A stretch of DNA of 64,000 bases from positions 4,009,556-4,073,555 of the forward strand of contig CAJINV010000005.1 in the NCBI GenBank assembly GCA_905178155.1. Direction: 5' to 3'. Below, piece by piece: positions 1-64,000 of the stretch (position 1 is the stretch's first letter; each line of letters begins with the position of its first letter). Under the pieces are notes generated by a model. It saw nothing but the letters and a program-made list of their open reading frames with translations. It was not told the DNA's origin and searched no databases. Source of the stretch: Amoebophrya sp. A120. Its lineage: Eukaryota > Protista > Dinoflagellata. Made by a program: the position numbers and the translations under genes.

Positions 1-720
1 AGCTGCCAACACTTTGAAAAGGTCGGGCGGAAAAGCGCTGAAAAAGCCCTCTCGATGCCGTCCCATCTGGAAGGATTTCCCTCGAAAAGGCGTTTCCAGC
101 AAGCTGGATTTCCATTGCCGCGGCGTCTCCAGCTGGATACTCTTCGAAGCGGCGCCCTCGAAGGGTTTCCAGCAGGAGGCGCGTTGCTTGCGGGTGCCTC
201 TTTGTTTAAGTAATGCACTGCCTCCCTGCTGGATTTCCTCCCGGCTAGAAAAAAACGCGCCTCCATCTGGGTTTCCCGCTAGGAATGCTCTGAAAAGGCG
301 TCCCCGGCTCCATTTCACGCTAGAAATACTCTGCAAAGACACGGCCGGCTGAATTTCTTCCAGCCGGGGGCGCTTTGGCGATGCCTCTCCCGCTGGATTT
401 CGTTCTGGGAACGCGCTGGCGATGCCTTTCCGCCTGGATCTCTAGCCGGAAACACGCTGCCGCTGCCTTTCCGGCTGTGTTTCCTTTCAGCTAGAAAGGC
501 GCTGAGACGGCATTGCTAGCTGGATTCCCTGCTGGACACACACCGGGGCGGCGTCGCTAGCTGGCTTTCTAGCTAGAAACGCCCTGAGACGGCGTCGCTA
601 CGTGGGTTTCCAGCTAGAAACGCACTGAGACGGCGTCGCTTGCTAGATTTCCAACCAGAAACGCACTGCGAAGGCGTCTCTAGCCGCGTTTCCGGCTCGA
701 CATGCTTTGAAAAGGCAACC
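1..720. repeat. Degenerate tandem repeat, ~41-bp unit (gaaacgc(a/c)ctgagacggcgtcgct...tttccagcta)
   Basis: Near-identical units at ~576-616, 617-657 and 658-700, with more decayed units back to the window start. No credible ORF. Confidence 0.7.
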
Positions 721-848
721 ACTAGGCCGCGGGGGGATGCGGCGCGAGGCGCAGCAGTGTTGTTCCCCGGTGATGCGCAAAGCGTGCGCGTCCCGCAGCG
801 GGGGGTGAACTTTGTGAAAAATGCTCCTTCTAGCGCAAGTTTGCGATG

Positions 849-2325
849 TCACACCGAGCGGGCGAAGCTGTTCGAGTCTCGTTCTTGAACTACATTGATT
901 TGCCTAGAGCTAGACAACATACGTTGGTGAAACTCAAAAAACAACATCATGGTGTAAAAAAGTATGCTCTCCATACCAAGCTTCATTTTCAACACTCTCA
1001 TGGAAATATCGAGGTTCGGCTTCCACGATATGAAGATGTCGATTTCGAACCCCTTCAGGTCCTGCTTGTCCTTCTTGTACGCGTGCACCGGCCCAAGTTC
1101 TGGTGCCTCGTCTATCGTAAGGGAAAATCCCCCCTCCCCATATTGAAAAGGTATGTCTCCGAAAATTTGCGTTGCTGATTTGAGGTCACAAATCACATCT
1201 GTCTTGCAAGAAGGCATCTCCACAAGCTCCGCAGCATTGTGCAGGCGGTTTGTGATGCTGATGGGCCTACAGCACGGACGTTCCTCGTGCTAGACGCCTA
1301 GGCCAAAACCTCTCTACTTAGGCTTAGCATGGGCCTGCATTTCTCTCCAGCAAGACAGATCTGATTTGTGTACGCAAATCCTGCATCAGAAACTTCGTTT
1401 TGATATGGGGAGGGGGGATTTTTCCTTTTGATATCGTCCCCAAGATAAAAGCTGGTAATTTTGATTCCGTTCAGCGGCACCGGAAGCGAGGCCTGCTATC
1501 AACTGTAAAAATGTCTGGGTCTGGAAGATTGGGGGAGTTTGTCATGCAAATTTTACATGACCTGCGATGTCGGTGATGCATGCTTTAGCATTACAGGTTT
1601 TGTGCAGGATTTCTCATGCGTATACTGCATGAGAAATGCCTTCTCAGAATAGCAAAAATCTGAGTGCCGATTGCTGGTCATGCAATCAAGGCTTTTGTAT
1701 CATCGAAAGTTAGCATCACAAATTCCATTCTTTCCAGACCCAGACACTTTTGTATTTGATACCTGCAGCGTGGGCTCGATCTCGTCCTTTAGCAACTTGA
1801 GCACCGCTTTGTTTATGTACGGCCAGAGCGCCTTCATTGTCAGATTCAACCATTGCAGTCCCTCGCCCGCGGCGACCACCTTGCCGCCACCTAGATGCGA
1901 AGCACGGCTTCCCGAGACGTGCATGTGCGAGTCTCGCATCTGCGGAGGAGTTCCCCCCTTGTCCGGGCTGTCGGTACTAGCGTTTATATCCTGAGTAAAA
2001 ACGTAGCCACACCAGAGTCAGGATGGGGATTTTGCAACACAAACCTAGGAGTTTTGTGCGTCACGCATGACAAGTTGCACTATGCAGTGTAGTTCAGGTT
2101 AGCAAGTGCAGCCGCGTCACAGATTCATCTGCTCATCCTGTTCACAGCATCACAAATTCCAAAACACGACTGGAAATGGCACTCATGGGGATGCGCATTA
2201 CAAGTCTTCCTGTCTTTGCAAATCCAAATCTGCATTACAACTCTGGCGTGGGTACGTTTTTACTCAGGATACTTTATGCGGTCGCGTTTTGCGTCCTTCG
2301 CTGGCGCACTACAACACGATGGCAT
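849..2325 (-). CDS. SMP-domain (synaptotagmin / extended synaptotagmin-like) lipid-transfer protein; 5' part, 3' end uncertain
   Basis: Removing the elements at 1987-2271, 1497-1761 and 1113-1433 (each plus 5 bp) gives MPSCCSAP...EGLQWLNLTMKALWPYINKAVLKLLKDEIEPTLQASLPVPLNGIKITSFYLGDEAPELGPVHAY...FEIDIFISW, which fits the SMP-domain pattern. Confidence 0.8.
1113..1433. mobile_element. IR introner, family B
   Basis: TIR tatcgtaagggaaaatcccccctccccatat / atatggggaggggggatttttccttttgata; TSD tcgtc; homologous to 45595-45916. Confidence 0.92.
1497..1761. mobile_element. IR introner, family A
   Basis: TIR tatcaactgtaaaaatgtctgggtctggaa; TSD cctgc; can be drawn as GT-AG. Confidence 0.93.
1987..2271. 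mobile_element. IR introner, family C
   Basis: TIR tatcctgagtaaaaacgta; TSD gttta/cttta; near-identical reverse complement of 32002-32280. Confidence 0.92.
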
Positions 2326-3575
2326 TTTGATTGATGTGTTCTCCGACAGACAACAAACAAATACTTTATTTGTCACGACGGGGAGGTGGACGGACTAGAT
2401 TGAGTCGACGCACCGGTACAAATTATATCGTCCGAAGGAATCCCAATCCGATCGGTCGCTTTCTATGCTGCAGGTCGTGACAAGAAGAACAAGGCTGTAG
2501 AGCCAGTTCCGTGGCAGTTTTGTTGAGCACGTGCCAGTCTTAGTGAAAACTTCAAAGCAGTAGAGCAGCTGTGGAGGAAAATAAAGAGTGCGCTCGACAG
2601 GAACGATTGCGCACTCACGAGCGACAGCGCAAGGTGTGAGTGTAGTTTTCTATTCAATTATCGTGGAGATGGAAAAACGCCGCTCCTCTCACGAGATTAC
2701 TCACACTCACGATTCGCTCCCGTACTTCGATTGCCGCGAGGACCATTTTTCTGTCTTACTTCACGATAAACGAAAGAAAGAAGCGTGTAGAAGTACTAGA
2801 TGAATAAAGTACACTAGAGCTCCGTTCTCCTGTGAAACACAAAGGAAAACGCTTACGCACGAGGCCAACACCATCATGGACCTCCACTTCCATATTATTT
2901 GTACCATTTTTGAATGGCACAAGGCTGGAGCGGTTCAGCAACCAAACGAAACAAAAAACATCTCTGTGCGTGATTAAGATTAGGTTCTAGATCAAGTTGC
3001 GATATAGATGAAGGAGAAACAAAGAAATGAGTGTGGTGAGTTCGAAACGCGTGACCTGTGCAAGATAATGAGCCGCCGACTCTCCAGGGCGTGACGAGCC
3101 AGCCATCCTTTACCTTTATCACTTTATATGACATTGATAAGTTAGTCCTGGAAAAGCAATCGACAAGTACTCTTCTCTCGGTCGCCCGGAACGAGACAGC
3201 GGAGGGCGAGCTTAGTTGTAGATTGATATCATATCATGTAACTAAAGTAGAGGTAAAGTGCCTTGCTTATGCCCTGAAGATGTGGCTCCAAAGGCTGCAC
3301 AAGAAGTGGAAATCTTCTTTTTCCAATACAAACTCGTACAAGAAGAAAAAGAAAACGAAGCGTCGTCGCGATCTTCAGCAGCAGAGGCGAGCATCTGACA
3401 GGGGCGAGATCATGAACATGAGTACAAAGGTTCAGTTAAGTATTCCTAGGAACTTATTTTTCAACATTTCGTCCATACACTCACAGTTACAAACAATGAC
3501 GAAAAGTTGATGGAGCCAGGCCGCCTCCTGGATTTTTCCTATTTATAATTTTATTCTCATCAATTATTGTCCTCT

Positions 3576-6500
3576 TCACATCCACGTGTCACTGATCCGC
3601 GAATCCACCACAAGCGGTGTATATTATTTGTAAAAACGTCCCCACCACAGAGTTAAGATGGGGATTTTGCAACACAAACCTTGAAGTTTTGGTAACCACG
3701 CATGACAAATTGCAGGCTGTAGTGTACTAGTGCAGTTTAGCAAGGGAAGCCGCATAACAAATCCATCCCTTTATTCTGTTTACAGCATTACAAGTTCCAA
3801 ACCACGATGGATAATGCCTCTCATGGGGATGCGCATTACAAACGCTTTTGTGCTTGCAGATCTGCATGACAACTCTGGGGTGGGGACGTTTTTCCTCAGG
3901 ATAGTGTACGCAACTTCATCATCATCCCGCTAGTAGATTCCGCAAGACGGATGATCTCGCGCTCGGCCGCCTCGGCGTTCTCCACAGGCCCTTCCAATAT
4001 AAGCTCGTCGTGAATTTGCAGAATTTGGACAAACTTCAACTCCTTCAGCACCGGTGATCGGTGCAGCTCGATCATGGCGTTTGTAACGACGTCCGCCGCG
4101 CTGCCCTGCACCGGCGTGTTTGTTGCCACCCGCTCCAAATGTTTTCTGCGCGCGTGCGTCAGCACCTGTTTATTGCTTCTCGGGGGCGCACTTCTTTTGT
4201 TCGATGGATGATGATGATCTTCTCGGTCATCATGATGCTGCCCCGGAAGTTGTAGCTCCTCAGGTTCAAGGTGTGGACGATTCGCGACGTGCTCCGCACT
4301 TCTATCCACAAACACCTGCGCGGCCATTTGCTGCTGCTGCTGCTGCTGCGCCGTGTAGTAGCTGTGCAGGTCGGGGATCCAGCGCCGCCGGCCCAGCAGG
4401 GTCTCGACGTATCCGTCTTCGTAGGCTCGCTGGATCGTGCGTTGCTGCCACTGGAGCACCTCCGGAAAGCGGGCATACCATGTGTTGATGATCTGCTCCG
4501 CTTCTTCCGCTCCACCGTCCAGCTGTAGCGTTTTGGCGAGGCCGTACTTGTATGGATTGCAAATATGTCTGGGTCTGGAACCTTGTGATGCAAGGAAGGG
4601 AATAGCAAGCACACTGTAATGCGCTCCATAGCATGACAAATTTTTCCGTGGTTTAGAGTTGCGTCCTCCGCATGAGACACTGCGTTTTTGCATGACACGA
4701 GGGAGGACGTCCTCGCGGGAGCGCAACACAGAGCTCAGATTCATCTCAGACTAGCATGACAAATCTTGCAATCTCCCAGACCCAGAGGACATATTTGCAG
4801 TTGATAACTTGGTGACCCCATACACGACTGCGAAGTTGAGGGTCTTGGCTTTTTTGCGCTCCACTGGAAACTGGTCCTTGACATACGCAATGTCGTCTTG
4901 ATGTTCCGCCAGCATCCTGGTGCCGTCCGTATTGTTTGAGGTTTCTGGCGCGTTATTGCCGCCGTTTGTTACATCGCCCCCGACCACTACTGCGTGTTGC
5001 TGGCTCACGGCTTGCGTACTATCGTGTTTACCAATGTGTGGGAACATGGCGAGTGCAGTACGCGAGTGGAAATCGCCACCCTTTTTGAATCCGTCCAACA
5101 TCGCCTCGCAATTAGCTAAGTGTGCGAGCAGCCGCAGCTCCAGCTGTGAGTAATCGATAATGACAAAGGTTTTGCCCGGCGCGGCGGCAAAACAAGAGCG
5201 GAGATTGTACGTTCGCGAAGCGGTTGGCACGTTCTGCAGGTTGGGTTTACGGCAGGCCAAGCGCCCCGTAGCGGTGTAAAGGTTTAAGTTCATGTAGATG
5301 CGCGGCAGCGAAGCGGCCAACGTTTCGTTAGATTTTTGTTTGTTGTACTCGATTGCGTAATTCGCCAGGGGATACATGAAACTCTGTAACATGGCCGTCG
5401 AGTCGAGATACTCAAGTAACGAAGGGTCGAACGGCGGGGGAGGCGTCGTCTCGGCTTATGGATGTGTCAGGTTTGAAAACGTCAAAGTTGAAATAGTTTG
5501 TCATGCTAAACCGACCGAAACCACTACACAACCTGTAAGGGCACCTCACCGCAGATGGTCCGCAGAAATAGTTTGTCATGCATAAAACGGATACCGGTTA
5601 GACCTACAGTTTGTAGTCGGTGCATGACAAATTTTCCCGGTCCTGGAAGCGAGTCTGTCATGTGGTTTAGGGCAAAAGACCTGCCTTCTGTCATGCTAGT
5701 CAGCAATCCAACTTTTGACCCTTACCAGGACTATAATCTGCCTCCCGTACGTCCTCTGCATTAGAGTCACTCTCTGTATTGCATTTTATGCATGACAAAC
5801 TATTTAAACTTTGACGATTTCAAATCTGACACTCCCATACGGCTGCTGCATGTTGTACAGGTGAATTAGGTGCGGCTTCGGGTTTGCTCTGCTGGTCAGC
5901 AGAATAAAGAACGTCGCTCTGACGGCGTTCATCGTCACGTCCGTCAGTATCTTTCTGCAGTCGGTTTTCTAGCGCTTCGTCGAGACGACTTACTTCGTGC
6001 TCAACGTCGTCGTGTAGTCCTTCCCGCCGGGTCGGAGTTCCACGTGCATCAGCACCATCAAGAGCCTGTTGTTCCACGCCTCCTTCATCTTTTTCCCTCG
6101 CCGCGACTACTTCAAGCCTGTGTCGCTTAAGAATTGCCGCGAGCGTGTCTTTGCTCACGGACGGCCAGCCTTTCTTGGTGTAGCTGTGCGGCTCCAGTCC
6201 CAAGCCTGGAATAGTGATGTGCTGGAGTGTTTTGTCGGCTTTGCAAATCTGTTCCGCTCGTCGCTGTTCCAAGTCCGCAAGTTCCGGGATGCGCAGCAGT
6301 TCCGCGATCAGCTTCCCTTTGGTACCAAGTTTTGACTTCTGGGTGACCTCCTCGCTCCAGGGCCGCAACAGGTCCACCCACAGCTTCAAATCCGCAAGCT
6401 TCAACTTTTTCAGCTTCTGCGACATTTCCGCACGGGTCATGCGGATTTCATCTTCGTCCACTTCCTGATCGAGATCGTCGCTCATTTCTTGCGCCGCTTC

Positions 6501-8848
6501 TAGGCCCTCACAAGAACCTCCTTCGCCTTCTTCGTTCGGCTCGTCTTCGACCCACTTCTTGAGGTAAGTCTCGAGATCGGACTGCACCTGGTACAGTTCT
6601 AAAACGTTCTGCTCGGCGTCCGCCCTGGCGCTCGCGACGGCTTCTTCATCAAAGTACTCTGCTTCGACGGAAAAGGAGTCGGCCTCGGGCAGAAACAACA
6701 CGTCGTCCGATTTGCTGCTAGAGGAGTAGTAATTCGGCCTAGTACCTGTCGGTGATCTATTGGTCGTCAAAGTGCTGCCGTAGTCGTCGTCTTTTACGGT
6801 GCAATTATCCCATGGAGCGAACAACAATTGCATCAGCTGCTTCGTGCTCCCTATATGTAGCAAATGCGCATTCTGTTCGTCGAATGCAGTGGCTGCAGCT
6901 TTTTTTCGGATTTTGCTGCCTGTCGTGCCCCTTCCTGTTCCTGACAGATGCTCGGCCTGGAGCTGCTCTAGCTCCGCTTGTTTCTTCTTCTCGAATGTTT
7001 CCCGCTTGTTTGTCATCTGACCTTTGACCCACATACGAAACTTCTGCTCCGCAGCGCCTCGTTCTCTTTCCGCTTGGGCGGTAAGCTGCTGCAGCCTCTG
7101 GACGTTGAGCCCGACCCCTCGCGATTCGATCTCGGCCAAAACCTGTCCAAACTCGTGCCAATGCTGGTGGTATAGGTCGTGAAACGTCTCACCGCGAAAC
7201 TCGATGCTCTGGAGAACGGTCTCGAGATGGTGATACGCTGTAATCGTGCAGTCCTCGAGGTTTGTGTTCGCCATTTGCGCTCTTTCCGGTGCTCCGTCTG
7301 ACAACCGGCTCATGTGCATCACGTCCGCATGAAAACCGTGCTGGGTTTGTAAAGTAAAATACTTTTTATTTTGATATACAACTTGTTTATTTCTGTCTAG
7401 CAGATGAAACAGAAATTTTCAAATGTCCGGGTTGCAGTTCATGCGCACCGCGGAGAGAATCAATAGTTTATTCGGAGAAGCCGTTCTTCAGGGGGACAGT
7501 ACTCTCTTCACGGGGAGGTACTAACTTAGGTACTGTTTTACACACGCAGCCACACGGACTCAAATTGTTTCTTCAGGCAATCGGCCAAAAGTTGTTCGTC
7601 ATAAATCTTTCATCATATCGAGAACTACCTAAAAAGTACCAGATCCGTGATGCCCAAGCGCTGCTCAAACTGGAAGCGATGCCACGAGTAGTTGTAGTAA
7701 ATTTTGGGGATGTGTGGATTTCGGAATAGCGGCGCGAATTCTTGCACTTCGTGCCACGGTACACAAAGCCGGTCTATTTCGACCACGCCGCCCGCTGCGA
7801 GTAAAGAGGAGCCCCCGACCACTGATCGAGAAGGCTCTTCTACTTGTGCAGCGCTTTGCTCCTCAAAGCAGCCACGATGCGGCGGGAGTCGCCCGATGGT
7901 CAGGATGATCCCCGCTCCTTCGCTTGAGGGGGACGTAGATGTCGCTTCGTCGGCCCCAACGACCGTCGTAACGCCGGTCGTAGCACTGGAAGCGGAAAAT
8001 GCAGCGGAAGCCAGGTACGTTGTCGGTTGTAAGCGCGCAGTTCTACGAGTATAACTTGGCAGTCGTTCTTGTGGCTGGCTAGTGGAAGAACTGGAAGCCG
8101 AGGTTGACACTACAACCGACGAGGAGCCGGCTGGATACGTCTGCGTCGTGGTAGCCACCGAAAGAGCCGATCCGGGGGTTGTTGTACTGAAAGAACAATC
8201 ACGTGCTGGACGAGCAGTCGTTGTGCTCTCGCCTGCGCAGTTTTTTTGTGTTGGCTCTACTTCGAGATCGAGACGGGCGGGCGGCCACCAGCCTTCTCGT
8301 TCTAGGCGTTTTCGGAAGCGGGCCTTTTCCTCGGAGGTACTCCACCGCAACGGCTTGGTGCCGGGCGGACGAGGTTTTTTGGAAGGTCTTGCAGAACTAC
8401 CGTCAGAGGGAAGATGGTCTCGCCCTTGTTTGTCATCAGTTGCGGAACAGGATGCATCGTTTCTTGCTGAGAGCAAGGGGGCTGTAGAACAAGCAGAGCC
8501 ACTCGCGGCTCTGGCACTACCCGTACTGCATCCTGGTGCCGTAGTTGCCCCGCAGAGCCGAGCTAGTCGCGGTGTGGGAGCCGCGGGAGCTGAAACAGTA
8601 GAACCCGCTGCGACGGCCACGGAACTTGCGATCGGTAGAGTGGGTGTAGGTGACGCCGTCGTTGGTGATGCAGCGGCCTGCTTCGTGGACCACCAGGCTT
8701 GCCACCGCGACGCCGCGGAGGTGGCCGCTTGCTTTTCGAGCGCCGGCGACAAAAAGCGAGCGGCCGGATAACTTGCCGAGTGGAGCAACCCGTCGACAAA
8801 CCGCTCCCATGTGCCGCGAAAAACTTCACGCACCGGCCGCCACATCAT
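3576..8848 (-). CDS. Family A DNA polymerase, POP (plant/protist organellar polymerase) type, with an N-terminal targeting-like extension
   Basis: Motifs TATGRLACRKPNLQNVP, IIDYSQLELRLLAHL, GGDFHSRTA, ERKKAKTLNFAVVYG, YVETLLGRRR, NTPVQGSAAD, LQIHDELILE and C-terminal LRTPLVVD..W; POP-like exonuclease remnant GFHADVMHMSRL. Introns: GT-AG 7341-7639 plus introners at 5457, 4551 and 3622. Confidence 0.92.
3622..3903. mobile_element. IR introner, family C
   Basis: TIR core aaaaacgtccccacc / ggtggggacgttttt; TSD gtgta; removal restores LRT|PLVVD. Confidence 0.9.
4551..4806. mobile_element. IR introner, family A (subfamily A2)
   Basis: TIR core tgtctgggtctgg; TSD acttg; removal restores YGVTK|YGLAK. 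Confidence 0.92.
5457..5839. mobile_element. IR introner, family E
   Basis: TIR tatggatgtgtcaggtttgaaaacgtcaaagttgaaatagtttgtcatgc; TSD cggct; homologous to 48823-49130. Confidence 0.92.
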
Positions 8849-9413
8849 GTGCTGTCACCCTTCCAACACGAGTTAAAATGATGCAACCATCAGAAGCAAT
8901 AAATTTCGCGATTTATGGGTCATTTAGAAATCATCGTTAATTTTGTGCTCACGCTGGACCCCCTGTGTATTCTGAAAAAGTAGATCAGATCTAATACTTT
9001 CATTATTCGTCGAGTCTGAAATGTTCCGGCCTCGGATTGCGCTCTTCTTGTTGCGCACGCGCCATGTGCGACTAAAAGTAATTACTAAATAAAGTACTCC
9101 TGCTGCATCTCCTGTGGCAAGTAACGGGTTGTTTCAGACATTTTCATACGCTCGCAGCTGCAGGCACTCCTCGACAGGACACTGTTCTGACCTGTCGGCC
9201 GACGAACTCGCTCTTCAAGCTGCAAAAATAAAAGATCGGGGTGAGGCTGAGGAAATAGTTGAGGGGTAGTATAGTGGATTGAGCAGCTAGAAGACCCGGA
9301 AGTTGTAAATGGGCTGTAAAAAATGGGCTATGAAAATGGGACACCTTCGCGGAATTAAATACATACACTGAACTCACTGCTTTTGCTCTTGAGTTCTTGT
9401 TTTTTTCCAACAT

Positions 9414-12400
9414 TCATAAGTCAGTTTTTCTTTTTTTCCGTGTTTCATCCAATTTCTTGTGTTGTTTCAATTTTTTCCGCCATTTCTCAGCGTTTTTTGG
9501 TTTGTTGTCTTGTCCGTACATAGTTGCAAGCATGTGCATTGCCTCCGGGATGTGGTTTGCTGCTGCCTTACGAGCGTATTTGTAGGCCAGGTGCCGGTCC
9601 TCTTCTGCGAAAAACAGGATGGCCGCGTTGTAGGCGGCCTTACCATGCGTGTCGTCCAACTCAAAAGCTTTTACAAAAAGGTTTGCGACCTTACCGGGCT
9701 GCAGCTCCTCGTTAGCCTGCATGGCAACCTCGGGGTCGACAACAGATACTCCTCGCGTTTTTCCCTCGTTTACATCATCTCGTCCCGTGCCACTGTAGCC
9801 CGCCAGGTCGGATCTTCGATCGAGTTCAGCGAGGTGGATGCGGGCCGCGGAGTATCAAGAGGAAAATGGACGACTCCACCACACCACATTCCTCTTTCCG
9901 AGCGAAGAGGGATTTCTCCTCGTTCGGTCACGGAAGACAACAAGCCTTGTTTGCGTACGAATCAACGCCGATATTGGAAGGAAGTTCTTTAGTAAATTGG
10001 GCTCATCTCCTGCTGGTGGTTCTATCTGTGCCTCTTCATTGATGGAAGAACGAGTTGTGGTGTTTGGATTGTAGTGCATTTTCATCTCGGTACGGAATAG
10101 CATGCCTTCGCTGCAGTCTGTATTGCGGTTGAGCGAATGCGTGGCCAGTTTGGGTGCTCGGGCGGTACGATGAACCGCGGATGTTCGTGGCTGGAGGCCG
10201 TCGTGCCGGGGACTTTGCGGTTTATTTCTGTGTTTGTCCTCATCAACGCCGCGTATTGCCGTAGCAGAGCATTGTATTCTGGATCCGTCTTGTTGGCAAA
10301 GAGCTCGCTAACCAAGAGCCGATCACCCGACGTCAGGCCTCTTGTGATAGAACTATCATTGCTCGTCGCCTCGACGTCGACGTCTTCAGTGTCGTCCCAC
10401 CCAGCGTCAAAGTCGTGGTCGTCGACTTCAGGACCGGGAGCTACAACTGTGGGATGTCGTGTAGAAAAATAATCCCATCACAATGCCGACGATACTGAAC
10501 AAAAATAAAGATGTGCTGTTGCGTCTGCGTGTATTTTTCTGTCAGTAGTTGTAAGAGTTCTGCCTCGAAGTAAAGCTTTTCGAGCCGATAGCGGCTTGTT
10601 TGGTTGGACAACGTTAGCACAGACCCAACCCACTCGCTTCATCTTTTTCTGTTGCCGATTATGGTAAGTATAGTAGCCTGAAGATGATATCTTTATCCCG
10701 CTCCGTTGCCCGTCAACACAATCGCAAACGCGCGCTGAGTGGGGTCAGAAGAGTAGCAAGGCCTTTTCTGACGTTTACGCATCTGCTTGGAGATTGATAC
10801 AGCGGGGACCTTTTTGTGACGCAGACCAGATGCAGATCCACGTAATATGTTGTGTCCACATGCAAATAAGTAATATGATGTATGGGATAATTACCAGTAC
10901 GTTAACTTTTCTGTGCGATACTCCTGGCATACTTGGATCATCTTGCTTGTGAGCTATATTTGCTCGCGCTGTTTCGCCGCGCCGACTGCCATCTATCATC
11001 GCATCTTCCTTCGTGCCGAAAAGTGAGTCCCACAACCAAGATGACTCAACATCTTCTGCGGTTGAGGTGCTGTTGTTGAGATGCGTAAAATTATTCCGTG
11101 TGTGATGTGTGTGATTTGCAGTGTCCTTCTCTAACACTGCTTCTACCGGGCGTGGGCGGGACGGAAACACACTGTTCAACAGCGTGCTGGGCTCGCGCTC
11201 GCCATCGTCTACTTTCCCGAGGTGCGAGGAGGACGTGAAGGCGCATCTATTTTTTTCGGTGGTCGATGTTGTGTCTCCAGTCCCACTGTTGACATCAAGT
11301 CCGCCAGGTCCGTCACCTCCTTTACACGATGGATCGTCGCGGTATGCCGCCCCGGAGCTGCAAGCTTCTTGGTAAAACTGCAACGCAAGCGAGAGTACGG
11401 GACCTGCCCAGGCGGTTCGATTCGTGGCATCGCTTTCAGACCACGGCAACAGCCTGCCTGTTCGTCTTTGATGTTCGTCCGGAGCAGGTGATGAACTTGC
11501 CGTCGAGGTGTGCTGGAGGAGGCTCTCGCGAACCACCGAGAAAACTTTGCCAGCATCATTTTTGCGTTTCTTGCCACTTTCAGGGGTCAGCGTTTTCATA
11601 TCCGTGTGCCGGCCTTCTTGATGTTCCTCTTCCTCTTCTAGCAGACGCCCAAGATTGTACATAGCGCTGACGTGCCGCCCTTGTTTCGCACTTTCGGCAA
11701 ACAAGAAGGCGGCCTTCGTGCTGTTCCGGAAGACCACACTTCCTTCCGAAAACAAAACTGCCAGCTCGTACAGCGCAATGTCGTTGCCCTTCGCAGCGGC
11801 CTTCTTGTAGAAGGCGATAGCCTTGTCGAATTTTTTCAGCCGAAAGAACCCTGAGGCCGCATCTACCATGCTGGGGACGTGCCGCCGCTGCGCTGCCGCC
11901 TCGTACCACCGCAACGCTTCTGGCGCACTGGTCCTACTCCGCGCCACGGCATGGCCTTCTCAAACGGTACACATGCATGATGGGTGTCGTTTTTTCAGGC
12001 GATCTGTTACTGCTCAGAGCCTCTATAATCACCTTCCGTATGCGAAAGAATGAGAAAGCTGGTTAGCATGACAAGTTTTCCGCGACGCGCTAATCTGCTA
12101 TGCGGAAATCAAAATTGTAAGACGAGCTGCAAAAGCAAAATCCCGCCTGTTCCCGCCTCGTTACTTTTCCATTAATTTTTCTTGCTTCACACAATCAAGG
12201 AACAAACATGACACAGAAAATTGCAATCGCGAGTAATGTAAGTAACTGTAACATTTGAGAACGCCATACACGGCGACCAGGGCTTCTGGCTTCGTTGCCA
12301 GCACAGCTTCAGATCTCGACAGGGCAGCCACCGTTGTGGATGCAGGGCCGAATCGTGCTCCTGAGTGCAAGAGAAAGTAGAAAGCGCAGGCATAAAGCCG

Positions 12401-12436
12401 AATGGCGGTGAAGAAGTATGAAAGAGAAGGACCCAT
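9414..12436 (-). CDS. Sel1-like repeat protein with a predicted signal peptide and C-terminal KTDL
   Basis: Sel1 repeats ALRWYEAAAQRRHVPSM, AIAFYKKAAAKGNDIALYELA, SAMYNLGRL and EAMHMLATMY. Exons are joined via introners at 11950 and 9853 and a probable GT-AG intron at ~10447-10932. Confidence 0.75.
9853..10092. mobile_element. Degenerate IR introner (single copy in window)
   Basis: Imperfect TIR tatcaagaggaaaatggacgac vs taccgagatgaaaatgcactac; TSD cggag/cggaa; removing 245 nt joins AKACYS|AARIHL in frame. Confidence 0.75.
11950..12268. mobile_element. IR introner, family G
   Basis: TIR (c/t)atggc(c/g)ttctcaaa; TSD cacgg; related to 18229-18466. Confidence 0.85.
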
Positions 12437-14746
12437 CCTTACCGCCTCCGAGTGGAACTGGGATAGGAAAAGGGAATTCCGGCGAAACCGGCGAATAACA
12501 CAAATAAAATGTTGGCTCCTTCTACTAGTGCTACTTACGTCACAAGTGCGTTCATTTTTTTGCGGAGAGCAGCAAACCTCCGTGGATCTCCATCTTCAAA
12601 TATTTTTCTTCTTCGTTCTTGTGAAACCAAAACCGGGGGAACCGCGTTGATCGGGCAACTGCAAGAGCTCAAAGGCATTGAGGTTCGAGAGCGAAATAAC
12701 TCCCATTCATGCACTTATCTGCTTACGGCAGAAGATGTTCGTGGACTCAGGACCAAGGGCTTCCGTGTTCAACATTGCTGATACTTCTGAATCTTTGTCG
12801 TTCTGTCACCGTAGTACCTGTAGGGCAGTCAGGCAGGTTAGGCTCCTGCAAGATGCAGAAACGAAGAACAAGATACAGAGACTTCCCTTCCCTCCAGGGG
12901 CGGGAATATCAGCGAACCTCAACACCGCGTTTTAAACGCGTGAGGGTCTTGCTCTGCAAGAAATCCACTTCAGGACCCGGGGAGTATATCTTGCTGTAAG
13001 AAGTTGAAGTTCAAGAATCTGAATGCCGATAGGGGGAATCAGCTCTATGACGTACCTGAAGTTTGTATAGGGTGTACAAACATACATACACGTTCCACGC
13101 GGCTCTGCGAGAGGTTTGTGGTGCTCTAAATTTGATCCTGTCTCCCGGAAAGTGATCCACCCAACGTAGTACGGGCGAGCAAGGGCGTGAAGGAACCCTC
13201 TGCGTTCGTAATGTGGACGAACGTCGCAAGAGGTGAACAAGGATCCTGGAGGTGCCTGGGCCGCCCTTTGCTGGGGGGGGCGACTTAGAGCGCACCGGCG
13301 AGCTCTATATCCATGCTCCTGATGGCCGCATCAATGCGTCCTCGCTACGAGCGTCGTGTTGATTGATTTTGCCACGATCTTTCAATGTCGGCGGCGGGCT
13401 ACGAGCCTTGTGCCGCGTTCATCGTGCATCCTGCATTCTAGCGGATGCTACTGCTCCATCTCTCCACAGACAGAGAGAGGAGGGGGGGAATCTACTACGA
13501 GCAGGCCCCCCGATGCCAGGGCAGCCTCTACGGCAGCAACCCGGAGGGCAGACGCGGTCGGACGCACGGGAAAGGCGCAGGGCCCAACCCTGCGAGGGCA
13601 GTGCATGCGTCCACGCGCGTAAGTAAGAGCAATGTGGGGCGCAGCCCAATCCTCCGGACGCGGGCCCATGGCTTTCTGGTGCTTGCTAGGTGGCAGGGAG
13701 GCGCATGGCAGTCGCGGGCCTTCGTGTCTTGCACATCTTTGCGCGCTCGCTGCGTGGCCCTGTATTGGCGTCCCGTTGTCGTATGCTCCGGGGCTGCACA
13801 CGCAACCGATCGGATGCGACGGGCATGCCACAGGGGAGGCTACAGGGGCGTGGGCAATGTTTTTAGACGCTGAAGGCGGCGCGCGATGGTCTAGCTGCGA
13901 GCTAGACCTGCTGCGACGAGCGTTCCACGGACCGAACTAGGCCAGATGCTCCACAGGCCTCGCGTAGCTGAGGCGGATACATTGTCTCACTCTGAGCGCG
14001 TTGCCAGTCGGTCCTGGCATCTGCTGGGCCCTAAAGACAGACCAAGCACTTTTGTGCTCCGAGCACATGGGCTCCCTTCCCTACAAGGGCGTATAGGGTG
14101 TACAAACGTACATTGTCGCCAAAACTTTACATAAAGAGCCACACATAGTTGGATCTATTGCTTCAGGTTCTCGCGTACTTCTACAAATAGCGTCGCCTGC
14201 TCCATCCTGGTTTTCCGGTCGCCACCAGAAAAATCTCCACATAGAAGGTGGCCAAGAACCGTGACGTCGTCACTAGAACAAATTGGTCGCTCTAGAAACT
14301 TCCCCTCCACCTGTTGGTCTAGCGTGTAACTACATTGGATTCACATTACTGAAGCTGCTCTTTCAATCGTTTTCCATATCATAGTCGTACCTTTAAGTCA
14401 TAGAAGTATTCATTAGATGTCTCGAGAAAAACTCTGATCGTTTCTACCAACAACACCAGTACCAGTGAGTCGGAAGGTACAGTGCCGGTCTGCGAGATGC
14501 AGAAACCTGCACGCAGACATCGTAAAGATACACCCAAATATCGACGGTTTTGATAGCGGAGTTGAACCTTCTCTGTCCTGTCGTTACGAGTACCAGGAAA
14601 ATAGTGAAAACTGTGACCGAGATTCGCGCAGCAGTTTGGGTAGATCCTGCCGCGAAGGTCGATATTTTTTCGTACAGCGGAAAATTGTCACCGCTTAAGT
14701 TTTTCGTGCAATTGAAACTTGTCCAATTTCACTTCCTCGGAGCATA

Positions 14747-15709
14747 TTACCTAATAAGTTGTTCGAAACGAGTCTTTCGCTCGAAGTAGCGTCGCTTGTC
14801 GAAAGAGTCCGCTTTCAGGTCGTTCGGTCGTACCGAGTCCAGATTCGGTTCGAGCAAATACGTCAGGGGATGCTTGCCCTCGGGATCCATGGCAGTCAAC
14901 ACCGAGATCCTCACCTGGATCCGCGCACCGCCGGACACGGCGGCCACGTCCCTCGCACGGCGGGAGTTCCTCGGGACGAGCACATTCTGGTTCGCGTAGT
15001 CCAGAGACACCCCGTCATGTTCGGTTCCCAAGTCCCACTGCTCCACGGACCCCTCGCCGAACAGGTTCATAGGATACTCGTGGACGGGCTTGCGGTAGTA
15101 CAAGGTGCGTCCCGTGAGGCTGCAATAAAAGGGCACTCCCTGCCACGTCGCGGCCCCTGGGCGCATCGGGTTTAACAGAAACTCGCGCAAACCGTTGGTC
15201 TCCATCGGCACCTGCGGCTGCGTCTGGCACAACTCCTTGATCGACTGGCCAGACACCTTCCACTTGTCCAACGAGTACAGGTCCCACCACTTGTCCTGCG
15301 CCAGCAGGACCACATTCCGCTGTGTGGCGGACAAAATACACCCCATCTTGTGGGTGTGCTCGGTTGACGCCAGAATCTTTTTCAGAAATTCTGCTTGTGC
15401 TTCATCCACAGGAACAGACCACGACAAGCTCGGATCGATAGTGCTTCCCTTGCCCCCGCGGCCGATGCCATCGTTGCCCGGATCGTCGCGTCCCTCTCCC
15501 TTGCCTTTGCCCTGTCCGGGACCCCCTTTTCCAGCTGCATGTGCATCTGCTCCCGACGCCGCGCCCATGCCGTTTTCGACACCCTTTCCACCGGCTGCGC
15601 CGGACTTACCTCGTCCTTGTCCTCCCGCACGGGCGGAGGGAACGCACTCCTGCGTCGCGAGGCTAGTAACAATAACCTGCAATGCGCTAGTTTTTGTTAA
15701 TGCCGCCAC
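14747..15709 (-). CDS. Hypothetical protein (probably an internal exon)
   Basis: 320-codon ORF, GC3-rich in its 3' two-thirds; no family recognised. Confidence 0.55.
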   Translation of the reverse strand: MAALTKTSALQVIVTSLATQECVPSARAGGQGRGKSGAAGGKGVENGMGAASGADAHAAGKGGPGQGKGKGEGRDDPGNDGIGRGGKGSTIDPSLSWSVPVDEAQAEFLKKILASTEHTHKMGCILSATQRNVVLLAQDKWWDLYSLDKWKVSGQSIKELCQTQPQVPMETNGLREFLLNPMRPGAATWQGVPFYCSLTGRTLYYRKPVHEYPMNLFGEGSVEQWDLGTEHDGVSLDYANQNVLVPRNSRRARDVAAVSGGARIQVRISVLTAMDPEGKHPLTYLLEPNLDSVRPNDLKADSFDKRRYFERKTRFEQLIR

Positions 15710-17118
15710 TTACAACAAGAGATAATTGATTTTCATTAGTTTATTACAGATTGCATTGTATATGTATTCGATCCGCTCTTGTTTCAAACAGACGCGGCGC
15801 TCGCTCTCTGACCAGGCTATACTTGCGAGGATCCGTCTGACAACACAGTTGTGGGAACAGGACGTGCGAAAACCCTGCAACGCGACACACGGCCTCAAGT
15901 CGTGAAAGCAGAAGGAGAGCAGCGTGCATGAAGAAAAGCCGTGGCTTTGTGCGGACCTGCTTCGAGCACTGGCTCCTTATAGGAGCACTATTCAAAGGGC
16001 GCGCGCCGGGTGGACGGACATCAACATTTTTTCGCTATAACTTTCAATCGTGCCTTTGCCTTATTAGAGATGATGTTTGCATCCAACACACAGGGACAAT
16101 ATCGTTCGTTGTTTGAAAAGAAGAGAAGATGCAATACTTAAAGGGAAAAGAACATGTCGCACAGGTTTGAGCATGTAAAGGAATCAGGTACTAGCTTAAT
16201 GTACATAGCGAGATGTTGTCTCCCGCTCTTTGATGCAACAAGGGGAGTTTCTTTTCGGAGAAGTCGTTCTTCGATAAAAAAGGGACAAGCATGAGCATTT
16301 CAATGTACTACAAGGAAAATCGCGATTGCCACGAGCACTATCAATTTTTTCCGTTGCAAGGGCAAAGCTTATGTTCGCCGCCATCAGAAATAATCTACTT
16401 GTCTCAGAGGCGAGCGCATGCTTGCACCCTCTGTTGCCGATCGCTTGATCCAAATATTACGACGAGTTTTTCTACTCGGCTACACTAAATAAAGTATACA
16501 AATAGAATTAACGAGACCCGCGGCAAAAGGGCAACAGAAAATTGCTGCAATGCTAGACCTAGCGCCGGCGTTTCCGTCTGTCCCTTACCGACGGTCACTT
16601 GATGACTATTTCGAGCTGGGCTCGGCACTGCTCCCGCCTCCGACGCGCGGCAGCAATAGTTTGCCCTAGTATCCTAGCGGTAACGTCTTCGAATCAGGCC
16701 AGGGATTTCAGGCCTTCAAGCGTTTATGACTATGCGCACAGCAGCTCGACAAGGTAGTAAAAATTCAATGGGATTTTTTAAGGGCCGACAAGAAAGCAAA
16801 AAGTACTACAACCTTGTGCTTGGATCAATGGTGCGCCGTTACTGGGTTTTCAAAACTTCAAAACTTGCCTGCTTCCTTGTTAGTTGTATCTTTCTCCTAA
16901 CTTACGTTCCAAATCAATACCGACGAAGAACTACTTGTGCACGATGTTGCTTCTTGTTCTTTGCCTTGCCCTCTTGGTAGTTTTTGCACAACATCCATAT
17001 ACACAAGATATCAACCTGTTGGAGATGAAAAAAGTGCCAGTGTGCAGTGGCCAAGTATGTTCGTGCGAATCCACAGTTTTCTTTTTCTTGGCACCCGTTT
17101 TTACTTTTTGTGGGCACG

Positions 17119-20100
17119 TCACCCAACGGCTACGTAGGTGATACCGTCCAGCAGGAAGGCGTCTGGCAACATTTGCCCCGTGCACGCATCGAAGACGACC
17201 ACACGGTTTGTCAACGAGACGTAGAGAAGATTCCCGCAAGGACTGACCGCGCATCCCGCCATTCTGCTGTTTTTCGGAGCGTCGAAAAGAGCGACGCACT
17301 GGAGTCGCTTCATGCACCACTTCTTTACACGATGCGCCAGCACCAGATAGAGGTACCTGAAGAGCAGCGGAAAGATTGGAACATCTTATGGTCGCTTAAA
17401 AAATGCTGGTGTGCTGAGTGTGTCAGGCCTATGGTGGGTGAGGGTAGTCGTAGTGTACACATTACGATTGTTGATTACTGTTGGACTTTAACAGATGTGC
17501 AATCCGAAAAATGCGCATCCAGCAAGTGCAAGGGCTCGCGACACGCATTTTTCGCATGGCGCTGGTGAAATATCGGCATATATATAATCGGTGTACTCAG
17601 CAAGGGACGACAAGGCAGCACAATTCAACTCACCAACAGGCGCTATCCTGTCCCTGCGTGTGAGATGAGCCGACATAATTCACGAAAAACTGATCAACTA
17701 TCGGCGTCTTGCGACGGGAGATGATCATGAAAGCAAGTAAATCACAGTTGTACTATCAAGATGATGAAATCACAAGAACTTGGAGTATAATAATTTCACT
17801 TACCGCCCACAATGCGAAAATGTGCAGGCGAATATGGTGCGGTAGTTATCTTGCGATTCCAGAGCCATGGATGTGTTGTTCGTGTTACCACCCCACCCAG
17901 TTGTCCCCGCGCAGGCTGCAATCGTAGGATCTTTTCCGCTCTGCGAATCTACTCCGGAAAGGTCCAATCTACTCTCTCCGGTAAGGTCGGTACAAATGGC
18001 GGTCATGTCGTCGCTCACGGTCGCCAGCTTACCGTAGGTGGTCGAGACGGCCACATCGATCACGTAGTCGTGGTGGCCTTGGTACTCGCCGATGAATTTG
18101 CGAGTGTGAGTTTCAAACTTTTTCACCGTGAACCCACTGGCTGCGTACAGCTCCCTCTCGTCCCCCGATAGTGCGAGGGCATACACTGGCTGCGGTGTGT
18201 AGTTCCCGCCGAACTTCGAGCATAGGAGTATGGCGTTCTCAAGCGTTACATTCTCAACTGTTACATGATTTGCGATGCAACATCCCAATCAGAATCGACA
18301 CGACCAAGTTGCTTCGCATGACAAATTCCCGAAGGGACAAACAGGATCAGAATCTGCGCCAAATCTGTCACGCAAAAGGCGCAATCTTCCCCCTTTCATC
18401 AGTTTTGCCATTCTTGCATCACAAATTCATGTAACAGTTGAGAATGTAACGTTTGAGAACGCCATAAGGAGTCCCTCACTCTTCCGCTGAAACGTCGGAC
18501 GCGCACGCTCTGTGGCGCTACTATGTTGCTGGTTCTTCCTAGAAGTCGCTTCCGTCGTGTGTGTCGTCTCCGTCTCTACGCGAGAAAAACCATAATTGCC
18601 AAAACCAGGTGGCGGCTGCGCGACGTGCGACTGGTGTTTCTCCTGCGCTGACAAGCCGTCGTCTTCGGCCTGAACGGCTGTTGAGCTCCAATGCGGCAAA
18701 AAATGGTTCTGAAACTCGATGTTGCTTGCGTAGCATGTGGTGTATTCTCGATACTTCTGGTGCGCCCAAAACGACGGCTTTGAAAAAGAGGTGGCATGTT
18801 GCCCGCCGGTCCTCGTGGGCATGATAGCTCCGTTTCCGTTTGTTTTACTTTTACCTGCAGTGGAAATGAATCCAGTTCCAGCATCTGCTGCACAAGAAGT
18901 CGATGCGCTAGCGCTAGTATCATGTACAGGGCAAGATGAGTGAAGGGCGACACCGTTGTAATGAGTAGCTTCAGGCGCCGTCACAGGCCGTGTCGTGGTG
19001 AACGATTGCACTGGTCCTGGTGCTTGTTCTCTTCCCACTGCAGTGAGTTGTACTTGCTGTTCTCTTTTCGTGCGAATGTCGTGATTCAGCTGGATAAAGT
19101 TCTTCTCCTGGTCTATCAAATGCAAAAGTGTCTGGGTCTGGAAGAATACAAGATTTGTCATGCATATTTCTCATGAAGCATGATGCCTGTAATGCTTGGC
19201 CTAGCATCGCAGACTTTTAGAGGGCTTCCTGATGGACCTCCCGCATGAGAAACAAGGTCCGAGCACGGGGACAGAGTCCCCGTGCGGCGACCTTCCGGCA
19301 TTTGTCTGCGCGGTGACACTGGGCAGGCAGGTCGCCTGCAGCTAGTGCTAGGTATTTCGGTGCGCCTTGCATTCCCTGACCCGCGACGGGCCTGCGGACG
19401 CGGCTCCCCTGCTTGCGCGCACTAGATTCATTAGCCTGCCGCGCGCAAAGATAAAAGAAAAGAAGAAACTGGCGCCGGGCCTGGAGCCGGCCCCGCCCCA
19501 GGTCATGACGCGGCGACAGAGCCCCACACCGCCCTAGGGCTTTTCTATCTTCGTCCCGCCCTTCCTTGGCCGCGCGGTGTGGTGTCAGTCCGGGGAGTGT
19601 TCGTAGCTAGCCCCTAGGCCATGACGCGGGGACCGAGTCCCCGCGCTGGCCTAGGGCTTTCGCCCCTTGGCCGCGCGGTGTCCGGGAAGCGCCCCCAGCT
19701 GGCCCCTCGGCCATGACGCGGGGACCGAGTCCCCGCGCTGGCCTCGGGCTTTCGCCCCTTGGGCGCACGGTGTCCGGGGAGCGCTCAAGGCTGGCCCCTA
19801 GGCCATGACGCGGGGACCGAGTCCCCGCGCTGGCCTAGGGCTTTCGCTTCTACCTTGGCCACACGGTGTCCGGGAAACGCCCACACCTGGCCCCTAGGCC
19901 ATGACACGGGGACCGAGTCCCCATGCTGGCCTAGGGCTTTCGTCCCTATCTTGGCCACACGGTGTCCGGGAAACGCCCACACCTGGCCCCTAGGCCATGA
20001 CACGGGGACCGGGTCCCCATGCTGGCCTAGGGCTTTCGTCCCTTGGCCACGCGGCTTCCGGGAAGCGCCCCCAGCTGGCCCCTAGGCCATGACGCGGGGA

Positions 20101-23100
20101 CCGAGTCCCCGCGCTGGCCTAGGGCTTTCGCCCCTTGGTCGCCGGCTGCCCCGGAGGCGCTCAAAGCTGGCCCCTAGGCCATGGCGCGGGGACAGAGTCC
20201 CGGCGCTGGCCTAGGGCTTTCGCCCCTTGGCCGCACGGTGTCCGGGAAGCGCTCACCGCTGGCCCCTAGGCCATGATTGACGCGGGGGCCGAGTCCCCGC
20301 GCTGGCCTAGGGCTTTCGCCCCTTGGCCGCACGCTGTCCGGGAAGCGCCCAGAACTGAACCCTAGGCCATGACCCGGGGACCGGGCCCCCGCGCTGGCCC
20401 AAGGCTTTCGCCCCTTGGCCGCACGGTGTCCGGGAAACGCTCCCAGCTGGCCCCTAGGCCATGACGCGGGGACCGAGTCCCCGCGCTGGCCTAGGGCTTT
20501 CGCCCCTTGGCCGCAAGGTGTCCGGGAAGCGCTCACGGCTGGCCCCTAGGCCATGACGCGGGGACTCCCTAGGCCATGACGCGGGGACCGAGTCCCCGCG
20601 CTGGCCTAGGGCTTTCGTCCCTTGGCCACACGGTGTCCGGGAAGCACTCACAGCTGGCCCCTAGGCCAACACGACGCGGGGACCGAGTCCCCGCGCTGGC
20701 CTAGGGCTTTCGCCCCTTGGCCGCACGGTGTCCGGGAAAGGAAACGCCCACAGTTGGCCCCTAGGCCATGACGCGGGGACCGAGTCCCCGCGCTGGCCTA
20801 GGGCTTTCGCCCCTTGGCCGCGCGGTGTCCGGAAAGCGCTCCCAGCTGGCCCCTAGGGCATGACGCGGGGACAGAGTCCCCGCGCTGCCCTAGGGCTTTC
20901 GCCCCTTGGCCGCACGGTCTCGCGTGACAGACTGGACCTCGGGTCAACCCTCACATGACAAAATCCGAAAGTTTGTCCGGGGTGTGTCAAAAATTCTGTC
21001 CGGGGTGTGTCCGAAAGTCTGCCCGGGGTATGTCCGGGGTGTGTCTGGGGTGTGTTCGGACTTTTTGCCTGGGGTATGTTCGGGGGTCTGTCTGGGGTGT
21101 GTCTGGGGTGTGTCTGGGGTATGTCTGGGGTATGTTTATACCCCACCTGTTGGTTTTTCGGCAAAAAATTGTAGTCCGCCCGTGATTGAGGAGCATTTGC
21201 ATACCCCTGACACACCCCCGAACATACCCCCGAACATACCCCTCGCATGCATTTTTTACCAGCTGCTGCAGTTTAGATAGTAATGGCCCGTCGGTGTAGC
21301 AAAAACTGCGCCCCTCTTGCTGGTCATGCAAGACAAATTTTTTTAGGGTCCAAAAACAGCATGACAAGTTCCCATTCTTCCAGACCCAGACATTTTTGCA
21401 ATCCATATGGTCAGTAAGAAAACAATCTGCGCCACGGGATTCTTGAGTGGCGTCTTCTCCCAGTCCTCGTCCTGGCGCATGTGGCCGCGGCAGGTCGTTG
21501 TGCAAATGCTGAAGCGCGGGCACGGCCGGCGCGCCGTACTGGCGTCCTTCGCTGCGACGAGCCGTAGTGGAAGATAAGTCGTCAGAGCAGGGGGGCATCA
21601 TCAAAGTCATGCTTGTTTTTTGCCCACACTGAGAAGTGCTCGACTGGAAACAAGAAGTCTCCGGTTCAGTGGTCGCCTCCTCTAGAACAGGAGAAGCGAG
21701 CTCTTGCTCCAGCGCATCCACTTCCGTGCGCCCTTCGTTCAACCCGGGTCCTCCCACAGCAACCGGCTCCTGATGATCCAACAGCAACAAATTTTTCAAA
21801 AATGCGGTAGCTTGTGGATCTGCGTGCTGTTCCTTTCGCAACAGGCCGGAAGCTGAAAACGTCGTCGAGGAGGACAGAGTGGTACCAGCAGCATTTAGCT
21901 TCACCGTGTTTGCCTTAGGCGTTTCGTCCTGTTGTGAATTTTTCAGAGTACTAGTACTTACAATTTTTGCGCCGCCCCGTGGAGGTCCACCGGAATTCGC
22001 ATTTTTAGCGAGATATTCTTGTTCATCCATTGCACAGGATAAACTTCCGTTGGAACGGACCGGGTTTGCTTCCGGAGCCACTACGGTAGCGGAAACTGGT
22101 CGTCTCGCAGCAGCAGCAAAAGCATCTGGCTGTGGTATTTTCATAATCTGCTGCTTGTATTCGTGTTCCTCCACGTCCTCCACCTTGCGCCTGCCGTTGA
22201 CATTTTCCATCTTCAGCGATGGCACATCAATGCCAGGACGAGTCGTGATCGTACGATGTTGCAGGGGCTGCGCTTGAGCAGACAGTTTTGTAGTTTCTCT
22301 TTGTTGATGCTGCTCATCAGTGGCATCGGCGCCAGCAGATGCTGCAGCAGTGGAGACGACAAAGTTATAGTTGCGGTCCTCGTAGAGGTCGTTCTTGTTC
22401 GCGAAGACCTCTCTGTGGACGGCCACGTCAGCCGGGGTACTGCCGCGCCAACCGCCCGCACTGTCGAATTCGAAATCTCGGGCGCTTGCGTTAATTGTCA
22501 CGCCGTAGTGGTTGTTCAACATATTATTTCCATTGCCTCCTTGTTTAGAAGACGACATCCTCGCTCCCGTCCCTACTGGTCCACCTGCTGTATTGGTTGC
22601 ACTATCGCCATAAGCTGCAAATAGTGCGAGAAGGTCCTCAGGAATTCCGTCAACATCGTGGTGGTCGGCGGCGACCGAGGTCTTGCTACTACAGGTCGTC
22701 ATCGTCGTAGTGCCATTACTTGACGAGGCACTGCAGCTATTCTTCATCAATGTCTCATCTGCATGTTGGTCGAAGGCATCGCTGGCAGTAGGAACAATAT
22801 CTTCGTGCTGCTTCTGCAGTTGTTTCTTCCCCCCGTCCTCATGAAACGCTCTTCCGACGGCGGCAGCCGGTTCAGGTTCGCGGTCGTTTGATGACGTTGA
22901 CCTAATCGGTGTATGTTTGCTGGTGAGCAGGCCTACGCTCGCTTTGCGGACATACTCGACGTGCACGCTCACGTTTTCAGCGACTGGAGAACATTGGCTT
23001 GACGCGTCGCGACTTACTACAAAGTCTGGGAACGAGGGCACGCGTTGCTGTGGCTCGTCATCCGTCGCGGTCAAAAGACTCTGCTCTGTCGTGACATTAA

Positions 23101-23794
23101 TAATGTGGTTCGACGCAGGAGGAGGCTCAGTCGGCAGTAAATGGTCGTCAGTAAGAACTTCCTGGTGTAAGAATGGAGTCGGAAGAACAAATGAGGAGGT
23201 AGAGCAGGATGGGCGCCCGTCCATTGCACTTTTAAGGTCGACGGCCGTCGTGCTGTCGTGCTGCGCCGGGTCTTGTCCCTGGTGCACCCGGCCGTGCACT
23301 TGCGCCTGAGTCGCGGTGGTGCTGATCATGCCCGTGATCCCAGCAGGTACTACCGTGCCTCCTAGTATACCAGCTCCGGTGGTTTTTAAGCCGTGGCTCA
23401 CCGCCTTGGGAGGTGCTGGCATTGTAGTCACAACTTCTACGGGAGTTGTCGAATTACTGTGCTGCTGGGCCGCTCCCTGCTGGTAGTAGCCAGCGTCATC
23501 AAAGTAGCCTTCTAGAAAAAATTCGACTGTTTCGGCGAGATTGTAGTTTTGCTCGTTGGTAACTGGGTTTTGCAGTACGGTTTCTAGGTTCTCCTGCGTC
23601 CTCGAGTGGATCTTTTGCTCTACTTCGAAGTCAGAGCCTCTATGCCGCGCCGGAGAAGGAGGGCAACGTTTGTAAAAATCGCACACACCACCCGGCGGTT
23701 TCGACACGGGCGTTAGCGTCAATGCTTCAGCTGATCCGCCTTGCCTGCCGTTATTCGGTCCTAGGTTCTGGTTGTGCGGTATGTGCTGGTCCAC
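17119..23794 (-). CDS. Large low-complexity protein with C-terminal WD40 repeats; probably the 3' part of one gene with 24300-29754
   Basis: WD40 motifs VYALALSGDERELYAASG, YQGHHDYVIDVAVS...ATVSDDMT and CAVSPCGNLLYV. Joins: introner 19114-21407 (LTD|QEK), introner 18229-18466 and GT-AG intron 17357-17803. Confidence 0.75.
18229..18466. mobile_element. IR introner, family G
   Basis: Near-perfect ~40-bp TIR tatggcgttctcaagcgttacattctcaactgttacatga; TSD aggag. Confidence 0.93.
19610..20915. repeat. GC-rich tandem satellite, ~92-bp unit, ~14 copies, each with an internal hairpin
   Basis: Unit ggcccctaggccatgacgcggggaccgagtccccgcgctggcctagggctttcgccccttggccgcacggtgtccgggaagcgctcccagct. Confidence 0.95.
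20975..21242. repeat. ~10-bp G-run repeat (ggggt(g/a)tgtc(t/c)) followed by inverted copies
   Basis: Direct units at 20975-21135; complementary units (catacccc/cacacccc) at 21200-21242. Confidence 0.8.
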
Positions 23795-24299
23795 GACCGC
23801 GATACCTCCTTGTTCGCGTGTATCGCTGGAAATTTGATGTCTTGCTCTGGAAAGTTGTGAAGCTGCTGAGCCGCTCTGTCACGCGAAGCCACCGCCCCTG
23901 ATGGCCATGACAGGCCATTACTTTCGAGCTGCATATAGCCGTGCATTCCGCATATCATCATCATGTAGTGGACACCCGCTCCCAGCGCCACAGGTCAAGG
24001 ATCCCCTCCCCGGGGGGTGGGCGAGGAAGCACTTTCGGCGACCTCATCATACAAAAGCCGAGCGCTACCACGGCAAGTCGCCGCATATGTATGGCGTGGG
24101 CGAACTGACTTTTTGCATGACAGACAGGAGGATCTTTTTGCGCCTTTGCATTTTCCAAGACCACAGACAAGCATCGCATGACGAACCTTGCAATGTTCCA
24201 GACCCAGAGTACTAGACATCATGTTAGTTTGCAATGTATAGCGTGGCGATTGCAAGTACATCGGGGAAATTTCTAAAGAACCGCAGCGGCCAATCTCAT

Positions 24300-27200
24300 C
24301 GATGAGGGAAGTGGGCGAAAACGCCATCTGTTGGTAGGAGTTGCAGGAGAACAGGACTTGTCCACCGGAAACCTGTTGGTACGAGCCGCTTGTTGTATTC
24401 AGGAGGCAGCTGTGATTGAAGTTGAACGGGGATGTATCCAGGAAAAAAGTGTTCTTCCATCCAGTTCCACATTTTCCTTTCGCAGATTTTTCAGCAAGAA
24501 CATTTAATACAGGTCAAGTGGTCCTCTCCTGCAGGACCAGGACCACAAGAAAACTTTGCAACGCGGAATAAAACACGCGTGGAACGAGATAACTCCCAGG
24601 CATAATTGGGGGGCATGATAGAGGTTGTCCGTCTTGCTTCTCTATGGTTGTCAGTCCTGCGACATCACGCATTGTCTGTGCAAACTGTAAATGCAAAAAC
24701 ATTTTTCCTCGCTTAGGACAGCTGAAACTGCGGCGCGAGAGCTGCATGTGTGTCGCCAGTTATGGAGGTGGTCCACGACGTGCCGCACTGAGCGGCGCCT
24801 GATCCCCTGTGGGGCGGCTCTTGCTGATGTTCGTGTCGCGCACCATAAATGCACAGCGCACTATTTTCCACAGTAGCGCTGGATGTCGAAGCTTCTGCGG
24901 CAGTGCCTCGGCAAGACTGCGCGGTCATCTGGTGCCCCCGGGAAACCATTTTAATATTCGGGGGCCCTGGCTGTATGTCCCCAGTAGTTCTTGCAGCAGC
25001 AGTTGCGATGTCAGTACCTACATTCGCAGCGGGCACCATCTTCTGGTGGTGATGGTGTTGCGCGCTGCAAGAAATTCCGCCGACGGTCGCGGCCACGACA
25101 GCTGCGCCAGAAGTAGACGGGTAGTAGGGGTAAGTCGCACTATAAGTGGGTTGTGCTACCACAGGTGTAGTTCCGCCACCGTCAGCAAGAGATAGGCCAT
25201 CATAGGCTTGGGTCTCATGCGGCCGCGCTCCTACCCCGCCCAGTGGCGCCGGAACCGGCGGCACAACCAGGGCGCCGGCTGCTGCAAAGTCTTGATTCGA
25301 GGGTTGCCGTTGCCCGCACGGCAATGGCAAGAGAGCCTCTCCATTTTCAGACAAATAGGCCTGGCACTGCGCGGTTGACGTCGGTGATGCTGTCATCAAT
25401 GCAATATGATCCACGGGTCGCCGTGGCCGACCGCTTTCCTGATGGTGCTCCCGACTGCAGCTCGCAGGAAAAGAAGTGGCAATCCTTCTACTATCCGCTA
25501 CCGCGCCCTCGACCGCGTCGAAAAATGCTACCGCAGGGGGCGAATTTGGGTAGTTTGATGCTCGGTTGTGATTTCTGCCCTGCAAACAAGCGGGGGTCAG
25601 TCCTGGCGGAGGGCCGTCAAAGGAGGTGGTGGACACGATCCAAGAGGACGACTGGCCGGGATCGTAGTGCAAGTGGTGTCGTTGCTGATCCCCCGCCAAC
25701 TGTGTCCCCGTGTAGGAGGATCGCATGATATGAGAATAAAGAAAACGACCCTCCCTAACCCTTCCCTTCCATACCCAACGGGAGACTAAGATTTGCTTTC
25801 GCACTGACACTGCAGAAGCAAATCACTTTTGCTGTCCGGGGCGTCGTACATCAATTCGTGTGGAACAGAAACGCGCGCCAGCATCTTTCTCGACGCACAG
25901 CTGGGTTGGCACGAGTAGAAGCCAACTCAGCTTCACAACTGCTGGCGGAACAAAGCACGCATGTAAGATGCTGGAGTCATGCAATTCAGCATGCATCTAC
26001 GATGGATAAAGATAGTCACTCATCGAACTCTCGAGCATAACTGGAATGACAATGATCGGGGATACGACAATGATCGGGGATTGGCCCTTTTCCTCATGAT
26101 ATGGATCGTTCGCCGAAAGACTATGAGAAATAGTGCCGACGTCGCGCGGTCCAACTGAGCCACGATAACTTCCATGCAACTCATTGGGAGGACGAGCGAA
26201 AGACGATGAAGAAGAACTTCTGCACGTCGACACAGCCAGGCGAGCAAGCATTCGCTCGGCGTTGATGGGACAGAATGAGCTCGCACTCCCCTCAGCGCAA
26301 GAATATGGTGAATGAGAATGACTAGACACAGGAACTACCCGGGAATTCGCTGATGGTGACGAGGAGGAGGAGCCAGCACCTAAGCCGGGGGTGCCGTAGT
26401 ACCGCTGCGTCGTATGCGTTTCAATACAACCCATAGTACGATCAGCAATTTCATCTCTTGGTCGTTGCGGATGAACGGTTCTGCTAGAGGCATCAAAGTG
26501 ATCGTCTTGGCGAGCTTGAGAAGGAACTTTCTGCTGGTTCATCCCTGGAGGTGCAGCTCCCTTCGCTCGCCGCGGGGGACTTTTAGGGTTTACGTCGTCG
26601 AAGTCTAACCCGGGAGGAAACTGGAGGGCGTTGTGTTCACCAGGAGGCTGGGAAAGTCCACTGCCACTCTGCAGAACAAAACGCTGTCCTGATGCTATTG
26701 TTGTTGGTGCTGGCTGCTCGTCGGCTGCACAACGGTCGAAGTAGTCTGGAGGTTCCTGATGGTTTTGGTTATCGATGAAAGCTGCATTTCGACCAACATG
26801 GTGTGCTGTGCAGGGTTCCCTTGTGTCTGCGGACATCATCAACGCGACTCCCTCAGCTGCTCCACTCGGATGGCCATAGGTGACAGCTGGCGAGAAGTAC
26901 ACTCCTGATGTAGATCCGGCGTCAGCGAGGCCACGGCTCGTTCTTTCCGTCGTCCTTTGTGCTCCTCCTGTGTTACTACTATGTCCACCGCCCAGAAACC
27001 GTTCTGGTGTTCGGTGTTGAGGTTGCGCCGGTCCGCTCGATGCCGATGCGGTGAGGTACCGAACCCCGTAAACCATCGCAGGCGTTCGCGTTTGTGGCAG
27101 TCGAGATGAATTGAGTTTCATTCCATTCACTCCTAACGGTTTTATGCCCGCGCCGGCATGGCGTGCGGCGGGAGCGACTCTGTTAGTCGTGTCGTGAAAG

Positions 27201-29754
27201 CTACTGCACATTGCGGTTGTACAGAAGTGGTTCCCGCAGGAGTTTGCACTTGCCTCGACCTTCACCCGCGTGCCGTCTGGTAGCTTCTCCTGCGCGGAGG
27301 AGTGCAGTTGCTGCAGATTCCACCGCAGAACGACGTTGTCGTACGACGCCGAATACAGGTACCGTCCGTCCTTCGACAAGATCAAGGAACTGATCTGGTC
27401 GCGGTGCGCTCGGAGTGTGAGCAATTTCGACGCACTTGCTGTGGTTGCAGAACCAGAAGAAGACACGGAGGGTGGACTGGCGCGCCTCGCCTTCTCATTC
27501 TGAGCGGAAAACTTCTCCGTCGCTCGGGCTCTCGGGTCAATATTATCCTCTTTGCTTGTCGTTGTCCCCGACCCCGCCTGAGGATCACATGAAGAGGAAG
27601 CACTTGGCGGCGACGGGACTCCAGCGGTGGCCCTGCTCGAATTAGTAGGTGCGTCTTCTTGCGAGGAACTTGTTCCCCGGTCATCCCACACGCAGATAGT
27701 GCCATCGCGGTCCCCTGTGAACAGAAACTGGCCACAACGGCTGGCTGCCACGCAGGTGGCGTTGGCGTGGGGAAAGAACTGTGCCGCCATTCTTGAAGTT
27801 GGTGCTGGAGGCACGACTTCTTGCTCTACCTCGGTTCTCTCCTCGTCGCCGCGTGCTTTTGTGGGCGCAATTGTACTTCGATCACTGCGGTCGTGGCTGG
27901 ATAAACTTGCGGCTCCCTCGTGGTTCGGAGGCGGTTCTTGTAGATCCTTCGCGGAAGTCATGTTCTTGTTGTGGTCTCGCGTCCACGAGTAGACACCTTC
28001 CCGATTCGCGAGAAAAAGACGGTGGCAGCTCGAGAATCGCATATGCAGTGTGGGATTCTGTTCGTTCAGGGACAACCGGAAGGAACTTGCAGAGCAAATG
28101 GGACCACTGGAGCTGCTGGCCGCATCGTCCCTTTGCTCATTGTCGACGCAGCAATCGCCCGTCGTAGCTGTGGTTGCCTTGCTGCTACAGCTGTTGAGAA
28201 GACCTATCCCAAGGGTCGACTTGGTGGCCGAGCGAGAAGCGCTCGACTCGGCGTGTGAGGCTGCAGCAGCTGCATTTTGCGGTCGAGGAAGGGAGCTGTG
28301 AAAGAATTCGATGCGCCTCCAAGACAGGCGTGGAAAATCAACGGCCGTCAGCACTTTCTCGGCTGCTAGAAAGTTGGCCAGAAAAATCTGCAGATCTTCC
28401 TTGCCAATCTTCTTGGAAATGCGGACGCCCAGTTGCGTCCCTTCTGGAAGTACTACGGTCATGAAAACCGTCTCCTTGCGCTCTTCAATTTCTATGCCAG
28501 AGAAACGTGAGCACGAGCAGCAAGAACGATCTATGTTTCGTTCCAGCAACATCTTTGCACGACATTGTACTGTCAATGTTAGTGCCAGGCGTACTTTTGC
28601 GTACTGTTAAATTACTCCAAATCCAAAATCGAATGTCCACTGCTGATGAAAGGCATGATCAATCCAATGAATATATTCAATGAATATACAAGAAAAAGCG
28701 TAAGAATCGAGGCACATTTCTCCTTGGTAATTTTCGCGCTTTCGGCAATCAGAGAGGAGATAATTGCGGCGTCCGCTTTCTCCTGGTCCGTCGTACGGTT
28801 ACCACTTGACGGGGCGGAGCATAGTGCGTTGCCTTGATGGTGGTAAAAATTCTTGCTTCCCGAACCTCCCGTTCCTGCTCGAAAGCCGCATTTCTTACTG
28901 CTACCTCCGATCATCGTCTTTGATGGTTGCGGTTGACTGGCCATATTAAAGGCGCTGCCAGCAAGTTGCGCGCTCGATGACAGATGTTTTTGATGCAATG
29001 TCGTGCTGCCGTTGCTTTGTGTTGTCGCATAACGTCCTTGCTGCTGGGGCGAAGTCAAATAGCCGCGTCCTCCAGCGCCACCGTGCCTGGATGAAAAGGT
29101 CGCTGTTGTGCTCTTTCCACTGTTCTCGTATGTCTTTTGTGATGAAGCACTTCCCGCACCACCGCGAGGGCTGCTCGGCGGGGGGAAACCAACAGCTGCA
29201 GTCGATGCTGCAGCTTCATCCCTGCCGATTTTTCGCATCTCAATCTCCCTTTGGTCCTTATACGTTGTGGCAGTTGTACCACTACCCACGAGGGGCTGGT
29301 CCCTTTCTTGTACTACAGGAAAGCTCATTTTCGCATCTACACCATGGCCCAGCGCCGGCTCTGCACATTGTCTGGTCACTTTGGTATAATGCCGACGTGC
29401 GGAACTGCCACCCGAAAACTTGTCGTTGGTAGAGCGGTAGTCCTCTTGTTTCCTTGTGTCCCTGGATGACTTCCTGGTGTAATGATTGAAGTAACTGTAA
29501 TGGGACCTCTTGTTGTGCATGTGCTTCGGTTCCTCGTAGTGGCCAAGGTTTTTAGCAGAACATGAACCCGCGGCAGATCCTCTTGCAGAGGAAAGAGTTG
29601 CAGACGCAGCATTCTGCGCTGGTTCTGCACCAACCACTTTCCCTCCAGAACTTCCGAGGTGCTCCGGTTGCTGCTGCATGCTCGTCCTGTGCAAAAGTCT
29701 AAGTTGTGGTTGTCTCACACCCAGCACACAACTCGTACAAATTTCCGCGCACAA
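24300..29754 (-). CDS. Large low-complexity protein with WD40 repeats; probably the 5' part of the same gene
   Basis: Consecutive ORFs of 380, 859 and 365 aa; WD40 motifs ATCVAASRCGQFLFTGDRDGTICVWD and LRAHRDQISSLILSKDGRYLYSASYDNVVLRWNL; probable GT-AG intron at ~28570-28715. Start codon and some junctions are unresolved. Confidence 0.65.
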
Positions 29755-30667
29755 AAATGACGACTACTCCCTTTGAACAAGAATACTGCTGCATCATCTT
29801 TAAAACTTTATCGTACTCGAATGTTCTTGATCTTCGGCACTGTACACCATCCCGCAAGCAAGTAGTGCTGTAGTTGCTGGAGTGCGAGGGTACTTTTACT
29901 TTAGCCTTGCAACGCATACTGTGTTGGTGATGTCTATTCAAACCGCTTCCCCGCCCTCCATGCTGTCTACCTCTGCCGGTGCTGGAGCGAGACGTTTATC
30001 GTGAAAAACTGAAAAAATGTCCCCTTCCTGTTTCTGCTGCTGTAGGTGCGTCTGCGTCGTCAATGACAACTTGTATTAACTCCCGATTTATTACGATAAT
30101 CTAATTGCGCAAAGGAACAAACGGGAGGCAGAGGCACGATGGCGATCTATATTTATGTATGTGAAACATTGTCACGAATTTCATCCGTGGCACGTGCGAC
30201 ACTATAGCCGAGGCTTCTGCCATGCTCGACAGCTAGAAGATGGCTACCCAGCCAAAAGGTTCAGGATGTTCCTGCAATTCCTCTTCCTCTTCGCACGAGG
30301 GAATAGAATACACACTCACACCAAGTAGTCCAGCGTGACAAATCCAAACTGAAGTCGCGGAAATTTTTTTTTCTCCATGGTAACGACCCAACGCTTTCTG
30401 GCGTGCCGTGGATAGCTGCTTTACTTTTCCAATTATCCAATGCAACTACACGAGCATCAACAATAGCACTACGCCGCGCTTGGTGTTGTCTTTCCTTGTC
30501 CGCTGCACAATCAACACATGCAAGAGGAAAGACGGAGTAAGTAAATCTTCCGGCACAAGAACACCGGTATAGTAGCGAGGTATAGCGGTAGCGGAAAACT
30601 ACTAAGAACAGGAGTGCGGTTCGGAGTGATGTCGAAAAACGTGTGTCACGCGTCCGATAAACGGCTG

Positions 30668-33007
30668 CTAATCGTGCGCGATGCGGAGGGTAGAAGTGGC
30701 TTTCTTCCTGTGGTTGGTTTCGTATTTATCGATGATGATGTTGGCAGTGTGCCCTTTAGCGGACTGCTGCGTGCTACTCCCTCCTCCAGCCCGAGAGCAG
30801 CTGAGCGCCGATCTTCTATGACGAACAGTTGATCTACACCATAAGGGCGCGGCTGTTATGAGGCTAGGTTTTTTCGGACTTGGGTGTGGGCCACACACTC
30901 GCACACGTCGTTCGGGGGGGACCAAACCCGCACACACTGTAGCATTTCTGCATGGGTGTAGGGCGAATCTGATTATCTTCTAGCACCTATAAATACCAAT
31001 GTTGATGATGAACACTGCTACGTGTTGCCGTATTTCCAGACCCTTGCGTAGTTCCCTTTGAGCAGCAAGAAACAAATTATACCTTTACCTACAACTCCAC
31101 AAGGAAATAAATCAACAAGAAGTTTCTACATTGGCATGGTCCACATGGCCAGCAGGTCCTCCGTAGTTATACGCTGCTATCAAGGTGAAAAACAAACAAG
31201 CCCCAACCCCATGCCCATAGTTACATGCAAAGAAAGGGGTATAAGATTACTATTGGCCAGCCACGACAGATCAAGTCGTCAGTTTAGAAGCGACGAGATG
31301 CGAACCGTAGTGCTGTCTGGGCTGTAAAGGCGTTGCGAGTTCATCATGACACGAAAGAACTGCCCGGAATGGCATGACAAGAAATTGCCTGCGAACCAGT
31401 TTCATGTGGTCTCCTTGACTTCTGGCGGTGCAAGCGAATTGGAGTACACGAATCAGTAGCTATGCTAAAAAATCTCCCCTGAGAGTTGGGTGGACGGATT
31501 TTTCCTCAGGATAGCGGCACTGCAAGGCGCAGCACAGCTGGCCGTATCCGCTGCTCCCACTTTAGTAGCAGTTGGCTTAGGTGGAGCATGACTAGCGTAC
31601 TGCTGTAGCTGAGAACTGCTTTTGTGCGCAAAAGTACTACTATGCTGTTCGTGCGCGCCGGGTCCGGTTCGTCATCAAAGGAAAGTAGCGCAGTCGTGTG
31701 TTAGTGGCAGTTCATCTTGCTTGTTAATATCCACGGCACTATCGACGCATATTCGTGAACGACGCCATTGAAAGGTGAAGTGATAATGATAACGATAACC
31801 ATGCAAGGAAAAACTAAAACAGGGTAGTTACTTTGTTTTATATTATCATGTTCATGGCGACGTTTCATCGCCATCGGCAGCAATCGAAGTGGGCAAGACA
31901 GCAGGAAGTTCTTTTTTGTAGGCACTGATGCACGTACACGTACTCCTACTCGATCACCGGGATACACCTTCTCCGCCGCCGCCTACCACGGATGCACCTC
32001 CTATCCTGAGTAAAAACGTACCCACACCAGAGTTGTAATGCAGATTTGCAAAGACAGGAAGACTTGTAATGCGCATCCCCATGAGAGCCATTTCCAGTCG
32101 TGTTTTGGAATTTGTGATGCTGTGAACAGGATGAGCAGATGAATCTGTGATGCTGCTGCAAATGCTAACCTGCACTACACTGCAGAGTGCAACTTGTCAT
32201 GCGTGACTCACAAAACTCCTAGGTTTGTGTTGCAAAATCCCCATCCTGACTCTGGTGTGGGTACGTTTTTACTCAGGATACCTCCTCGCCGCGAGGACGC
32301 CGTTGTTGAGGTGTTATCAACACGTTCACGTTCACGATTTCCAAGTGAATGACTAGATTGCCATCTGCTCCAAGAGTTCTTTGTCCTGCGCAAAGCTGTC
32401 ATATGCGGTTACGCCCAAGAAACTTGTTCATTCGTAGTACTGATGACCTTTTTTTTTATCTATTTCTCGGTCAGAAGTAGAACTGCCAAGTGTTGGTTCT
32501 GCTCTTGAGAGTTGACGAAGACCAGTTTACAAAACCCGTTCATACAACAGTTGGACCGTACACGAATACGATAGCCAAGTGCTCAATGCATATCACTGTA
32601 CCCATTGTGCCGATTTTGGAAATGCGAAGCTTCTTCGGGACACCGGCCAACGGTTGCGTCATACAACGACTGCCTTAGCTTGAGTCTTATGATATCGAAA
32701 AAGAGAAGTGGCCTCAGGAACTTGAAATTGAATACAAAGTGACAAAATAAATGCAAGAAAGAATATTGCAAGCTGGAGCTGCGTGTGGCAAGTGCAGGAA
32801 TACTATATGTAGATATTTCGAGAACAAATACAAAATGCAAAATCGGACGACGCCAAAAGATCTTTTTACGATATCGCCGGCGTTCACGTTAGCCATTGCA
32901 CCGACGCAAGTCCCCGTAGCCGTCGCGCTGCCGGCTGCTGCAGCCTCTGGATCCACCGAGCAGATCTGGTGGACTTCGTCCTCTCCCGTGTGGTCACTAC
33001 CGCTCAT
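30668..33007 (-). CDS. Hypothetical multi-exon low-complexity protein (tentative model)
   Basis: Introner 32002-32280 joins RRGG|ASVV in frame; a decayed element at ~30854-31513 (flanks gcggc) joins CSAA|PLWC. Confidence 0.35.
32002..32280. mobile_element. IR introner, family C
   Basis: Perfect ~30-bp TIR tatcctgagtaaaaacgtacccacaccagagt; TSD cctcc; can be drawn as GT-AG. Confidence 0.94.
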
Positions 33008-35217
33008 TGTGCTAAGAACCGGTCCTATCGCTGCGTAACCGCTACAGGACTTCCAGGGTCGGGCGGAATAGCAGCAGCAAGGTCTTCCGAGGTTGACAGT
33101 GGCCCAAACTTGGATCTTGTAAAAAAATGCGATAGAAACAAGGATAACAATTACATTAAAAGTACATGCACTTCTGCACCGCCGCCTTACTGTATTTCTT
33201 TACGGGCGTGATCGATTGCGAAGCGAAAACACTGCCCAAGAGCAGTTTTACCACGCAACGCAAAGAACCATGGCCTAGAAATCAGATAAGACCCAAGCAG
33301 GACAAGACCTCCAACTCTCTACGCCCTTTGCAAGATCGTGGCATACGGACAAGTACGTCCAAGAACTCCGCTCGACTCTCAGAATGCAGATTTTATTCAG
33401 CAAGTACAGAAGAATCTGACATGCATAGTGAATTGGAAAATCGCTCACGTCCGTATCTGTAGAGCTGATGAAAAACAAAAAGCAATCGCTGTTCCTAGTG
33501 GCACTCAATCCTAGAAGAGCGTCTTCATACTTTTCTGCGCTCAGGGAATTCGAACATCAACTGTAGACGAGTAAAGATAATAGTAATACATATGGCTCTG
33601 TATCTGCGATCGTGGAGCTGCGTGGTATCTGTTATACATAGGTAAATTCCAACATGTTCGCGTAATCACCTTCACTTTGCAACTAAAAAATGGCGAGCGA
33701 GCACAGCTGCTGCCCCTGCTGAAGATGTCGATAATTGAAAAAATAATGCTGTATAAATCCAGTTACCAGTAGTAGCACTCTTCGTCTGGACGAGCCCGAG
33801 TCTCCTCCAAAGAAAAAAATCATCGAAGTAACATTTTTCTGCTGCAATTACTTCAGTCATGTATCCGCTAGACCGCAGCGTTTTTTAACAAACAACTCCA
33901 AGAACTCAGCATGAAAGAGATCAATGTTTCCCCCTTTATGTTCGGCTTTATTCCCTCTTTGCGGAACGCGGACGCCCGTGGCGCAGCCCCGAATACATAA
34001 GACGAAACACCTACTAGAGTGGTCGGCATAATTATATCCCTCTTTGCTTATGATCATACATAAGTAGTGGCTTGATGATTTCAGTATTTTTGCTGCTTCT
34101 AGGAGATCGCTTACTTTTTATTCCGTCCTGGAAGTAGAGCACCTTAATCCCTACCAGTCGGACCTTGAGTTGTTTGCTTTCGGGGCAATTTTTGTTTGCG
34201 CTTCAGTGGGAGTGTTGTGTTATTATGCTATAATTCGTGCGACTCGCCGCTGCCAATTAAATCGATGCCTTCACCTGCCACAACCCCATGACACCACCAC
34301 CTCCAGCAAACAAAGTTTAAGTTACTGTTTAGTAAAATATTTTCAGCTTTGGTGTGTGGAAGAGGCCATAGAGCCGAGCCGGAGCCTTTCTTCTTCAAAC
34401 GACGTCTACACGAGTCATCCAATTTCATGGACGAGCCTCTATTTATGGGGGATCCTGAAGATGCTTTACTCGTTGGCGGTTTTTCATCTACACATCTACA
34501 TGATCATGGAAGAGTCAAACCGTGCATAAGCAAGGAAAAGTTCTTACACTATACATGAGACTGCACAGCCATTCTTCGTAACTTACTTCTACGCGAGGCG
34601 CCCCAAGAAAATACAATGGGTAGCACAAGAAATCATGAAAGTGTTTGCAGATCCCCGCACTAGTACTAAGTGCGCGCTACGAACGTCCGTGCTGTAGTTC
34701 GTTACTCCACTTTTTTTCCTGGAAGAGAGCGAAATTTTCGACGAGAGTCTAGCTCCGGGGCTGATGTTGCCCATGCCATTACGAAAGGGAAAGGCAAAAA
34801 GTAAGAAAAACGTAAGCAATAGGCCGCGAAAAGTAGGAGCTTCTTTCAGTAAAAAAAACAAATAAAAAGAATCTTTGCGGCAAGTTTTTTGGTTTTTGCC
34901 CTCTTTCTTCAAAGTCTGCTAGGTGGAGTGACATCGTCCTTCTTTCGAGTCCACCCAGATGAAGTTTTCCTATGTATGAAAATACTTACATACTTTAGTC
35001 TGCTTCTTGTCTTTGTTTTACTGAGTTACATGATTTGATTTTTCGCCCGATCGCGGAGTGCTGGAAAATGAGCAAATCGAGCGATATCGCAATCGTCGGA
35101 CACAGCTGACCCAGATTCGGCACAATCGACGAGGCACCTGAAGAACGAAGTCAATACTGAGCCCAGCTTTAGTCCATCACGGTAAATTAATAGATTCGCG
35201 TCCGCCCGCGCGCGCTT

Positions 35218-38200
35218 TCAGATGGCTGACATGTGGAGGTAACTCCGCAAGAGGCGATCGGTGGGTGTGGTGGCCGAGTCGGACGTGATCTTCTTATCCG
35301 CCCGAAATTCTTTCATGGTGTTGGTGATACCCTTTGCTAGCACTTTTCCGAGCTCCACGCCGTACTGTAAAATATATTCAAGACAAGAAATTTATACAAC
35401 GTAAAGAACGCTGTATTGGAGGCACTGCGCCGGCCATAAAAAAATATCTTCTTTTTCATGTATACTAGAACCAAATCAAGGCGTAACTTCATCAGGTGGT
35501 GTTCGTTTTTTGGCGGAAGGAAAACTAGAATGAAAGGCGGTCGTTGCCTTTTTTTGCAATGATATACTAATCACATATCAGGTATGAGTAAAAACAAATA
35601 CCTGATCGAAGCTGTTGATCCCCCACAACCAGCCTTGCACCGCGGTCCGGTGTTCATACAAGGCCAGCAGAAGACCCACCGTGCGGGCGTCGCACTTGCC
35701 ATCGAAGAGCAGCATGAGGGAGGGACGGTCCCCGGGGAAGGTCTTGTGCGCGACGAGCTCGGGCTTCAGTTGCGGGTCGCCCTTTTGCACTTCTTCGGCC
35801 GATCGCCCCAGCGCGAGCGCGTTCGGTTGCGCGAAAAAGTTGGCCATCAGCTCGTCGTGGTTGGACAGTGCCCGGTCTTGGTGGTGCACGGCGTTTTGCG
35901 ACTCCGTGAAGCCGATGAATTCTGCGGGGATCACGCTGGTACCCTGGTGGAGCAGCTGGTAGAACGAGTGCTGGGCGTTGGTCCCCGGCTCGCCAAAGTA
36001 GGTAGCGCCCGTTTGCAAGTCCACGGGCTCGCTCTTCGGGACAACCGTTACCCTTTTACCGTTCGACTCCATGTCCAGCTGCTGAATGTGGGCGGTGCAT
36101 TATCGACGCGTGTCAACACACGACCAACTCCTCGTACGGGCGGGTGACAGCTGCACCCGCAAAAACATGATTGCAGATTGCATCTCATTTGATCATTGAA
36201 AACTTTTCGTTCAAGTCCTGCACTTACTGCAGATGAAACTGCAGTTTTCAATATGCACAAAATGAAGATTTTGCCGTTTGTGAGCGCGAATGTAGACCAC
36301 GATGTGGTTCTCGATATTACTAGAATTGACTCCCCCTGCTACGAACGTGGTCACCATGTACATTTAGTGTTCATCCGGACTTAAGTATTCGTATTTATTG
36401 AAGCAATAAATCATGGCACAGAAGAGACTTTCTGGATCGCTCGTACGGGAAAGGCAGTTGTGCGCGGCCGCGCGACACGGATGGCGTGTGATAAGAAGCG
36501 GTGCAGCGCCTGGCAGTACGGCAGAATTGCGCAGCTCTCAAGGTCCAAAAAACTCCGGTTCCAGAACTGGACTAGACCCATCAGTACCGGGAGGTTCTCC
36601 GGGAGTGGCGCGGAAAAAAAGTGCTCGTCCATTTCGTTCGCACCCGCCAGAAAGGCGTCCACAATGCTGGGGCCGAACTGCAAGGAGAGCGGGAGGAGCC
36701 CGACCGCGCTGCACACCGAGAACCGTCCCCCCACCCAGTCCCAGAAGTCGAAGGTCTTGGTGATCCCGAACTGCTTGGTCAGCACCTTGTATCGTACGAA
36801 AAAAGTGTTTCACTGTAACGATGTTGCAAGTTCTGCATCACAGAGAAAATTTGCCATGCGAGATTCCTAAGGGAAAACACAACTAAAAATCCATGGTCTT
36901 GTATGTGTAGCAAGACAAATACATGTGAGATACATTTTCTGCATGACAAGTTTACAGTGAAACAGTTTTTTCTTGCGATACCTTGTTCGTGGAGACCGCG
37001 ACCACGTGGGTGGAGACGATGTCGTCGCGCGACACGTTGTATGGATTGCAAAAGTGTCTGGGTCTGGAAGGTTGGAACTTGTAATGCTAGCTTTCCATAC
37101 ATAGAAAATCTGTATTGCATAACCAACAAAAGGCGCAGCCTCCTTTGTACAGGCAAAAACGCAATTTCTCATGCGGATTGCCTATGAGAAAGCGTTCTGG
37201 AAAGTTGTCATGCTTGGTTGCATTCGAAACTGTTTCCATCATCCACATTTTAGCATCACAAGTTTCCAGACCCAGACATATAATTTGCATTTGATACGTT
37301 GCCGGGCACCTTCTGGCGCAGTTTTTCGAGCAACCACGCGTTCACGACGGACTCCGCGTTCAAGATGGTCTCCGCGGTCGTGAAGGTTTTGCTGCAGATC
37401 ACCACCAGTGTGGTCTCCGGGTCGAGGCCCGCGGTGGCGCGCTTGATGTCGATGGGGTCCACGTTGGCGAGGAACTGCGTCCGGCGGTTGCGGCCGGCCG
37501 CGGCCGCGTCGGGCTCCGTTTTCAACGCTTCCAGGACAAATTCCACCCCCAGGTAGCTACCCCCAATCCCGATGGAAAGCACGTCGGTCAAGGGTTTGCC
37601 CGTGATCCCCACCCACCGCCCGCTGCGGACCTCCTCGCTGAACTCCCGCACCTCGTTGCGAACCCGCAGCACCTCGTCCCGGACCTCGGCGGCGTAGAAA
37701 TGTGCGGACGACGACTGCGGGTTCAGCCGCAGGGCGGAGTGCAGCACTTTGCGGTTCTCGGTCGGGTTCATCACTTCGCCAGAGACCATGCCCAGGATCT
37801 TCGTCTGCAGCTGACACTGTTCTGTCGCGTACTGCAGTAGTTTCTGCAGGATGGGCACGTCCACCTTCTGGCGCGTGAAGTCCGCGACGAGGCCCAAATT
37901 GCGGGGCGCGCCGCTGGAAGTGGGTTGGGCTGAGGCCCCAGCAGCTCCTCGCGCTCCTGTGCTTCGCTTTTTGCTGCTCGGGCTACTGCTGCTGGGGCTG
38001 TTTTTAACACTGTCAACCTCAACTGCGCTCTCTGGTGCCTGCGGTCCCTTATTTTGCGGAGAACGCTGGGTTATTATTTCTTTGGCTCCCAAAAAGTAAA
38101 AGTTGCTGCGGAACAGCACCTCATTTCGGTCAGAGTCTTCGAGCAGAGTGCGGAGGTGCTTCTTCTTGATGTTCGCTGCCAAGGCCCGAAGCTCACCAAG

Positions 38201-38266
38201 AATCTCGCTCCGGGAAGTACTCATTTTGATGTCCACTGGTGTTCCCTTCGTGGAAGCCACCGTCAT
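35218..38266 (-). CDS. GPI: Glucose-6-phosphate isomerase
   Basis: Motifs TENRKVLHSALR, IGIGGSYLG, ICSKTFTTAET, VAVSTN, FWDWVGGRFSV, HIQQLDMESNGK, GEPGTNAQHSFYQLLHQG, INSFDQ|YGVELGKVLA. Introns: introners at 37040, 36790 and 36101, plus GT-AG 35365-35601. Alternative start at 38224. Confidence 0.97.
36101..36493. mobile_element. Old, degenerate IR introner
   Basis: tatc...gata ends with a weak IR; flanks diverged (sense CTTCT/ATGCA); removing 398 nt restores ALHRF-x-AHIQQL. Confidence 0.7.
36790..36980. mobile_element. IR introner, family H
   Basis: TIR tatcg(t/c)a(c/a)gaaaaaa(g/c)tgtttcactgtaa; TSD ccttg; can be drawn as GT-AG. Confidence 0.92.
37040..37296. mobile_element. IR introner, family A
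   Basis: Family A TIR; TSD cgttg. Confidence 0.93.
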
Positions 38267-39541
38267 CACTACAGCGGGTCTACAAGGACCTTGACGTGTA
38301 GACCACACGAACTATGGATTCAGCCGCAGGGAGAGGAATGTAGGGGGGAATGACACGACTTCTAGGTATTGCAAGTGCAATAAACAACTTAGGGAAGTAT
38401 CACGAAAAAAAGTTGCAGGAACCAATGTGGAGTGGAGGTAGTCGAACAGCAACGTAGTTATTTTGATTGAGATTTCCGTGCTCACGCTCAGAGGACAGGA
38501 AATCACAAACTAGAAAATTGGAATTGATTCACAGTCAGGACGAATAAATAGATTATTATACACAGGGTGGCACTCAACCTTGATTTTTCCACGTCGAGAT
38601 GGATTAGCAATCGTCAAACGTACATCTACTAAACCGAAACAGTACTACTGATAAACTCGTACTCGTCCGTCGCTGTAACTTACTTCTTATCTATGCAGGT
38701 AGGGTAGTCCAGGAAGAACTAAATAGACAATATGCAGCTGGGCAAGAATACCGAAAACGTGCCTGTCCTCGAAGTAGCTTTTTCTTTTGTTCCTGTTGGT
38801 TATGGTTGCTTGTCTCGGTTGTTTCGGGAAGATAGTGGTGCCTTCACACTAGGACTACTCGATGAGTTCATTTATCGCTTTCGTCCAGTGCATTTTACGA
38901 AACCTCGGATCCCGACGGTACAACTTCACATCAATGCTATCGTATGCCACAAACCCCAACGAGATCTCCTTTTGGTATTGGATTTGGCTGCTATCTTCCT
39001 ACAACCCTAGCCGAGCGGTAACGGGACTTCTAGACTGACATTGGAGCCATTAGCATGCACATTTTCTCACCCTCGGAGACGCGATGCACAGGTAGAAATC
39101 ATCGCAAAAAGTTTCGATGAGAGTTTCTGCTTTTCATTTTTTGATCCAGTCGCATTCTTTGAATTTTCAGCGCGCGGGGGGGTCGACGAAGTTGTCATGA
39201 CCATCACATCTACTTGATGCCATCGACATGGTAACGGATCGGTATTACCGAACAGATGCGCGAACCTCGAGCGGCCGCGACTCCACATGGATGTGCTTGG
39301 CTCAACAGAAACAGCGTCTGACCGAAACAAAAGAAAAGAGGTACTTACAACATCAAGAGCAGCTACAGCTGAGTGATGCACCATCATCACGTAGTTCAAA
39401 TATTTCCTTCATCAGCGTCATGTGGAAACTAGCCGATACTGTTCAAAACGGCACGAGTCCATCATGTTCAAATAGCGAATAACGGTAAAATAAGTACATC
39501 ACAGGTCAGGAGATACACTGGAATCATGACTTCTTTCATCG

Positions 39542-42500
39542 TTACTTCATTTGGTGGCGAATGTTCATGGCCACGGAATTGCGAAGCTCTTCCGCCAGTT
39601 CCAGCGGTTTGGTAATTCGGGTTGCCCAGTCCTTCAGACGCGCAGTTTCGGAGAAGAAGCGAGCCAGTTATAATTTCCTCAGGTGTTACAATCTCAAACG
39701 TTACAATAGAATATGGAAATCTCAATCTGTGATGCAGGAAGTGCATGATCTAGTACCGTAGTCCCATAGGTTTGCGCATGACAACAAGTTTCGGAACCCA
39801 AAATCCCATTGATATCCGGCGAAATTTGTATTGCGAAAGGCGCAACTCTACGTACGTTCCTCATGCTCTTCATGCAAGACAAAATCCAGACTCTATTGTA
39901 ACGTTTGAGATTGTAACGTTTGCGCAGGACATACCAGTTCTTCCTCCGACTCCCCGATGTACCAGGAAAGCACCTCATCCTGTGCAAAAACGTCCCCACC
40001 CCAGAGTTGTCACGCAAATGCGCAATGACAGGAACATTTGTAATGCGCAGCTCCATGAGAGGCATTTCCAATCGTGTTAGTTTTGGAATTTGTAATGCGG
40101 TAAACAGGATGAGGAAATGGCTTTCTCATGCGGCTTCCTTTGCCAACCAGCACTACACTGCAGAGGGAAACTTGTCATGCACAGCTCCGAAACCTTGGAG
40201 ATTTGTGTTGCTAGATTGCCAACTACTTGACTATAGGGTGGGAACGTTTTTGCAAAGGATACACCTCCACGTTCGGCTTCTCTATTTTGAAGCAGGCCAG
40301 GAAGCGCAGTAGGGCCTCGCATCGAAAAAGGTTGTCGAAGCAGCTGCACAAATCGCCGAGCGGCCCCGTGCACTTTTTCCGCAACCGAAAAAATCGCGGG
40401 AACTGCTTGAGCCGGAAACTATCCACCAGGAGGAGAATGCCGGGATCGTCGTCTGTTGGGTGCAGCAGGTCAGCCTTGATGTGGTCCAGCCCCATGAAAG
40501 CATTGTATACCGCCCGCAAAATACGAAACTCTTTTGCCAAGTGCGGCGGAAGGACTTTTTTCTTGCAGCTCGTCGTGTCTTTACCTTTACTTTCTAGCGT
40601 GGTATCAGCATCTTGCTCTGAAGTAGCTGTAGCGCTGGTCATGGCCTTTAGCTGCATGGCGCACTGATGAAACTGTATGAAATGCAAAAGTGTCTGGGTC
40701 TGGAAGGTTGAAACTTGTGATGCTGTCTTTGGAAGGTTAAAAAAATCTGTATTGCATGGCCAGCAAAAGGAGTTCAGTTTGTGCTACGTGGAGTGGGCGT
40801 TTCTCATGCGGAATACGCATCAGAAGGCCCTTTCAAAATCTGTGACGCTAGGTCATGCATTACAGGCTTCATGGGTTATGCAAAATATGCATGACAAACC
40901 TGGCAATTTTCCAGACCCAGACATTTTTGCATTTGATAAACTGGCCCAAATCCCGGTAGTGCAGCGCCCAAATCGCGTTTGCCGAGTATATCAAATGTAA
41001 AAGTGTCTGGGTCTGGAAGATTCTGAGACTTGTCATGCATGTTTTGCATTGGCCATGATGTCTGTGATGCATGCCCTAGCGTCACAGATTTTTTGAGGGC
41101 TTCGCGATGCCTATTCCGCATGACAAATGCCCTCTCCGCGTAGCAACATTTCTTGCATTGCCTTTGCTGCTCATGCAATACAAATTTTTTTTGGAATGCA
41201 AATTCAGCATCACAAGTTGCATTCTTCCAGACCCAGACATTTTTACATTTCATAGAGTACACAGTCGCCGCAAATTCTGTGTTGCCCAGGTTCTGCACGA
41301 GCAAGTGAATTATCCACAGGTGGTGCAAATAATATCTACCGTCTCCACTGGGTCCGAAGGGGTTTGCATACTTAAAAATTGATCTTGGTTGTCACTAAAT
41401 GTTCTCACTCTGGCTTGGGCGAATTTTTATCTGAATACATCATGATACACCAACATGCCTCTCGTGTCTTCAAGGAGGAGCACACGATCACGAAGCTGCA
41501 GCCCGATGCGATAAATCAATAATGCTTTCATCTGGTTTCCTTGGCCCCAGTCGCCGAAGATACATAAGCATTTGCAGTTGATATCTTGCCGGATCGCACG
41601 CAGCTGATCGGAGACGTAATTCCAGGACTTTTCCTTCGCACCCGTTTCCAACCGCGCAAATGCCTCTTTCAAGACCGCGACTGGGCGCACATCGGTGGCC
41701 TTGGCTTCGCTTGTCAAACGCAAGTACGACTTCTCGAGGGCGAGCGATTTCCCAGTCACGGGCCCGACCGTCACCACCTCCTCGTCATCCGATTCGGGTT
41801 CCTCCGCGGAACTCGTAAGCTGCGCTTGCTGATTTCTATTCATCGGCGCACCCAGAAATGATGAAGATGTCGCTGCCGTTCCGCTTGAAGATGCAGCAGC
41901 AGTGGCTGCACTACTCATCAGCACTTGCGCATTTTTTGCATGCTTATCACCTCCGCCTTCAAAACGTCGCCTCCGGGCTTCCCGGGCGTCGTCTTTCTCC
42001 GTGAGCCCGGCCCAAGCTGTCTTCTGGTGTGACGCAAGCCGTTTTACCATTACCATCTCGTTCTTTTTTGGCTCCGCGGGAATTAGCGTCACCGGTGTTT
42101 TGGTACTACTATGATTGCTACTAGACGTCGCAGCACCTGCTCCAGTGCTCAACATAGTATTGTGGTACCCACCACCAGCTCCTCCACCGCGGCGATGCCT
42201 GTTGGACGAGGCCTCCGCTTTCGTCTTCAGCTGTATTTTCTTGGTCGCAAACCGCATCGTGAGTGGCCGCTGCCGGAGCAGCTCCTCCACCTGGAGACGA
42301 GTCAAAATTGAGGTGTCGATACCGTTCATGGTCAGCAGCCGGGCGTTGACGGCGATCCCGTACTCCTCGAGGTCCATCGGTTCGTAAATGGTGACGGGCT
42401 CGCGGTCCATGGTGGCGGGCTTTACGTCTCCCAACTCCCACTCGAACTCCAGCGTACTGTCGTGCGAGGGAAGCACGATGCTCTTGCGGCTAGTGTTGGC

Positions 42501-42569
42501 AATGTCAGCATAACCATCGAAAAATCGCCGCTTTTTCGTGATTTGGATGGGATTGCGGGAATTCGCCAT
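39542..42569 (-). CDS. SAC3/GANP-domain protein, LENG8/THP3-like
   Basis: VTGKSLALEKSYLRLTSEAKATDVRPVAVLKEAF...YVSDQLRAIRQD|LLVQ...VYS|ANAIWAL..DLGQF|HQCAMQL after removal of five introners. Confidence 0.88.
39669..39933. mobile_element. IR introner, family G-related
   Basis: IR core gttacaatctcaaacgttacaataga; TSD ccagt. Confidence 0.88.
39976..40261. mobile_element. IR introner, family C
   Basis: TIR (c/t)atcct(g/t)tgcaaaaacgt; TSD cacct; can be drawn as GT-AG after TSD base 2. Confidence 0.9.
40676..40938. mobile_element. IR introner, family A
   Basis: Family A TIR; TSD aactg. Confidence 0.93.
40989..41254. mobile_element. IR introner, family A (opposite orientation to 40676)
   Basis: Family A TIR; TSD gagta. 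Confidence 0.93.
41311..41583. mobile_element. Old, degenerate family A-like introner
   Basis: Ends tatcca...tttgcagttgata; flanks diverged (sense CAAGA/ATTCA); removing 278 nt restores RQD|LLVQ. Confidence 0.75.
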
Positions 42570-43545
42570 GTTGTTCAAGGTGGTCGTTCGTTCAATCGTA
42601 GTTTTGATCTCAGGTGGTAAACTTCGACTAGGGATCGTACTTCTAGGACAAAGCACGACTTTACATCGACATGATAATGAGCAGGATCGATGCTGACCCC
42701 GATCGTGTACTACTTCCTAAGCAAACCAATTTCGAAATGAAAAAAATAGAAACATTTTGCGGGAGAATGTCGCTGGTGCGTTGTTCAGATCTAGCAAAAG
42801 CATACTTCAAAGTAAGTAAGTAGCATGCGCATAGTTCTTTGATGTAGAAAATTGTGCTTGCGCGCCTAGTCTGCGAGCTTGATCAGGCAATCGATCCAGA
42901 ACTCCCACCTCCACACTTATTTTTGCTACGTATCCACGGGATCGAAAGGCAGCGTCTGTCGTGCCGGATGGCGATTATAAATAAGGGGATCCTGCTGCTG
43001 CTCACTGTGTTCATCATGTTTCGTCCTTCTGCTGAATGGCAAATGCTCGGAAAAAGTCACAGATTGAATCCCCAGCGAAAGCTTGGCTTTATTAGGAAGC
43101 TTGTTCTTTGAGGACTGGTTGTAAAAGCAGAAAAGTTTCTTCGCGTAGGTTTATAGATTTTGTATTCTCGAGCTGCGGTAGAGGTCGTATTCTATTCATC
43201 TCGAGTTGCGCTTCCTGTTCGTTAACGTAAGTGCATGATCCACCAATCCGCCTATTCGCATTCTGACTTGAAAACAAACTCTTACTTTATTTCTGCTTTT
43301 CGCCTAGTCATGATTGAGATTGACACAGTCATGGTTTTCGTTTTGTACTTTCGCAATCCCAGAAACGTAGCAGCGAAATAGGGGCGCTCATCATGAAAAA
43401 ACCTCGCGTCCTCGGACGAGGCATGATTCGACAAAGCACCTGCGCTACTTCGACAATGCCACTGCCTACCGTCGGCGCTTAGAACTTATGCAGGTGGTCA
43501 TCCAGAAATTCGTGATCCTAGCTGTTCTTCGATACTGCCATATGC

Positions 43546-45339
43546 TTAGTCCGTCGCCACCGCCACAACATCGGCTGAGCCACACAAGGATTCCAGCTCC
43601 CTACGCCAAAACTCGAGACGCTCCGCGTGCAGGTGCCGGAAGCAGTGCGGACCTGATGATTGCAGCGATTCCAGCAATAATACAGTCAGAGCTCCTCCAC
43701 CCTTGCCGAAGACGCGTAGCCAGAAGTCATTTTTCGATTTCACGTTGCTGAAACGGGCGCGTGCCAACTGCGCGACCAAATCGGTCGCTGCGGGCTGCCG
43801 ACTCGCCTGCAGGAAAAGGGTGCTGGCCAGGGAGTCGCTCTGCGTGCCCAGTCTGGGATCCTCCGGAAAGGCCACGTAAATCACTTTGCGGGCCTGCATC
43901 ACGGCGTTCCGGTTTGCAGCCAGCACGGCATGCTGTCGAATGTCCGGGATGCGCCGCTCCCGCTGCGAGCGGACGACCGAAATTTTCTCCGTCAGTGCGC
44001 GCAGAAAGGGCGGTAGAGATTCCGGGGAAGCCAACATAATCTCGTCGTAGCGACGCTGCCACTGCATTCCCAACGGCATATTCAGATGCTGCTCGTGTCG
44101 AACGCTCGTCCCTACGAGAGCGGCAGAAGAGGTGGAGCGTGAGGTCCGTTTATTAAGGGACGTAATTTTTCCATCTGTAGGAGAAGTCGCAACCGCAAGA
44201 CTTGTCGCGCTGCTTCGACTGGCGCATGAGGAGATTGCAGCAGTATCTTTAGTGTAGCCGGAGCAGCGCTGGTCCTGCTGTTCTCCATCTTGGGTCGTGC
44301 TTCCTTTTGCAGTTTGGGCGCTTGTTGTCCCGGCAACCGTCAATCTCCCGTCTGAAGATTTCGAAGCTAAGAAACAATGTGATGCAGCTTCTTGTTCTGC
44401 TCCCCTAAGACTAGGAGTCGCATGATCAAGATCTTCGGATTCCGTTGCCCCATGCATCATCAAACGGGAAAAATCATCGTCAGCGACAGCATCGTGAGCA
44501 GCAGCAGGACCGCCTAGTACAACTTCGTCCGACCGTAGGCTGCTGGAAAGGTACGGATGACGCGTGGTCTCTTTGCCTTCGTCTAAAAACACGTCGCTGT
44601 CCCCTACAGAAATCTTTCTGTTGTCGTCAGGTCTTTCACTTTCTTCTTCTTGAAGTCGGTCGGTTGCGCGTGCAGTATGTTGATCCCTATTCCATTCGTT
44701 TTCCCTGTCTATTGATACCACACTCGCCGCACACCTGTAGGTCATGGCCCACCTCTTTAAATCGTGCCAGTAGCGTGCGACGCACGTGCCTGGGCCGCGG
44801 ACGCTCGCATGCTGGCCTCCACTGGTGGGCGCGCCAGACAGGAACGACAGGCGTGGCGAATGCAACTGTGGGGGCCTGCCCACCAGCGCTATGCCGTGTC
44901 TCTGCTGCAGCATTCTCGACGAGAGCTGGGTCGACGACAAGCCGGCATCTACTTCCGTACGGACACCACAAGCTGCTGGAAGGTTGGATGTCGCGCCGCT
45001 ATCTTCTCGTCGATCTTCTGCTCCGCTGGAGGAACCTGCTTGTTCGAGTCTTTGCCAACCTGAGGTGGAGAACAAACATGATGACGGGAGCACGATAGGA
45101 TGCCGCATTCGCGTCTGCAATGTTGCACAGGTTGAGGTTTGCCTTCGCTCCACTCCATCTGCGACAGCCTGTGCAGATGCTACTGGATTCAAAGTGTGCT
45201 GGCTCTGCCGTGCTGTCCCAGAGCTGCCTGTTCCTCGCGATGCACGCGAAAACTTGGGCGCGTTAAGCAGAAAACCCGCACGAAAAAATGTTGCTGCACT
45301 CGATACAAATGCCGCGTGTCGCGATGTGAAGCAGAGCAT
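43546..45339 (-). CDS. Hypothetical protein with an R/S/F-rich, mitochondrial-presequence-like N-terminus
   Basis: 597-codon ORF starting at ATG; no family recognised. Confidence 0.6.
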   Translation of the reverse strand: MLCFTSRHAAFVSSAATFFRAGFLLNAPKFSRASRGTGSSGTARQSQHTLNPVASAQAVADGVERRQTSTCATLQTRMRHPIVLPSSCLFSTSGWQRLEQAGSSSGAEDRREDSGATSNLPAACGVRTEVDAGLSSTQLSSRMLQQRHGIALVGRPPQLHSPRLSFLSGAPTSGGQHASVRGPGTCVARYWHDLKRWAMTYRCAASVVSIDRENEWNRDQHTARATDRLQEEESERPDDNRKISVGDSDVFLDEGKETTRHPYLSSSLRSDEVVLGGPAAAHDAVADDDFSRLMMHGATESEDLDHATPSLRGAEQEAASHCFLASKSSDGRLTVAGTTSAQTAKGSTTQDGEQQDQRCSGYTKDTAAISSCASRSSATSLAVATSPTDGKITSLNKRTSRSTSSAALVGTSVRHEQHLNMPLGMQWQRRYDEIMLASPESLPPFLRALTEKISVVRSQRERRIPDIRQHAVLAANRNAVMQARKVIYVAFPEDPRLGTQSDSLASTLFLQASRQPAATDLVAQLARARFSNVKSKNDFWLRVFGKGGGALTVLLLESLQSSGPHCFRHLHAERLEFWRRELESLCGSADVVAVATD

Positions 45340-45535
45340 GCTCGTGCACGACGCCAGACTTCTTGCAGAAGTTGTTCAAGGAAGTGGCCGCGAATCCGGC
45401 AGACAACTCGTAAGTACGCGCAGACAGGGAAGGTAACAATCTGGCAGTGCAACTAGTACCGTCGCATTATATTCTACAACTTTTTACCCCATAGGAACGC
45501 TTGTAGCACGAGCTCCTCCACCTCCACCAGGCTCT

Positions 45536-46078
45536 TCAGTGCCGAATCAAACTGCCGACGCCGAGCACGCACCCCATGAAGGCACCGCCTGCGGTATTGA
45601 AGGGAAAAACCCCCCCTCCCCATATTGAAAAGGCATGTTTCCGAAAATCTGTCTTGCTGATTTGAGATCACAAATCGCATTTGTTTTGCAAGAAGGCAAC
45701 TCTACAGTCTCCGCCGCATTATTCGGACGGTTTGTGATGCTGCTTGGGCTACAGCATAGACATTTGTGATGCTAAGCGTCCACGCCAGAAGCTCTGTACA
45801 CAGGCGCGGCATATGCCTCCAATCCTCTACTGCAAGACAGCTTTGATTTGTGTACGGAAATCCGGCATCAGAAACTTCGTTTTGATATGGGGAGGGGGAA
45901 TTTTTTCCTCACAATATGCGGCGGCCTCCTGCCGCAGTCCGTGCAAGTGCCCACCGGCAATAACTCGACGCGTCACAGCCATCGTGGCGCCCAGAATCGC
46001 GCCTACAAACATGCCTTGCGCCATCTGCGCTGCCTTTTGCCGCCAGAAGAACGAGGTCTTACCGGAGACCTCCATCAT
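45536..46078 (-). CDS. ROMO1: Romo1/Mgr2-like small mitochondrial inner-membrane protein (~71 aa)
   Basis: Spliced product ...QMAQGMFVGAILGATMAV...EAAA|GGAFMGCVLGVGSLIRH* matches the Romo1 pattern (human GGTFGTFMAIGMGIRC). Confidence 0.72.
45595..45916. mobile_element. IR introner, family B
   Basis: TIR tattgaagggaaaaa..cccctccccatat; TSD tgcgg. Confidence 0.92.
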
Positions 46079-46955
46079 TGCGCATGCGAAAGAATTATCC
46101 TAAAGCGGAAGACTAAAGAAGTTCATCGAAAAAGGAAACATACACATAGGCCATTGTAATTTCGAATCAAAGCTAAACTGCGTCGAACACGCTCGAAGAA
46201 ATGAGGAATGCTCTTGACAGCGACAGGCAAGAAGGAAAATGCTCCACGACCACGGCTAATATCAGAGCGTAGTCATAAAAGGAAGTATCAATATCTGGGA
46301 AAAGAACGCGCCGAATTTAAACATTTACAAACAAACGGCATCAATGCAAATCATAAAAATTTGCGAATGCGAACGCATGTGCAAAAACTGAAATCCAACG
46401 TGAAGCGAGAAAGCAAAAAGATCTTAACTTTACGCTCAGAAGTACTATTCTCATGATACCGCGCTTTGCAGCTCACCATCACGAATCTGTCAGATCATAA
46501 GTTTCTCATGATATCTACAAGTAATTGTTTATTCATTCGGAATGAGATCGCAGGGTGTACTGACCTTAAATTTCATATTAATTTATTTCGCAACACGTAC
46601 TACTTGTATAGCTCAACAAGCGATCTTCATGAGAAAAACAGCGTGGATCTTCGTTCCTCTTGCTCAAGCTTCTGGACAACCAGTACCTCATGCCAAAACG
46701 GTCATGATCAGAAACACAACAGAGTTGCTACTTTCCCCGGATGTTGACCGAGCACATCCCGTTTTTGCTTTTTGGTGTTGAAGTTTAAATAACCGGCACT
46801 TTGTGTTTACGACTGTAACTGGAGGTACTTAGTGTTGATGGTGTTAGTTTTTGTGCACCATGCCAGCGAAGCGAGTGAAGACGGTCCCCTCGCTGGAAGA
46901 GGTGGTGCTCCAAGAAAACAATTTGCTACGTGAGTAGCCATTTGTCCTGTCTGTG

Positions 46956-49900
46956 CTAGCCATCCGCGCCCGTCTTTCCTGCTCGGCTTTCTTTGCGATT
47001 TGTTGCTTCTTCGTGGGCTCGGATGATTTTGTTCTGCTCGTGTGTGGGCATGGCGACACGCTTATGCCCGGGAAAATCGTTGTACCTACAGTTCTCCCAT
47101 CGTGGAGACCCTGACCGTATGCATAGTTCGAGGATCTTCAGACTGAGGTGAATACAAGACGAGGGAGCACAAATTCATCCGATTCTCGCAAAAACTATGT
47201 TCCACCTACGTGCTGAGAATGGATAAATCATTGCGCCAAAACGCTAACAATAACGCTTTTTTTGGGCATTACCATAATATTGCTGAATCTATAGAAAGAC
47301 CACAGTCTTTGTCTTTACTTTATGTCTTTTCACTGAACAAGCAGCTGATGAGCGCCAAGCTTGATGGCGGTGCGTTCGGTAGTACAACGGGTTTTTCCAC
47401 TGCCGTAGTATTCACGGAAGTCCATGGAAAATTCCCCGACGCCTTGGGTGAGACTGCGCAGCTCCTTCGCATACCCAAACATCTGGCGCAGGGGCACGAT
47501 GGCCTCGATCAAGATGGAGTCAGTGCCCACGGCGACTGTATTCTGTACGGATCCTTCACGGTTGTATCCAGGAAAAAAACACCATCACAATCATACGTAG
47601 GAGGTTTTGCATCAGAAATTTTTTCGCATGACTGTATTGCAAAAACACATCAAAGGGAGATCGCCTATAACTCTTGACATGACTGTGATGCATTTTCGCG
47701 CATGACAAAAATTTTTGTATTGCAAAAATGTGCAAAAGTGATTGCGATGGTGTTTTTTTCTTGAATAGGTTGCTCATCGACTGCACTACTGCTGCTTGCG
47801 TCTCTGTCGGCGCCGAAACCTTGTTTTTTAACGTTTAAATAGACAAACGGACGTCGTCGATATTTCAGGAAAGCTCCATCAGAGCTTGCTTTTAGCAGGT
47901 GCAGACAGGACCAAAAAGTCAGTACTTAAAAATGGCTGCAACTTCTACGCGCAGGCCTGCCGGTGATCAGCACTGCGGGACGTAGCGGTAACTTGATCTA
48001 CAAGATCATGCAGATTCATTTCTGCCACGTAGTGATAGGTCCAGTTGGTAGGCCTCAGGATCGAAGAAATCAACGAAGATGCGCAAGCACAAGCAGCAGC
48101 TACTCCTACTTGAAGAAAAAAATAAAAAAGGCCGCTTGAAAGTATGTAAGTAAGAACCTCGACATTCATGAGCGGTTCGAGAATCTGGGGTGAGGCCTTT
48201 TCCAGGCCGGCTTCTACCGCACCCTTCGCCGCAAGCTGGAACGCAATGTCCGAGGAGTCGTTTTCGTGCGCCTTTCCGTCCGTTACGACAAACCGGAGGT
48301 TGATCAGAGGGTTCCCTGAGAGAAAACCCTGGGAAACAGCATCGCGAAATCCTTTTTCGATGCTCGAATGGTACTGCTTAGGCCTGTATGCACGCTGAGC
48401 GTTGTATCTTCTACTTTATCGTAAAATTCATGAAATTATCCGGCGGCTCTTCCTGATACATTTGCTTTTTGCAATCGTACATGCAAAAAATGGCACTATC
48501 TGTTCGTGGCTTCGATGTCTTTTAGGAGTACGACTAGGATTGCGATTTGCGAATTAATTCTTCCCATAGAAATGATTTGCAGGAGCAACATGTTGCGGGT
48601 CGCATGAAGATACTTGAAAGATTTTTGCGCAGCGTAGTACGTCGTTGCCGGAAAGTTGATTGACAAATTCCACATAGTTGACCGTGTTGCCATTCTCGTC
48701 TACAGTTTTCTCTGGGAGCTCGTTTTCTGGAATCGGCTCGACAAAGCCGGCGATCTTTCCGTATTGCCCGCGGCCCCCGGTCTGCCGTTTGTGCGTGAAC
48801 TCGAAGTTGGCTTTCTGCCCGATATGGGTGTGTCAGGTTTGAAGTCGTCAAAGTTGAAATAGTTTGCCATGCATAAAACAGATACCAGTCGGAAGCCCAC
48901 TTATCAAGCGGCGCATGACAAATTTCCCGAGCACCGGAATCCAATTTGTCATGCTATTTGGGCACAGAAGACTGCTTTTGTCGTGCTCTTTTGGCGGCTC
49001 TATTTCAAACCCTAAATAGGCTCACAATCTGCCTCACTTGCCACCCCGGCAAGACAGGCACTCCATGCCTTGCATTTTATGCATGGCAAATCATTTCAAC
49101 TTTGACGATTTCAATCCTGACGCTTCCATACCCGATGCACTCCTTGTAGCTGACCATGGGCGACCCGGTTTCGACATCAAAAGTAAAAGTGTCTGGCGGG
49201 TCTGGAAGAGTGCATGTTTGTCATGCTTGTCTGGCATGACTCTCAAATCTGTCATGCACGTTACCCAAGAGCGCCATTTTTGTTTTTCTGTCATGCAGAA
49301 ACGCAGTTTGTCATGCAGAATAGGCAACACCTAGAAGTTCAGAAACTTGTCATGCTGAGCCAGCACTTGTGGCCTGCTCATGATACGCCACCCAGCATCA
49401 CAAGTTTCCAGACCCAGACACTTTTGCATTTGATATTCGATCTGCACGCACTTGAATTCTCGCTTCATGCGCTCCAGGTAAATCTCCAGATGCAGCTCGC
49501 CCATTCCGCGCATGATGTGCTCCTTGGTCTCCGGGTCCATGTCCAGGTGGAAGGTTATTACAGTTAAAAACGCCCCCACCCCAGAACTCGGGAGCATTTG
49601 TATTGCAAACCTTTCCAAATCCAATGGAAACACTCCGCGTCTTGCATGTATCAGCATCACAGATTTTCAATTGCGAATAGCGAAAATCTGTATTGCTAAA
49701 GATCCCAGCAACGGCGACGCTTGTCATGCAAGCGATGCTGTATACGACTAGACTCTGCATCAGAAAGATTCAAAATCCTTTCATGCAAGACAAAAGCTTT
49801 ACATTTGGAAACTTCGCATCGCAAATTATTGCAACTTGAACTTTCGGGGTGGGGGCATTTTTCACTGTAATAAAAGTTGGGTCCTGTTCATGTTGAAAAC

Positions 49901-52900
49901 CGCCCTCACGTACTACCCAGGGAGAAACCCAGATAATGATAAAGGAAAAATGATGTATCTAGCACGTATCAGCCGCCTTCCTGATTTAGATTCCTTCGGA
50001 ACAAAGAAAACGAGTCTGCGTTCTCTTTTGCAATGCACAAAGAGTTAAGTCGATTTGTGAAATTTGAATTTCGCAATGCAATAGACACTTCTCCTGGGAC
50101 CACGAGGGCTTTGGCACTTCTACACGACAGTGTGATAGTCTTCCCGCTTGAATCGCTGCACCGCCTTGAAGAATTTTGCGGTGTCATCGTGGTTCATGGA
50201 CTTGACCCCCAGACTCATCACCGGTTCGGGGACATGCATTTTGGCACAGAGCAGCTGGGTTTTCGCGGTGTCCGTGAAGGTGGTCCCGGAGCTGCAGTCC
50301 AAACCGGGCACCGCCACGATGTCCCCCGGCAGGGCGGAGTCCACCTCCCGGTACTCCAAGGAGTGCATGCGAACCAGCTTCTTGACCTGCTTTGTCTTCT
50401 TCGCGTGGTGGTCGTACACGGACATCGCCTATGCATTGCAAATATGTCTGGGTCTGGGAGATTGCGAGATTTGTCATGCTAGTCTGGCATGACTCTAAAT
50501 TGTGTATTGCGTGCCAACGAAGAGGCCCCCTTGTCTGTCATGCAAAAACGCAGTTTCTCATGCGGAGTACGCAACTCTGAACCACGGAAAAACTTGTCAT
50601 GCTGGGGAGCGCATTACAGCGTGCTTAATGCCCCAGACATATTTGCAATGCATATCCCCTTCTTCAGCTTTCCCTGGTACACCCGCACGTAGGTCAAAAC
50701 ACCGGCGGTGGGGTGGTCCTGGATCTTGAACCCGTAGCACACCAGCGGGTGCTATCAAATGTAAAAGTGTCTGGGTGGTCTGGAAGGTTGGAACTTGTGA
50801 TGCTAACTTTGGACTCTAAAAAAATCTGCAACGCATGATCAGCAAGAGGAGTCTAGTTTGTGCTACGCGGGGAGGGCGTTTGTCATGCGGAGTAGGCATC
50901 AGGAAGCCCTCTAAAAATCTGTGATGCTAGGTCGTGCATTACAGACATCCTGCTCCTGGGTCATGCAAAACATGCATAACAAGTCTCAGAATCTTCCAGA
51001 CCCAGACATTTTTGCATTTGATAGGTGCTTCTCCGGCTCCGTGGTGTGCAACCGCACGGTCGGTGTCAAATTGGCCGCGGAGGAGGTGGCAGCTCCGGCG
51101 CTGCTGGAAGTAGAACTAGAAGACGAAGAAAAAGCGATGGGTATCCTGCGTGCAAATGGGGCCCGCACCCGCAATCATCCATTTTTCGAGCAAAGATGGG
51201 ACAAGGAGCACCACTGCGCATTGACAATTCAACAACTTCAAGAGAAATTGACGCTGCAGTTTCGAAGCCATAAGTACTTGTTCGAAGTCAGCGGGGCAGC
51301 TGCATCACTAGGTGGTGGCCCCTTTGTATTTAACCTTCACCTTGTGGTCTCCTATGGGAAAGGAGCTGGTCAGATGAATCATGCACACTTACTAATTCTA
51401 GGCATGTTCGCAGGAGCACAAGTGTCAACATTCAACTCACGAACGGCAGGGCCCTTTTTTACTATTTTACAGGGGCTACTGGCTTTGTTCTCCCGATCCA
51501 AGGGACTTGGGAGGTAGAGTGCCACACCGTCGAGCAATTCCTGGACGCCGCGGTTCTTGTACGCGGAGCCCATAAACAACGGGCAGAACTGCCGGCTCAG
51601 GGTATACTCTCGGATTTTTTCCTGCAGTTCCCCTGCAGAGAAGGCGTCCGCGCCCTCCTCCAGGTACTTTAAGGCCACGTCGTCGTCGAGGTCTGCGAGC
51701 GTTTCCACTAATTCGGTCCGCACTTCTTGCGCCCTCTTCTTGAGTTCCGCGTCCGCACTTTGTATATGAGAGTGCACCGCTTTCTATTCTCTACTCCCGA
51801 CCACGTCTAAGCTTAGTTAATACTAAACTTATGATATGATCATGCAAGTATGGTACACTTCATCCAGCTGCTGTATTTTTCTTGCACCAGTTTTCTGGAC
51901 AAGTACCGGTTGCAGAGACAGAGAGAATCCAAAGTAGATCAACATAGCACTCTCGTCGGTGTCAGTTTGTCACACGCTCATCTTCTCCTCGTCCAAATGA
52001 ACAAGGGGAGAGCGCAGAGGACGAGCTGTGCACGGTGATACAGTTCGAGGTCCTGGTAGACGACCTTCTGTCCCTGGTCTCCTTCGAAAAGCACGATGCG
52101 GTTTTCGATGACGTCCACCACCCCGGCAAACTTGTCCTCCTCCCCGTAGGGAAGCTGGACGGCGGCGGTGGTGAGCCCCAGCTTGGCGCGGATCTGCCGC
52201 TGCACGAAGAAGGGGTCTGCGCCGAACCGGTCCATCTTGTTGATGAAAATCAGCCGCGGCACCTCGTAACGCGCCATCTGCCGGTGGACGGTCAGCGTCT
52301 GCGCCTGCACGCCCCCCACCGCGCAGCAAATCATCACGGCCCCGTCCAGTACCCGCAGCGCCCGCTCCACCTCAATGGTGAAGTCGACGTGGCCGGGCGT
52401 GTCGATGATGTTAAACTCGTGGTCGTTTTTCCAGCTGCAAAACGTGGCGGCCGAGCAGATGGTGATCCCCTTCTCCCGCTCGAGCGCCATGTGGTCCATT
52501 TTCGCCCCAACGCCCGTCTTATCAAATGTAAAAATATCTGGGTCTGGAAGATTGCCAGATTTGTCATGCAGTTTTTTCATGATCCAGGAAGCCTGGAATG
52601 CAGGACCTAGCATGACAGATTCTGATTCTGTGCGATCTCTCTAATGCCTACTTATCCTGCATGAGAAACTGCCTCTCGATTAGGTCAAAAATGTACAACT
52701 TTTGGCAAGCATGCAACACAGTTTTTTGCCTGCTTCGGATTTAGCGTGACAAGTTGCATGCTTCCAGACCCAGACATTTTTGCATTTGATACGTCTTCCC
52801 GCGGACATCGTGGATCTCCTTGATCTTCCCCGTGTAGTAGAGAATGCGCTCCGTAAGCGTGGTCTTTCCGCTATCAATGTGTATCAAGTGTAAAAGTGTC

Positions 52901-53718
52901 TGGGTCTGGAAGAATGCAACTTGTCATGCTGATTTTGGATTCTAAAAAAATCTGTATTGCATGAGTACCAAAAGGAATGTAATTTTTGCTACGCGGAGAG
53001 GGCATTTGTCATGCGGAATAGGCATCAAGAAGCTCTGAAAAAATCTGTGATGCTAGGGCATGCATCACAGACATCAGGGCTCATGCAAAACGTGCATGAC
53101 AAGTGTCAGAATGTTCCAGACCCAGACATTTTTACAGTTGATAATGTGAGCCGAAATACCAAAGTTACGCAACTTCCCAACGCGAAGGTCGTTGATGTTG
53201 ATGTCCGGCTGCTGGGCCGCGAAGGTGTTTGATATTTTTACCACGTTGCCGCCGTCTGCGGACGATCCCAACGCTGAAGCCGGTTCCGCAGCAGCTGCAC
53301 ATGCGGAACTGGCAGAGGAAAACAAGGCCCTGCTATCGAACAAGATGGACCTTGATGAACTCACGGACACGGACGGCGTGCAACAGCTCCCGAACAAGGG
53401 CCTGGTAGGCCTGTAACTACACTGGCTATTGAGGCAAAGTGTGCTGGGTCCTCGTGCAGCTCCACGAGAGGACGAACAACCCCGTTCATCGGCGCTGTAT
53501 CCTCGTCCGCGTGATGCGCTTGACAGGGTCGAAGACGAACGGAGAAATATTGAATCTTCGCTTGCACATGCCGACGGCGCCGAAGCCCCCGAGTGATTTC
53601 TGACATAAAATATTCGACCAGGAGGATGCGGCGGCCGCAGCGGACGATGTTCCCTTGTACTTGCGGAAAAAAGCGAACCACTGGTCCGTGCACGCGCGTG
53701 CTGATGAGATGATCGCAT
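46956..53718 (-). CDS. GFM1: Mitochondrial elongation factor G1, ~14 introns
   Basis: Motifs [10 protein letters not shown]|[75 protein letters not shown]|[54 protein letters not shown]; long presequence. Confidence 0.96.
47063..47407. mobile_element. Old IR introner
   Basis: IR tatgcccgggaaaatcgttgtac vs tacggcagtggaaaaacccgttgtac; flanks diverged; removal restores FREY|VAMPTHEQ. Confidence 0.72.
47565..47767. mobile_element. IR introner, family I
   Basis: TIR tat(c/t)ca(g/a)gaaaaaaacaccatc(a/g)caatca; TSD ggttg. Confidence 0.92.
48387..48636. mobile_element. Old, degenerate introner
   Basis: TA ends with a weak IR; flanks diverged; removal restores GNDV|[12 protein letters not shown]. 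Confidence 0.65.
48823..49130. mobile_element. IR introner, family E
   Basis: Family E TIR; TSD cccga. Confidence 0.92.
49175..49435. mobile_element. IR introner, family A (A2)
   Basis: Family A TIR; TSD ttcga. Confidence 0.9.
49556..49872. mobile_element. IR introner, family D (TIR resembles family C)
   Basis: TIR tattacagt(t/g)aaaaa(c/t)gcccccacccc; TSD aaggt/aaagt. Confidence 0.9.
50430..50654. mobile_element. IR introner, family A (A2), with a deletion in one TIR
   Basis: TIR tatgcattgcaaatatgtctggg; TSD tcgcc/tcccc; reverse orientation of 4551-4806. Confidence 0.9.
50753..51023. mobile_element. IR introner, family A
   Basis: Family A TIR; TSD ggtgc. Confidence 0.93.
51142..51478. mobile_element. 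Old, degenerate introner
   Basis: TA ends with a weak IR; sense flanks GCCAG/CCCAT; removing 342 nt keeps the frame. Confidence 0.65.
51765..52040. mobile_element. Old, degenerate introner
   Basis: IR tatgagagtgcac vs tatcaccgtgcac; sense flanks AACTG/TACAA; removing 281 nt restores the frame. Confidence 0.7.
52520..52791. mobile_element. IR introner, family A
   Basis: Family A TIR; TSD cgtct. Confidence 0.93.
52882..53143. mobile_element. IR introner, family A, inserted in the EF-G P-loop
   Basis: Family A TIR; TSD atgtg; splits AHI|DSGKTT. Confidence 0.94.
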
Positions 53719-56051
53719 CTTCACAAAGAACCGATAAAAGACCTGCGAGCACCCAAGACGCCGAGCCCAAAACCGATTCGATCTTCTTCTTCACTGAGAC
53801 GAGAAGCCCAAATAAACCGATCCGCTCATCACAAAGAACCGACTCGAGTACTGAGCCGCCGAGCGCAAAAAGTAGACCATGGCACACAGGACAGACTGAC
53901 TATATCACAAACGAATGATTTGTGAACAATAGCAATAGGCGAAAACCACGCCGAGTCGAACAACCGTGCCCGGCACTCACACGAAAATGGGCAAGGATCT
54001 TGAGGAGGAACCAGTGCAACAACAAAAAAAAAGCGCCTTCAAAAGATTTATCATGTGATGTGCTCGCTTTTGATCGAGCGAGTTACTGTCCGCGCATTGT
54101 GTAATTTCTGTGGATAAAAAATCCGTCGGATGGAAAGACGAAGAAAAAAAACACACCAAAAGCAGGAAAAGCCACAGGTGCTGGTCGAGCTTCGCGGTGG
54201 ATTCATGGTGTCCTTTATTCGTTGTTAAATCATTCAGGGAGGGCCAAAAGAAAGTTCCTACGCTCTGGAATTTGTTGCTTTGCATTTGACGATCACTTTC
54301 CTTCTGATGAGCTAACTTTGGTTCTTTTACTCGGGCTCGGGCATACATACGAACAACTCATAAAAAGTACAATTACAATGCTTACATACATCAATGCTCA
54401 TATCTCGTACGGTGGATTTCGGTGTTTCGGACACAACGACTTCCTAAGCACATCAATGCTCATATGAAGAGTACTCGAGCGGCGGAGCGTCCTCGCATAT
54501 CATATTTACTTCCACATTTTACGCACTATGCATGTATCGCAAAGCACAATCAATAAGAAAGCGAATAAAGTAGAAGTACAAATAAATTGAACGTTGTAGA
54601 TACACAGCAGGAGCACTAGCTCTAGTTAATTTTGGTGCAAGAGAAAAACTACAACACTACATCGATTTCGATTGCGTCAAAGAACGGACAACTTCTTGAA
54701 ACGCCTCGTTGCACAGAGTCTTAACTACTGCAGATGTAGCCGTGTCTTCCTAATATCGTATTTACAATCTTGTACGCAGTTACTTTATCCCGTTCCCGAG
54801 AAATCTTCTATCTTGATCTTTGGCTTTTCGTTTTCAACTGACTAGGGTAGGAGGTGTACAGAAGCAGTGGAGTGGACGAAGTGACTAGAGCTCTTCGCTC
54901 TACCACCTCCCTCTCTATGCCTATAGATAGATTTAGATATTTTCGCTTCAGTGCATGCGAATGTAAGGATACCCTACAGCCGCATCCAGCAGATTTCATC
55001 TTTGTCGCATAGCGATCGAGAATACCGATTTGTATGAATACCGATCGGAATCGGTATCAAGCAGCTTCTTTGGAGGCAAGACTCATACTGCTATGACGCA
55101 GCAGAAACATATATACTTAATTACAGTTCGGAAAGCGATGCAACAACCACAAAAAAGATAAGATATTAGGATGGCTCGGTCTATTAAACGCAGTAGAAAT
55201 TTTTATCAATATTTTCAAATATGATGTACATGTTGTAAATCTTTAATTTACAACTTCAGCAATACAGTTAGACTTGCAGACTCATTATGCGCCAAAAGAT
55301 TCATCATCATCGCCATCTAGCACGTTTGTCGTGCAGGTGCAGCTGCGCCTTGATTCCAACCGTGCGGAAAGAGCTACATTCGTAATTATACCTTCATCTT
55401 GACTCCTATCTTGTTTCCGAAAAGACGGGACAGAAGAGTCGCGCGCATTCATTTATTGGAAGATATATCGACCCTTTTCTTTCTGAAGACGTACAAATAT
55501 GATAGATTGATAAGTACTTTATTTTTGCTCCTTTCGCATTGTGCTACGCTAGGAAAATAAAGAGCTAGTCAGAACTTCAGAGCGAGTCTGTTTTTTTTTC
55601 CAAGTTCACAGAGAAGAAAGCTAAAAACTTTCGAAGTATGAAGAGACCGGCAATTATGTCGAGCCGCGGTCAGCACGGGCGAGCTAGGTTCAAGTAATAG
55701 TAACTTCGGAACTTCTCCTTCTGGAGGTCGGGCATAAATACTAAACGGCAGAAACAAAAAGTTGCACGGGATTTCAAAATTTTCTATAAGTTTTGTTCGG
55801 TTAAAAAGTTAAAGTTGTGCCAGCCTGCCGCTTTCACAACTGATGTCCTTACAAACGGAGTGGATGGCCTGGTCCTCCCCCCTTGTGCTGGTCACCGACA
55901 ACACCAGACTCCATTGTTCTTGTTCTTGTGTGAATGATCGTAGTCTTGGCCGGATTTAATTTGTTCGTGTTCCTTGAGTTCATCTACTTTTACTTCCCGT
56001 GACAGAGTCCTCAGCACTGTGAGGGACCCACGGATCATGCTGCCGGAGAGA

Positions 56052-59000
56052 TCAAGTGGAGCTGCTAGACGCGCCAAAGCTACTACTAGTGGTCGTCGTG
56101 GTCGGCTCCGCTCGGCTTGGAAACTCTTCGAGTACGAGTGGCGGGCACTTCGCAGACTTAACGGGTACGAAGTATCTCGAATCCGCAAATTTCTGGACGT
56201 GGAGACCCACGTTCGTACGAAGTTTTTCGTAGCGTTGCAAGCAGGCCTGCTGCGCGTCCGCCGCCGAGGCGCGGAGGACCTTGTTACTCGTCGTGCCGGC
56301 AGTAGTAGACATCAAGACGGTGTCCTCGATCCGGTCCTGTAACTGGTAGAAGGCCAGCACATTTCGCGTCAACTCCCGGGGGGCGTAACTTGGATCCTCG
56401 AACAAACCGGCCACGCTCATATCTCCGCGCGCGAGTGGGTCGTCGGCGACGAGCTCCTCCTCGACGACAAAGATGTTTTCGGCCCGCACTGGACGCTGGT
56501 GCTGTAGTGCAATATCGCGCCGATCGTCCTCACCGTCTGGCGCTGGCGCAGCGGCACCTGCAGGAGTGCTGTCGTCCTCCTGCTCCAATATAGCAGCACA
56601 AATGGCGGAATCCTCTTTCCACGTCAGAAGTTTCTCGCCCCGGGCCGCGTTGCTTCCTCGCGTCAGAATGTGAGTCTGGATTACGAGATTTTCCGGTACT
56701 TGCGTTGACGCTCGAGTTGTAGGGGGTCCACCTCGCGCAGTTCCTCGCGCAGCTCCTGCACTTGGATAAAAATCTAGTTGTTCTTGAGGGACACGGCATG
56801 GGCTACAACAGATGTCCTCCTCGGCTGCGTCCTTACATTTCGAGGCAGCAGCGCAACGCGCCGCACTATCGACCATTAGGCCGAACCCGCACGGGGTCGA
56901 TTGGTCCTTGATCCTGGCTGCGGAAGCGCCGTGCAGCAAAGCCGAGTTGATGTCCTGTTTCTCAAGGAAGTCATTTATGGAGGAGCAGGATGCAGTTCCC
57001 TCGTCCACACACGGGGTTTGCGCACCGCCGGCGGGAGTTGATGTCCCGGTAGAGGTGGTCGGGGCGTCGTGAGACGGGCGCCGCTTGATTGGTGGCATCG
57101 AACAAGAAGATGCAGCAGTAAGACTTGGTGTTGGTCCGGATCTGGAAAGAACTGCAGACGCTGCCTGGTGCTGCAGTTGTGCTTGGGTAGTTGTGCTACT
57201 ACCGCCCGCCCACAGGGGCCGCTGCAGACTCAGAGAGCCAAAGCTCGGAAGAGAGCCGGAACTTTCTGCGTGCGCGGGCGCCCAGCAGCCGGAAGAGGAA
57301 GCAGCAGAACCCGTACTGCAGCCGCTCATCCGCCGCTCAGCCAAGTTTAGCACCGTACCGTCGTGCGCGGATATCGATTTGCTGGAACCCGTTCTCGACG
57401 GTCGCCTCGTGGGTGCGCGGCAATCGTGTGAGATCATTTCACCTACGCGAGCATCACACTTGTGCTCGGACGACCCTGCGCGGATCTTCATGTTCGTCTT
57501 GCCTGGTCCGGCTCGCAGGGTGCGGTCCTTTGAGGTCTTCCTGCTGACGGGACCTCCGGGGAGTCCTGCTCCAGCAGCACGCTTTTGCTCGTCGGCGAGC
57601 TGGCACCAGTTGCGGAGGCTCCGTGCTTTTGTTCCGCTGGTGGCACTATCATCGACCACCAGCGCCGCGAGGAGCCTGGCGCTTGACGTGTGCACAGTCT
57701 CCTCTTCGATCCTTCCCGACAGGGAGCTCCCGTAGTCACGACGGGTCACTCGAATCACTATCATCGCATCCTCATCCTCTGTGCGGGCAGCAGGGGTCGT
57801 GATACTAGTATTTCCAGACGCCGAGTTCCGAGAGGATGAGCCAGCACCTCGCCTCGGGCGCCCGCGCGATTTCGCCCGAGGCGCGACAGACGCAGTAGAT
57901 GAGGCAGTAGTTGGGAGAGGCAGCAGCCGCGCACTGTAGGAGTATCGCTTACTTACTGCCGGCGCCCCTTTTCCTCGACGAGCGCCGCCGGGCTCCTCGC
58001 GCTCGCTGTCGTCCTCCAGGTCCATGTTCGCGAACGCAAACATGACATCGAGGTCAAGCTGGGACGCTGCCTTGTCCGAAACGGCCGAGTTCGTCATCCG
58101 ACTGGATAAGGTGTCGTCGGAAGCCGCTGGACTGCCGTCCTGCTGTGCGTCCCACAGCCCCGCATCGTCCGCGGAAGTTTGTCTGCTGGCGAGCGTGCAC
58201 CGATGGTGTGGCGACGTCTGGTTTTTCGAACTACCTGAGGAGGGGAAAGAAAACGCCATCAAATGTTGAGTCAGCCTCTACTTCCGCCCGACGAGTCGCA
58301 CTACTCGATGCGGGGGCACCAGTGGAGATGGGCGTGCGCTGCAGCTGCTGCTCGCCTTGAATACTAGAAAGCCGCGTCGCGGTAAGTGCAGTGCACGGGA
58401 GAACGCGTGCGCGGTTGCCTCTACTGGTAGACTCGAGTCGCCGTTGTGGTGAGGAACGTCGGGGCTTGCTCGTTATAGCCGGAAGCCGCAGGGCATCAGG
58501 CACGGCATGAGAGACCGCGGCAACGCCAGCTGCAATCGCCCGGCTCACTAGAGATTTTTTCCTCTTTTTACTACCTGTGCGCCCCGTTGCCGTCGCGGCA
58601 CCAGAGTGGTCCGCAATTGTTCTAGTTTGAAGGAAGGGGGCCGGGGCGCCAACGCCGGAGGAAGTTTCGCTGTCGAACTCAAAAATACCTCCTTGCCCGT
58701 GCGCTGCAGGAAGTTGTAGAGAATTCAGCTCGAGGAGGTCCTTCTGGGATTGCACGAATGCGTGGAAAGTATGCGGCGGCGTGTCGTCACCTACCACAGT
58801 ATCGTCTCCCCGCAGCTTTGCCGTCTCGTCTTCTTCGTCCGTGGGCTGATCACTAGGCTGTTCTGGTTGATGATACGAAGTGTAATGCTGTGCGCCTTCC
58901 AGAATTGCATTTTGCGCTGCGCTCATGGTCCTTGCCGCACCAGGTAGGTTCATGGCCTGAGCTGCATGATCTCCCAGAGAAGCGATCCCTTCGCGTGAAG

Positions 59001-59280
59001 ACGGCCGTACAATCTGATGATACCTCCAGACAAAGAGATTGCGCAGCTTATACCCGCCGAGGTCGGACCTCCACGTGTCGACGTCTGCTGCTACAGAACT
59101 CGACGACATTTCCTCGCTCATCGCTGGTAGTTCAAGGAACCCATCGATCGAGCAGTTCACCCGCGTTGCAACTCCCACAGCATTCAGATTGCCTTGGCAC
59201 GACCCACTTTCCGAAGACCTAGAAATGGAATTGAAATGAGATAGTGCAGATGAAATTTGGTTGTCCTCTTCTTGGCACAA
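56052..59280 (-). CDS. Hypothetical S/A/T-rich protein; two ORFs probably joined by a short intron near 58240-58310
   Basis: Overlapping 349-aa and 736-aa ORFs, with a pyrimidine tract plus CAG acceptor (ttttctttcccctcctcag) at the overlap. Ends uncertain. Confidence 0.55.
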
Positions 59281-59372
59281 CGAAACTCTTCTTGCGCAAT
59301 CAGGATACAGAAGGATATTAGCAGAGGACGAACATTGTTTGAGTATTTAACGTATACGAAGACTATACAAGA

Positions 59373-60398
59373 TCACAAGCGAGTAAGTAAAAATGAACAA
59401 AAAACAGATGTATACTGGCGTAAGCTCTCCTGCGACGAGGTTCTGCTTGTGCTTTGCGGTGTGGCTTCGCTACTTCCAGCCGAGGCTGTACTGCTTCTGC
59501 GCGCAGCCTGATGCTCTCGCTCGGCTTCTGTGGGCCTGTCGCCTCCGTATTTGTGGAAGCCGTAGTAGTGTGTATCCCAGCCATTTCCGGACAGATGCAG
59601 CCTAACTATATCCGGACTGGCTTCCGCGGCAGCATGGTCGACTGCTCTGGCTTCTCGATTGTTCGCTTGTAGAGACCTCCGAAGCGCCTGGCCTACGATG
59701 CGATCACTGTGCGGATAACCCACATGAAAGCCGTGAGGATGCCGGACCACAGGGACAGGCTTGAATGGTCTTCTGGAAGCAGTTGGAGTGGTGGTTATCT
59801 GGCCATACGGCCTGGGGGCTAGGAGTTGCGACCGCGGGATAGGCACCCCCCCGCCTTGTTGGACCAGTTGGCCATCACCAACGAAGCCGGCAAGCGACCC
59901 GTCCTGTAAAACTCGCAGTGTAGTCGGGAACCGCTTTTGCTCTTCGAGTTGAGCCTGGAGTCCTCTCACCAACTTGGACGGTCGGTAGGGCTTCATCCGT
60001 TGCTGGCCGTCCGCAATGGCAGCGTTGTTCCTTGCTGCGTCTTGGTGCGCCTGTTCTGTCACATGCGCGTCCAGCACGAATTCCACGCCTGTATTGCTTT
60101 GCGATAGCTTGGATCCATAGCGATAATCTTCCTTTAACCGGTAAAACTGCACGCTCGAACGCTCCTCCGGTGATTCCACCATATTATGGGGAAGATTTGC
60201 TTGTGGCGGGTGAAATATGCGGACGCTCGCTCTCCGCCGACTCAGTGACCATTCAATCTCGATCGGAACTACGCGCTCCAGAAACTGGCGCAGCGTAGAG
60301 GTAGCATCTTGTTGTCCTTCTGCAGCGCCCGCAGACGACCTGTCCACTACTGCACAAAAGAGCAGCAGCAGCAGTTTTTGTGCAAAACGAGCAGTCAT
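59373..60398 (-). CDS. Hypothetical secreted protein
   Basis: Signal-peptide-like start MTARFAQKLLLLLFCAVVDRSSA; ~340-codon ORF. Confidence 0.55.
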   Translation of the reverse strand: MTARFAQKLLLLLFCAVVDRSSAGAAEGQQDATSTLRQFLERVVPIEIEWSLSRRRASVRIFHPPQANLPHNMVESPEERSSVQFYRLKEDYRYGSKLSQSNTGVEFVLDAHVTEQAHQDAARNNAAIADGQQRMKPYRPSKLVRGLQAQLEEQKRFPTTLRVLQDGSLAGFVGDGQLVQQGGGVPIPRSQLLAPRPYGQITTTPTASRRPFKPVPVVRHPHGFHVGYPHSDRIVGQALRRSLQANNREARAVDHAAAEASPDIVRLHLSGNGWDTHYYGFHKYGGDRPTEAEREHQAARRSSTASAGSSEATPQSTSRTSSQESLRQYTSVFCSFLLTRL

Positions 60399-61418
60399 TT
60401 TGTAAGCAATTTGCCTCAATACTTTGTAGTTTTCCCGGCACACTAAAATTATCCAGTGTTCGTGCGCTTTCGCTATTAGCAGTGTGCTTGTATTTCTGTG
60501 TCTTAATGGTTCAAACTCAGAGCTCTAGACTTGAATGCACCGGTATATATAAATCATGTTACAGTTAATTAGTGACGGACAGAGGATAGCTCTTAATTGC
60601 AATTGGTTTACTTATTCATCACATTACAATACGTATGTCAATCTTTTCTTTTTCTGGCCATCAAAACGACCTGGGAAAAAAGATTTAAGTGTTCCATTAC
60701 AATTGGTAATCTCAACGTCGTGGTACAAAGAAATTGAAATAGATCCTCTGAAGATGAAGAATAAAAGCTTCCGCGGCCATAAGGACGTGGGCTGGATCTG
60801 TTTGTTCGATTTTTTTCACTGGATCTCTTGCTTTTTGGGCCTGCGCTTTTTCTGATCCGATTTGGTTTTGGAATTCCTTGTCATGTATTAAAGAGGTTCT
60901 AGACAAAGCTGAGAAGATGAGCCTTGATGATTTCGCGTCCCTGTGCTGTGATGAACAAACATTTCGTCTCGTTTTAACTCGCGTCACATAGGGCGGCGCG
61001 AGACTCTGCTACCGCTGTCGTTCTGGATTCGCTGCAGTTCGCCTGTGGGGTGGGTAGACTGTAGACTATAAATTTTGCCGCTTCGTTTCAGGAAGCCGAT
61101 AGCAAAACCCAATCCTACTCGAAAAATTAATTTTGGATCATCATGTTCATATTTTACTCGACGGAGTGAACAAGTCGAAGTACACATTCAGGTGTGGCAC
61201 AAGCAGCATGCGTTTTCGCCGTCTCTTGCTTGCCTCTTCGTGCTTCTTATGTCACGGGGCGATTTTTGGTGCGGTGCGAGGATTGTGCCGCAACTTATTC
61301 GACCACAAAACTTCCTCACTGTTGCTTGTCGCTTGAGTCGCTTTGAATATCATGCTAATAAATACAAATGTTTCGCTCTTCTACTGCCAATGAAATACAC
61401 ATACGAGGGTTACAAGTC

Positions 61419-63575
61419 TCAGCCTTGATCTGCTCGCACAATATCTTGAGAAAAGTAGGGCAGCAATGCGACGCGAAGAACATTCCTGTGTTCAATTGGA
61501 GTGAGGTCTTCCTTGGAATCGTTGCGCGGCCGCACAAACCCGATTTTCACACAATCTTTTTCCTTATCGCAGTGCAGCACATAAGCCGGCGTGCACTTGC
61601 TTGTCTTCTTCTTGTTTTTGTGCCTGCTTCGCGGTCCCAGTCTGTTCATGGCGTGTGCTGAAATCATCTGGGTTGATCTTTTCCGCTCGTTGGTCTCCCG
61701 GAAAGTCTCGGCGTCCCTAGTGAATTTTTTCCATTTCGAAGACAACAGACAGTCAAGTATTTGCGCGCAGGCATATCGCTCCTCTTCGTCAACAGGGAAT
61801 GGCGACCCCGGCTCGTGGTCATTCGTGGCAGCCGGCAAACCTTCTGGCGCCAGAGCCAGAGGTGGGTGTGAGGTGGCATTCTCATGTTTTTTTGTGTCAA
61901 CGCAAAGATCAGAAGTGGAGCCAGGAGAAGCAGAACACCGTGCGCGTTCTTCCGGGTGTGTCGTATCACCGGGGGGTCTCTGCAGTGTCGGGTTCCTCCA
62001 CCTGTCGGACTCCCACTGCAAGCCCTTTCCACCAAGTAGTTTTTTTCGAATCAGACACTGAATTCTTTCTTTCCTCCTGTCCAACACGCCCATATTGCAG
62101 TTCTCGTTCGTAGTACTAGTGCCATCGTCTTGATGTTGTTCGCTGACAAGTTCCTCGAGCACCGCCGTCCGAACATGCACGAGATCTCCAATATGCAGGG
62201 TTCGCTCGAGTTCGGGTACAACAGGAGCCGGGAATGGCAGCCGCATTGTTCCACCTCTGCTCGCAACAGCACCAGCGGGGCTTTTGAACACCCGAGTGAA
62301 GCGAGCGCGGTGCGAGAAGTCGGATTTCTGCACTAGATCGCCCACCAAGCGTCGCCGCTTTTTGTTCCTTTTGTCAGTCACTTTCGGCCTTGCGGTGCCT
62401 TTACTTATTTTCAGCAGTTCTTTTTCCTCCTTTTCTTTCTGCTTCTTGAGCTTCAGCTGCTCTCGTCGCCGAATACGTTGCACCGCGCCGCTCTCGGGCT
62501 GACGCGTGTTCCATTTCACCGCCGGGACGACCATATTCATATTCACATCAGCTTGTTCCCAGCGTCTGCTCCTTGAGCCGGCCACAGATTTCAGTTCGTC
62601 GTGGTCATCTTCTGCCCCCGTCCAAGCTTTCAACGCATCTGCGGAACAATTGGAAAAAATGCGGGACGCCTGCGCGTGAGGCAGCAATAGCGCGGGCGGG
62701 CAGTCGTCCGCTGTTTTTTCCGGTTCATGTTGTTCCCGGGGGCGTGGGAAGCTCCGCAGATTTTGTTGAACTTTGCCTTCTTGAGAGTGGTTGCTGCACA
62801 ACGCTGTGGAAGAGAGCATTTGGCTCTGTTCGTGATATGCATCAAGCGCCTTGGCTGCAGAGTCGTGATCTGGAAAGTACACGTAGGCAGTTCCGCGACA
62901 GAACCCGTCTGCATCCGTCAGAACCACACAACGCTCCACAACTTCATCTCGCCCGGGGAAAATGTAGCGCCGTACGCTCTTTTCTGTCGCAGATGAGGGC
63001 AGGTCGCGGACCACCAAAGACCTCAGACGCTTGTTTATTAGGCCGGTGCTGGCATCTTCCGGCGGGATGTTGCCGAAGCTTCTTGTTGAGCCCTTTCGTG
63101 GTCGCAAGAGCTCGCCGTTGGCTAACGCTGACCCACGTTTTACGCCGTCTACGGCAGAAAAATAACGGCTTGAGCACTTTTCTTCTTCCAGAACCAGCGG
63201 CGATCCTTGTCTCGCGGCCAGAGCGGGCAGGTCGGCCCGCGCTCCCTCTCCATCCCCGCCTCGACACTTTTTCATTATTTTCCCGCTTGCTCGTCCAGGT
63301 TGAGTATTTTTCGAGGTTTTGTCGTCCCTTTCGCGCGTCGGTAATGAAGAAGTTGCGCCGCCCTGGCTTTGCGGTGCACATGATCCCAGCTGCGTGCGGC
63401 TGCTTGTACAGCTAGTTGTAGTGTTTGAAACTACCTTGTTCTTCTGGCGGGTGCTTGAGCTTGTTTGATTCGATGAAGCGGCATTGTTGTGCGCGCCCGC
63501 GTTCGGAGGTCTCGGCTTCGCCACAACGTAGCTCGTTGAAATCCACGCGTCGAGATCGTCAAGATCGTCCGGCAT
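61419..63575 (-). CDS. RRM-domain RNA-binding protein
   Basis: RSLVVRDLPSSATEKSVRRY...ERCVVLTDADGFCRGTAYVYF.DHDSAAKAL (RNP2/RNP1) within a 718-aa ORF with K/R-rich tracts. Confidence 0.8.
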   Translation of the reverse strand: MPDDLDDLDAWISTSYVVAKPRPPNAGAHNNAASSNQTSSSTRQKNKVVSNTTTSCTSSRTQLGSCAPQSQGGATSSLPTRERDDKTSKNTQPGRASGKIMKKCRGGDGEGARADLPALAARQGSPLVLEEEKCSSRYFSAVDGVKRGSALANGELLRPRKGSTRSFGNIPPEDASTGLINKRLRSLVVRDLPSSATEKSVRRYIFPGRDEVVERCVVLTDADGFCRGTAYVYFPDHDSAAKALDAYHEQSQMLSSTALCSNHSQEGKVQQNLRSFPRPREQHEPEKTADDCPPALLLPHAQASRIFSNCSADALKAWTGAEDDHDELKSVAGSRSRRWEQADVNMNMVVPAVKWNTRQPESGAVQRIRRREQLKLKKQKEKEEKELLKISKGTARPKVTDKRNKKRRRLVGDLVQKSDFSHRARFTRVFKSPAGAVASRGGTMRLPFPAPVVPELERTLHIGDLVHVRTAVLEELVSEQHQDDGTSTTNENCNMGVLDRRKERIQCLIRKKLLGGKGLQWESDRWRNPTLQRPPGDTTHPEERARCSASPGSTSDLCVDTKKHENATSHPPLALAPEGLPAATNDHEPGSPFPVDEEERYACAQILDCLLSSKWKKFTRDAETFRETNERKRSTQMISAHAMNRLGPRSRHKNKKKTSKCTPAYVLHCDKEKDCVKIGFVRPRNDSKEDLTPIEHRNVLRVALLPYFSQDIVRADQG

Positions 63576-64000
63576 CGTGCTTGCTGTCTGAAGAGTGGAC
63601 TCGCTATTGCTAATAAAATCTAACAGGCTGAGTGCAGCCGCGTTAGGCTGAGTGCAGCCGCGGCAAAGAAAATGTCAAACTCATACGTAAAGTAATTTTT
63701 TGAGTTTTGACCGCCGGTATCCAAAAGTACTTGAGTCGCCCAGCACATCCGGATCGCCCTTTCGATTCTGACTCTGAGGGTAAACGAAAGCCGCGCCTGT
63801 GGCTTGTTATCATTGGAAATGGAATCTTGTTCTTCACGCCGCACATTTGATTTCATATTTTCTGCTACTATACTTTTCGATTTGTTCGAGTGCTACTATC
63901 ACAAGTGGCGTCCTCGTCATCTCAGAACGAGTATCTTTATGATCATCTCATCTGCCACCTTCACGCCCGAAAAGATAGTGACATTTTTGCTTTTCGCCGT

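What the first reader, a model, noticed from the sequence alone, without database searches (positions are those of the whole stretch)
36096..52045. TSD decay points to a fixed splice register after TSD base 4, giving an invariant nTA donor
Seen: in old copies the upstream (sense) TSD still fits the protein while the downstream copy has drifted: CTTCT/ATGCA (RF, 36101), CAAGA/ATTCA (QD, 41311), AATAC/AGCGT (EY, 47063), CGTAC/CAGGC (DV, 48387) and AACTG/TACAA (51765). Base 5 of the upstream copy is G in 14 of 32 elements, which creates GTA. Three of these (1987, 51142, 51765) have a different base 5 in the downstream copy. The donor-side TA is never lost, while the acceptor-side TA has become TG three times (11950, 39976, 49175). 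Inference: the intron is TSD base 5 + element + TSD bases 1-4. The 5' site keeps +2T/+3A, the 3' site is set by distance (4 nt) from the hairpin base rather than by AG, and donors drift toward GT.
Basis: partly seen in the sequence, partly recalled or inferred. Interest (0 to 1): 0.78.

Follow-up and report, generated by a model that had tools for sequence, protein, structure and literature searches.

The report
Fixed cut rule for transposon introns
In a marine parasite whose transposon-derived introns lack the usual GT-AG ends and were reported to have variable borders, every junction that could be read here fits one fixed cut, which likely means thousands of such introns share a single hidden splicing rule.

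Summary
The elements are the known Amoebophrya A120 introners (Farhat 2021): TAT-ended hairpin transposons with 5-bp target duplications (TSD). The fixed register holds. 12 of 34 window elements have unequal TSD copies. 10 could be tested (9 on spliced contigs from one RNA sample, 1 on a deposited protein). In 252 oriented copies from another assembly, donor +2T is never lost while its acceptor partner is lost 10 times, and AG is not enriched. Not supported: G enrichment at base 5 (80/252, 32% vs 30% background) and drift to GT (5 gains, 3 losses). +3A is near-invariant, not invariant. The hairpin-base ruler is doubtful: in old copies the inner stem has shifted 1-7 nt, yet the cut stays 4 nt past the terminal ATA. 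Sliding junctions inside the TSD to the best GT-AG match reproduces the published 'variable' motif spectrum, so that variability is likely an alignment artefact. I found no paper stating this register. The scan noted similar signal-free introns in two other dinoflagellate windows, without a register.

The parts
36097..36494 (-). Intron at register 4 in GPI (element 36101-36493; TSD CTTCT/ATGCA)
   Evidence: Joint 36096>36495, ambiguity 1, X1 and X2; registers 3-4
41307..41584 (-). Intron at register 4 (element 41311-41583; TSD CAAGA/ATTCA)
   Evidence: X1 piece starts at 41584 with no mismatch; record gap 98 = model 98; registers 4-5; left side not printed
47059..47408 (-). Intron in EF-G, exact register 4, ends CT..CG (element 47063-47407; TSD AATAC/AGCGT)
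   Evidence: Joint 47058>47409, ambiguity 0, X1 and X2
48383..48637 (-). Intron at register 4 in EF-G (element 48387-48636; TSD CGTAC/CAGGC)
   Evidence: Joint 48381>48637, ambiguity 1; registers 4-5; register 1 (GT..AC) is not used
49552..49873 (-). Intron at register 4 in EF-G (element 49556-49872; TSD ACTTT/ACCTT)
   Evidence: Piece 49436-49556 has 1 other letter in X2 and X3, fitting upstream base 3 kept; place not printed
49874..49881 (-). 8-nt microexon between two element introns
   Evidence: Letters GG between the joint sides; spliced length 2202 = record 2202
49882..50138 (-). Decayed element intron lacking the acceptor TA (49886-50137; TSD AAGAC/AGGAC); could also read GA..AG at register 2
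   Evidence: Piece 50138-50423 has 0 other letters; one unspliced contig 49873-50167 in X3, depth 5.3
50426..50655 (-). Intron at register 4 in EF-G (element 50430-50654; TSD GGGGA/GGCGA)
   Evidence: Joint 50423>50654, ambiguity 3; registers 3-6
51138..51479 (-). Intron at register 4 in EF-G (element 51142-51478; TSD GCCAG/CCCAT)
   Evidence: Joint 51137>51480, ambiguity 3, X2 and X3; register 5 excluded
51761..52041 (-). Intron in EF-G, exact register 4, ends GT..CA (element 51765-52040; TSD AACTG/TACAA)
   Evidence: Joint 51760>52042, ambiguity 0, X2 and X3
1983..2272 (-). Intron at register 4 in an SMP/C2-domain gene (element 1987-2271; TSD TAAAG/TAAAC)
   Evidence: Deposited protein P0001 matches registers up to 4, not 5 or 6
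36790..36980 (-). Element with identical TSD copies (register unreadable)
   Evidence: Removed with 37040-37296: record gap 55 = model 55
37040..37296 (-). Element with identical TSD copies
   Evidence: As above
39669..39933 (-). Element with identical TSD copies
   Evidence: Sequence; removal gives an open frame in silico; joint not printed
39976..40261 (-). Element with acceptor TG, identical TSD copies
   Evidence: X1 piece starts at 40262
40676..40938 (-). Element with identical TSD copies
   Evidence: Record gap 98 = model 98
40989..41254 (-). Element with identical TSD copies, inverted relative to its 91% relative at 52882; both are removed
   Evidence: Inverted repeat I3; record lengths
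45595..45916 (-). Element with identical TSD copies
   Evidence: Joint 45589>45917, ambiguity 5; strand weakly called
47565..47767 (-). Element with identical TSD copies
   Evidence: Joint 47559>47768
48823..49130 (-). Element with identical TSD copies
   Evidence: Joint 48817>49131
49175..49435 (-). Element with acceptor TG, spliced
   Evidence: Joint 49169>49436
50753..51023 (-). Element with identical TSD copies
   Evidence: Joint 50747>51024
52520..52791 (-). Element with identical TSD copies
   Evidence: Spliced length 2202 = record 2202
52882..53143 (-). Element with identical TSD copies
   Evidence: Spliced length 2202 = record 2202
35365..35601 (-). Canonical GT-AG intron in GPI, skipped by the same contig that skips the elements
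   Evidence: X2 record 5
47820..48157 (-). Canonical GT-AG intron in EF-G
   Evidence: Joint 47816>48155, cut +3
34500..38312 (-). Glucose-6-phosphate isomerase transcript, extent covered by the contig within the laid stretch
   Evidence: PF00342; 666-residue open frame after splicing
46908..53900 (-). Elongation factor G-like gene with 13 element introns and 1 canonical intron (approximate extent)
   Evidence: PF00009; 950-residue open frame after splicing; the EF-G name beyond the GTPase domain is from recalled motifs

Best explanation
These are the known hairpin-transposon introns of Amoebophrya A120, and every readable junction fits removal of upstream TSD base 5, the element and downstream TSD bases 1-4, likely by a spliceosome that reads U at +2 and likely measures the 3' cut 4 nt past the element's terminal AU(A) instead of looking for AG. 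Shown: one TSD copy's worth is removed exactly; the register; GT and AG are not needed; +2T is never lost; elements sit in genes in both orientations. Inferred: because both element ends are the same inverted repeat starting TAT, any insertion in either orientation gives nUAU at the donor and AUA-N4 at the acceptor and restores the original coding sequence. Inferred: the hairpin brings the ends together, but the short terminal motifs fix the cut. Inferred: +2U is kept because U6 A51 pairs with it in the catalytic core (yeast structure), while the G(+1):G(-1) and AG checks are relaxed. The A at -7 may be the branch point; that is untested.
For: Joints and pieces in spliced contigs, registers computed, P0001, chance 9.5e-5. 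Full open frames and matching lengths after splicing. In 252 oriented outside copies: +2T lost 0, -5A lost 10; AG 22 against 26.9 expected; family orientation 45 same, 41 flipped, 36 unclear of 122. In six old copies 19 of 30 TSD positions differ, yet acceptor ATA is intact at 18 of 18 positions and donor TA at 12 of 12, while donor +4T is kept in only 3 of 6. Inner stems are shifted 1-7 nt without moving the cut. At 36101, 47063, 48387 and 51765 another register gave a better GT..AG match at insertion and was not used. U6 A51 pairs with U(+2), and Slu7 is dispensable below nine nucleotides from branch to 3' site (10.1101/212811 passages). Most spliceosomal proteins and U2, U4, U5, U6 were found in A120, U1 was not (PMC7789003 section 10).
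Against: Only 10 junctions, 2 exact; nine come from one RNA sample (labelled RNA by guess) kept as contigs, which drop minor forms. Elements with identical TSDs (22 of 34 here, 206 of 252 outside) cannot be read from mRNA. The codon-model test on outside copies is weak: register 4 best by only 2.4 ln units; upstream base better in 25 of 43 at bases 1-4 (p=0.36); base 1 favoured the downstream copy 8 of 11. 31 of 50 mismatches fall on codon position 3 against 52% expected (p=0.10), a faint hint that both copies are constrained. Six of the 10 changes at -5 are A>G, which keeps a U.G pair; non-wobble losses alone are 0 against 4 (p=0.125). -7A is lost 3 times in 252 and is not better kept than +4T (pooled 3 against 8, p=0.23). 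49886 is spliced without ATA. The old copies were partly picked by their TA ends. Nothing here shows that the spliceosome does the cutting.
Confidence: 0.55

Rival explanations
1. One reading: the closing base pairs of the RNA hairpin set both cuts, 1 nt before and 4 nt after the stem.
For: Young copies fold with the in-register stem at high probability. Arm-to-arm duplexes beat shuffles (fraction 0.05 or less) in 6 of 7 decayed copies. Six of 10 changes at -5 keep a U.G pair. Euglena introns use fixed spacers from a paired motif (PMC12501133).
Against: In-register closing pairs have probability 0.2 or less in all 7 decayed copies, including both exact junctions. Inner stems are shifted. Four outside copies break the closing pair. 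No excess of G.U over A.C in arms: 79 against 71 in conserved columns (p=0.57), 177 against 206 overall (p=0.15). Folding predictions ignore proteins, so a short terminal helix held by protein is not excluded.
Confidence: 0.2
2. The register is fixed, but a non-spliceosomal structure-guided nuclease and ligase removes the element, as proposed for euglenid nonconventional introns.
For: No G(+1) or AG requirement; +1 and -1 bases are at most weakly associated (chi-square p=0.051); U1 not found; the Euglena machinery is described as unknown.
Against: The one invariant base is +2U, the base that U6 holds. A near-complete spliceosome is present. Tunicates handle non-canonical introns with a modified spliceosome (PMC13326754 abstract).
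Confidence: 0.13
3. The cut floats within the TSD in most elements, perhaps to the best local GT-AG match; only the subset that happened to settle at register 4 accumulates TSD mismatches.
For: Published annotated ends match a best-match slide (simulated gt .33, gc .08, ga .08, at .16, ag .29, ac .15; published .27.05.05.18.29.18), which could be biology rather than aligner. Codon-position-3 excess. Farhat Fig. 3 legend calls the sites variable.
Against: Four old copies ignored a better GT..AG register available at insertion. No readable junction excludes 4. Identical TSDs leave any aligner free to slide over 6 or more positions. Outside mismatches are spread over all five positions (11, 10, 11, 15, 7).
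Confidence: 0.1
4. The joined forms are DNA alleles without the insertions, not spliced RNA.
For: The runs' RNA label is a guess, and no DNA run was laid as control.
Against: One contig skips a canonical GT-AG intron and three elements (X2 record 5). One 2422-nt contig skips eight consecutive elements in EF-G with a single other letter in the printed pieces.
Confidence: 0.02

Closest known systems
Amoebophrya sp. A120 introner elements / non-canonical introns (Farhat et al. 2021, PMC7789003)
   Same: Same organism by the source name of the 100% identical protein P0001; inverted repeats starting TAT, seven looser bases, then AAA; 3-5 nt direct repeats; about 240-260 nt.
   Different: The paper reports no clear splicing signature, variable sites and unknown borders. 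[quoted passage not shown]
Polarella glacialis introner class 12 (Roy et al., 10.1101/2020.10.14.339549)
   Same: 5-nt TSD; in its NNAGG mode the donor is TSD base 5 plus the element's first base and the acceptor is TSD bases 3-4, the same register.
   Different: Class 12 needs G at base 5 and AG in the TSD and uses more than one frame. Here neither is needed, and one register fits all.
Euglena nonconventional introns, code N3CDG...CH'GN5-6|R (PMC12501133)
   Same: Short complementary motifs at fixed spacers from both junctions, longer spacer on the 3' side, no GT-AG.
   Different: Spacers 1 and 4 nt against 3 and 5-6; motif TA(T) against CDG; spacers here are the TSD; no exon-start purine rule is evident.
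Fritillaria borealis non-canonical introns (PMC13326754; PMC11282704)
   Same: Transposon-derived introns with inverted repeats and TSDs in a genome mostly outside GT-AG, handled by a modified spliceosome.
   Different: Ends are mostly AG-AC or AG-AT, U1 is retained and U2AF is duplicated; here the donor keeps +2U and the acceptor dinucleotide is free.
Micromonas and Aureococcus introners (as reviewed in PMC11282704, PMC9860276)
   Same: MITE-like elements whose splicing removes one TSD length and restores the mRNA.
   Different: They carry or co-opt canonical splice sites.

Membership tests
Amoebophrya A120 introner elements (Farhat 2021) | Terminal inverted repeats of 8-20 nt or more | tested here: met
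   decayed in 7 window copies
Amoebophrya A120 introner elements (Farhat 2021) | Repeat starts TAT, seven looser bases, then three or more A | tested here: met
   536 termini: T at position 3 in 98%, A at 11-14 in 85-93% (TA itself was required in that pass)
Amoebophrya A120 introner elements (Farhat 2021) | 3-5 nt direct repeats at the junctions | tested here: met
   Exact 5-nt repeat in 287 of 393 copies called without using it; other lengths 9% or less
Amoebophrya A120 introner elements (Farhat 2021) | Repeated across the genome and spliced out | tested here: met
Amoebophrya A120 introner elements (Farhat 2021) | Variable splice position relative to the hairpin (as published) | tested here: not met
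   10 of 10 readable junctions allow register 4 and no other single register
U2-type spliceosomal intron | GT (or GC/GA) donor and AG acceptor | tested here: not met
   Exact junctions CT..CG and GT..CA; 7 of 252 GT-AG at register 4
U2-type spliceosomal intron | U at donor +2 | tested here: met
   252 of 252 outside, after one mis-registered call was dropped, and 34 of 34 in the window
U2-type spliceosomal intron | Branch adenosine and lariat, dependence on U2/U5/U6 | not testable with these tools
   No raw reads cover the locus; conservation of A(-7) is inconclusive
Polarella class 12 introner geometry | G at TSD base 5 and AG in the TSD | tested here: not met
   G 80 of 252; AG 22 of 252
Euglenid nonconventional intron | N3CDG...CH'GN5-6|R signature | tested here: not met
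   Ends are n-TAT and ATA-N4
MITE / TIR DNA transposon | Cognate transposase | not tested
   No genome held; Farhat found none in A120

The most novel reading that the evidence does not exclude
All of A120's roughly 30,000 introner introns obey one code, nU(A)...AU(A)-N4, read by a U1-less spliceosome that has dropped the G(+1) and AG checks and branches at the element's own terminal A. Any insertion of these transposons into an exon, in either orientation and at any target, is then born as a clean intron. The published splice-site diversity is an aligner artefact, and the TT-nn donors of strain A25 (repeats starting TTA) are the same code.
Probability: 0.35. Interest if true: 0.85.

Novelty: new variant of a known kind. 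Interest (0 to 1): 0.62.

Why it matters
Farhat et al. counted 29,850 repeated introns in A120, left their borders unknown and described splice motifs of unprecedented variability; a 2024 review repeats this. A fixed register turns that into one rule, allows the genome's junctions to be re-annotated, and names the bases to mutate. It makes directly testable how introns without G(+1) and AG are removed in a cell where U1 was not found. It also explains why these transposons could flood exons: the rule needs nothing from the target site. Reading the register from decayed TSD pairs should transfer to other dinoflagellates with signal-free introns.

Tried and rejected
No whole genome was held, so the genome-wide test used 149 loci (535 kb) of assembly JACKZZ01, found by one element-end pattern; its relation to A120 is shown only by shared families at 76-92%, and no RNA was available for it. 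Raw-read runs X9 and X10 laid 7 and 2 repeat-only reads and gave nothing; no listed holder is on record as RNA. The first brute-force inverted-repeat scan was too noisy. G enrichment and drift to GT: rejected. Farhat Table S4, where all nine top A120 motifs begin nT, looked like support, but a best-match slide gives the same list, so I do not count it. G.U-versus-A.C test for selection on the RNA stem: null. Invariant branch A at -7: suggested by the window (0 of 34 lost) but not separated from +4T outside. Codon-model register test: weak. De novo search for decayed introns by spacer length: flat, 76-112 candidates for every spacer 0-8, uninformative. Homolog search to read two junctions in L037: no hit. 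Rfam scan of the window: no match. Elements 9853 (difference at a synonymous position) and 31178 were not tested.


Full report
Setting. The window is eukaryotic, with the tested genes on the minus strand. An exon at 1763-1981 is 100% identical to P0001, named by its source as Amoebophrya sp. A120. The repeats are short elements with terminal inverted repeats and 5-bp target duplications (TSD) inside exons of GPI, an EF-G-like gene and others. Their end consensus, TAT, seven looser bases, then AAA, is the one Farhat et al. give for A120 introners (PMC7789003 section 11). The elements are therefore known; the question is the splice rule.

Observation. I curated 34 elements (two left ends corrected between those calls; 58236 set aside because it lacks the repeat end). 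12 of 34 have unequal TSD copies.

Register. Contigs of runs X1-X3 (one sample, RNA by guess) skip both canonical introns and elements, with 0-1 other letters in the printed pieces. Each skip equals element plus 5 nt. Allowed registers: 47063 only 4; 51765 only 4; 36101 3-4; 48387 4-5; 51142 1-4; 50430 3-6; 41311 4-5; 49556 3 or more; 49886 2-5. The last three are indirect. P0001 has N at the 1987 junction, excluding 5 and 6; that annotation was built from transcript alignments (PMC7789003 section 25). Four is the only value in all ten sets; chance under independent uniform registers is 9.5e-5. Splicing every element at register 4 gives open frames of 950, 666 and 598 residues and a length of 2202 equal to the contig record. 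9853 and 31178 were not tested. One search printed 15 of 37 joints.

Larger sample. A pattern scan gave 149 loci of one assembly, JACKZZ01. I called elements from arm positions 4-27 only, without using TA or the TSD: 393 copies, 21 of them in the window. A codon model oriented them; 55 of 55 neighbour pairs agreed and all 18 confident window calls were minus. Of 372 outside copies, 276 were oriented and 253 had at least 3 of 5 TSD matches. The 23 dropped look mostly mis-paired but may hold real old copies. I also dropped L002 4903, the only one whose donor lacked +2T, because its TAT starts 3 nt earlier. In the 252 left: +2T lost 0, -5A lost 10 (6 G, 3 C, 1 T; p=0.002); +3A lost 2, -6T lost 2; +4T lost 4, -7A lost 3. 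The scan pattern fixed TAT at one end of the anchor copies, on either side alike. G at base 5 is 80 of 252 against 0.301 background, equal to C at base 1 (80), and does not rise with age. Base-5 changes are 2 to G, 3 from G and 2 neither; pooled with the window, 5 against 3. AG at the acceptor is 22 against 26.9 expected. One family lies 45 times in one orientation and 41 in the other, 36 unclear.

What sets the 3' cut. The distance of 4 nt is real. In the seven decayed window copies the in-register closing pairs are predicted at 0.2 or less, and inner stems are displaced by 1-7 nt in six, yet the cuts fit register 4. In six of them 19 of 30 TSD positions differ, while ATA at -7..-5 is intact (18 of 18) and donor TA is intact (12 of 12); 49886 lacks ATA and also appears unspliced in X3. 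Arms still pair better than shuffles in 6 of 7, and arms show no G.U excess. I therefore favour the terminal motif as ruler and the stem as a tether; this is inference. Best-match GT-AG choice is disfavoured: four old copies had a better register at insertion and did not use it, and 41311 lost an AG it started with. U6 A51 pairs with U(+2) in the yeast post-catalytic spliceosome, which would explain the one invariant base; spliceosome use is not shown.

Results against. The codon-model test is weak and base 1 leaned the other way. Mismatches favour codon position 3, 31 of 50, p=0.10. Most copies are unreadable from mRNA. The RNA evidence is one sample of contigs, with no DNA run laid as control.

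Literature. Farhat et al. state no clear signature and unknown borders. Their Table S4 lists only nT donors as predominant in A120 and TT in A25. The seven largest of the 19 A120 families shown (58 exist; PMC12130899 Dataset S2) pool to gt .27, gc .05, ga .05, at .18, ag .29, ac .18 (n=1994). Sliding my 252 junctions to the best partial GT-AG match gives .33.08.08.16.29.15, whereas true register 4 gives .32, 0, 0.29.09.07. So the published variety is likely alignment ambiguity; that aligners slide this way is my recall. Polarella class 12 has the same geometry but needs G and AG. Euglena has a fixed-spacer code with other motifs. Searches found no paper stating this register. The library lacks most subscription journals.

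What I saw of each paper. PMC7789003: abstract, passages, sections 10, 11, 16, 25, 32, supplement legends and part 3 of 5; no figures, and Figs 3, 4 and S19-S23 may bear on priority. PMC12130899: passages and 21 of 58 A120 rows; supplements 13-14 not searched. PMC11282704, PMC9860276, PMC12005148, PMC11453091, 10.1101/212811 and 10.1101/2020.10.14.339549: passages. PMC12501133: abstract and section 8. PMC13326754: abstract and section 30.

Verdict. Known elements with an apparently unstated splice rule. Fixed register 4 as the major form: about 0.85. Invariant +2U and no AG need: well supported. Drift to GT: about 0.1. Full mechanism: 0.55. Interest 0.62.

Noticed in passing
window 19114-21407: An element with identical TSD copies (TGGTC) carries an internal GC-rich tandem array of 92-96 bp units (about 19500-20950), making it 2.3 kb. 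Splicing not tested.
   Followed up: no
window 49874-50138: An 8-nt microexon sits between two element introns. The 49886 element lacks the acceptor TA, could read GA..AG at register 2, and one X3 contig retains it.
   Followed up: partly
window 58236-58570: 5-bp direct repeat with a donor-side TA but no acceptor TA; it reads GT..AG at register 1. It may be a converted old element or chance.
   Followed up: no
window 1-975: P0001 leaves the window sequence near 975 at what looks like another TAT-starting element; the next exon was not found in the window, and 1-850 looks repetitive.
   Followed up: no
window 39500-42700, minus strand: A third spliced gene (598-residue open frame, five elements) whose C-terminal part recalls a SAC3/GANP domain; the name is from memory, not from a call.
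   Followed up: no
window 3900-7320, minus strand: Exons that recall a family A DNA polymerase, with three elements; name from memory.
   Followed up: no
JACKZZ01 loci L001-L149: At register 4 the intron phases are 113:57:68 (0:1:2) in 238 copies, a phase-0 excess although no splice bases are recruited from the exon; codon-model frame calls may contribute.
   Followed up: no
L018 3401-3667 and L030 5233-5477: Copies with donor +3 changed (TGT, TTT) and intact TSDs inside strong coding context: natural tests of whether +3A is needed.
   Followed up: no
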